DNA from: a virus
Taxonomy: Duplodnaviria; Caudoviricetes
Virus record (IMG/VR): IMGVR_UViG_3300033407_000075
Location: 1-35,485 of that record
Direction: 5' to 3' (one strand)
DNA: 35,485 nucleotides
Position 1 is the first letter of the stretch, and every line of letters begins with the position of its first letter. The notes beneath the pieces are model-generated. The model was not told where the DNA came from, did not search any database, and saw only the letters and a program-made list of their open reading frames with translations. Made by a program: the position numbers and the translations under genes. This document shows positions 1 to 35,485 of this stretch, in pieces.

Positions 1-135
1 CCCGGAGGCGTGGATTACCGCGTGACGATTGTAAGCGACGGCGTCCCCCCGCCGACCGCGAGGGACCTACTGACGGCTGGAGCCCTGGACGCAGATGCGT
101 GGGGCAGGGGCCTGCTACAAGCCGTGGAGGCATAG
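1..135 (+). CDS. 3' end of upstream gene (partial, product unknown)
   Basis: Frame 1 is open from the window edge to TAG at 133-135, immediately followed by the portal ATG. Confidence 0.4.
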   Translation, partial: PGGVDYRVTIVSDGVPPPTARDLLTAGALDADAWGRGLLQAVEA

Positions 136-1920
136 ATGCCATCCAACTACCGCGCCGCCAAGCCCGAGCCCAAGACCTACGAGCAGGTCGTGCGGCGGGT
201 CAACTATCTGAGCAACCTCAACCAGCCGTACCAGACCCAGCGCAGCCGCATACGCGCACTGATGAACGGCGGTCAGTCGGCGCTCAACGTGCTGTTGAAG
301 GATCTGCCCACCAACGAGGACACGCTGCCCGCGGCCAACCTCATCAAGTCGGGCGTCGAGCGGTTCTCCGAGATGATCGCGTTCCCGCCCGAGCTGAAGA
401 TCGACCCGCCCGGCGCGTCAGACAAGGACAAGGCCCAGCGCACGGCCGAGAAGCGCGAGCGGATCGTCACCTACTACGACGAGCAGTGCAACCTCGAAGC
501 CCAACTGGAGCAGGGCTCGCTCTGGTTGCCCGGCTACGGGTTCTTCGCGTGGAAGGTCTGCGAGGGCATCGACTCGTCCGGCTACCGCTACCCGAAGGCC
601 GAACTCCGCGACCCGTTCTCCACCTGGCCCGCCGAGTGGGGTGTGGACCAGCAGCCCCAGGACATCGCCTTCCAGCGGTTCGTCCAGCCCGAGACGCTCG
701 CTGAGACCTACCCGCACGTCGCGTCCGCGCTCCGCTCTGGTCGCAACGGATCGAAGCGACTGCCGGGCGGGGCCGTGGATCTGACCACCTTCTCGCACAG
801 CAACGCGCAGCCCGGATGGGACGGCGTAACGGGTGGCGTCGAAGTCGTCGAGTACGTGGACGGCTGGGGCACCTACCTCGTGTCCTCGGCGGTCGGCGGC
901 TTCATCGACGTCTACGACCACCCTCTGTCGCGGACCCCGTTCGAGGTGCCGCGCCGCACCACATTCGACAGCCTGCACGGCCAGTTCGACGACGTGATTG
1001 GGCTCGCCTCGACGATGGCGAAGCTGACCCTGCTCACTCAGATCATCATGGAGGACGCGGCTTTCGCCCCGGTCGTGGTCAACGGGCGGATGGACGGCCC
1101 GTTCGTCAAGGGGCGCGATGCCGTCAACTACATCGAAGGCGGTGACGCGAAGTACCTGTACCAGAACATCCCCTACCAGATGTTCTCCGAAATCGACAGG
1201 ATCGAAGGCCACCTGCGGGCCTCGACCGGGTACTCGAAGCAGGCCGACGGCGAGTCTCCGATCTCGTTCGTCACCGGGCAGGGGCTGGAGGAACTCGGCT
1301 CGTCGTTGGCGCGGCAGACCGAGCGCGCACAGTCGGTACTTCGCAGGTCGCTGGAGCGGGTGGACGCAATCCGGCTGGAGTGGGACTACAAGGCGTACGG
1401 CAACGAGCGCAAGCCGATGGAGGGCAACCGCAAGGGTGCCACCTACTCGGAGGAGTACGAGCCCGGCAAGGACATCGACGGCCACTTCCGCACGCGCCGG
1501 GTCTACGGGCTCATGGCGGGCATGGACGAGGCCCGCAAGACGGTTGGCCTGCTCCAGTTGCTCGCGGGTGGCGTCATCGACGTCGGCACCGTGCAGGAGC
1601 AGTTGCGCGGCATCGACAACGCCCCGAAGGTGCGCGACCGGATCATCGCCAAGCGCGCCGAGGACACGCTGTTCGAGGCGCTGACGGCGATGGCCGGACA
1701 GGGCGACCCGACGATGGCGCGGGCTTTGCTCGAAGTCCGCTCCAACCCGGAGAAGCTGCCCGACATCCTGGCTGAAGTGTTCCAGCCGGAGGAGCCGGAG
1801 GAGCCCGCGATGCAGGCCCCGGCATCACCCGAGGACGAGTTCTCTCAGGTGCTCACTCGTCTGACGTCGGGTGGCGAAGTGCAGGGCGGCGCTCAGACCG
1901 TTCAGAGGGTTGGGGCGTGA
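136..1920 (+). CDS. Portal (head-tail connector) protein
   Basis: 594 aa, first gene of the structural arm, strong GC3 bias, acidic/Pro-rich C-tail. Size, position and layout fit podovirus portals. Confidence 0.78.
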   Translation: MPSNYRAAKPEPKTYEQVVRRVNYLSNLNQPYQTQRSRIRALMNGGQSALNVLLKDLPTNEDTLPAANLIKSGVERFSEMIAFPPELKIDPPGASDKDKAQRTAEKRERIVTYYDEQCNLEAQLEQGSLWLPGYGFFAWKVCEGIDSSGYRYPKAELRDPFSTWPAEWGVDQQPQDIAFQRFVQPETLAETYPHVASALRSGRNGSKRLPGGAVDLTTFSHSNAQPGWDGVTGGVEVVEYVDGWGTYLVSSAVGGFIDVYDHPLSRTPFEVPRRTTFDSLHGQFDDVIGLASTMAKLTLLTQIIMEDAAFAPVVVNGRMDGPFVKGRDAVNYIEGGDAKYLYQNIPYQMFSEIDRIEGHLRASTGYSKQADGESPISFVTGQGLEELGSSLARQTERAQSVLRRSLERVDAIRLEWDYKAYGNERKPMEGNRKGATYSEEYEPGKDIDGHFRTRRVYGLMAGMDEARKTVGLLQLLAGGVIDVGTVQEQLRGIDNAPKVRDRIIAKRAEDTLFEALTAMAGQGDPTMARALLEVRSNPEKLPDILAEVFQPEEPEEPAMQAPASPEDEFSQVLTRLTSGGEVQGGAQTVQRVGA

Positions 1921-2114
1921 CCATGCACCATCGCGTCAAGATCAGCCAACTCACCCAGCCGACGATGCCGGACCCCAACACGACGGCCAGGTCGAAGCTG
2001 AGCACCCCGAACACGACCCCGGCCATGCACGCCAGCCACAGCGGTCCGACGAACACGCCAACCAGCCACCGCACGGTCACACCGATCTCAGGAGGCACTC
2101 ATGGCACGAGGTAG
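1917..2114 (+). CDS. Small hypothetical protein (Pro/Thr-rich)
   Basis: GTGA overlap with the portal stop, fills the gap to the next gene, PNTT motif repeated. Start could be ATG 1923. Confidence 0.4.
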   Translation: MTMHHRVKISQLTQPTMPDPNTTARSKLSTPNTTPAMHASHSGPTNTPTSHRTVTPISGGTHGTR

Positions 2115-2508
2115 GGGAGGGTATCGCAAGCCATCCAACCCGGCTCCCGCTTCCGGGCCGGGCGCGCTGTCCCGGCGCACCGACGGCGGTCCCGGTCAGC
2201 CGATCCGTGTGGCACCGGGCGGCGACTACGGCGATCGCCAGGCGCTCGTCGGGCAACAGCAGGCCGCGCCCCTCGCCTCTGCGGGTCGGGGGCAGCCGGC
2301 CGCCCCCGGTGGCGTCTCACCGGAAGGCATCTTCGGCCCGACCGCTCATCCCGGCGAGCCGATCACCGCGGGAGTGGACACGGGGCCGGGGCCGGGCAGC
2401 AACCAGCCGATCCTTGACGACGACCCGTACCTGCTCGCCAAGGCTCTCCTGAAGGTCGCACCCTCCCCCCAACTGGAGCAGCTCGTGGCAAGGCTTTCTC
2501 GTGGCTGA
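2101..2508 (+). CDS. Hypothetical virion-associated protein (Gly/Pro-rich)
   Basis: GGAGG RBS before ATG. The N-terminus (GGYRKPSNPAPASGPGALSRRTDGGP) resembles small portal-adjacent phage proteins, from recollection only. Confidence 0.6.
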   Translation: MARGRGGYRKPSNPAPASGPGALSRRTDGGPGQPIRVAPGGDYGDRQALVGQQQAAPLASAGRGQPAAPGGVSPEGIFGPTAHPGEPITAGVDTGPGPGSNQPILDDDPYLLAKALLKVAPSPQLEQLVARLSRG

Positions 2509-5500
2509 GTCGGTGTGGATCGACCACGAGGTCGAGTTGCGCGCACTCGACGAGGCCGACCGTCGGCGCGCGTCCTACGCGGCCATGTCGACACAGATCA
2601 CGCCCGCGCAGATCGAGCAGGCGAGGGGACTGCTGTCACGTCACCCCAACCTGTCGGCAGGACTCTTGCAGGCGCTCGTGCAGGCTCAGGTTCCCGATCA
2701 GCAGGCCGACCAACTTGCCGACAAGGACGACGGCGGGTGGCTGGGGGCCATCGGCGACGTCGCCGGGGATGTCATCGACTCCGTGACTGACGGTGTGGAA
2801 TGGGGCATGTCCCGCGCCTACGAATACGGCATCAAGCCTGCCATCCGTGGTGCCGTGCTCGTGTCCGACACGCTTGCGCAGGAGGTCGTCCAGCGACCAT
2901 TGACCTCCCTCATGGCCTACACGCAGGGCGAGGCAGATTCCGTCGGTCAGGCGTACAACGAGTACGGCGACTCGGCCGGGGTGAACCTGCTGCAAGGCGA
3001 CCTCGACAACGAGGCCGAAGGTGGCTCGCTCGGCACCGGGTTCTTCCTCGGGGGACAGGCTGGCGCCGAGGCCGACGCCGAGCGCCAGTTGCAGATCAAC
3101 GGCCGACGAGCGGACATCGGACAGGCGATGGCCAACGGGCTCGTCGGTTGGTTCTCCGAGCCCGGCGAGCGCGCCTACGACATGACCGCGGGAGTATCCG
3201 GGTTCGCCGTGGACATCGGTGGCGACCCGCTCGCGTGGGCGACAGGCGGTGCGTCCAAGGCGATCAAGGGTGCCCGCGCCCTGTCGAAGACTGACGCAGT
3301 CAGGGTGCTCGGCGAGGCCGGGGCCGTGTCGGGCGCGCGCCGAAACACCGTCCTAGTCGAGAAGGCACGCGATTTCTTCGGCAATGAGAAGATGCTCGAC
3401 CGGATCGCCGAGGCTGACGCCTACACGATCATGCAGACCTGGGCACAGTCGCCCGCCAACCGCATCGACCTCCAGACGATCCGCCGACTCGGTGACGCCT
3501 CCGATCAGGCCCAGGTCGCCGAGGTGTTGTTCGATGCCGTAGCACATGGCGACGTCACACGCAAGGGCTTCTACTCGGGCACTGGTAACTTTATCAAGCG
3601 GCACTTGGTGGACTCGACCTCTCGCACGGCAGGACCCTTCCGGTACTTCACCGCCGAGGGCAAGTTGTCGGGCCTCTCGCCCCGCGGGTTCGTGTCAGCC
3701 GACGACCTCGACGACGCCGCGCTGAAGGTGGACAGCCTGCTACGCCAGGCCAACATTGAGCGCGATGTCCGGGCAGGTGTCTTCAACCGTATGGCCGCCG
3801 TCGAGCCCGGCCGCTTCGATGACCTTTTCGACGTCGTGACCGATGCGCTCGACGCGGTGGCTGTCAAGGTCGGGGGAGCCGCCGACACGAGCATCAACGA
3901 CGTGGCCAAGGCATACCGAGCACAACTCAACGACCTGCGCCAGTACGGGATCGACTCGTGGGGCGGCGCCGTGGACGTGCCCTACGCGAAGAAGAAGATC
4001 GTTCAGAACTTCGACGGTACGGTCGAAGAAGTGATCGTTCCGACGCCGCAGATCACGTCCGAGTTGAACGGGCTGGCGCTGCACCTGCCGGACGTGACCG
4101 AGATCCGTCGCGCCGCCACCGACACGGCCCTGCTCCGCTCGGTCTACACGAGCAAGGGGTGGGACTTCGGGGCGTCGGCACTCAAGTCGCTGACCCACAA
4201 CCTGTTCAAGCCGCTGGCAATCCTGCGCCCCGCCTACGTGGTGCGCATCGGCGCCGAGGAGCAGGCACGGCTCGTGGCCGAGGGGTTCGACTCCATCTGG
4301 AACCACCCGTTCCGGTTCATTCAGGCCAACATCCGCAACCGCGACGAGTTGAAGGATCTGCTCGGCAACGACCTCATGGACGCGGCTCGCGTGCGAGACG
4401 TCATCACCAAGGACGCGCATGGTGTCCTGGCCGACACCGCCGCGTCTCGCGGCAGGATCTTTACCGTGGCCCGTTGGGTGGAGGGCGAGGAACTCTCCGA
4501 GCAGTTCGTCAAGGGCTGGCGGGGCGAGTTGGGGCAACTGTCTGCCGCACCCGAGGCGCGCAAGCTCGCTGAGTTGCGCGGCAACATTGACGAGTTCAAG
4601 ACGTGGGCACAGGCCGAGGGCCGCGAGCACATCGAGCGTCTCGCCAAGGTCAATGACGACGCTGCCGACCTGCTCAACTTCGGCTCGGGGTTCGATGAGT
4701 GGGCGGGCGGACTGAGCCGTCGGCTCGAAGCGAAGACGGCGGGGTGGGACGAGGACATCCTGCGTCGGATCGTGGACGGCGACCTCCCCTCGGGGTTGCC
4801 CAACCAGGACAAGACCGCCAACGCGGCGTTCGCCAACTTCCTGCGAGGCAAGGCGCGAGCAGGTCGAGCCCCGGCAGCGGTCAAGGCTGAGTTGGTGGAG
4901 GAGGGCCGGGTCCGGCACCTCGACAGTGCCGTGGACTGGTTGTTCGACCACATCACCGGCAAGCCGACCTCCTACCTTGCTCGCTACCCGGCGTTCCGTC
5001 AGTCGATGTTGCGCCGCACCGCAGACCTCATGGACTCGCTCGCCGACGACGCCCTGCGCGAGCAGGCGTTCGCCTCGGCCGTGGCCAACCTCGGCGCCGA
5101 CGTCGGCGGGGTCGTTCGTGAAACCCCGCAACTCCGTCAACTGCGGAAGGCCCTCGATAGCGCGAAGGGCAAGCCCGGTGGTCCGATCAACTCACTCAAA
5201 GAACTGAACACCGTCGTCAAGCACAAGTCCGCTCAGGACGTGAAGGATCTGCTGTTCGACGTGACCTCACGGGGCGCCGCGCAGGAGGCCCTCGAAGTGG
5301 TCGTGCCCTTCCTCGACGCTTGGAAGGAAGTCACCCGGACGTGGATGCGACTCATGAAGGAGAACCCGTCTTTCTTCGTGCGCGCGCAGGCCGGCTACCG
5401 CGAGTTGCAGGACCAGGGCATCTTCCACGTCAACGAGTTCGGCGACGAAGTCTTCAAGATGCCGGGCGGGCAGTACCTAGCGTCCTTCGTGAATCGGCTG

Positions 5501-6847
5501 AACGACTCTGGCGGCGAGTTGACGGACATCCCCGGCGCCGCGCTCGGTGCGCTGGCCGACACCGTGACGGGCAACAGGCCGTCGAACACCGTCGAGCTTG
5601 AAGGCCGGGTGCAGGGCGTCAACCTCGTGGCGCAGGGCATCGGACCTGGGTTTGGACCTGTGATTCAGTGGGGGGCGGGCGTGCTACCCAAGGCCCCCGA
5701 CTTGGATGGCGTCCGAGACTTCCTCGCGCCGTTCGGTACGGGACTGTCCGAGCCCGGCGACCTCACCGACCCTGGGGTCCTGTCGAAGACGCTCTTGCCC
5801 GCGTGGTTCCGTAAGGGACTTAACGCCTTCCGCGAGGGTGCCATTGACGAGCGCCAGTGGAACTCCACGTTCGGGGATGCCATGAAGGCGCTGGTCGCCT
5901 CGGGCGAGGTCGACCCCAACGACCCCGACCTCGCAGAGAAGGCCGAGCGGTACGCGAAGTGGCTGCTCCTCACCCGCTCTATCGGTCAGTTCGCGGGACC
6001 CACTGGACCGCAGGCCGACGTCAAGGCCCGGCTGGACGCCAACACGTCCCACGAGGATTGGAACCCAGAGATAGACCCTTCGGGGCACTACTTCTCGGTG
6101 GGTGTTCTCCAGCAGGACTACTACCGGCTCCTCAACACCTTCGGACCCGAGGAGGCGTCGGTCAAGTTCTACGAGTTGTACGGCGCCGAGCCCTACTTCA
6201 TCGCGCAGGCCAAGACCCGCTCCACCCGCGAGTTGCCCGTAACCACCGAGGGCGACCAGTGGATGCGCCTGAACGAATCGTTCGTGGGCGACCACCCGGT
6301 CGTCGCCGGGTACTTCGCCCCAACGGGCGAGGATGCGGACCTCGACTTCGGTGTCTACGCCGGCCAGATCGAGCGCGGCGAACGCCAGTCGCTGACCCCC
6401 GCGCAGCAGGTGGCGATGGCACAGCAGGTCCGAGCCCGCGCCATCTACAACAACGTGAAGCAGAAGGTCGAAGGAATGCCCACCGCGCAGAAGGAACGGG
6501 TGCTCCAGTTGACCAAGGCCCGGCTGGAGGAAATCCACCCAGGGTGGGAGGTCCCCGTGTTGGGTGTCACGCAGGGCGTGCGCCTACCCGAGAAGATCAG
6601 CGAGTTGCAGCGTGCCGTGCAGGACGAGCGGATGCAGGACAACCCGCTCGTCGAGCCTATGGCCGTCTACTTCCGGCTGCGCGACCTCGCCATACGGGAG
6701 GCCGCCCGTCAGGGACTGAAGACGCTGTCCTCCGACAAGGTTGCCCACCTGCGCGCCGCGCTCAGCCAGGCTGGCGAGACGATCCAACAGAGGTACCCGT
6801 CCTTCGTGGGCGTCTGGTCCTCCGTCCTGTCCCGAGAGGTTGAATGA
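2501..6847 (+). CDS. Large virion protein, probable internal virion/DNA ejection protein
   Basis: 1448 aa, helical composition, coupled to neighbours, next to a transglycosylase gene. Function inferred from size and context. Confidence 0.65.
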   Translation: MAESVWIDHEVELRALDEADRRRASYAAMSTQITPAQIEQARGLLSRHPNLSAGLLQALVQAQVPDQQADQLADKDDGGWLGAIGDVAGDVIDSVTDGVEWGMSRAYEYGIKPAIRGAVLVSDTLAQEVVQRPLTSLMAYTQGEADSVGQAYNEYGDSAGVNLLQGDLDNEAEGGSLGTGFFLGGQAGAEADAERQLQINGRRADIGQAMANGLVGWFSEPGERAYDMTAGVSGFAVDIGGDPLAWATGGASKAIKGARALSKTDAVRVLGEAGAVSGARRNTVLVEKARDFFGNEKMLDRIAEADAYTIMQTWAQSPANRIDLQTIRRLGDASDQAQVAEVLFDAVAHGDVTRKGFYSGTGNFIKRHLVDSTSRTAGPFRYFTAEGKLSGLSPRGFVSADDLDDAALKVDSLLRQANIERDVRAGVFNRMAAVEPGRFDDLFDVVTDALDAVAVKVGGAADTSINDVAKAYRAQLNDLRQYGIDSWGGAVDVPYAKKKIVQNFDGTVEEVIVPTPQITSELNGLALHLPDVTEIRRAATDTALLRSVYTSKGWDFGASALKSLTHNLFKPLAILRPAYVVRIGAEEQARLVAEGFDSIWNHPFRFIQANIRNRDELKDLLGNDLMDAARVRDVITKDAHGVLADTAASRGRIFTVARWVEGEELSEQFVKGWRGELGQLSAAPEARKLAELRGNIDEFKTWAQAEGREHIERLAKVNDDAADLLNFGSGFDEWAGGLSRRLEAKTAGWDEDILRRIVDGDLPSGLPNQDKTANAAFANFLRGKARAGRAPAAVKAELVEEGRVRHLDSAVDWLFDHITGKPTSYLARYPAFRQSMLRRTADLMDSLADDALREQAFASAVANLGADVGGVVRETPQLRQLRKALDSAKGKPGGPINSLKELNTVVKHKSAQDVKDLLFDVTSRGAAQEALEVVVPFLDAWKEVTRTWMRLMKENPSFFVRAQAGYRELQDQGIFHVNEFGDEVFKMPGGQYLASFVNRLNDSGGELTDIPGAALGALADTVTGNRPSNTVELEGRVQGVNLVAQGIGPGFGPVIQWGAGVLPKAPDLDGVRDFLAPFGTGLSEPGDLTDPGVLSKTLLPAWFRKGLNAFREGAIDERQWNSTFGDAMKALVASGEVDPNDPDLAEKAERYAKWLLLTRSIGQFAGPTGPQADVKARLDANTSHEDWNPEIDPSGHYFSVGVLQQDYYRLLNTFGPEEASVKFYELYGAEPYFIAQAKTRSTRELPVTTEGDQWMRLNESFVGDHPVVAGYFAPTGEDADLDFGVYAGQIERGERQSLTPAQQVAMAQQVRARAIYNNVKQKVEGMPTAQKERVLQLTKARLEEIHPGWEVPVLGVTQGVRLPEKISELQRAVQDERMQDNPLVEPMAVYFRLRDLAIREAARQGLKTLSSDKVAHLRAALSQAGETIQQRYPSFVGVWSSVLSREVE

Positions 6848-7638
6848 TGTCAAGCGACCAACCACCCCCAGAGGACGACTTCCTCTCCCAACTTGAAGCC
6901 GCATTCGGTGCTGGCATTGCGGGCGGGGGACTGGCGACCGGCGTCATCGGTGGAATCTGGCAGGAGGGCGACCCGCTGCGCCCGCCGAACTCCATGGAGA
7001 TCCTTGAGCCCTACTTCGAGGGCGATGACTTCTCTGTTCTGTCCAGCATGAACACTGAACAACTGGCCCGGTTCCAAGATGTAGCCGTGAGCATGGGGCT
7101 CGTGCGCGAGGTCATCCCCGGACGGATGGACGACAACACCCTCAAGGCGATGGGCTCACTCATGGCGCTCGGCAACCGTCAGCGCGTCCCGTGGCAGAAC
7201 GTGCTCGACGGCATCATGAAGTCCGGTGGACTTGACGGCAGCGGCGGCGCGGAGTCCTTCGACGCCCCGACCTACATGGCGCCCGACTACGCCACGCTCG
7301 CGCAGGAAGTCAAGGCGACCTTCCGCAAGCGCCTCGGCCGCGACCCTGACGAGTCCGAGATGGCCAACCTCGTCGGCGAGTTGCAGGGCTGGGACCGAGC
7401 GTCCTACGAGGCTCAGGTCGAAGGCGCGGAGGCCAACTTCGGGGCGCAGCAGCAGGCCGGCTCGCAGGGCGGCGGCACCGTCCGGCAGGTCGACCCGCTC
7501 GCCCGGTTCCAAGAGGTTTTCGAGTCGAAGTACGCGAACGAGCTGGACTTCGTGGAGGACAAGCAGACGGCCCAGGAGTCCCGAGCGGCCGTGCAGTCGG
7601 CCACCCAGACCTTGTCTCAGATGAGCGGAGGGTCCTGA
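6844..7638 (+). CDS. Probable internal virion protein with possible peptidoglycan-binding-like segment
   Basis: ATGA overlap, 264 aa. LARFQ..AVSMGL....PGRMDDNTLKA resembles a PG_binding_1 motif. Confidence 0.55.
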   Translation: MMSSDQPPPEDDFLSQLEAAFGAGIAGGGLATGVIGGIWQEGDPLRPPNSMEILEPYFEGDDFSVLSSMNTEQLARFQDVAVSMGLVREVIPGRMDDNTLKAMGSLMALGNRQRVPWQNVLDGIMKSGGLDGSGGAESFDAPTYMAPDYATLAQEVKATFRKRLGRDPDESEMANLVGELQGWDRASYEAQVEGAEANFGAQQQAGSQGGGTVRQVDPLARFQEVFESKYANELDFVEDKQTAQESRAAVQSATQTLSQMSGGS

Positions 7639-7639
7639 C

Positions 7640-8275
7640 ATGCCCATCGAAGAACTCTCACAGTTCATGAACGCCATCGGGACCATCGAGTCCACGAACA
7701 ACTACAACGCCGTCGGCCCCGAGACGGCGAACTACGGGCGCGCGCAGGGTCGCTACCAGATTATGGAGGCGTTCTATCCCTCGTGGGCCAAGGAGGCGGG
7801 GGTCAACCCCAACGACCTGTCGCCCGAGGCGCAGGACAAGGTGGCCACCCACAAGATGTCCCAGTATTACCGCCGCTACGGACGGTGGGACCTCGTGGCG
7901 GTCGCATGGTTCGCAGGCCCCGGCCGCGCGGACAAGGCCGCCAAGCGGGGCATCGAGTCCGTCGGCGGGCTGAAGGACATCATCGGCACATCCGTCGCCA
8001 AGTACGTACAGAAGGCCATGAAGGTGATGGGCACCTCACCTCAGGAGCCGCTCACCCCAAGGGCCGAGCCCGGAACGCCCGACGGAGGCCAGCCCGCTCC
8101 GCAGACCACAACCCCCGAGGCGACCCCCGAGCAGGAGTTCGTCATGGACTCACGGCGCCAGCAGGAGGTCATGGCTCAGATCATGTCCTCGATCTCCAAG
8201 GCTGCCTCCCAGTCTGGCGGCAAGGTGCTCGATACCAAGGCCCTGTTCGGTGACATCTACGACGAGGTGGGATGA
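7640..8275 (+). CDS. Virion-associated lytic transglycosylase (lysozyme-like fold)
   Basis: IES (catalytic Glu), AQGRYQIM and VAVAWFAGPG match SLT motifs I-III. GGAGG RBS. Confidence 0.8.
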   Translation: MPIEELSQFMNAIGTIESTNNYNAVGPETANYGRAQGRYQIMEAFYPSWAKEAGVNPNDLSPEAQDKVATHKMSQYYRRYGRWDLVAVAWFAGPGRADKAAKRGIESVGGLKDIIGTSVAKYVQKAMKVMGTSPQEPLTPRAEPGTPDGGQPAPQTTTPEATPEQEFVMDSRRQQEVMAQIMSSISKAASQSGGKVLDTKALFGDIYDEVG

Positions 8276-9924
8276 TGGCAACCCGCGAAACCGAACCCGC
8301 GACCCCGCTGGAGCGTCTGATCCAGAGCCTGCGGTCGATCCTCGGCAACGAGTATTTCGGCAACGAGACATCGGTCAACCCGCAGTTGGCCACGCTGAAC
8401 CTCATCAAGATTCGCGCGCTCGGCGATTACACGCCCCAGCAGCAGGACGCGCTCGAATCCCTGTCCCGCAACGCGGGGCTGGACGTCGAGTTCTCGACCC
8501 TGTTCAAGAAGCCGTACTCGGACGTGCAGGCGCCGGGCATCGAAGACGCCTCGTTCCCTTCACTGGGGATGCGCTACAACGAGGCCCTCGACGTGATCCT
8601 CCAAGCGGACAGCCCGAGGGCCAGCGAGTTCAACTTCTACGACGACAAGAGTGCCGACATCCTGTCGCAGCAGAAGGCCCCCGCGCAGGGTGGCGACCCG
8701 ACCTCAATCGAAACTGTAGGTCCGTCGGGCACGGGCGGCGGCGGAACTACAGGTGGAGGTGGCGGTGGGGGAGGGTTCCCCGGCTCGTCCGACCTTCCTG
8801 CGGCAGGCACCGCACGTCAGGTCCCAGGTGGCTACGAGGTCTGGCGCGTCGATGGGCGTGACATCTACCTCGCCTACAAGGTGCCCGGTACCGACGTGCC
8901 GCTCGTGTGGAAGATCGAGAACCCCGACCGACTCAATGCCATCTTCGGAGGCGCCCCGCCCCCCGCGGACCAGGAGATCAGCTCGGCTGAGTTCAAGAGC
9001 CGCTCCCCGTGGCTCGGTGGGCTGTCGGCCGAGTTGCAGAACACCTCCGAGGAACCCTTCGTCCAGTTCATGTCGGACTTCAACGAGGCCGCCAAGCTTC
9101 GCCCGTGGCTGCGCGACCCGTCGATGCTTGCGGTCATGGCGGGCTCTTACCTCGAAGGGCGACCCCCGACGCAGGATGAGTTGAGTCAGACCGATTGGTG
9201 GAACGACCACACCGCCGACGAGCGCGCGTGGATGGAACGCTCCGTGACGCTCGGGCGTGACGAGATGGAACGGCTGCGCGACGACGCCTCGCGCGCCGTC
9301 GCCGAGTCGCTACGCCAGGCTGGGGTCAGCAACGCCTCGGACGACCTCGTCCGGTTCTTGGCTGAGCAGCGCCTGACCGGCAAGTGGTCGCAGACCTACA
9401 CGGCCGAGCAGATCCGCAAGTTGTCTGACCCCTTCGCGGCCGGTGAACTCGACACTGAGTTGACCAAGATCCTGAGTGGGTCCGAACTCGACACGACCCG
9501 CAAGGGCGAGGAGGAAGTGCGCCAGTTGATGACTCGCTGGCTCGGCCCCGAGATGGGCCGGTTCTCCGAGAAGAACGTCAAGGAGTGGGCGGGCAAGGTG
9601 CGCAACGACCCCGACGCGCAGACCGAACTCGTCGAGATGCTGCGCTCGCAGCGGCTCGCACTGCTGCCCAAGTACGACAACCCGAACCTGACCTACGAGG
9701 ACATCATCCAGCCGGTTCGGAACCTGGCCGCGAACGTGTGGGGCCAGCCCGTCGCCGACGAATCCCTGCTCGTGGACCTCGCCAACACGGGGGACTACAC
9801 GGTGATGGCGCAGCGACTGAGGCAGCAGGGGCTCAACACGGGCGTTCGGAAGGTCGTGCAGGATTCACTATCCGGGCTGGGCGGAACATCGCTCGGTGAG
9901 CAGGTCATAAGGAGCGCCGTCTGA
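8272..9924 (+). CDS. Probable internal virion protein
   Basis: 550 aa, ATGA overlap, Gly-rich linker between two domains. Confidence 0.6.
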   Translation: MMATRETEPATPLERLIQSLRSILGNEYFGNETSVNPQLATLNLIKIRALGDYTPQQQDALESLSRNAGLDVEFSTLFKKPYSDVQAPGIEDASFPSLGMRYNEALDVILQADSPRASEFNFYDDKSADILSQQKAPAQGGDPTSIETVGPSGTGGGGTTGGGGGGGGFPGSSDLPAAGTARQVPGGYEVWRVDGRDIYLAYKVPGTDVPLVWKIENPDRLNAIFGGAPPPADQEISSAEFKSRSPWLGGLSAELQNTSEEPFVQFMSDFNEAAKLRPWLRDPSMLAVMAGSYLEGRPPTQDELSQTDWWNDHTADERAWMERSVTLGRDEMERLRDDASRAVAESLRQAGVSNASDDLVRFLAEQRLTGKWSQTYTAEQIRKLSDPFAAGELDTELTKILSGSELDTTRKGEEEVRQLMTRWLGPEMGRFSEKNVKEWAGKVRNDPDAQTELVEMLRSQRLALLPKYDNPNLTYEDIIQPVRNLAANVWGQPVADESLLVDLANTGDYTVMAQRLRQQGLNTGVRKVVQDSLSGLGGTSLGEQVIRSAV

Positions 9925-11264
9925 TGAGCACATCATGGATGTACGGAAGCCCCTCGCAGGTGGAGGGATACACCTGGGACTCGGGCTCACAGTCCTACGT
10001 GCCGACGGGTCAGTTCTACGACACGGGCGCTGGGGGTGGCACCCCCGGTCCGTCGTCCGCTGGCGACACCGTCACGACGTCGGATGGCGTTGACTACGCC
10101 GCTGAGTCTCAGGCGATGTTCCCGTGGCTTACCGGGCAACTGCTGTCCACCTACGCCGACCTGTGGGCCGAGTCCGGCTCCGCAACGGCGGCGCTGGCCA
10201 AGCTCCGCGACACGTCACCCTACAAGTCCGTCTTCAAGGGCATCCGACGCGAGGACGGCACCCTGCGCATGGACGAGAACGCCTACATGTCGCAGATGTA
10301 CGGGTTCCGCGAGATCATGTCCGAGTTCGAGGTGGCAACCGGAGGCTCGGAGTTCGACCTGTCGCGCCTGATCGAGTTGGAGGTCGACGCCCGCGAGTTC
10401 GCATCCGTCATCGCCGAGGCCGTCACGAGGTTCCGTGAGCCCGGCGCGGCCGAGGACAACGGGCTCGTCTCCCAGTTCGTGTCGGGCTTCATGCAGTCCG
10501 GCTCACTGTCGGCTGCGCTGGAGCAGGTCCGTCAGACCTCCGAGTACGAGCAGGTGTTCGCCGGCAACCGCCGTGACGACGGCACGATCAGGATGGACGA
10601 GAACGCCTACTTCTCCTACAAGCGCGGGTGGGAGCGGATCTTCCTGTCTCGCGGGCTGAACCCCGAGCCCTTCGAGGCGCAAGGCCGTCTCGCCGAGGCG
10701 GTGCGCAACGAGGTGTCCATTCAGGAGTTGGAGGGCCGCGTGCAGGCCGTCGAGACGAACGTGCTCGGCAACACCGCGTCCGTGCGGCAGTTCTTCGTGG
10801 GCGCCTACGGCCAGGAGGGTGCGGCCTTCCTCCAGTCGGCGCAGGACGAGGGGTTCGGCCGCTCGACTGCTCTGGCGATGGCGCTCGACCCGACCGTCGG
10901 CAACGAGCTTCTGTCCCGCAGGATCACCGCGGCACAGATCGGTGGCGAGGCTGCCGTGCAGGGCTTCGCTCGGTCGGTGCAGCGCGCCGAGGAGTTGGCT
11001 CGCGCAGGTGTCTCACAGGCGCAGGCTCGCAACCTCTACTCGCAGGCTGGGCTCCAGTTGGGCGGTCTGTCGGCGGCGACCCGTAGGTTCCGTCGCGGTG
11101 ACACGAACCTGGCTGACTTCGAGTCGGCGTTCGCGCTCGGCGAGGCCGGTCAGCAGCAGAGGATCACCCGAGCGTTGCAGGACGAGGGCTCGTCCTTCTC
11201 GTCCACCCGTGACGTGATGCGCTCAGGGGACGGGTTCGGTCTGGCTGGACTCAGGCAGCAGTAG
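9924..11264 (+). CDS. Probable internal virion protein with internal duplication
   Basis: 446 aa, AAGGAG RBS, TGATG overlap, two copies of VFxGxRRxDGTxRMDENAY. Confidence 0.6.
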   Translation: MSTSWMYGSPSQVEGYTWDSGSQSYVPTGQFYDTGAGGGTPGPSSAGDTVTTSDGVDYAAESQAMFPWLTGQLLSTYADLWAESGSATAALAKLRDTSPYKSVFKGIRREDGTLRMDENAYMSQMYGFREIMSEFEVATGGSEFDLSRLIELEVDAREFASVIAEAVTRFREPGAAEDNGLVSQFVSGFMQSGSLSAALEQVRQTSEYEQVFAGNRRDDGTIRMDENAYFSYKRGWERIFLSRGLNPEPFEAQGRLAEAVRNEVSIQELEGRVQAVETNVLGNTASVRQFFVGAYGQEGAAFLQSAQDEGFGRSTALAMALDPTVGNELLSRRITAAQIGGEAAVQGFARSVQRAEELARAGVSQAQARNLYSQAGLQLGGLSAATRRFRRGDTNLADFESAFALGEAGQQQRITRALQDEGSSFSSTRDVMRSGDGFGLAGLRQQ

Positions 11265-11267
11265 CGG

Positions 11268-11352
11268 CGGAGGGCGGAGGAGTCGAACCCCTAGGCGGTG
11301 AACCTCACCCGTTTTCGAGACGGGCTGCCAGCCAACCCGGCAGTCACCCTCC
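11268..11352 (-). tRNA. tRNA-Ser(CGA), 8/4-type cloverleaf, no encoded CCA
   Basis: Minus strand: GGAGGGTG AC TGCCG GGTTGGC TGGCA G CCCGT CTCGAAA ACGGG TGAGGTTCACCGCCTA GGGG TTCGACT CCTC CGCCCTCC G. Long variable arm and G discriminator. Confidence 0.9.
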
Positions 11353-11353
11353 G

Positions 11354-11426
11354 CTGCTCGGGCAGGGGTCGAACCTGCAACCTTCCGGTTAACAGCCGGA
11401 CGCTCCGCCAGTTGAGCTACCGAGCA
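11354..11426 (-). tRNA. tRNA-Asn(GTT), no encoded CCA
   Basis: Canonical cloverleaf: TGCTCGG/CCGAGCA acceptor, GCTC/GAGC D stem, TCCGG CTGTTAA CCGGA anticodon arm, GCAGG TTCGACC CCTGC T arm. Confidence 0.95.
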
Positions 11427-11427
11427 G

Positions 11428-11502
11428 TAGCAGGGGAGGGAGTCGAACCCTCACTCGCGCGGATTATGAGCCCGCTCCAGCACCACTACTGGTTGCCCTG
11501 CG
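11428..11502 (-). tRNA. tRNA-Met(CAT), initiator-like, atypical
   Basis: CGCAGGG/CCCTGCT acceptor with a 1:72 mismatch and A discriminator, GCGGG CTCATAA TCCGC anticodon arm, GAGGG TTCGACT CCCTC T arm. Confidence 0.85.
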
Positions 11503-11572
11503 ATGGGTGCCACCGTTGAGAAGCGCCACGGTGGCCACAGCGCGAGCCCGCGACGCGCGCGCAGGCGCGCCC

Positions 11573-11601
11573 AGTGTAACTACCGCACGAGTGCTTGACA
11601 A
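11573..11601 (-). promoter_or_regulatory. Sigma70/SigA-type promoter for the tRNA cluster
   Basis: Minus strand TTGTCA (11601-11596), 17-nt spacer, TACACT (11578-11573), about 70 nt upstream of tRNA-Met. Confidence 0.7.
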
Positions 11602-11623
11602 GTGCTGAGCGGTCAGGTATAAA
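11595..11623 (+). promoter_or_regulatory. Sigma70/SigA-type promoter for the scaffold-capsid operon
   Basis: TTGACA (11595-11600), 17-nt spacer, TATAAA (11618-11623), in an otherwise GC-rich sequence. Confidence 0.8.
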
Positions 11624-11628
11624 TACGG

Positions 11629-11905
11629 GTGACGGTCAACGTAGTTGGCTCCGACTGCCGTCACGGCGAACGCTCACGCCGAGAGCCTACGAACGAGCAA
11701 CACCCCACGCCGGGTCTGCCCCCCGGCTGGGCGTAAACGGTGGGCACGCAAAGCAATAACGGCTCGGCCTCGATCCCGCGAGGCAGTTGTTGCCGATGCC
11801 GTGGCCACTTCCCTCTTTCTGGTCAGAACCCTTCCTGCCTCGCCGTCACACGGCGATCCCCCGCAATGCCGTGTCGGACACGAAGCGGGCGCAGGAGGAA
11901 ACGCG
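11629..11905 (+). ncRNA. Candidate structured 5' leader or ncRNA upstream of the scaffold gene
   Basis: Helices GTGACGG/CCGTCAC, GCCGGG/CCCGGC, GCAATAAC/GTTGTTGC, GCCTCG/CGAGGC, ACACGGC/GCCGTGT and CTTCCTGC/GCAGGAGG, the last covering the SD. Confidence 0.55.
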
Positions 11906-12409
11906 ATGAGCGACCAAGAGGTTCAGGTGCAGGATCTACTCGGCAAGGTGAGCGACGAGGCGCTGCGTAAGCAGTTCGCCGATGCGTTCAACTCACTGTC
12001 GGGTTCAACGCTGCGCAAGCAGCTCGACGAAGTGCAGGTTGAGAACAAGACCCTGAAGTCGGAGAAGCGACAGAGGGTCTACCGAGACGCTGGCATCCCA
12101 GATGCTGCGTTCGACGTGCTCGACAAGGTGTACGACGGCGAGCTTGAGGTCGACAAGATCCGCGAGTACGCGACGGAGAAGGGCTTTGCCCTCGGAGAAC
12201 CCGGCAAGCGGGAACCCGAGGCGACACCCGACCCGGCAGCGGCACGGACGGCTGGCGAGCAGCGCTTTACGCAGCTCGCCCGGGGAACCATCCCACCGCG
12301 CGATGCCTCCACTGATGACCAAATCGCGGCAGCCGAGAAGGATGGTGACTGGCCGACGTTCAACCGTCTCCAGGCCCAGAAGCTCGAAGCCGTACGTCGA
12401 GCCTCCTAA
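11906..12409 (+). CDS. Capsid scaffolding protein
   Basis: AGGAGG RBS then ATG 11906 (ORF-track start 11645 rejected). 167 aa, charged coiled coil with a C-terminal helix-turn-helix-like tail, directly before the capsid gene. Confidence 0.75.
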   Translation: MSDQEVQVQDLLGKVSDEALRKQFADAFNSLSGSTLRKQLDEVQVENKTLKSEKRQRVYRDAGIPDAAFDVLDKVYDGELEVDKIREYATEKGFALGEPGKREPEATPDPAAARTAGEQRFTQLARGTIPPRDASTDDQIAAAEKDGDWPTFNRLQAQKLEAVRRAS

Positions 12410-12422
12410 GGAGTGACCTAGC

Positions 12423-13634
12423 ATGGCCACCGTTTCCGCACTGGGCACCAACTACAACCTCCCGAACTATCACGGTCGGGTCCACTACCTCACCCCTTCG
12501 GACACGCCGTTCACTACGGCGCTGATGGGTACCTCTGGTCTGGAAGTCGAAACCGCTCGTACCTTCGAGTGGACGACCGCAGACCTGCGTGCCGCTGCGC
12601 AGAACACGGTCGTTGACGGCGATTCTGCCGGTACTCCCGAGAACCGCGACCGCAGCAACGTGTTCAACGTCCTTCAGACCCACCGCGAAGACGTCGGTGT
12701 GTCCTACGAGCGTGCGGCTCAGTTCGGCCAGTTCGACGGGCGCAACATCGACGCCGGTCCGAACATCGTGGACGAGGCCGCGTGGCAGATCGACCAGATG
12801 TGGAAGCAGATCAAGCGAGACATCGAGTACTCGCTGATCAACGGCGCCTACGTGCTGCCGGGCGACAACAACTCGGCCGCGCAGACCCGAGGCATCTTGG
12901 CCGCGATCACCACGAACGCGCTGGACTCGTCCGACGCGGACGCCAACGGCATCGGCGTGGCGACCTCGGCTGACTCGGATGACACGCTCGACCTGGACGC
13001 CGTTCACGGGTTGTCCGTCGGTGACGACTTCTACTTCTCGGACCTCACCGGGGGTAGCGGCGTCGATGAGGACACCCGCTACTACGTCATCGAGGTCGTG
13101 GACACCGACAGTCTGAAGTTCTCGGCGACCAAGGGCGGCGCTGCGGTGGACTTCGGGTCCGACATCACCGACGGGGTTTTCGTCCCCTACGCCGAGCCGA
13201 CGATCCAGTCGGTTGAGGCGCTCATGCAGTCCGCCTTCGACAATGGTGGCCTGAGCGAGTCGGAGATGGGCCTACTCGTCGTCAACTCCGGTCTGAAGCG
13301 GTGGTTGACCAAGGTCTTCGTGCACGACACGGGCACCAACGTCCGCTCCCGCAACGTGGGCGGCGCGAACGTGCAGGTCATCGAGACGTCCTTCGGTGAA
13401 CTCGGGATCATGCTCAACCGCTACGTCCCGCAGGGCACCCTGGCTGCCGTCTCGCTCGACCAGTGCAAGGCGCACGTCCGCGAGATCCCCGGCAAGGGCG
13501 TCATGTTCGCCGAGCCGCTTGGTAAGGATGGTGCGTCCGACAAGACGCAGCTCTACACCTCGGTCGGTCTGGAGTACGGCAACGAGGCGGCCCACGCCAA
13601 GGACACCGGCTTCACCGCGAACTCTCCCGCCTGA
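12423..13634 (+). CDS. Major capsid protein (SU10/DUF5309-like, HK97 fold) with inserted domain
   Basis: AAGGAG RBS. Motifs DTPF, FEW..ADL, NVLQTHREDVGVS, QIKRDIEYSLING, TRGI and EPLGKDGASDK fit this family. Confidence 0.85.
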   Translation: MATVSALGTNYNLPNYHGRVHYLTPSDTPFTTALMGTSGLEVETARTFEWTTADLRAAAQNTVVDGDSAGTPENRDRSNVFNVLQTHREDVGVSYERAAQFGQFDGRNIDAGPNIVDEAAWQIDQMWKQIKRDIEYSLINGAYVLPGDNNSAAQTRGILAAITTNALDSSDADANGIGVATSADSDDTLDLDAVHGLSVGDDFYFSDLTGGSGVDEDTRYYVIEVVDTDSLKFSATKGGAAVDFGSDITDGVFVPYAEPTIQSVEALMQSAFDNGGLSESEMGLLVVNSGLKRWLTKVFVHDTGTNVRSRNVGGANVQVIETSFGELGIMLNRYVPQGTLAAVSLDQCKAHVREIPGKGVMFAEPLGKDGASDKTQLYTSVGLEYGNEAAHAKDTGFTANSPA

Positions 13635-13645
13635 GTCATCGTCTA

Positions 13646-13676
13646 GCCGGGGCGGCCAGTCGTAGGTCGCCCCGGC
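13646..13676 (+). terminator. Strong hairpin after the capsid gene (terminator or stabiliser, no U-tract)
   Basis: GCCGGGGCGGCC-AGTCGTA-GGTCGCCCCGGC, a 12-bp stem 12 nt after the stop. Confidence 0.6.
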
Positions 13677-13703
13677 AGGACCACATCCCCCCAGGACGAG
13701 GAC

Positions 13704-14030
13704 ATGGTGAGCAGGCCAGCGGTACCGCGGGTGCGGGATGTCCGCAGGTTCACCGTGGATTCTGTGACCATCACGGGGGACGCCAACCATGCGAGCGCCA
13801 AGCGGTTCGCGGGCTGGTCTGTGAGGGAGTCGGCCACGATCGCGGGCGCGGCGCGCATCAACTTCCGCCTCGGTTCTGTGTCCGGTCAGATTCTCGCCGT
13901 ACTGGAACTTCAAGCAGACCGCTCGGACACGATGTTCTTCCCGTGCGAGTTCCAAACGCCAGGGGGCGTCTACGTGGAGGTCGCCTCGGGGACTGTGTCC
14001 GGGGTTCTACTGAATAGAGGTGATTTGTAG
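13704..14030 (+). CDS. Small structural protein (possible decoration protein)
   Basis: 108 aa, beta-rich, GAGGA RBS, directly after the capsid gene. Confidence 0.55.
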   Translation: MVSRPAVPRVRDVRRFTVDSVTITGDANHASAKRFAGWSVRESATIAGAARINFRLGSVSGQILAVLELQADRSDTMFFPCEFQTPGGVYVEVASGTVSGVLLNRGDL

Positions 14031-15119
14031 ATGGGACTTTTCGACGCGAGTAGGTTGGGTGGCGGTTCGTCCGCCAACCCCGTGACAGTGACGCTGGAGT
14101 CTTCCGACGGATCGGTGCTGCGGTACGAGTTCACCGCGAGCGGCTCCGACGTCTCGATCCAGTTCAAGGACGAGTCGGGCAACATTGGCTCAGCCATTTC
14201 GGTCGCCGCTGGCGCGACGGCCAATGGCCCTGCCTCCGATATTTCGGGGACGGGCAAGATCGAGATGGAGGTCACCTTCGATGCGACCGGCTTCCGCAGC
14301 TCCGAGTATCTGGAGTGCGAAGTCGAGACGGTCACCACGCGCGAGGTTGACCGTGCTCCGTGGGCTCAGTCGCTTCCCGGCGCTGACGGCGACCTGATCG
14401 CCTCTGACGGAGCGGGTGGGGTCAAGACCGTCGGTAGTGACACGTACCTCACGACGGACGACGCCCTCCTTGGCTACTCCCCCCGGACCTGCCTGTATCT
14501 GGATGGCACGTCCGGTAACTACACGTCCACCCCCGACGCGGGCTCGCTGGATATCACCGGCGACATCGACCTGCGGTTCAGAGGGGAACTGGACTGGGCT
14601 CCGGCCGCTATCCGCCAGTTCGCAAACAAGTCGGACGTGGGCTCGCAGCGGTCATGGGGCTGGCAGTTGCAGACCTCCGGGCTGCTGCTGCTCCGCTGGT
14701 CTAGCGACGGTGCAGGAACCGGCGAAATCGGTGTCCAGTCCACAGTGGCGGTCCCCGACGACGGGGCGCTGCGTTGGGTCCGTGTCACCCTGGACGTGGA
14801 CAACGGCGCATCGGGATATGACGTGAAGTTCTATACGTCCGACGACGGCACGACATGGTCCCAGCTTGGGGCGACGGTGACCGGCGGGTCGACAACGAAC
14901 GTGTTCGCCGGTACGGCCCCGGTGGAGGTCGGCCGTCGAGGCAACAACACGCAGTACATGGTCGGTGCCGTCCACAGGTTCGAAATGTACGACGGGATCG
15001 GCGGGACACTGGTCGCCGCATTCGATCCTTCTGCGCCGGTCCACCCCCGGTTCCGTGACTCGGCAGGCCGAGTCTGGTCCTACACCGGGTCGGCGTTCTC
15101 GTGGCAGCAGGCGGCGTGA
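14031..15119 (+). CDS. Fibre/receptor-binding protein with C-terminal LamG/concanavalin-like domain
   Basis: LYLDGTSGNY.STPD..SLDITGD, WVRVT.D, VKFY and VEVG motifs. N-terminal ~135 aa paralogous to the next gene. Confidence 0.65.
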   Translation: MGLFDASRLGGGSSANPVTVTLESSDGSVLRYEFTASGSDVSIQFKDESGNIGSAISVAAGATANGPASDISGTGKIEMEVTFDATGFRSSEYLECEVETVTTREVDRAPWAQSLPGADGDLIASDGAGGVKTVGSDTYLTTDDALLGYSPRTCLYLDGTSGNYTSTPDAGSLDITGDIDLRFRGELDWAPAAIRQFANKSDVGSQRSWGWQLQTSGLLLLRWSSDGAGTGEIGVQSTVAVPDDGALRWVRVTLDVDNGASGYDVKFYTSDDGTTWSQLGATVTGGSTTNVFAGTAPVEVGRRGNNTQYMVGAVHRFEMYDGIGGTLVAAFDPSAPVHPRFRDSAGRVWSYTGSAFSWQQAA

Positions 15120-15129
15120 TGGGGTTGAA

Positions 15130-17232
15130 GTGGCGAGGTTTCTGAATCGCAGGTTTGGTGGGGGCTCATCGCGGAACCCCGTCACGGTGGCTCTGGAGAA
15201 GGGTGACGGCACCGTCATCCGTTGTGAGTTCACTGCCCACGGTGAGGATGTAACCGTCCGGTTTACCGACGACGCTGGCGTCGTCGGGTCAGCTATCGCC
15301 ATCGCCGAGGGCGAAACGGTCACGGGGCCGGGCTCAGAGATCATGGGCAAGGGCTCGCTCGGCATGACCGCCACCTTCGCCACGTCCGGGCTTAGGTCGT
15401 CCTACCTCGAAGTGGATGTCCAGTCTGTCCCCGCTGACGTGGACTTCGTGTCCCAGGTGCCCGCCTGGCTGTCGGCGGATCTGGACGACGTGTTCGCCTC
15501 CGACGGTGATGGTGGCGTCAAGGTCCGCGACGGTGCTGGGTTCGCCATTCTAGACGAGGCCGAGACGGTCACGGGTCAGTGGAGGTTTCCTACTCTCGAC
15601 GTGGACAGACTCCGGGTGAAGTCCGGGCCACACATAGACGCCACACACCGTGATTTTGGGGCGGTTGGTGACGGCGTTACGGACGACACCGCCGCCATCC
15701 AGTCGGCCCTTGACGCCGCCGCCGCTGCGGGCGGCGGCGTGGTTTTACTCCCAGCGGGGACTTATTCGGTTACGAGCCTTACGGTTCTAGATAAGACCAC
15801 CCTACGGGGTGTAGGCTTCACATACGGGGCATCTAGCGGTGGCACGCAAGTTGTTGGCTCTGACCCGTCCCTCAATGTCGTGGAGTTGGGTCAGGTGGGG
15901 GGGTACCGTTCGGGTATCCGAATATGCGACATGCGCATCTCGGGTGGCCTGAACAACATCGCCAACATTGAGGCGGCCAGCCACGTCGAGTTGGAGCGGC
16001 TGGAGTTGTCAGGTGCGGCCAATGCCGCCATCTACGTCACCGGATGGGCCGAGGAATGGTATGTCAGCCACGTTCAGGCATACGGACCTACGGGTGGGTA
16101 CGCCTGGCAGGCGGTCAACGTGGGGGATTCCGTTGGCGGGCTAAACTACATCGACAAATCCACCATTAGGGACTGCATTTTCGCCGGGGGAACGAACGCG
16201 GTTCGCTGGGAGTTGACCGTCATAAACAGCGTCGTGTTCCAAAACTGCGTCTTCAACTCCACGACAAGCCACGGGTTCCACATGGGGGGAGGTGCCCGCG
16301 CCCTCTCGTTTATAGGTTGCTCGACCGAGGGCGTGGGGCAGGGGGGTAAGAATGATCGTACGACAGGAACTATCACCTCTGGAACCAACTCACTCACTGT
16401 GGCGTCTGCGGCCGGGTATCAGGTGGGCGACCAGATCACCGTCGGTGGTGCGGGGTCCTTGGGTCAGGATCTGTATGCAGCGGTGGACGCCATTGCGGGC
16501 ACAACTTTTACGCTAGACACGAACGCTTCGACCACTGTCAACTCCCAGCCGGTAACCAACGCCACGTCGGACTGCTGGCACTTTTCCTCATCCCCGTTCG
16601 CCCCGGCCGAGGTTTCGTTTGTCGGATGCTTCCTTTTCGGGGAGGGAAACAACGGCAACCAACGGTACTCAGTGAACGCAAACTCTGGGACGAACTTCCT
16701 TTTCTTTGGGTGCCATGTGAGTAGCAGCATCCCCATCTATGATCCGCTCAGTAAACACTCCTATATGGGCGGTGATGCTAGTGCGGTTAGGCAGCAGGTT
16801 TCTATTGCCGGGAACAACCATACGGGCCATGTATTCAATGGAGCCAAGAGAAACATCATCGGCTCCGCGCCCGGTGGCGACCTGCTTCTCTACCTGCGCG
16901 ACTCAAACGACGCGGCTACTGGGACACTAGGTCGGCTGGAGGTTCGCAAGAACGACCCGAACCGAACGAGACTTTTCCGCGTGGACACGAGCGACAACAG
17001 CGTGCGGCAGGACCGCTCGGACGGATCGTTGGTGGTCGAAGGCGCTCTCGACCACAACGGAGGCACCCTGGGGTTTTTCGGCGTCACCCCGGCTGCGCAA
17101 TCCTCGCCGTACACGGCCAGCAATGTCATTACGGATCGCTCATTCGACGCTAACGCGATGACACTCGATGAGTTGGCAGATGTTCTGGGAACCCTGATCG
17201 CAGACCTACAGGCCCTCGGTCTTCTGGGCTGA
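15130..17232 (+). CDS. Tailspike/fibre with pectate-lyase-like beta-helix (putative depolymerase)
   Basis: GTG 15130 chosen by alignment with the paralog. FGAVGDGVTDDTAAIQSALD...GGGVVLLPAGTY is the Pectate_lyase_3 N-cap, followed by beta-helix repeats and a helical C-terminus LADVLGTLIADLQALGLL. Confidence 0.8.
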   Translation: MARFLNRRFGGGSSRNPVTVALEKGDGTVIRCEFTAHGEDVTVRFTDDAGVVGSAIAIAEGETVTGPGSEIMGKGSLGMTATFATSGLRSSYLEVDVQSVPADVDFVSQVPAWLSADLDDVFASDGDGGVKVRDGAGFAILDEAETVTGQWRFPTLDVDRLRVKSGPHIDATHRDFGAVGDGVTDDTAAIQSALDAAAAAGGGVVLLPAGTYSVTSLTVLDKTTLRGVGFTYGASSGGTQVVGSDPSLNVVELGQVGGYRSGIRICDMRISGGLNNIANIEAASHVELERLELSGAANAAIYVTGWAEEWYVSHVQAYGPTGGYAWQAVNVGDSVGGLNYIDKSTIRDCIFAGGTNAVRWELTVINSVVFQNCVFNSTTSHGFHMGGGARALSFIGCSTEGVGQGGKNDRTTGTITSGTNSLTVASAAGYQVGDQITVGGAGSLGQDLYAAVDAIAGTTFTLDTNASTTVNSQPVTNATSDCWHFSSSPFAPAEVSFVGCFLFGEGNNGNQRYSVNANSGTNFLFFGCHVSSSIPIYDPLSKHSYMGGDASAVRQQVSIAGNNHTGHVFNGAKRNIIGSAPGGDLLLYLRDSNDAATGTLGRLEVRKNDPNRTRLFRVDTSDNSVRQDRSDGSLVVEGALDHNGGTLGFFGVTPAAQSSPYTASNVITDRSFDANAMTLDELADVLGTLIADLQALGLLG

Positions 17233-17268
17233 AGGGCGTTCGATGGGGGTTCATGTCGTGTGGGGCAC

Positions 17269-17325
17269 AAAAGAGGCCCCGCCGAAGGAAGGACCAAAGG
17301 GTTAGTCGGAATCCACGACGGGGCC
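17269..17325 (-). ncRNA. Candidate ~57-nt hairpin small RNA ending in a U-tract
   Basis: Minus strand GGCCCCGTCG...CGGCGGGGCC TCTTTT (10-bp stem whose G-U pair works only on the minus strand), with inner stem GACTAA/TTGGTC. Starts 6 nt after a TATAAT. Confidence 0.6.
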
Positions 17326-17330
17326 GCCCG

Positions 17331-17359
17331 ATTATAACCGAACGGGGCAGTGCGGTCAA
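17331..17359 (-). promoter_or_regulatory. Near-consensus antisense promoter
   Basis: Minus strand TTGACC (17359-17354), 17-nt spacer, TATAAT (17336-17331). Confidence 0.8.
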
Positions 17360-17431
17360 CGCGCGGACCAGACGTGATCTGCTGGGCATCTGCCTGTAGA
17401 CTGCTGAGTGGGTGTACCCGGAGGTTCTTCT

Positions 17432-18325
17432 GTGTCGACAGTCGCCGAGCTGGCCGACCGTGTCTATCGAGACTACCTGCACGCCCCGGAGGACCAGCCG
17501 ATTGCCATAACGCTCGGCGCGGACGTCAATAGCACCGACACGGCATGGACCTACGACGACGCCACGCTCGCGCCCGACGAGGAAGACCTGCTCGCCCCCG
17601 GTGTGCTGATCGAGTGCGGAACCGAGCAATGCCGGATCAGCGACGTGGACCACGACGCCAACACACTGACGGTGCTGCGCGGCGTCAACGGCACCTCGAA
17701 GACCACCCACCTCGAAGACGACGACATTCTCGTGGCCCCGGTGTTCTCCCGCAAGTCGGTCGTGGACGCGGTGATGGACGGCGTTGTCACCCTGTACCCG
17801 TCCCTGTGGCGCGTGGCCACGGAGACGATCACCGTCGCCGAGTCCTACGTGGAGGTCCCCGAGGAGGCCATCACCCTTGAGTCGTTCCTGTGGACCGACG
17901 GGACCAACTACTACCCAGGCAACCTGCCGACCCTGCTGTCCAACTTCCCGCCGTCGTCCACGAACAAGGCCGTCGTCCACTTCGGCGCCCCGACCGACCG
18001 AACGGGCTACCTGACCTACCGGGCCAAGTTCACCCGTCCGTCCACCGAGGCGACCGAGCTGTTCGACCTCGGCGTGCAGTCCGAGTGGGAGCGGATCGTT
18101 GTCGTGGGGGCTGCCGCACAGGTCGTCTCCGGTCGCCCGCCCGACGCGCTGACCGCCGAATACATCACCGAGCAACTGGAACGCGAGGCGCTGCCACCGG
18201 GCTCAGCCAACCGCATTCGCAACGGCTTGCTGAAACTGCGCTCGGTGTGGATCGACGAGGCCGCTCGCATCCTGCGTGCCGACCAGCACACGCCCGTCCA
18301 GTATCTGCCGACGAGGCGACAGTGA
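17432..18325 (+). CDS. Probable head-tail adaptor / tail tubular protein A-like
   Basis: GGAGG RBS then GTG 17432, 297 aa. Helix/beta/helix layout with LTVLRGVNGT...H module, located before the nozzle-like gene. Confidence 0.55.
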   Translation: MSTVAELADRVYRDYLHAPEDQPIAITLGADVNSTDTAWTYDDATLAPDEEDLLAPGVLIECGTEQCRISDVDHDANTLTVLRGVNGTSKTTHLEDDDILVAPVFSRKSVVDAVMDGVVTLYPSLWRVATETITVAESYVEVPEEAITLESFLWTDGTNYYPGNLPTLLSNFPPSSTNKAVVHFGAPTDRTGYLTYRAKFTRPSTEATELFDLGVQSEWERIVVVGAAAQVVSGRPPDALTAEYITEQLEREALPPGSANRIRNGLLKLRSVWIDEAARILRADQHTPVQYLPTRRQ

Positions 18326-20259
18326 GCCCCGCCCCGACCCTGACCACGGTCAGCAACCCGCGCAAGTGGGGCTTCGGGGTCGCGTTGGGGGACCGACTTT
18401 TCAGACTTGCTGTGGGGCCGGGCCGAACCATCCAGATCGACACGGCACCCGGCGAGGCTCCGCGCCTCAACACCGCGTCCTCTCCCGAGGAGATGGGCGA
18501 GACGGAGCCGGTGTTCGCGCGCTCGCGGTTCTCGGGCGGCGAGGGCTTGTTCCGTGCTCATGTCGAAGGCGCTGCCGCCGACCGCTTCTGGGACTCCAAG
18601 AACGTGTCGGTCGCGCCGGCCGAGCCCGGCGAGTTCCCCGAGGTCCGACTGCTGCACTCCACGGCATCCATCGAGACGTCTGCCGTCACGGGTCTGTATA
18701 CGGCCTACGACCGCACGGACGGCGCGCTCTACATGGTCGAAGGCGCGGTACTGCGCCGAACCGCCGACCCGACTGTGGCGTCCCCGACGTTCGCCGACGA
18801 TGACCCGACCGCCGTCGATGCAGCCACCGACGTCACCGACGTTGCGGTGCTCGGCGACGAGGTCTACGCAGCGACCGACCACGGCATCCACAAGAAGACC
18901 TCCGGCACCTGGGCGCACTGGGGCGACGAGCCCGCCTCCGCGGACTACGTGCGCATCTGGGCCGTCAAGGGCCGCATCGTCGCCTCCAACGGGGTGTCGC
19001 TCTACGAGGTGACGGCCTCGGGCGCTGCCCCTTCTGCACTGAAGACGCTCGCGCCGGGGGAGGGGTGGACCGACGTCGCGGACGGTGGCTCACACATTCT
19101 CGCGGGCGCATCCGATGGCTACGTGTACGCCTTCACTACCGAGTCGGGCTCGATGGCGCTCGACGCGCAGACCCTTTTCGAGACGGAGTCGGTCACTGCC
19201 ATTGCATCCACCCAAGGGGCCGTAGCGGTCGGCGTGTCTGCATCCAACGTTGGGCGCCTGTACGTCGGGGAGTTGGCCGACAACGGTCAGGTCAAGCCGA
19301 CCCGACTCATTCGCCAGTGGGGCGAATCGGGCACCGCCATCGACCAGGCCCCTCGCCGGATCATCGGAACCCGGGACTCCTTTGTCACGGCTGTCCCCGA
19401 CGGGACTGACACATTCCTGTGGCGCTACAACCTCGTGACGGCCGGGCTGTCCCGCGACCTGACCATCGACGGATCGTCGGGCGTGGTGCGCGGCATCGAA
19501 GTCATCGACGGTCGGTTGTTCGCCTCGGTGGACAGTGCCGGGCTGTTCCGCGAGACGTCCACCTACCCGTCGTCCGGCTACCTGATCGGACCACTCGGGG
19601 ACTTCTTAGTGGCGTCGAAGAAGTCGTGGGTCGGGGGTCGCCTCGAAACCGGGGACGTGACCAACGGGCAGTACGTCGAGCTTTACTACACGACCGACCC
19701 CGACGCACTCAGCGACCCTGGCTCGTCCTCGTGGACGCGGGTGGTCAAGAAGATTTCAGGCTCTGGCGACCCCGGCGAGTATGCGCTGACCTCGGTCGTG
19801 TCACGGTCGCTGGCGGGGATGGTCAAGCTCGCGCCGTCGTCAGACTCGGCCTCCACGCCGACGGTGCGTTCCTTCTCGTTCCGGGCCTACCCGACCACCG
19901 GGGAGGAAGACAAGATCATCGTCCTTCCGGTGGACATCGGGGACCAGATCGAACGGCGCGGCCGTCACCGTGTCCGCCGTCGTGGGCGCGGCAACGACGA
20001 GTACGTGGCGCTGCGCGCGCTCGACGGACAGCCGTTGACCATGCAGTTGTTCCGCCCGGAGATCACGATCCGAGGTGCCGTCAAGAGCATCGCTACTCCA
20101 GTGCTGGGCCTGTCGCACCGCGGGTCGCCGACGCTTGTCGCGCAGGTGACAGTGATCGGTCGTGAGGTGTCGCAGTCGGGCGGCTCCACGTCTAGCTCGG
20201 GGCCCTTCTCCACCCTCAGAACGTTCAGTGAACTTCCGACCTTCTCAGAAGTGGGATAA
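18322..20259 (+). CDS. Probable tail nozzle / tubular protein B-like (beta-propeller)
   Basis: GTGA overlap, 645 aa, repeated beta-blade-like segments and an FSGGEG motif. Confidence 0.6.
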   Translation: MSPAPTLTTVSNPRKWGFGVALGDRLFRLAVGPGRTIQIDTAPGEAPRLNTASSPEEMGETEPVFARSRFSGGEGLFRAHVEGAAADRFWDSKNVSVAPAEPGEFPEVRLLHSTASIETSAVTGLYTAYDRTDGALYMVEGAVLRRTADPTVASPTFADDDPTAVDAATDVTDVAVLGDEVYAATDHGIHKKTSGTWAHWGDEPASADYVRIWAVKGRIVASNGVSLYEVTASGAAPSALKTLAPGEGWTDVADGGSHILAGASDGYVYAFTTESGSMALDAQTLFETESVTAIASTQGAVAVGVSASNVGRLYVGELADNGQVKPTRLIRQWGESGTAIDQAPRRIIGTRDSFVTAVPDGTDTFLWRYNLVTAGLSRDLTIDGSSGVVRGIEVIDGRLFASVDSAGLFRETSTYPSSGYLIGPLGDFLVASKKSWVGGRLETGDVTNGQYVELYYTTDPDALSDPGSSSWTRVVKKISGSGDPGEYALTSVVSRSLAGMVKLAPSSDSASTPTVRSFSFRAYPTTGEEDKIIVLPVDIGDQIERRGRHRVRRRGRGNDEYVALRALDGQPLTMQLFRPEITIRGAVKSIATPVLGLSHRGSPTLVAQVTVIGREVSQSGGSTSSSGPFSTLRTFSELPTFSEVG

Positions 20260-20261
20260 CC

Positions 20262-21152
20262 GTGGCCGATCAGGAAACCAACGTCACCAACCGCGCAGAG
20301 ACAACGCTCTCTGGCGCGCTCGCCATCGGTGGCACGACGATCAACGTGACCGCTGGGTCTGCGTTCCCGGCCGTGCCCTTCTATGCGGTGATCGACCCCG
20401 GCGACGACGCCAAGGCTGAGGTCGTGGTGGTTGACGACTCGAAGTCGGCTTCGGCCTTCACCCTGACGGGCGCCGGCTCGCGCGGACAGGACGGCACCTC
20501 GGACGTCGCCCACGACTCGGGAGCAACCATCGCGGCAGTCCCGGTGGCTGCCCTGTGGACCGACATCAACGACCGCGTGGACGCGGCGGAGTCTTTGGTG
20601 GCCACACACGACCACGACGGCACGGGTGACGTGCAGATCGCCACCTCCGATCTGACGGGCCACACGAAGGCCGCACACGACGCGCTCAACATCGACGCGG
20701 ACACGCTCGACGGGTTGGACTCGACGGACTTTGAGGTGTCCGTAGACCACCTCCTCGCGGTGAAGACCGCTGACGAGTCGATGACGTCCGACACGACCCT
20801 GCAAAACGACGACCATCTCGTAGTCACGCTAGAGGCCAGCACCACGTATGTCTTCGAGTTGGTGTTGTTCGTGAGCGAGGGTGGCGGTTCGGTCAAGGCC
20901 GCCTTTGTTGTGCCATCGGGGTCCTCCTTGATCTGGGACAGCGACTCCGCAGTGACCGGGTTCGTCACTGCCTCCGGTTCGTCTGAGCGGATCACTACCA
21001 CTACCGGCGACTCTACGGCTCGGCTCGGTGGGCGCGTGACGACTGGCGGTACGCCTGGCGATCTTCAACTTCAGTGGGCTCAGAACGGTTCAACCCCCGC
21101 CACCTCAACCCTTAAGGCCGGGTCGTGGATTGAGGCTCGGAAGGTGGCTTGA
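20262..21152 (+). CDS. Minor tail / short fibre protein
   Basis: TTLSGAL...EVVVV...RGQDGT..AH N-terminal module, THDH and ADTLDGLDS fibre motifs, and a C-terminal beta-sandwich (LQLQWAQN...LKAGSW). Confidence 0.7.
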   Translation: MADQETNVTNRAETTLSGALAIGGTTINVTAGSAFPAVPFYAVIDPGDDAKAEVVVVDDSKSASAFTLTGAGSRGQDGTSDVAHDSGATIAAVPVAALWTDINDRVDAAESLVATHDHDGTGDVQIATSDLTGHTKAAHDALNIDADTLDGLDSTDFEVSVDHLLAVKTADESMTSDTTLQNDDHLVVTLEASTTYVFELVLFVSEGGGSVKAAFVVPSGSSLIWDSDSAVTGFVTASGSSERITTTTGDSTARLGGRVTTGGTPGDLQLQWAQNGSTPATSTLKAGSWIEARKVA

Positions 21153-21294
21153 TGACCGCCGACCCGTTCTGTCACCCGACGTCGAGCGCGTCGAATAAAC
21201 CCGAGATTCTACCACCGGGCTGACCATCGGCGGAAGCTAGGCAGAAGTTCAGCAGTTGTGTATCCTGTAGATCATCCTCAAGTTGGACGGTCAC

Positions 21295-21477
21295 ATGAAC
21301 CGAGCTTGGACAGACCTCCACCCGAAGATCCTCGCCGCCCTTCTCACGCTTGTCGTGATCATCGGCATTGTGTGGCTGGCGAGGGTCGCGCTCGGTGTCG
21401 ACCTCAACGAAGACTTCCGCAGCTTCGCCACGACCGTCCTTCCGCTCGTCGCCGGCTACCTCAAGTCTGGTGACTGA
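21295..21477 (+). CDS. Holin-like membrane protein
   Basis: 60 aa with two hydrophobic segments, upstream of the endolysin. Confidence 0.6.
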   Translation: MNRAWTDLHPKILAALLTLVVIIGIVWLARVALGVDLNEDFRSFATTVLPLVAGYLKSGD

Positions 21478-21480
21478 CCG

Positions 21481-21678
21481 ATGGGCGACACGGTCACGGT
21501 CGCCTGCCGGGGGTGCTCCCTCGGCGTACGCGCGGTCTGCGATTGTGACGGCTCGGGCATTCTGCGGGTGCCGGTCGATGTCATCCAGACCGAACCCTAC
21601 GTCTCGGACCTGCCGGACGTAGTGCTTGACCCTCGCCGTTTGCGCGGGGGTCTTTTGCATGCCGTCGGGGGGCGATGA
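21481..21678 (+). CDS. Small Cys-containing hypothetical protein
   Basis: CRGC...CDC motif, fills the gap exactly, but its 3' end overlaps a terminator-like hairpin. Confidence 0.35.
   Translation: MGDTVTVACRGCSLGVRAVCDCDGSGILRVPVDVIQTEPYVSDLPDVVLDPRRLRGGLLHAVGGR
21628..21656 (+). terminator. Intrinsic terminator-like hairpin
   Basis: GACCCTCGC-CGTTTGC-GCGGGGGTC followed by TTTT. Confidence 0.55.
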
Positions 21679-21981
21679 ATGGTGGAGGCAATCCTCACAA
21701 CCGCTGCGCTCATCACGGGGGTAACGATCATCGGCGGTGCCGGGGTCAAGGCGTTCCTTATCGCAAGGAAGGTCGTCCAGTGGGTCGAGCAGGTTCACAA
21801 AGTGACCACCCAGGAGCTGCGGCCCAACGGCGGGGCGTCCATGAAGGATGAGGTGCGCCAGATGCGCGACGATCTCTACGAATACATCGAGGACGACACC
21901 GAGCATCGCCAACGAACCTGGGTGGTCCTGCGCACTCACGCCGCCGACCATGGCCCGCCCCTGCCTGAGTGGGTCGACTAG
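21679..21981 (+). CDS. Lysis-cassette membrane protein
   Basis: N-terminal TM helix plus ELRPNGGASMKD, a motif typical of actinophage lysis-associated membrane proteins. Confidence 0.7.
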   Translation: MVEAILTTAALITGVTIIGGAGVKAFLIARKVVQWVEQVHKVTTQELRPNGGASMKDEVRQMRDDLYEYIEDDTEHRQRTWVVLRTHAADHGPPLPEWVD

Positions 21982-22865
21982 TGGCCCTCTACGACCGCGC
22001 GTACTGGCGCCCGCTCCCAGAGAACGAGACGGAGCCGCCCAACCACCCGCGCCTGTTCATCGTCCACGTCATCGTCGGTGGACTCGAAGCAGCCTACGGC
22101 CACTTCCTCAACTCGTCCAACTCCGAGTCCCACTTCGGCATCGGCTACGGGCTGGAGCAACGCCCGGTGCAGCAATGGCTCGACACCGACCGGGAGGCTG
22201 ACACCAACTGGGACGCCAACGGGATCTCGGTAACCGTCGAGACGGCCGGATACGCGCATGAGCCCTTCACCGACTTCCAGATCGAGGAGCTTGTCCAGCT
22301 CGGCGTCTGGACGTGCTGGACCCACGACATCCCGCCCGTGGTGGCGCAGGCATGGGACGGTACGGGGCTCGGCTGGCACGCGCAGTTCCCCGAGTGGAAC
22401 CGCTCGCGAAAAACCTGCCCCGGACAGCCTCGCATCGACCAGTTGCAGGGCTACGTGTTCCCCGAGATCGCACGACGAATGGAAGACGAAGTCATGAGAC
22501 GCAACGACAAGGCCGCGCCGAGCAAGGACGTCGAGTTCCTACAGGCCCGCCTCAACTGGTGGAGCTACAAGGGGCCAGTACCGGAGTTGACTCCCGATGG
22601 CGTGTTCGGTCAGAGGACCGAGGATGCCGTGAAGGCGTTCCAGTCCCGTGTTGGGCTGGACCCGACTGGCGTGGTCGGTGTGATGACCGCTGCCGCACTG
22701 ACCTACGAGGGGTCGATGAAGGACGGCGGCAAGGTTCTCAAGGCGCACACGGACAAGCCGCACGAGGGCAACTCGGGGACAGAGGCGCAGTCCCTGAAAG
22801 ACGCGATCAACAACCACGACCATGCTGGGAAGTTCTTGACCGGAAAGCCCCGACAGAAGGTGTAA
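21981..22865 (+). CDS. Endolysin: N-acetylmuramoyl-L-alanine amidase plus peptidoglycan-binding domain
   Basis: Amidase_2 motifs IVHV, SHFGI, VE, GWH and KTCPG. PG_binding_1 motif DGVFGQRTEDAVKAFQ...GL.PTGVVG. Confidence 0.88.
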   Translation: MALYDRAYWRPLPENETEPPNHPRLFIVHVIVGGLEAAYGHFLNSSNSESHFGIGYGLEQRPVQQWLDTDREADTNWDANGISVTVETAGYAHEPFTDFQIEELVQLGVWTCWTHDIPPVVAQAWDGTGLGWHAQFPEWNRSRKTCPGQPRIDQLQGYVFPEIARRMEDEVMRRNDKAAPSKDVEFLQARLNWWSYKGPVPELTPDGVFGQRTEDAVKAFQSRVGLDPTGVVGVMTAAALTYEGSMKDGGKVLKAHTDKPHEGNSGTEAQSLKDAINNHDHAGKFLTGKPRQKV

Positions 22866-22868
22866 CCC

Positions 22869-23093
22869 GTGGACCTGGCCGAGTTTCAACTGTCCGAGAA
22901 GCCCGGTGGTCGCTGCCGGTTCCCGCGACTCCTGACCGAGTTGGAGTCGGAGGACGCCGAGAAGCTCCTACAGGCGTTGCCCGCGCCCGACGTCCCACAT
23001 GTCGGCGTTCAGCGGTGGCTCAACGACCGCGGCATCGACATCAAATACAACGCTGTCCTGCGCCACCGCAACGGGCACTGCACTTGTGGCTGA
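22869..23093 (+). CDS. Small hypothetical protein (Cys/His C-terminus)
   Basis: 74 aa ending RHRNGHCTCG, overlapping the start of the phosphoesterase gene. Confidence 0.65.
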   Translation: MDLAEFQLSEKPGGRCRFPRLLTELESEDAEKLLQALPAPDVPHVGVQRWLNDRGIDIKYNAVLRHRNGHCTCG

Positions 23094-25308
23094 CCTGACG
23101 GAGTTCATGCAGTCCGGACCGAGTCGTAACGACCGCCACCCGAAGGGGTGGGCTCCCCGTGTAGACACCGAGACGGGTGTGGTGATCGTCCGCAGTGACG
23201 ACCCCGAGCCGCCCGGCGACTGGGACGAGATCATTCGTCAGTTCAAGTTGGACCCCGCCAAGTGGGAGGTTCTGTCGGACAGCGTCCACGTCCGCACCTG
23301 GGACATCAACGTCGGCGGGGGAGAGATCCAACGCTGCTACTACTACAAGACCGAGTTGCGACCCAGGCGCGCGAGCGCGACCGACGTAGACGAGATCATT
23401 TCGCGGGTGTCCAAGTGGCGCCCGCGCACTGTTACCACGGGTGTCGCCGAAGGAACCTACGTCGTGCCTGTTGGCGACCTCCAGTTGGGCAAGGCACTGA
23501 GCGACGACACGGAAATCCTCACAACGAGTGGGTGGAAGCGCCACGGAGACCTTCGTCCGGGTGACTACGTCTACGGGACCGACGGCAACCCGAAGCGTGT
23601 GCTCTCTGTTACTGGCTCCGCCCCGATGGAGTGCTTCCGAGTGGTCTTTGACAAAGGCGTCGAGATAGTCGCGTCTGGAAACCATCTATGGAGGGGCACG
23701 AGGCCCTACCGGATCGGCTCCAGAAGGGTGAAGGGCAAGCGCGTGGGTGGTCGCCCGGTCGACCGCGAACTGACATGGACGACCAGTGAGATTGCGAGCC
23801 TCAAGAGGCATGAGATCCGACCGGGGTACTTCACAACCGCCAGGCCCTTTCGGATCGACAACCCATCACCCATCGAACTCCCCGACGCCGACCTGCTGGT
23901 CGACCCGTACCTACTTGGCTTGTGGCTTGGGGACGGGAGCGCCCGAGCGGGATACATCACGAGCGGCTTCGAGGACGCCCCTCACTTGGACCACCTTGGC
24001 CACCGAATAGTTCCCAAGGGCCACGCCGCCACGATAAGGGTGCCAGGACTTACGGCCGACCTGCGTGCGCTCGGAGTTCTCGGCGACAAGCATGTCCCCG
24101 ACGAGTATCTGATGGCGTCACCGAAGCAGCGGATCGCGCTCCTTCAGGGACTCATGGACTCGGATGGATACTGTGGAGAGAGTGGTATTTGTGAGTTCTC
24201 GAACACCAACCAACAGTTGTCAGAGTCCGTTTATTGGATCGTCACGTCACTCGGCATGAAGGTGCGGTGGTCGTGGAAGTTCGGAACACTCCATGGCGAA
24301 GTGAAGTCTCCCGTCTTCCGAGTCCAGTTCACCCCACCGGAACACACCCCGGTCTTTCGCCTAGAGAGGAAGCTTGAGCGCCAGCGGCACGTACCACCCC
24401 AACACCAAATAACTCGCCGCTTCGTTCAGTATGTCGAGCCCGTTGGGACGCGCTCTGCTCAATGCATAACCCTTGAGGGGTCTATGTACCTGGCGGGTCG
24501 TGACCTCGTCCCGACGCACAACTCCGACGGGGGTGGATCACAAGGCATCGTGGACCGCTTCCTCGTAGAGATGGAGCGGGCCGCCCAACGTCTGCGCAAG
24601 CGCAACGGTCGCAAGGCTGCCGAACAAGTGTTCGTCCCCTGGATGGGCGATTGTATCGAGGGGCTGTGGTCGCAGAACAAGTCCCTGCGGATGCGGCTGG
24701 ACCTGACCGCCACCGAGCAGGTTCGCGTCTACCGCCACCTCATGCTCGCGCAGGTCAAGTTGTTCGCCCCGCTCACTGAGCGCCTCGTGGTCCCCGTCAT
24801 CCCCGGCAACCACGACGAGGCTGTCCGTGAGGGCGGGAAGATGGCGTCCTTCTGTGATGACTCGTGGGCCATCGAAGGCGCGTCGGCCGTGATGGCTGCC
24901 GTCAACGAGAACCCCGAGCTGCGCGAGAAGGTCGAGTTCGTGTTCCCCGGCCACGATCAACTCACGCTCACACTCGACGTGGACGGAACCTACGTCGGGC
25001 TGGCGCACGGCCATCAGTTCCCCGGAGGCGCCGACGGCTGGCGCAAGTGGTGGAACGACCAGGCGGGCGGCAGGACTCCGGTCGGGATGGCTGACGTGCT
25101 CCTGGCCGCACACCTGCATCACCTGAGAGTTCAGGACCACGGGGACGGCCGACTGTTCCTTCAGATCCCCGCACTCGACGGGGGCTCGACGTGGTTCAAG
25201 CACCGTCGCGGCGAAGCATCCCCGCCACGAGTGGTCACCTTCTTCACCAAGGACGGCCACGTGTGGGGTCTCGACCCGGTCACGACCAAACCAGAGGCAG
25301 TTGCATGA
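23086..25308 (+). CDS. Calcineurin-like metallophosphoesterase (Mre11-like), intein-containing
   Basis: Motifs GDLQLGK, MGDCIE, PGNHD, AHGH and AHLHH. GTG start at 23086. Confidence 0.85.
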   Translation: MADLTEFMQSGPSRNDRHPKGWAPRVDTETGVVIVRSDDPEPPGDWDEIIRQFKLDPAKWEVLSDSVHVRTWDINVGGGEIQRCYYYKTELRPRRASATDVDEIISRVSKWRPRTVTTGVAEGTYVVPVGDLQLGKALSDDTEILTTSGWKRHGDLRPGDYVYGTDGNPKRVLSVTGSAPMECFRVVFDKGVEIVASGNHLWRGTRPYRIGSRRVKGKRVGGRPVDRELTWTTSEIASLKRHEIRPGYFTTARPFRIDNPSPIELPDADLLVDPYLLGLWLGDGSARAGYITSGFEDAPHLDHLGHRIVPKGHAATIRVPGLTADLRALGVLGDKHVPDEYLMASPKQRIALLQGLMDSDGYCGESGICEFSNTNQQLSESVYWIVTSLGMKVRWSWKFGTLHGEVKSPVFRVQFTPPEHTPVFRLERKLERQRHVPPQHQITRRFVQYVEPVGTRSAQCITLEGSMYLAGRDLVPTHNSDGGGSQGIVDRFLVEMERAAQRLRKRNGRKAAEQVFVPWMGDCIEGLWSQNKSLRMRLDLTATEQVRVYRHLMLAQVKLFAPLTERLVVPVIPGNHDEAVREGGKMASFCDDSWAIEGASAVMAAVNENPELREKVEFVFPGHDQLTLTLDVDGTYVGLAHGHQFPGGADGWRKWWNDQAGGRTPVGMADVLLAAHLHHLRVQDHGDGRLFLQIPALDGGSTWFKHRRGEASPPRVVTFFTKDGHVWGLDPVTTKPEAVA
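23494..24522 (+). mobile_element. Class 3 intein (343 aa) with LAGLIDADG homing endonuclease
   Basis: Begins ALSDDTEILTTSGW and ends VPTHN before Ser+1. Block B ASGNHLW, block F AQCITL, LAGLIDADG motifs LLGLWLGDG and LLQGLMDSDG. Confidence 0.9.
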
Positions 25309-25571
25309 CGGACTCCAAGGTCGAACTTCTCCGAGACGCGGAGCAGGTACTGATCCAGCGGGGCGAGGAATATGGGCCGGTGGCTTCACACCACACGTCC
25401 ACAGCCCAGGCGTGCAACGCGATTCTCGGGACCGAGCTGAACCCGTCGGACGTCGCACTCATCTTCGCCATCGACAAGTTGGTCCGTCGGCGCACATCGC
25501 CGAAGAAGCGCGACCACTATCTCGACGGGGCCAACTACATCGCTATCGCATGGGAACACGAGGGCGGTTGA
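25305..25571 (+). CDS. DUF6378-like small helical phage protein
   Basis: ATGA overlap. L..A..V...RG.EYG...K..R......DHYLDGANY pattern. Confidence 0.7.
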   Translation: MTDSKVELLRDAEQVLIQRGEEYGPVASHHTSTAQACNAILGTELNPSDVALIFAIDKLVRRRTSPKKRDHYLDGANYIAIAWEHEGG

Positions 25572-25572
25572 C

Positions 25573-25836
25573 ATGATCGGGTGGGGAACGTTGGCCGGCA
25601 CCATCTTCGTAATCGAATGGGCGCTGGGGAAGTCCGGCAGACCCCTGTTGTCCCACGACGCATGGGAGTTGATCGAGCGCGACCGCGGGTGGGTCGTCTA
25701 CGGGACGGTCGTCGCCGTCAGTTACCACCTCCTCGCGCCTCGCCGTCGGTGGAGGGATGCCGTCACGTTCGGGGCCGGTGCCGCCCTGGCCAACCGCTCC
25801 TACCGGGGCATGTTCAGGCGGGTGCACATCCCATGA
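25573..25836 (+). CDS. Small membrane protein
   Basis: 87 aa with hydrophobic segments and a GAGGG RBS. Confidence 0.55.
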   Translation: MIGWGTLAGTIFVIEWALGKSGRPLLSHDAWELIERDRGWVVYGTVVAVSYHLLAPRRRWRDAVTFGAGAALANRSYRGMFRRVHIP

Positions 25837-26000
25837 CCTTCGTCTGGTGTCCCGATGGTCGCTGCCGAGCTGTAGCGGAGATCATCGGAGAGCACTGGAT
25901 TGAGACGTCAGCCGGCGTGCGGATACTCGTCGTCGAAGTGCTCTGCTGCGCCGGACACACCTTCCGGGCTCCTCGGGCGAAGCTGACGAAGCTGGACTGA
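25833..26000 (+). CDS. Small putative zinc-binding protein
   Basis: ATGA overlap, CPDGRC...CCAGH. Overlaps a convergent minus-strand ORF. Confidence 0.45.
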   Translation: MTFVWCPDGRCRAVAEIIGEHWIETSAGVRILVVEVLCCAGHTFRAPRAKLTKLD

Positions 26001-26129
26001 GTCGTCCTCTAGCATCTTCTGCACTCGTCGGGTGGCAAGCGCGCGCTGCGTCCGCTTGAGCACGTGCGCTGCCCATTCGAGCGCGGCGCCCGCCCCGACG
26101 ATGATGAGCCCGATCAGCAGCCAGGTCAC
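25908..26129 (-). CDS. Small membrane protein
   Basis: N-terminal TM helix then a basic helix. Start shares a base with the upstream stop. Confidence 0.5.
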   Translation of the reverse strand: MTWLLIGLIIVGAGAALEWAAHVLKRTQRALATRRVQKMLEDDSVQLRQLRPRSPEGVSGAAEHFDDEYPHAG

Positions 26130-26341
26130 TAGCCGCCCCCACCGTCAACCAGTGACTTGACACCACGGCCCATTCTGTCAAGGGGTTCCTTGACGCCCAC
26201 GTAGGCCCGCAGGTGGGTCACCTCGGTCAGTAGCGCATGGACTGCACAGTCGATGTGGTCGCCGTAGCAACCGTCGTAGTGCGTCGACCCTTCGGGCCGG
26301 TAACGCCGGTTGAGTAGGTCACGGATCGGTTGCAGGTCCAC
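26129..26341 (-). CDS. Hypothetical protein
   Basis: GTG 26341 coupled to the upstream TAG, HYDGCYGDHIDC motif. Confidence 0.5.
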   Translation of the reverse strand: MDLQPIRDLLNRRYRPEGSTHYDGCYGDHIDCAVHALLTEVTHLRAYVGVKEPLDRMGRGVKSLVDGGGG

Positions 26342-26559
26342 TAGCCGTCCCTGTCGTCGTATTCGGCGAGCCGGTCGGCACGGACTCGTTCGTACTGCGC
26401 GTCGGTGTGCCATGCGCAGGCGTAGACGCCTGACCTGCCGGTGTGGACGATCACACGCTTCGCGAGCAGTGTCGGAAGCAGGTGCCCGCAGATCGGGCAT
26501 GGCGGGTTGCTCATGGCGTGGTCGAGTCTGGCGCCTGCCGGGGTGGTCAACGTGGGCAT
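26341..26559 (-). CDS. Small zinc-finger-like protein
   Basis: CPICG...CAWH, abuts its neighbours. Confidence 0.55.
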   Translation of the reverse strand: MPTLTTPAGARLDHAMSNPPCPICGHLLPTLLAKRVIVHTGRSGVYACAWHTDAQYERVRADRLAEYDDRDG

Positions 26560-26820
26560 CTATCCGTCCCTATCTGAGGGTGGCACTGGCGGGAGCATGG
26601 CCATGATCCGGTCCGCGCGGACCCATCCGACCGCTGGGCAATCGAAGTTGTTGCACCGCACACGGACCCAGGTGTGGGCAGTCCACCCGCCAACAACACG
26701 ACCGGCAGAATCGCGGTTCTGGTCCGAGTCTCCGGGCATCCACCACTGGTGGTAGTCGGTGGTCGGGTCGTGCTGGACCTCGATGAACGCGCCGTCCTTG
26801 CGTGCTTTCCAACTGCTCAT
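26560..26820 (-). CDS. Hypothetical protein
   Basis: ATG 26820, His/Cys motif H.W...CNNFDC. Confidence 0.5.
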   Translation of the reverse strand: MSSWKARKDGAFIEVQHDPTTDYHQWWMPGDSDQNRDSAGRVVGGWTAHTWVRVRCNNFDCPAVGWVRADRIMAMLPPVPPSDRDG

Positions 26821-26851
26821 TCTGGCCCCCCGCTGTTGGGCACTAGGTCTG

Positions 26852-27031
26852 TCATGCTGCACGCCTTCTCATGCGGCGCTTGCACGATTTGCACAGTCCG
26901 AGCGAGTCCGTCAGTGGAATCAACTCACGGCAGGGCGTCACCCGGTCGGCGTGGATCAGAGACGGGACGTCACCCCAGCAGCGCAGCGCCTCCTCGCCCT
27001 CTTGTGTCAGGGATATAGAGAGGAGGCTCAT
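26852..27031 (-). CDS. Small Cys-rich hypothetical protein
   Basis: ATGA overlap with the resolvase stop, C...C...CKSC. Confidence 0.45.
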   Translation of the reverse strand: MSLLSISLTQEGEEALRCWGDVPSLIHADRVTPCRELIPLTDSLGLCKSCKRRMRRRAA

Positions 27032-27462
27032 GGTCGGAAGATCGAGACGGACTGCCGGAACTTGGCTTCCTCCAGCCACTCGCCAATCGGCCTCTCGTCC
27101 CAGCCGCGCGGGGCGTCGTCGTCATACTGGAAGGCCGAGCCCTTCTCCCAGGAGTGGTGCTTGCGCCGGAACAGGACGACAGGGATCAATCCCGGTGCCA
27201 TCTGCTCCTGAGCTTGTCGAAGCCACGAGCCGGGCACACGGCGGCCCCAAGCCTTGCATTCGACGCTGTACCCCACAACGGATGGCTCGTGCGTTACAGG
27301 GCGTCCTAGAGCGTCGTGGCTGGTCACAGTGGCTAGGTCGGCGCCGTAGTTCGCTCCAAGTGACCGCGAAGTGACGATGAGCAGGTTGAGTTCCTCGGCC
27401 AGACGGTTCGCGCACTTGCGCTCCCAGTCGTGCCCGAGCCTTCTACTTGATGCTCCACTCAT
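27028..27462 (-). CDS. Holliday junction resolvase-like PD-(D/E)XK nuclease
   Basis: SRRLGHDWERKCA, ADL, VECK and WLRQAQEQ motifs. GGAG RBS before ATG 27462. Confidence 0.75.
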   Translation of the reverse strand: MSGASSRRLGHDWERKCANRLAEELNLLIVTSRSLGANYGADLATVTSHDALGRPVTHEPSVVGYSVECKAWGRRVPGSWLRQAQEQMAPGLIPVVLFRRKHHSWEKGSAFQYDDDAPRGWDERPIGEWLEEAKFRQSVSIFRP

Positions 27463-27481
27463 CGTCACTCCATGCGGGTCG

Positions 27482-27862
27482 TCAGGACGGGCAGGTGTCA
27501 CGCACGGCGTGGCCAGCCAGCATGGCGGTTCGGTTGCGGTCGGCACCGAAGACCTGCGTAAACGGCGCGTCGGGGAACAAGGCGCGCCACTCCTCAAGGA
27601 GCGGACCCGAGTCACCACCGATGGCCACGATGCAGCGCACGTCGTAGTGCGCGTAGTCGGCAGGCTCCCTCGACTTCGTCAGTGACCGGACGTAGTTCCA
27701 CCCGAGCGCGGAGTTGACCGCCCAGGAGGTCTGGTCATCGACCTCGTTGGCGGTGACCAAGAACACGTCTCCCTTCGCCCCCTGACCCCAGGACAGCGAT
27801 ACCGAGATCGCCATCAGCGTCAGGGTGAGCAGGACGGTTGTTGCGGATTTCTTGATGCTCAT
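27482..27862 (-). CDS. Secreted protein with cell-wall-binding repeat 2 (CWB2)-like motifs
   Basis: Strong RBS (GAGGAAAGGAAGG), signal-peptide-like N-terminus, VFLVT, IVAIGG and GADRNRTA motifs. Confidence 0.55.
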   Translation of the reverse strand: MSIKKSATTVLLTLTLMAISVSLSWGQGAKGDVFLVTANEVDDQTSWAVNSALGWNYVRSLTKSREPADYAHYDVRCIVAIGGDSGPLLEEWRALFPDAPFTQVFGADRNRTAMLAGHAVRDTCPS

Positions 27863-27883
27863 GTTGCCTTCCTTTCCTCGTGG

Positions 27884-28012
27884 CTATTGCGACACGTCTA
27901 CAGACCCACAGCACGGACACATCGGGACGGGCTCGTTGGCGTCCTCGTAGAAGCCACCACCACACTCGCAGCCCTCGAACTCACAGTCCGTGCAGTAATA
28001 GAAAGCCGTCAT
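27884..28012 (-). CDS. 42-aa zinc-ribbon protein (not in ORF track)
   Basis: MTAFYYCTDCEFEGCECGGGFYEDANEPVPMCPCCGSVDVSQ, with ATGA overlap. Confidence 0.55.
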   Translation of the reverse strand: MTAFYYCTDCEFEGCECGGGFYEDANEPVPMCPCCGSVDVSQ

Positions 28013-28236
28013 GCTCCCACCCCCACGTCGCTACTGGTCGGCAAGGCCACCCACTCGTCGTCGCGCTTCACGACCGAGCAGCGGCCGGAGCGGCGGTCCG
28101 TGACCACGACCCACTCGACCCAAGGAAGATCGACCAGCAGGTTCCGTGCCGAGCGCATTGCGGAGGCCCAGCGCCCATACGTCCGCACGGGCGAGAAGCC
28201 ATCATCGACCACTACTGCAATCGGGCGGGCGCTCAT
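28009..28236 (-). CDS. Hypothetical protein
   Basis: GGAGG RBS, ATGA overlaps at both ends, 75 aa. Confidence 0.55.
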   Translation of the reverse strand: MSARPIAVVVDDGFSPVRTYGRWASAMRSARNLLVDLPWVEWVVVTDRRSGRCSVVKRDDEWVALPTSSDVGVGA

Positions 28237-29597
28237 GGCTTGGCCTCCTCGCCAGATTCGATCCGGTCGACCCAGGCGACAAGGGCGTCGTAGAGCCCGG
28301 AGTGCATCCCGCCCTTGGCCCACTTGCCAATGTAGGGCGTCGGTGCGCTGGCCTTCAGGGGCTTGGCCAACTCCTTCGCCTTCGCCATCACCTCGACGTG
28401 GCCGATCTTCAGCCGCTCGACACGGGCACCGAGCGTCTCCTCGACCTCGTCCTCGACCAGTTCGGCGTCCTCGGCGGCACTCCACTTCTGCACCGTTGAG
28501 CGGAACGCCTCACGACCATCATCGGTGGAGAGCCGGTCAAGCCAGGCGGTCATTGTGGACTTCGGAAGCCCGGTCAGCGACGAGACTCCGGTGGCCTCGA
28601 TCATCCACGGCTTGACGTCCGACTTGTAGTCGAGCCCGATGTCACCGAGCAGGGCCATGAACTTCCTGCGCTGCGCGTCCGTGACGGTCGGCTCCTCGAC
28701 CACTTCAGCCTCTACGACGTGTGCTTCCCCCTCGGCCGAAGTGTCAGGCTCGCTCGCTTCCCCGTCGAGCGGGGCATCGTCAGCGACCGAGGGGGAAGAT
28801 GGGGGAGGGGCCGCGGAAGGCAACGGCCCCTCCGGTCCCGGCGACCCGAGGGAGTGCGGGTCATTCGGGACATGCTGATCGTCGGAAGGCGCTGCAATCT
28901 CTGGGCGTGCCTGCGCCTGGCCGAGCGACCGCGAACTCGCCTCACCTGACGCCAGTGCCTCCAGCGATTCGGAGACAGACACGACGGCGATGGTGTATTT
29001 GCGGTTGCCCGTGGACTTGCGGTGCTCAAGGCGCAGCACGCCACGGGTGATCCCCTGAGCCTGCAACTGTGCGATGAGCCGCAACATCCCCTGCGACTCC
29101 TCAGCGAAGTTCTTGGAGGAAGACTCGTAGACCAGTCCGCCACCGAAGGGCAGGTCGGGCAGGACGAAGGTCAGCCGCGACTTGAGCGAGCATTCGAGTT
29201 CGCCCTTGCGGTCACAGATGCAGGGCGAGTCGTCGTACTCGACGTCGTTCGGTCCGGTCGTGGCCAGCACCGAGGCAGTGATACCGTCGCAGCGCCGCTG
29301 GCAACCGCCGCCCGACCACAGTTCGTAACCGATGGAGTAGCCGTCGTTGAGTAAGGCGATGCAGACCTCGGTGGCTTCCGAGGTCACCTCCCAGTCGTGC
29401 GGCGAGTTGCGGTTGGTCATCTTCTCGACCGTGCCGCCATAGCGCGAGGCGAACGCCTCAGCGAAGGGGCGCGAGGAGGTCGTCAGTCGCCATGTGTCGA
29501 TTGCCTGCGGCCGACCGTTGGCGTACTTGCCTGAGCGGAGCTTGCCGACGAGCGGCATCCGTTGGGCGAGGCTGTGGAGCGGCACGACGGCGGTCAC
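28233..29597 (-). CDS. Gp3-like (recombination directionality factor-like family) protein
   Basis: GKLRSG..RP..IDTWRLT, RYGG, ELWSGGGCQRRCDG, CIC...C...RL motifs, then an acidic/Pro linker and helical C-terminal domains. Confidence 0.7.
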   Translation of the reverse strand: MTAVVPLHSLAQRMPLVGKLRSGKYANGRPQAIDTWRLTTSSRPFAEAFASRYGGTVEKMTNRNSPHDWEVTSEATEVCIALLNDGYSIGYELWSGGGCQRRCDGITASVLATTGPNDVEYDDSPCICDRKGELECSLKSRLTFVLPDLPFGGGLVYESSSKNFAEESQGMLRLIAQLQAQGITRGVLRLEHRKSTGNRKYTIAVVSVSESLEALASGEASSRSLGQAQARPEIAAPSDDQHVPNDPHSLGSPGPEGPLPSAAPPPSSPSVADDAPLDGEASEPDTSAEGEAHVVEAEVVEEPTVTDAQRRKFMALLGDIGLDYKSDVKPWMIEATGVSSLTGLPKSTMTAWLDRLSTDDGREAFRSTVQKWSAAEDAELVEDEVEETLGARVERLKIGHVEVMAKAKELAKPLKASAPTPYIGKWAKGGMHSGLYDALVAWVDRIESGEEAKP

Positions 29598-29818
29598 AGT
29601 TCACCGCCTCGGGTCCAGACGTCAGCGAGTTCTCGGAGGCAACGGGGCGAGCAGGTCGTCCAGTCGTCCTCGCCCGGAACGGGGCGTCGTGTGATCGACC
29701 ATCCCTCGGGGACGGGGGGCTCGGCTGCCACGGACCATCCCACCTCCCGCCTGAGCGCATCCATCTTCTGACACGTCGGCGCGTCACACTCGTACACCTC
29801 TGCGGGGAAGCGGCTCAC
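29594..29818 (-). CDS. Small zinc-finger-like protein
   Basis: AGGAGG RBS, CDAPTC...CSPRC. Confidence 0.6.
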   Translation of the reverse strand: MSRFPAEVYECDAPTCQKMDALRREVGWSVAAEPPVPEGWSITRRPVPGEDDWTTCSPRCLRELADVWTRGGEL

Positions 29819-29973
29819 GATGCCCTCCTAAGTGATCGGTGTTGCTCGGCTGCCGATCCGACGAGGGGCGACGTGCCGAGGAGGATCGACCCCCGGATGC
29901 GCTCGCGCTCGTCTTCGACGGACTCCTTGCGGACGTAGCTCTCGTCCCACTTGCGGTAGGCCGGGTCAGTCAC
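29815..29973 (-). CDS. 52-aa hypothetical protein (not in ORF track)
   Basis: GGGGAG RBS, GTG start (MTDPAYRKWDESYVRKE...), GTGA overlap with the next gene. Confidence 0.45.
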   Translation of the reverse strand: MTDPAYRKWDESYVRKESVEDERERIRGSILLGTSPLVGSAAEQHRSLRRAS

Positions 29974-29991
29974 GGTTGCGCTCCCCGTTGG

Positions 29992-30891
29992 TCATGCGGC
30001 ATCGAACTCAGACTCAAGAAGCCGGCGCTTGTACCACTCGGGTAGACCCCTCACGGCGCCCCGCGTGACCTTCGCCCGAGCCCACTTCCACAGGGCTTCT
30101 TTGATCTCGTCCTCGCATTCCTCGGCGAGATCGGATTGGGCGGCCCTTACGAGCGCGCCAATGTCACGAGGGCCACCTTCGAGCACCCCGTCGTCGCGCA
30201 GGTGCTGGACGGCCTTCTCCCACCTGACTTCATTCTGGTACTGATCCACGAGCGACTGAATAATGTCGCCACTGTTGGGGTTGGCCTTCTTCCAGTCCTT
30301 GGCGTGCTTCTCCTTGAACGCCTCGGATACGTGCTTGCCCATCAGCGCCTTGCCATCGCGCCCGAACCGTGCGTGGTTCTTAACAACGATGCCCTCGACC
30401 TTGCAGCCTCCGAGCGCGGCGTCACGGGAGAGCAGCTCGTCCACGAGGTCGAGACTGTCAAGCTCCCCGTAGTGCATCCGTGGCACGGACTCAATGCCGA
30501 TGCGCGCTGCCTCGTCATCGCGGTCATCGGGGGCGAGGAAATCACTCCGAGCCACCTCGACGTCGAAGACGATCAGGTGGTCCTCGGGGGTCCGGTCGTA
30601 GGCGAGCGTGTTGTGCTTGGGCTTAGCCAGGTACTCCGCGCGGTAGGCCCAGCCGGGGGTGAGTCGGTCAGCCCTGCGTTGGACGCTTTCGACGGCCCTG
30701 TCGAACATCTGAGGGGCATCGAGAATGAGCTGTTGGTTCTTCGACCGGCAGCACAACTCCCCGTCGATGATCCCGAAGGAGAACTGCGACCCATCGACCT
30801 TCTCCTCGACAGACACGGGTCCATCGCGGAGCCCGTCCAGTGCGGGGTGCCCGAGGTTCCAGACCTTCGGGTAACTGTGGATCTCGGCCAT
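29992..30891 (-). CDS. ATP-dependent RNA ligase (Rnl2-like nucleotidyltransferase)
   Basis: YPK, EEKVDGS (motif I), AEY, VFDV, EGIVVK and GKHVSEAFKE motifs. AAGGGAG RBS. Confidence 0.82.
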   Translation of the reverse strand: MAEIHSYPKVWNLGHPALDGLRDGPVSVEEKVDGSQFSFGIIDGELCCRSKNQQLILDAPQMFDRAVESVQRRADRLTPGWAYRAEYLAKPKHNTLAYDRTPEDHLIVFDVEVARSDFLAPDDRDDEAARIGIESVPRMHYGELDSLDLVDELLSRDAALGGCKVEGIVVKNHARFGRDGKALMGKHVSEAFKEKHAKDWKKANPNSGDIIQSLVDQYQNEVRWEKAVQHLRDDGVLEGGPRDIGALVRAAQSDLAEECEDEIKEALWKWARAKVTRGAVRGLPEWYKRRLLESEFDAA

Positions 30892-30919
30892 TCTCAACTC
30901 CCTTGTCCGGCAGTTCCGC

Positions 30920-31146
30920 TAGGCGTAAAGTCGGCGTAAGCGGAAATCAGTCGTAATCGGACTGCCGTTATTCTGCCTGATAAGTGCCCGAATGTCAAGC
31001 GGAACCTCTAGACTAATCTGGCAATCCACTAGATGTTGTGGAGCAGAAGTCCGCATTCAAGTACGGCATGCGTACTTGAGACTGGGCGATTGGATGTATT
31101 TCACGGGGGTTTAGGGTGCCCATAGGCGTAAACCGTTCGTAATCGA
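30920..31146. other. Candidate attP region
   Basis: AT-richer intergenic region with inverted repeat TCAAGTAC-N7-GTACTTGA (31057-31079), flanked by direct repeats TAGGCGTAAA (30920, 31123) and TCGTAATCG (30951, 31137). Confidence 0.55.
30970..30998 (-). promoter_or_regulatory. Promoter for the RNA ligase operon
   Basis: Minus strand TTGACA (30998-30993), 17-nt spacer, CAGAAT (30975-30970). Confidence 0.65.
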
Positions 31147-31179
31147 AACCCCGAAAATGGTTGACCCGCCGTCGGACAG

Positions 31180-31209
31180 CAGGAGGCCGGTCAGGAACAC
31201 GGCCTCTTG
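31180..31209. terminator. Hairpin downstream of the integrase-adjacent gene
   Basis: CAGGAGGCCG-N10-CGGCCTCTTG, with no U-tract. Confidence 0.3.
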
Positions 31210-31244
31210 GGTCTGAAAGTGCAGGGCCTTGTGTGTGCGCGCCA

Positions 31245-31715
31245 TCACTCAGCCTTCCTGCCCGTGCGGATCTGATCTACGAAGACGTCGAAGTCCGCCG
31301 CGATCTGTGTGGCGACCTCGCCAAGCCGCTTGACCGCAACGTCCACCCGGTCGGCCACCGACACTTGAATGAGGTCGTTGGGTGGGTTGCCGAGGTGCGT
31401 GAGGTCAGTTCCGAGGCCGTACTCGTCTTCGATGTCCTCGTATTCCCAGACCGGAAAGGGGTAGGTGGGTAGATAGCGGATGGCTCCGTCCCGCGGGACT
31501 TGAGCAACGGCCACCACCATGTCGAAAGTCTGTGGCGCCGCACCATTCAAGGGAAACTCCTCCACCCGCAGTCGATCCCAGGAATAGCGCGCACTCTCAT
31601 TTCTGAGAGCGACGTGGTCTTTGGCCGCGCCCCCATCCGTGAACACAGCGACGATGTGGTAGTTGCTGTACTCGCCACTCGTCACGACGTAGGCCATCCG
31701 CCTGTTGACCATCAC
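31245..31715 (-). CDS. Hypothetical phage protein
   Basis: 156 aa, AGGAGG RBS, GTGA overlap with the integrase stop, YVVTSGEYSNY N-terminal motif. Confidence 0.65.
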   Translation of the reverse strand: MMVNRRMAYVVTSGEYSNYHIVAVFTDGGAAKDHVALRNESARYSWDRLRVEEFPLNGAAPQTFDMVVAVAQVPRDGAIRYLPTYPFPVWEYEDIEDEYGLGTDLTHLGNPPNDLIQVSVADRVDVAVKRLGEVATQIAADFDVFVDQIRTGRKAE

Positions 31716-32869
31716 TCAGCCCTCCTGATCGGTGTCACGTTCGGGCCAGGTCCGCGCTTGGCCTGCTGCCACATCTGATCCATCGCCTCACCCAAGTCCT
31801 GCATGTCGTCGGCGAACAGGTGCGCGTAGGTCTTCATCGTCACGGCAGGTGAAGCGTGACCGAGATAGGCGGCCACCTGCACGGGCGAGAAGCCTTGGCG
31901 GATCAGCCACGAGGCGCAGGTGTGGCGCAGCTCGTGGGGCACGAGGTCACGACCGATGCCAGCATCCTTCAGCGCAGGCCTGAAGTGCTCGCGGTTCCAC
32001 GCCGGCCAGATCCTCGACTGCCCTCGCTTGCCGTCGCACATGAACAGGAACTCGCCACCGCGCGCGACACACCGCTCAAGCACTTCCTCGACGGCAGGGA
32101 ACACCGGAATCCAGCGCCACTTGTCGGCCTTCTCGTCCCAGATGTTCAGCTTGCCGTTGATCCGGTCCCAGTTCTCCTCGACCAGTACGGCCAGGTCGCC
32201 GATGCGACAGCCGATCAGCGCCAGCCCGAGCACGATGTCGGCCGACCACCCCGAGCGCAACTCCCACTGCGGGTGATCCTCGCCCATGGCGTGCGACCGA
32301 CCGTCGGGACCGACGTAGGAGCACGACTTGCCCTTCGACGCCTCGACCAGAGCCTGCAACTCGTGCGGCTCAAGCACGGTCATCTGCTTGCGCCTGTGTG
32401 GCGGGGCCTTGACGAGCTTGGCCGGGTTGGCTGGGATGTACCCGTAGCGTTGCTGATCGGTCAGGAACGACGAGAGGATCTGGAGCCCCTTCAGGGCCGT
32501 GTTGGTCGTCCGCTCCTTGACCAGTTGGTTGCGCCACGCCTCGATCTGCTCGACGCCGAGGTGCTCCATCGTCAGGTTGCCGAGGTACGGCTTGATGTGC
32601 TTGCGCACGAATAGTGAGTAGAGCGCGTGCGATGAGGGCGCGAAGTTGGGGTCCTCGGCCCTGATGTCGAGCCACTCGTCGAGCCGGTCGCCCACACGCT
32701 CGCGCAGTCGGTCGGGTGGAATGAACACACCACGGTCGAAGTCGGCGGTGACCTGTCGCTCCCACGCCACGGCGTCCCGGCGCAGGTCGAAGGTGCGCGA
32801 GTGTCGCTCGCCTCCCAACATCTTCTCGACCTTGTATTTACCGTTGGGCAACTTCTGCGGCTTCGCCAT
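31712..32869 (-). CDS. int: Tyrosine integrase
   Basis: GGGAGG RBS then ATG 32869. N-terminal arm-binding region (SRTFDLRRDA), catalytic GCRIG, HELRH, LGH and TMKTY. Confidence 0.92.
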   Translation of the reverse strand: MAKPQKLPNGKYKVEKMLGGERHSRTFDLRRDAVAWERQVTADFDRGVFIPPDRLRERVGDRLDEWLDIRAEDPNFAPSSHALYSLFVRKHIKPYLGNLTMEHLGVEQIEAWRNQLVKERTTNTALKGLQILSSFLTDQQRYGYIPANPAKLVKAPPHRRKQMTVLEPHELQALVEASKGKSCSYVGPDGRSHAMGEDHPQWELRSGWSADIVLGLALIGCRIGDLAVLVEENWDRINGKLNIWDEKADKWRWIPVFPAVEEVLERCVARGGEFLFMCDGKRGQSRIWPAWNREHFRPALKDAGIGRDLVPHELRHTCASWLIRQGFSPVQVAAYLGHASPAVTMKTYAHLFADDMQDLGEAMDQMWQQAKRGPGPNVTPIRRAE

Positions 32870-33021
32870 CTCGGTCCTCCCTTGCCTTCTCGAATGTAAC
32901 TGTGGCCCGTGATCTATGCGTGTGTAGGTCGCCGTGCTTCCGCCGGGCCCCCAGGTGCACACGACCTTGCACGGCTGGCCTTTCCGGTCGGGCTGGTATT
33001 TCCGCCACCACCACACGTGCG

Positions 33022-33687
33022 TCATGCTGCTGCCTCCTGGGCGATGGCGTGCCTGACGAGGAACCGCGTGTACGCAGGCGGGATCGCCTGGGCGAGTTCG
33101 TCGCGGGTCATCCAGTCGATGCCCATGACCTCACGCCACTGCTTCACACCGTGGTAGATGTGGCCGCCATGCCCGAACACGGACACCGTGAACGGGCCGT
33201 GGTGGCACGGCGGGGTGAGCACCATCGGTGCTCCCGGCCACAGTTCGAACAGCCTGTGTCTGCGTAGGCGGCGTTCACCGAACATGGAGCCGCAGAGCAC
33301 CACGTCGCGGCGCATCGGCGCTCCTGGGACGTTCTCGATGATCCACGGCGTGTCCTGTGCGGCGAGCCGGTCACGGGTCGGGGCGAGCAGGTCGGGATGG
33401 TCGTTGCCGTGGATGACCTGGGCGACCGTGAACGCCTGGCATGGTGGGGACGCGTGGATCAGGTCGAACCCGTCGAGGGGGAACGTCATGGCGTCTGCGT
33501 GGACGAACTCGAACGGGTAGTTGGGCTGGGGCTTGGTGTCCACGCCGACGATCTCGACGTCCAGCCCCGCTTCGGTGAGCCCCTGGTAGTAGCCCCTGGC
33601 TGCGCCCCCGGCGCCGGAGAACAGGTCGAGAACCCGGTACTTCCGCCCGGCGATACCAGTCGCTATCGCACGGGTCACGTCACTCAC
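33022..33687 (-). CDS. DNA cytosine-5 methyltransferase (compact phage type)
   Basis: LDLFSGAGG (I), ASPPCQ (IV), IENV (VI), RRHRLF (VIII) and QAIPPAY (X). Confidence 0.85.
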   Translation of the reverse strand: MSDVTRAIATGIAGRKYRVLDLFSGAGGAARGYYQGLTEAGLDVEIVGVDTKPQPNYPFEFVHADAMTFPLDGFDLIHASPPCQAFTVAQVIHGNDHPDLLAPTRDRLAAQDTPWIIENVPGAPMRRDVVLCGSMFGERRLRRHRLFELWPGAPMVLTPPCHHGPFTVSVFGHGGHIYHGVKQWREVMGIDWMTRDELAQAIPPAYTRFLVRHAIAQEAAA

Positions 33688-34585
33688 CCTCGGCGAACCG
33701 CTTGCGGCATGTCTCCACTACCGAGCAGTAGTGACTACAAAGCGATCCGCCCCAAATGGTCCCGGTGTCCACGACTTCCCCATCCTCAACGAGAGTCCAA
33801 GCACCGGACTCTGGATTCAGGCGTGATTTTCTGGGCTGCTCGTGCGGGACGAAGCGGGGGACCTCGGCCGTCGGATGCTTCTTGATCCACGACAACTGGT
33901 CGAGCCACTCGTCAGCGAGCGGCTGCAACTGCTCGCGGCTGAACGTCCACTGGGCGCCGAACCGGGTGACGTCGTCGATGCTCTTGCGCTCGGCCGCGCC
34001 GCCACTGATCGCCTCGGTTGCCAGGTAGATGAGCGTGCCCGAGGCGGTGTTGTGCCCTACCACATTGAGGGCCAACTGCACCATGTGCGCCGACTTCGGA
34101 CCCTGTGCTGCACCCCGCTCGCCAACTAGGTATTTGTAAGAGAATCCGCCAGACGTCTTCAGCTCCAGCACGCGCGACTCCTCGGTGGACAGCGCGTCAC
34201 ACGAGCCGGACGTCAGCCCTTGCAGTGTCGAGCCAACCTCGAAGGCGAACCGGCCCGGCCACTTCCATTCGACCGCGCGCTGCCACATCTCGTGGATGAT
34301 CGTCCCGTAGGCGGTGACCGAGATCCCGGCGCCGTCCATCGGTTCTTCCTCCACGCCGTCCCGCCTGAGGGCTACCTGCTTGAGACAGGAGGCCGCCGAC
34401 GAGTGGCGCGACAGGGTGTCGGACACCTGGGGCTTGTTCAGCTCGTACTTGAGGTGAACCTCGGTGTCCACGCCAGCCGCCAGCCATTCGACCAGTGGCG
34501 TCACGAACTCGCGGTCCTCGTCGGGCAGCAGCCCGGCCTTCTCGTCGGAAGGCTTGGGTAGGTGGGACAGATCCTTGAACGCCAT
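33680..34585 (-). CDS. Cas4/RecB-like PD-(D/E)XK exonuclease
   Basis: SSAASC, GTIIH, GSCD, LELKT, QLA and C-terminal CSHYC...C. AAGGGAG RBS and TAATG coupling at 34585. Confidence 0.78.
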   Translation of the reverse strand: MAFKDLSHLPKPSDEKAGLLPDEDREFVTPLVEWLAAGVDTEVHLKYELNKPQVSDTLSRHSSAASCLKQVALRRDGVEEEPMDGAGISVTAYGTIIHEMWQRAVEWKWPGRFAFEVGSTLQGLTSGSCDALSTEESRVLELKTSGGFSYKYLVGERGAAQGPKSAHMVQLALNVVGHNTASGTLIYLATEAISGGAAERKSIDDVTRFGAQWTFSREQLQPLADEWLDQLSWIKKHPTAEVPRFVPHEQPRKSRLNPESGAWTLVEDGEVVDTGTIWGGSLCSHYCSVVETCRKRFAEGE

Positions 34586-34698
34586 TAGCGCGCTCCCTTT
34601 ACGTCTCGTTCGCGGAGGTAGGAGCGGCACTCGCCGCACCAGAGCCAGTCCTGTAGGAACCGTGCGGGCTTGGCCGTCTCGTGCTTGCAGCGGCTCAT
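34585..34698 (-). CDS. 37-aa zinc-finger-like protein (not in ORF track)
   Basis: [37 protein letters not shown], with ATGA and TAATG overlaps. Confidence 0.5.
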   Translation of the reverse strand: MSRCKHETAKPARFLQDWLWCGECRSYLRERDVKGAR

Positions 34699-35485
34699 GT
34701 GGACGCCCCTGGGGCGCGTCGACCTTGACGATCAACCTCGAAGAGAACCTCGACGCTGGCTGCCTTGACCTTGTCGGGAATGCCGTAGTCCTGGGCGATC
34801 ACCACCGTGTCGGCCGGATGGGCCGCGACCGCGACCCACCGTGATGCCTCGGGGGCGTACGCCAGCGTGTGGACGGGCGAGGGAGACAGATGCAGTCCAT
34901 CGCCGCAGTACGGGTGATTGCGCCAACGCGGCGCCACCACAGTCTCGCCAGGCGGGTAGACGCACTCGGTCCCATCGGGATGGCGCCGCTCGGACCGGAA
35001 CCCGTCACCCACACCCTTGAAGAGAATCAGGCGTCCCTGCTCGTCCGTCTCGACGCCGTGGTAATCACACCAGTCGTCGAGCCGGTCACAAGCCGGGATA
35101 TCGATTACCGTGGCGATCGTTCCCTCACGCACAACCACCCGGTCGCCGTGCCGTTGGATCGCGACATACTTCGACGCCTCGACGGAGGCCGAGTCCCACG
35201 CCTCGACGGAGGCCGAGCCCCGCGCCACGACGGAGGCCGAGCCCCGCGCCACGACGGAGGCCGAGCCCCGCGCCACGACGGAGGCCGAGTCCCACGCCAC
35301 GACGGAGGCCGAGCCCCACGCCTCGACGGAGGCCGAGTCCCACGCCACGACGGAGGCCGAGCCCCGCGCCACGACGGAGGCCGAGTCCCACGCCTCGACG
35401 GAGGCCGAGCCCCACGCCTCGACGGAGGCCGAGCCCCGCGCCACGACGGAGGCCGAGCCCCGCGCCACGACGGAGGCCGAGCCCC
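34695..35485 (-). CDS. Octapeptide-repeat (beta-solenoid) protein, 5'-truncated by the window edge
   Basis: At least 12 repeats of A[R/W][G/D]SASV[V/E], then a globular domain (LFKGV...CGDGLHLS...DKVKA). Confidence 0.75.
35175..35485 (-). repeat. 24-bp coding tandem repeat, at least 12 units
   Basis: Minus-strand unit GCG[C/T]GGG[G/A]CTCGGCCTCCGTCG[T/A]G, running off the window edge. Confidence 0.95.

What the first reader, a model, noticed from the sequence alone, without database searches (positions are those of the whole stretch)
11629..11905. ~277-nt structured RNA leader that buries the scaffold ribosome-binding site and has switch-like alternative pairings
Seen: the region between promoter and scaffold ATG is almost all helices. 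CTTCCTGC-CTCGC (11831-11843) pairs with GCGGG-C-GCAGGAGG (11885-11898), hiding the SD, with ACACGGC/GCCGTGT above it. The 5' GTGACGG can pair with CCGTCAC at either 11658 or 11843, and the second would disturb the SD hairpin. TCACGGCG (11661)/TGCCGTGG (11797) could close a middle domain. Possible pseudoknots are CGTAG/CTACG (11640/11687) and TGCCC/GGGCA (11717/11742). Established: P22 scaffold autoregulates post-transcriptionally. Inference: an undescribed cis-regulatory RNA that explains how a host-type promoter can drive late genes, or a trans-acting phage ncRNA.
Basis: partly seen in the sequence, partly recalled or inferred. Interest (0 to 1): 0.75.

Follow-up and report, generated by a model that had tools for sequence, protein, structure and literature searches.

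The report
Triple-pseudoknot leader before phage scaffold gene
The 277 bases ahead of this phage's likely capsid-scaffold gene are predicted to fold into three consecutive RNA pseudoknots, whose base pairs are kept through matched mutations in related phages, and these knots likely shield the capsid message from decay while leaving its ribosome site open.

Summary
Its folding energy is ordinary (z -1.2) and Rfam has no match. Comparison with related phages (29-70% GC) points to three H-type pseudoknots in a row. In M, 11778-86 pairs with 11835-43: 45 of 45 Watson-Crick cells in five lineages, 4 of 9 pairs doubly changed. B (11844-11889) ends 16 nt before the start codon; a finder fixed beforehand recovered it in 8 of 11 held-out lineages, against 1.0 expected. 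Translation from 11645 is not supported. Most likely role (untested): a cis element that blocks 5'-3' decay and presents the ribosome site. Main rival: an operator for scaffold or capsid feedback. Earlier notes of this scan report tandem-pseudoknot leaders before scaffold or capsid genes on other DNA.

The parts
11595..11623 (+). Promoter-like site: -35 TTGACA (11595-11600), 17-nt spacer, -10 TATAAA (11618-11623); start site inferred near 11629
   Evidence: Sequence; boxes of the same spacing end 233-282 nt before the scaffold start in 5 of 5 core lineages and are listed in 12 of 27 leaders scanned. Not listed by the scanner.
11629..11691 (+). 5' hairpin 11629-36/11657-64; its loop (CGTAG 11640-44) could pair with CTACG 11687-91 as a fourth pseudoknot
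   Evidence: Hairpin probability 0.56-0.77. The extra pairing is seen in the sequence only; no covariation test was possible.
11704..11746 (+). Pseudoknot A: stem 11704-14/11722-31, loop UGCCC 11717-21 pairs with GGGCA 11742-46
   Evidence: (relaxed finder): same place in L005 GUGCCG/CGGCAC, L103 GUGCC/GGCAC, L008 CGCCC/GGGCG; analogous knots in L002 and L227. The strict finder recovered it in 4 of 5 rows, with other stem choices.
11753..11843 (+). Pseudoknot M: stem 11753-59/11787-93; loop strand 11778-86 pairs with 11835-43; the long linker holds a pyrimidine tract (11808-34). A local rival hairpin 11767-72/11779-84 competes for the loop strand
   Evidence: 9 of 9 Watson-Crick pairs in each of 5 core lineages (45 of 45; slid controls 9-19), double changes at 4 of 9 pairs. 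Local rival strong in 3 of 4 lineages of the window's clade.
11844..11889 (+). Pseudoknot B: basal helix 11844-46/11880-82, internal loop C11847 / 11875-79, stem 11848-54/11868-74, loop CCCGC 11860-64 pairs with GCGGG 11885-89
   Evidence: (0 of 150 shuffles as good).
11893..11898 (+). Shine-Dalgarno AGGAGG; free in the pseudoknot fold, paired with 11831-38 in the rival nested fold
11906..12409 (+). Likely capsid scaffold gene, 167 aa
   Evidence: Position before the capsid gene, where annotated phages with a related capsid have a scaffold gene; nearest named Atlas clusters are scaffold families at score 0.90-0.91, a lead only; no Pfam match. 15 homologs begin at the same Met.
12423..13634 (+). 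Major capsid protein, SU10 family
   Evidence: Pfam PF17236 E 1e-63; PHROG 1328.

Best explanation
The stretch is the likely 5' leader of the scaffold-capsid message and is predicted to fold into a chain of at least three H-type pseudoknots, whose pairings covary among related phages, that likely block 5'-to-3' decay of the message and would leave the Shine-Dalgarno sequence single-stranded just past the last knot. Shown by comparison: helices M and B, the short basal helix of B, and the spacing of B to the start codon (median 16 nt). Less firmly shown: knot A. Inferred: the start site, that the knots form together in the cell, that host RNase J stalls at them, and that the result is a long-lived, well-translated head-protein message. 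In the window's clade a rival nested fold (local hairpin plus SD-burying helix) has similar predicted stacking energy and may add an off state.
For: Knot B: 13 of 20 discovery leaders; 8 of 11 held-out lineages with the finder unchanged, 1.0 expected from shuffles; 3 of 34 other starts in the window, 12 of 66 other starts in related loci, 2 of 46 scaffold-position starts of distant SU10-capsid phages. Its loop pair is A-U in 5 lineages and G-C in the window and L002, which are not sisters. Helix M: 45 of 45 cells, 4 of 9 pairs doubly changed. Basal helix: 14 of 23 own pairs against 17% of 506 swapped, 0 of 5000 permutations. Marine relatives: 0 of 39 loop-helix columns vary against 22 of 90 unpaired; all 484 cells paired. 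56 strict knots in 25 leaders against 23.4 expected. SD outside the knot in 20 of 21. The layout stem, internal loop, stem, apical loop paired to a 3' strand resembles plant-virus xrRNA, which blocks RNase J1 in vitro (passages of 10.1101/262683; PMC8374639). RNase J is present in 37 of 41 genomes of the bacterial family in whose assemblies two relatives lie.
Against: No probing, decay or expression data exist for it. Most pseudoknots do not stop exonucleases; the threaded ring that defines xrRNA could not be tested, and the strand from loop to 3' partner is 16-26 nt here against a 15-16 nt ring, by a measure that may not be the same. The fixed distance to the start codon fits a translational operator at least as well. 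Knot B was missed in 7 of 20 and 3 of 11 leaders; helix M stood out from shuffles in only 10 of 24 leaders. Nested folding prefers the SD-buried state in this phage: stacking sums are about -58 for the rival and -53 kcal/mol for the knots before loop costs (my sums). Lineages are few (5 in the core) and partly related, and core alignments were anchored by motif, since MAFFT misaligned them. The host is inferred from assembly bins only.
Confidence: 0.42

Rival explanations
1. The knots form a translational operator: free scaffold (or capsid) protein binds one conformer and shifts the balance between the pseudoknot fold (SD free) and the nested fold (SD buried), or traps the 30S subunit beside knot B, giving feedback control of head-protein synthesis.
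For: Knot B abuts the SD. In the window the strand 11835-43 has two strong partners (M, -21.2; SD side, -24.9, rank 1 of 22) and the M loop strand has a local rival. In L103 one G-to-A change in the M strand is matched in the distal strand and beside the SD. The rpsO operator switches between pseudoknot and double hairpin and binds S15 (abstract of PMC3985624); T4 gp32 binds a leader pseudoknot (passages of PMC3014915). P22 scaffold autoregulation is recalled; only the title was seen.
Against: SD-burying pairing is not kept family-wide: 3012 of 10000 permutations over 22 leaders, 5404 among 16 GC-rich, 1542 among the core five. The local rival is weak in L103. Loop-helix sequences vary freely; only one C (19 of 23) and one G (17 of 23) recur in B. 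No RNA-binding family was found for the protein.
Confidence: 0.3
2. An unpaired part of the leader pairs with the end of the scaffold gene or the capsid ribosome site about 500-600 nt downstream and couples capsid translation to scaffold translation.
For: Among 16 GC-rich lineages leaders pair better with their own capsid start region than with others' (1 of 10000 permutations). In the window, loop 11761-68 is complementary to 12396-403, just before the scaffold stop. Lead taken from note e1-8689708.
Against: Own partner ranks first in only 2 of 22, and the leader position varies from 39 to 238 nt before the start. A fixed-position test in the seven nearest lineages was not significant (710 of 5040; the L002 query came out empty), and 5 of 42 other downstream windows match the window's loop as well. 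Shared base composition can inflate.
Confidence: 0.1
3. The region is a stand-alone small RNA acting in trans or packaged into heads.
For: Own promoter-like site and dense conserved structure over 230-280 nt.
Against: No terminator-like site before the scaffold start; the last knot keeps a fixed distance to the start codon, 8-23 nt in 21 leaders.
Confidence: 0.07
4. The pairings are chance products of GC-rich sequence, or the stretch is an N-terminal coding extension from TTG 11645.
For: Folding z-scores of the whole leader are not significant in most lineages. The frame is open for 83-89 codons before the ATG in 3 of 5 core lineages.
Against: Held-out recovery, covariation and swapped controls; knot B is also found at 32-34% GC (L355, L359). 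The upstream translations are unalike, L002 has a stop directly before the ATG, L227 has a stop in the match region, and 15 homologs start at the same Met.
Confidence: 0.05

Closest known systems
Plant-virus exoribonuclease-resistant RNAs (dianthovirus and luteovirus xrRNA; PMC8374639 parts 1-2 of 5 read, passages of 10.1101/262683)
   Same: Two stacked stems joined by an internal loop, an apical loop that pairs with a 3' strand, a possible stem-loop-to-pseudoknot switch; copies in tandem (as in flavivirus 3' UTRs); can lie ahead of coding sequence.
   Different: DNA phage of bacteria, at the 5' end of a primary transcript. Basal helix 3-4 bp and upper stem 5-10 bp. No Rfam or sequence match. 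Ring threading and nuclease resistance not shown.
Pseudoknot translational operators: E. coli rpsO (abstract of PMC3985624) and T4 gene 32 (passages of PMC3014915)
   Same: H-type pseudoknot in the leader of the regulated gene; in the window a competing hairpin fold, as in rpsO.
   Different: Three or four knots instead of one. T4's knot lies 67 nt upstream with an A+U-rich tract over the ribosome site; here about 16 nt and no such tract. No binding protein is known.
GP20-a (RF02991), GP20-b (RF03003) and other candidate motifs before phage head genes (section 2.5 of PMC10690425)
   Same: Predicted cis-acting RNA directly before a phage head-assembly gene (that GP20 is a scaffold is recalled); function untested.
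   Different: No match to these or any Rfam family in the window's leader or 18 related loci; the downstream gene has no PF06810 match. The paper's alignment files could not be read, so overlap with one of its 8,495 DNA-virus candidates is not excluded.
P22 scaffolding-protein autoregulation (Wyckoff and Casjens 1985; recalled, title seen in a reference list)
   Same: Post-transcriptional control at the scaffold gene is the precedent for the operator reading.
   Different: No sequence link to P22 gp8; nothing here shows that the scaffold binds RNA.

Membership tests
H-type pseudoknot | Hairpin loop pairs with a 3' strand, with linkers long enough to cross both helices | tested here: met
   B: L1 4, L2 2, L3 10 nt; L1 1-6, L3 9-18 nt in 21 leaders. 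A: L1 2, L3 10 nt. M: loop strand enclosed by a 7-8 bp stem, long L1 and L3.
H-type pseudoknot | Both helices kept through compensatory changes | tested here: met
   core; marine stems; their loop helices never vary, so they carry no covariation within that set.
Plant-virus xrRNA | Stem, internal loop, stem, apical loop pairing with a downstream strand | tested here: met
   Knot B with its basal helix; feature list.
Plant-virus xrRNA | Ring of about 15-16 nt encircling the 5' strand | not testable with these tools
   No RNA 3D tool; the nearest proxy gives 16-26 nt.
Plant-virus xrRNA | Stops Xrn1 or RNase J1 without protein | not testable with these tools
   Needs a digestion assay.
Plant-virus xrRNA | Match to a catalogued model | tested here: not met
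   No Rfam hit over 11629-11905 at E up to 10.
Pseudoknot operator (rpsO, T4 gene 32 type) | Pseudoknot next to the ribosome site of the regulated gene | tested here: met
   Median 16 nt to the start codon in 21 leaders.
Pseudoknot operator (rpsO, T4 gene 32 type) | Conserved alternative fold that changes access to the SD | tested here: inconclusive
   Strong in the window, L005, L103, L233; not above swapped partners family-wide.
Pseudoknot operator (rpsO, T4 gene 32 type) | Gene product binds the leader and represses | not testable with these tools
   Needs binding and reporter assays.
GP20-a / GP20-b motifs | Covariance-model match and GP20 (PF06810) gene downstream | tested here: not met

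The most novel reading that the evidence does not exclude
The knots are true exoribonuclease-resistant RNAs of a bacterial virus, arrayed to stall host RNase J at the head-gene message, and in the window's clade they double as a two-state switch in which one 9-nt strand chooses between the middle knot and the ribosome site in response to free scaffold protein.
Probability: 0.15. Interest if true: 0.85.

Novelty: new variant of a known kind. Interest (0 to 1): 0.6.

Why it matters
How phages keep up and balance the large output of scaffold and capsid protein is poorly mapped at the RNA level. Here a clade spanning 29-70% GC keeps a chain of pseudoknots at one place while the sequence turns over. 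This gives short defined RNAs with natural compensatory variants, on which two open questions can be tested directly: whether xrRNA-like roadblocks work in bacteria, where the review read lists only RNA viruses, and what RNA target a scaffold feedback loop would use.

Tried and rejected
Folding-energy significance: not found. Rfam: no hit in the leader or in 18 related loci. Nucleotide search of 50,697 phage records: only chance pieces of at most 8% of the query; the upstream marker gene has no match there, so no cultured close relative was found. Scaffold-based locus searches found nothing. A loose DNA pattern gave 120 mostly unrelated loci, which were not used. A capsid-based rescan gave no new core lineage by identity; its 80 loci were not analysed further. 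Middle domain: 3-7 bp in 4 other lineages. MAFFT alignments of the core were misregistered, so no covariance model was built and pair counts were anchored by motif. In one search the L019 row of helix M anchored on a tied alternative site and is not counted. L352 was dropped from the held-out set for a doubtful start, and 5 of the 80 loci had no scaffold match. Sequencing runs: no RNA holder listed; contigs laid gave no usable variants. PDB search with the scaffold profile: nothing relevant. Ten paper searches listed no description of this leader; two searches returned none at all. Wyckoff and Casjens 1985 is not held, the supplement of PMC5737381 could not be read, and of PMC10690425 only files 3, 5 and 6 were searched; these unseen files bear on the claim that the motif is uncatalogued.

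Full report
Setting. The window is a near-complete phage record with portal, virion proteins, an SU10-family capsid gene at 12423-13634, tail genes, terminase and integrase. The finding lies between three minus-strand tRNA genes (11266-11502) and a 167-aa gene at 11906-12409 that precedes the capsid gene. That gene is called scaffold by position and by weak Atlas neighbours; it has no Pfam match. Relatives occur in assembly bins titled Nitriliruptoraceae and Devosia and a capsid homolog is labelled Acidimicrobiia, so an actinobacterial host is inferred, not shown.

Observation. The leader folds no better than its shuffles: z -1.16, -1.43, 66% paired against 61%. Rfam has no hit over 11629-11905 at E up to 10. 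In the nested ensemble the SD helix forms (0.8-0.97), the 5' alternative at 11843 has probability 0.013 and the middle domain 0.0. The long frame from TTG 11645 is not supported: 15 homologs start at the Met of 11906, upstream translations are unalike and L002 has a stop directly before its ATG.

Homologs. Scans with capsid alignments and with the gene upstream of the leader (9924-11264) gave five core lineages (window, L005, L103, L008, L002), two next relatives (L019, L227) and many distant ones down to about 30% GC. The five core lineages have a promoter-like site ending 233-282 nt before the scaffold start. Most relatives keep a gap of about 175-330 nt after the upstream gene, some longer where another gene or element is inserted.

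The variable pair is A-U in five lineages and G-C in the window and L002, and these two are not sisters in the capsid tree. A strict H-type finder, set up after I had looked at these leaders, found such a knot before the SD in 13 of 20 representatives, several of them related; 0 of 150 shuffles of the window matched its score. Controls: 3 of 34 other starts in the window, 12 of 66 other starts in related loci, 2 of 46 scaffold-position starts of distant SU10-capsid phages (some of those starts may be miscalled), and 10 of 1180 sliding windows as strong. The last scan then served as a held-out set: of 80 loci, 5 had no scaffold match and 1 was dropped; the 74 left reduced to 11 lineages under 70% alike to anything seen before. 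The unchanged finder hit 8 of 11, with 1.0 expected. The knot ends a median 16 nt before the start codon, with the SD outside it in 20 of 21 leaders. A 3-4 bp basal helix joins the flank to the long linker in 14 of 23 leaders against 17% of swapped partners (0 of 5000 permutations), with a recurring C (19 of 23) and G (17 of 23) at the internal loop.

All 45 cells are Watson-Crick in the five core lineages, 4 of 9 pairs change on both sides, and slid controls give 9-19. The upstream strand sits in the loop of a stem. Among 24 leaders, 10 have an 8-10 bp helix at this place that at most 5 of 100 shuffles reach, 12 have a weaker one not separable from shuffles, and 2 have none.

Knot A and the rest. 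CGTAG/CTACG could make a fourth knot at the 5' end; I could not test it. Over 25 leaders the strict finder counts 56 knots against 23.4 expected. Eleven close marine relatives fit four tandem knots: 484 of 484 cells paired, two stem pairs doubly changed, loop helices invariant, and 0 of 39 loop-helix columns vary against 22 of 90 unpaired.

Is it a switch? In the window the rival is strong (-24.9 kcal/mol, first of 22), as in L005, L103 and L233, but over 22 leaders own partners are no better than swapped ones (3012 of 10000). A local hairpin that would capture the M loop strand is strong in 3 of 4 lineages of the window's clade. My sums of the stacking terms are about -53 for the knots and -58 for the rival, before loop costs and tertiary contacts. 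An off state in this clade is therefore possible, but it is not what the family conserves. A lead from note e1-8689708, pairing with the capsid start region, gave a family-level signal (1 of 10000 among 16 GC-rich lineages) with no fixed position, and was not significant in the nearest seven (710 of 5040).

Mechanism. I commit to a cis element that protects the head-gene message from 5'-3' decay and presents the ribosome site (0.42). Grounds: knots repeated along the leader, shape kept while sequence is not, SD left free, a layout like plant-virus xrRNA, which stops RNase J1 in vitro, and RNase J in 37 of 41 genomes of the family holding two relatives. None of this shows resistance; most pseudoknots have none. 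The operator reading (0.30) rests on the fixed spacing, the rival fold and the precedents of rpsO (abstract), T4 gene 32 (passages) and P22 (recalled; title only). I put the chance that knots M and B are real selected pairings at about 0.9.

Known kinds and novelty. Structured leaders before phage head genes are known as candidates (GP20-a, GP20-b and six more; section 2.5 of PMC10690425), and single leader pseudoknots are known as operators. A chain of them at a scaffold gene matched no Rfam family and was not listed in ten paper searches. The alignment files of PMC10690425 and the supplement of PMC5737381 could not be seen. Passages of PMC5737381 and PMC7881722 held nothing on this. Earlier notes of this scan describe four- and six-pseudoknot leaders of scaffold or capsid genes in marine phages and xrRNA-like readings of other phage leaders. 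I reached the pseudoknot and xrRNA readings before opening those notes, and they are not independent support; sequence look-ups found no shared DNA or protein. Verdict: new variant of a known kind, structure well supported, function untested; interest 0.6.

Noticed in passing
window 11266-11502 (-), promoter-like site 11601-11573 (-): Three abutting tRNA genes (Met, Asn, Ser) are read away from the leader, from a site whose -35 box overlaps the leader's -35 box on the other strand. None of 11 related loci scanned has tRNAs; the same slot holds a small gene in L002 and an HNH-like frame in L231 (recognised by eye).
   Followed up: partly
window 22999-25308 (+): The terminase gene appears to carry an intein: a weak homing-endonuclease match at residues 366-424 and a His-Asn-Ser end near residue 508. 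It lies far from the portal gene.
   Followed up: partly
window 14031-15119 and 14965-17232 (+): Two neighbouring tail genes share a duplicated module of about 95 aa (52 identities over 93) ahead of different C-terminal domains; the second probably starts near 15120.
   Followed up: partly
window 12423-13634: The capsid protein has an insertion of about 80 aa that 7 of the 26 rows of the alignment lack.
   Followed up: no
window 9924-11264 (+): The gene before the leader has an internal repeat and is a good marker of this clade, yet matches none of 50,697 deposited phage records.
   Followed up: partly
window 11618-11625: The -10 region reads TATAAATA, which I recall as the T4 late-promoter word; the related leaders have ordinary -10 boxes, so it may be chance.
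   Followed up: no
window 29992-30897 (-): RNA ligase gene (PF09414) in a phage that also carries tRNAs; possibly tRNA repair.
   Followed up: no
L376 leader (with L394, L398): These AT-rich relatives lack knot B; by eye a hairpin loop before the SD is complementary to an upstream strand instead, the reverse arrangement.
   Followed up: no

Follow-up and report, generated by a model that had tools for sequence, protein, structure and literature searches.

We propose that a promoter, hairpin and U-tract on the minus strand of a soil phage probably form a discrete phage small RNA gene, an uncatalogued addition to the class of stand-alone phage small RNAs. The best explanation we can offer for its role, and a tentative one, is that the RNA would act in trans against ribosome-binding sites, chiefly damping translation of the phage integrase.

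The phage and its promoter–hairpin unit

The window, by which we mean the whole 35,485-base virus record analysed here, belongs to an uncultured phage, probably comes from a soil metagenome and is 93% complete. The matching soil-metagenome contig is 44.8 kb long, which places about 9 kb of genome outside the window, and better targets of the RNA may therefore be unseen; a second soil run yielded scattered pieces only, none covering the promoter–hairpin–U-tract unit. The phage is probably a temperate actinobacterial podophage and distant kin of the Beephvirinae, since its gene order and the homologues of its tail tube link it, at a distance, with Streptomyces phages of that group. Its capsid protein is 72% identical in a Nitriliruptoraceae MAG and an integrase homologue is present in an Acidimicrobiia MAG; these two homologues point to an actinobacterial host, the exact host being only hinted at. 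The genome has a GC content of 65%, with portal, SU10-type capsid, tailspike, tail tube and endolysin encoded on the plus strand and an early block of RNA ligase, RusA-like resolvase, integrase, methylase and Cas4-like nuclease on the minus strand.

Three further features of the layout were seen. Tandem 24-nt repeats at 35225–35485, encoding an SASVxAxG repeat protein with a C-terminal DUF7666, reach the contig end and may have caused the assembly break. An exonuclease-like gene at 22999–25308 is split by an insert of ~350 aa, probably an intein, to which matches to terminase, primase and similar families are confined. Lastly, neighbouring small early genes on the minus strand (26129, 26341 and 26559; 31245 and 31712) carry near-identical leader or junction sequences of 18–21 nt, hinting at cassette-like duplication behind them.

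The promoter consists of a −35 hexamer TTGACC (17354–17359, minus strand) and a −10 hexamer TATAAT (17331–17336, minus strand) 17 nt apart, scoring 11/12 as a match to consensus from sequence alone. The sequence-only reading had called it the best promoter in the window; the score stands, but among three sites with a match of at least 10/12 it ties for the top with TTGACA-17-TATAAA at +11595. A 51-nt rod hairpin (17275–17325, minus strand) follows, built of 10-bp, 3-bp and 6-bp helices, two pyrimidine internal loops and a CCCU apical loop. Because the stem begins 5 nt past the −10 box, either its first G or its second would be +1, in line with the earlier placing of the start at the hairpin base. 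The rod runs into the U-tract UCUUUUGU (17267–17274, minus strand; 6 U of 8), a predicted intrinsic terminator tail that a second, local hairpin at 17275–17296 (−9.4 kcal/mol) likewise abuts. Promoter spacing and U-tract together predict an RNA of ~57 nt (17269–17325, minus strand). The rod has 19 pairs, two of them G-U, and its 13 unpaired bases are all pyrimidines. Both G-U pairs can form on the minus strand only, as had been claimed; the 57-nt RNA folds at −30.7 kcal/mol (z −5.1), with none of 200 shuffles equally stable, against a weaker −20.8 (z −2.0) for the plus strand of 17265–17325. The hairpin and its U-rich tail are thus as first described, and a stand-alone small RNA of ~57 nt fits the promoter, hairpin and terminator anatomy while being predicted from sequence.

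The promoter had been said to face no credible ORF, and we agree. Minus-strand frames at 16890–17297 (GC3 0.69) and 17150–18175 (GC3 0.63) cross the unit and resemble antisense shadows cast by genes of the plus strand; GC3 in the real genes is mostly 0.8–0.9, and 0.71 in the tailspike. The plus-strand frames overlapping the RNA are of 20 and 48 codons only. The former (17243–17305) was weighed as a possible type I toxin but rejected, as it has no hydrophobic helix. Also rejected was a 22-bp palindrome over the −10 box as an operator, since it occurs in a single copy, 40 of 100 shuffles match its pattern and 74 22-mers in the window are equal or better.

A stock terminator scan omitted the hairpin because it allows only loops of 3–8 nt. 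We scanned for the whole unit instead (−10 box, 4–8 nt, closing stem of at least 7 bp, U-tract), with criteria fixed after the element had been seen. One unit was found in the window, whereas 26 of 200 dinucleotide shuffles held any such unit and none of the 200 held one with a promoter of at least 10/12; no unit was found in G002 (a complete relative with an integrase), G003–G005, L018 or the Dennebes stretch. The joint promoter–hairpin–U-tract arrangement is non-random. It is accordingly very unlikely, in our estimate, that the promoter is silent and the hairpin a mere terminator, insulator or chance fold. The hairpin alone is unexceptional, with at least 22 other 57-nt windows folding more stably, stronger folds are common in a genome of this GC content, and a consensus match is not function. 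Against a silent promoter stand the shuffles, the fold and U-tract, both better on the minus strand, on which there is no upstream gene in need of a terminator, and the window's other near-consensus sites, which precede real units (scaffold leader, tRNA cluster and RNA ligase).

Two of those sites lie back to back at 11573–11623 with one common palindromic −35 region. The site at +11595 drives the scaffold/capsid leader, and TTGTCA-17-TACACT at −11601 faces a minus-strand tRNA-Met/Asn/Ser cluster (11266–11502) that is absent from related loci. These three tRNAs are the only ones called by ARAGORN and Rfam tRNA/tmRNA models, the unit not being one. A minus-strand RNA gene fits the layout of this phage, since the tRNAs already use a minus-strand host-type promoter in the structural region. 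The scaffold gene is preceded by a leader of ~280 nt (11625–11905) with equivalents in L002, L003, L014 and L016, each with a promoter-like site ahead, a conserved 7-bp stem and a long pyrimidine-rich loop. Over the five sequences 31 of 35 stem cells are paired, two of the pairs switching from A-U to G-C, and this leader is arguably a conserved candidate cis-regulatory RNA that is better supported than the 57-nt RNA.

The tailspike module and relatives of the RNA

The unit occupies, on the opposite strand, the 199-nt spacer from the tailspike stop at 17232 to the tail-tube start at 17432. Upstream lies a tailspike-like ORF with a pectate-lyase-like domain (14965–17232, plus strand; true start probably near 15120), and downstream a tail-tube-like gene (17432–18325, plus strand) related to gp42 of Streptomyces phage Kumquat, which is annotated as tail tube. 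In four related loci (L002, L003, L014 and L019) the tube gene begins ~60–90 nt after the capsid gene and the tailspike module is absent; a fifth (L016) has a single unrelated frame between the two. Because related loci join capsid to tube in this way, 13635–17431, comprising three genes and the unit, is lineage-specific, and the unit closes this tailspike module of ~3.7 kb. Our searches retrieved no related locus with the module and no locus with a close integrase. Within the module, the three genes at 13704–17232 are inserted past the capsid terminator, and a 362-aa gene and the tailspike-like gene have an N-terminal domain in common (repeats at a spacing of 1096), which suggests a choice of two fibres on a shared anchor, possibly attached to the capsid.

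This position raises the reading, in our view unlikely, that the unit acts as a cis-antisense element on the late polycistronic mRNA where tailspike and tail tube adjoin; pairing of the RNA or of leaky read-through would lead to cleavage, or the promoter to head-on interference. The outcome would be superinfection exclusion in lysogens or a step-down of tail genes, like that of BTP1 STnc6030 or lambda OOP. Positional complementarity is perfect, the promoter faces the tailspike 3′ end 37 nt past the U-tract, and the next 3.6 kb has just two U-rich minus-strand sites, both with weak folds (−9.5 and −1.9). The 57-nt form, however, misses both the tailspike ORF and the tube Shine-Dalgarno sequence (~100 nt away), STnc6030 is 786 nt long, and four related loci do without the unit. 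A closed rod with a 4-nt loop is, besides, a poor design for a cis-antisense RNA.

The sequence-only reading recognised no known family, and Rfam was likewise blank for the unit: suhB/MmgR (RF00519) scored 13.3 bits where gathering requires 41 (E 5.8, chance level), a weak likeness in the anti-SD-like stretch and the terminator end. Across the window, tRNA was the sole match at gathering score. An HDV-like ribozyme, a Y RNA and a CRISPR-repeat mimic, weighed by eye, were set aside, with no Rfam match.

No homologue of the promoter plus hairpin was found, related phages included. The exact stem-arm pattern had no match in viral contigs, and a 16-nt core pattern matched nine loci there, none with the hairpin; eight belong to one marine family in which the motif is coding (the end of a head-protein-like ORF), and one lies in an unrelated spacer. 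A metagenome scan gave one match (L017), a contig equal in length to the window and probably its source. BLAST returned short matches only in phages and plasmids (E 0.2–8), and matches at E ≤ 0.1 in 13 of 95 genomes of G001's order (about chance), none with the hairpin. A covariance model (R1) built from the single sequence matched 1/95 genomes and 1/151, both inside coding-like sequence by inspection, and none of four related virus records.

A looser pattern returned 14 loci, a few of which have the same design of −10 box, rod and U-tract, and their interiors are unrelated. The architecture is found in unrelated phage contigs, with a U-tract in L049/L054 and L052 and with weaker tails in L050 and L051; matches of R1 to L049, L052 and L054 cover the common stem only, the feature used to select them. 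Each of these units is itself a candidate small RNA, and L051 has an ORF on the opposite strand that adjoins the −10 box. The architecture recurs in phages, then, and the sequence of the 17269–17325 RNA is an orphan.

Such a pattern could also mean an empty or orphaned cassette that arrived with the tailspike insertion, perhaps the antisense RNA or leader of a lost gene, maybe transcribed yet with no selected target. The same architecture around unrelated interiors, an SD-like GAAGGAAGGACC on the plus strand of the unit with no start codon behind it, and conservation found nowhere are all consistent with this. However, no part of the unit is degraded, be it promoter, spacing, the 19 pairs or U-tract, which argues against long decay, and the absent homologues may reflect sparse sampling because no related tailspike-module locus was retrieved; we consider an empty cassette unlikely.

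Complementarity to the integrase leader

The tyrosine integrase (31712–32869, minus strand, 385 aa) has all of the R, HxxRH, H and Y motifs. Its homologues, 363–387 aa long, cover 98–100% of the query and hence the 385-aa frame, which indicates that the ATG at 32869 is the real start. Close homologues (P0154–P0159) are 57–82% identical to it, and P0158 is encoded on a 45.6-kb contig. A putative attP-like region at 30920–31145 combines a 9-bp inverted repeat with three 23-nt direct repeats set around it, and no attB core was found in 41 genomes; given the integrase and these repeats, lysogeny is plausible. The integrase lies within the minus-strand early block with no promoter-like site between gene and window end, and is therefore probably carried on the early transcript, in which case it would need separate damping. 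In lambda, sib retroregulation does this job of uncoupling integrase.

The 3′ inner arm of the RNA (nt 28–41; 17285–17298, minus strand), which includes the anti-SD-like CUUCCUU (opening cost 3.8 kcal/mol), is complementary to the 14 nt directly before the integrase ATG (32870–32883, minus strand), a candidate target that includes the Shine-Dalgarno sequence. The predicted helix between nt 28–41 and positions −14 to −1 has 14 contiguous pairs, 11 Watson-Crick and 3 G-U. Tested against 41 hand-curated gene starts of the window, the inner segment (nt 11–42) made its best contiguous helix with the integrase leader (−20.6), the next best being −14.1. Conversely, among the 39 antisense partners that the integrase leader has over both strands of the window, the unit ranks first, and for the other 40 leaders it comes 16th at best, so that arm and leader are reciprocal best partners within the window. 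AAGGGAG occurs four times in the window, always on the minus strand and three times in leaders, those of integrase, Cas4-like nuclease and RNA ligase. It is present in 3 of 20 own minus-strand leaders, one of the three having defined the motif, against 3 of 568 foreign leaders (Fisher p 0.005).

We hypothesise that the host housekeeping polymerase would transcribe the ~57-nt RNA, terminating at the U-tract, and that the weak 3-bp middle helix would then open, allowing CUUCCUU to seed on the AAGGGAG Shine-Dalgarno sequence and zip to the start codon. The ribosome-binding site of the integrase mRNA would be covered in trans and its translation damped, with a weaker effect on Cas4-like nuclease and RNA ligase, whose leaders also contain AAGGGAG. 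The point of such control would be to free integrase expression from the early transcript carrying it. The full claim, that a 57-nt RNA from a tailspike module 15 kb away controls integration remotely by masking these three ribosome-binding sites without Hfq, is doubtful as it stands.

Controls temper the pairing, as both the inner segment and the heptamer were picked after the match had been seen. The same best-of-41 value was reached by 6 of 300 dinucleotide shuffles of the inner segment, an equally good one by 20 of 400 mononucleotide shuffles, and by 29 of 150 shuffles of the full RNA. Among 557 foreign leaders, called heuristically and including BirdsNest owing to an earlier match, two, of which BirdsNest supplied one, paired as well with the inner segment (best-of-41 chance 14%), and five did so with the full RNA (31%). 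Chance estimates across controls thus span 2–14% for the inner segment and 19–31% for the whole RNA. Opening would cost 10.3 kcal/mol for the half-buried arm of the RNA and 4.1 for the target, and the net gain is small (cofold −2.7; about −6 as helix minus opening costs). With longer target context integrase falls to rank 4, and by a gapped, accessibility-corrected score 50 of 568 foreign leaders lie at or below its value, own leaders as a set being no better than foreign ones (p 0.76). Early leaders are enriched against random windows (p 0.003), an enrichment lost in comparison with foreign leaders from phage (p 0.08) or host (p 0.56), and the BirdsNest gp103 leader pairs better than that of integrase (−23.8). 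The RNA arm is the mirror of a generic actinophage leader. A related observation concerns the minus strand of G002 (L057) at 8387–19006, where a recurrent tag with the core CGGATGA stands in several copies just before start codons; its longest form matches the integrase leader over 16 nt, and the tag appears to be a start-associated sequence of that relative.

The RNA might instead act on a partner outside the window, namely host mRNAs (a generic anti-SD RNA, 6C-like), genes in the missing ~9 kb, the leaders of another phage, or a protein for which the RNA is a decoy. Every unpaired base is a pyrimidine, host-type leaders average like the phage's own early leaders (−8.0 vs −7.7), and a closed, stable rod would suit protein binding. 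Even so, none of 207 predicted leaders of one candidate host-order genome reaches the integrase helix, the host is only hinted at, and no decoy-type RNA matches in Rfam at gathering score, making an outside partner distinctly unlikely. Of the modes of action first suggested for the RNA, base-pairing has gained a concrete if weak lead in the integrase leader, while protein decoy and anti-defence found no support. We regard the complementarity to the integrase leader as suggestive only, a lead and not a result.

Known phage RNAs and biological meaning

A close functional parallel to the proposed integrase control is the c4 RNA of phages P1/P7, described as 77 nt long and acting in trans (PMC12197685). 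Like it, the present RNA is a short phage RNA proposed to pair in trans near the ribosome-binding site of a lysogeny-related gene; unlike it, it has no Rfam C4 match, its candidate target is integrase, not c4's antirepressor, and its pairing is predicted (PMC12197685). Lambda OOP RNA (77 nt) and P22 sar (68/69 nt) are likewise described as short structured transcripts from their own promoter opposite a phage operon (PMC12197685, PMC5488031). Each of those RNAs overlaps, or base-pairs with, the gene that it regulates or the leader of that gene, whereas the unit overlaps intergenic late mRNA only: the RNA, confined to the spacer that follows the tailspike stop (17232) and precedes the tube start (17432), overlaps neither coding sequence nor a ribosome-binding site. 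STnc6030 of the temperate prophage BTP1 likewise has its promoter antisense at the tailspike locus, with a transcript of 786 nt over coding sequence where we predict a terminated intergenic hairpin of ~57 nt (PMC7067206). The 6C (B11) sRNA of Actinobacteria has similarly pyrimidine-only single-stranded parts, the likely actinobacterial host here would lack Hfq/ProQ, and 6C is a precedent of chaperone-free leader pairing in actinobacteria (PMC6486639). In contrast to 6C (RF01066), our RNA is phage-encoded, forms one rod with a 4-nt loop and no long C-rich loops, and has no Rfam 6C match.

In fold, too, c4 differs, being multi-looped where the 57-nt RNA is a single rod. To our knowledge, a target is known for few small RNAs of actinobacterial phages. 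The main text of a phage sRNA review mentions no integrase, mycobacterial or Streptomyces case, a count that leaves aside its supplementary table of 38 uncharacterised RNAs. A literature search for integrase-directed antisense RNAs, with most subscription papers outside its coverage, found no trans-acting case; in S. pyogenes, sRNAs are reported to adjoin integrase genes (PMC4829319).

What is new here is the complementarity of RNA nt 28–41 to the integrase leader, which is suggestive only. If the pairing is true, it would add an RNA layer to the lysis–lysogeny switch in a host group without Hfq; if it is not, the element would be another orphan promoter–hairpin unit of a type that recurs in phages.
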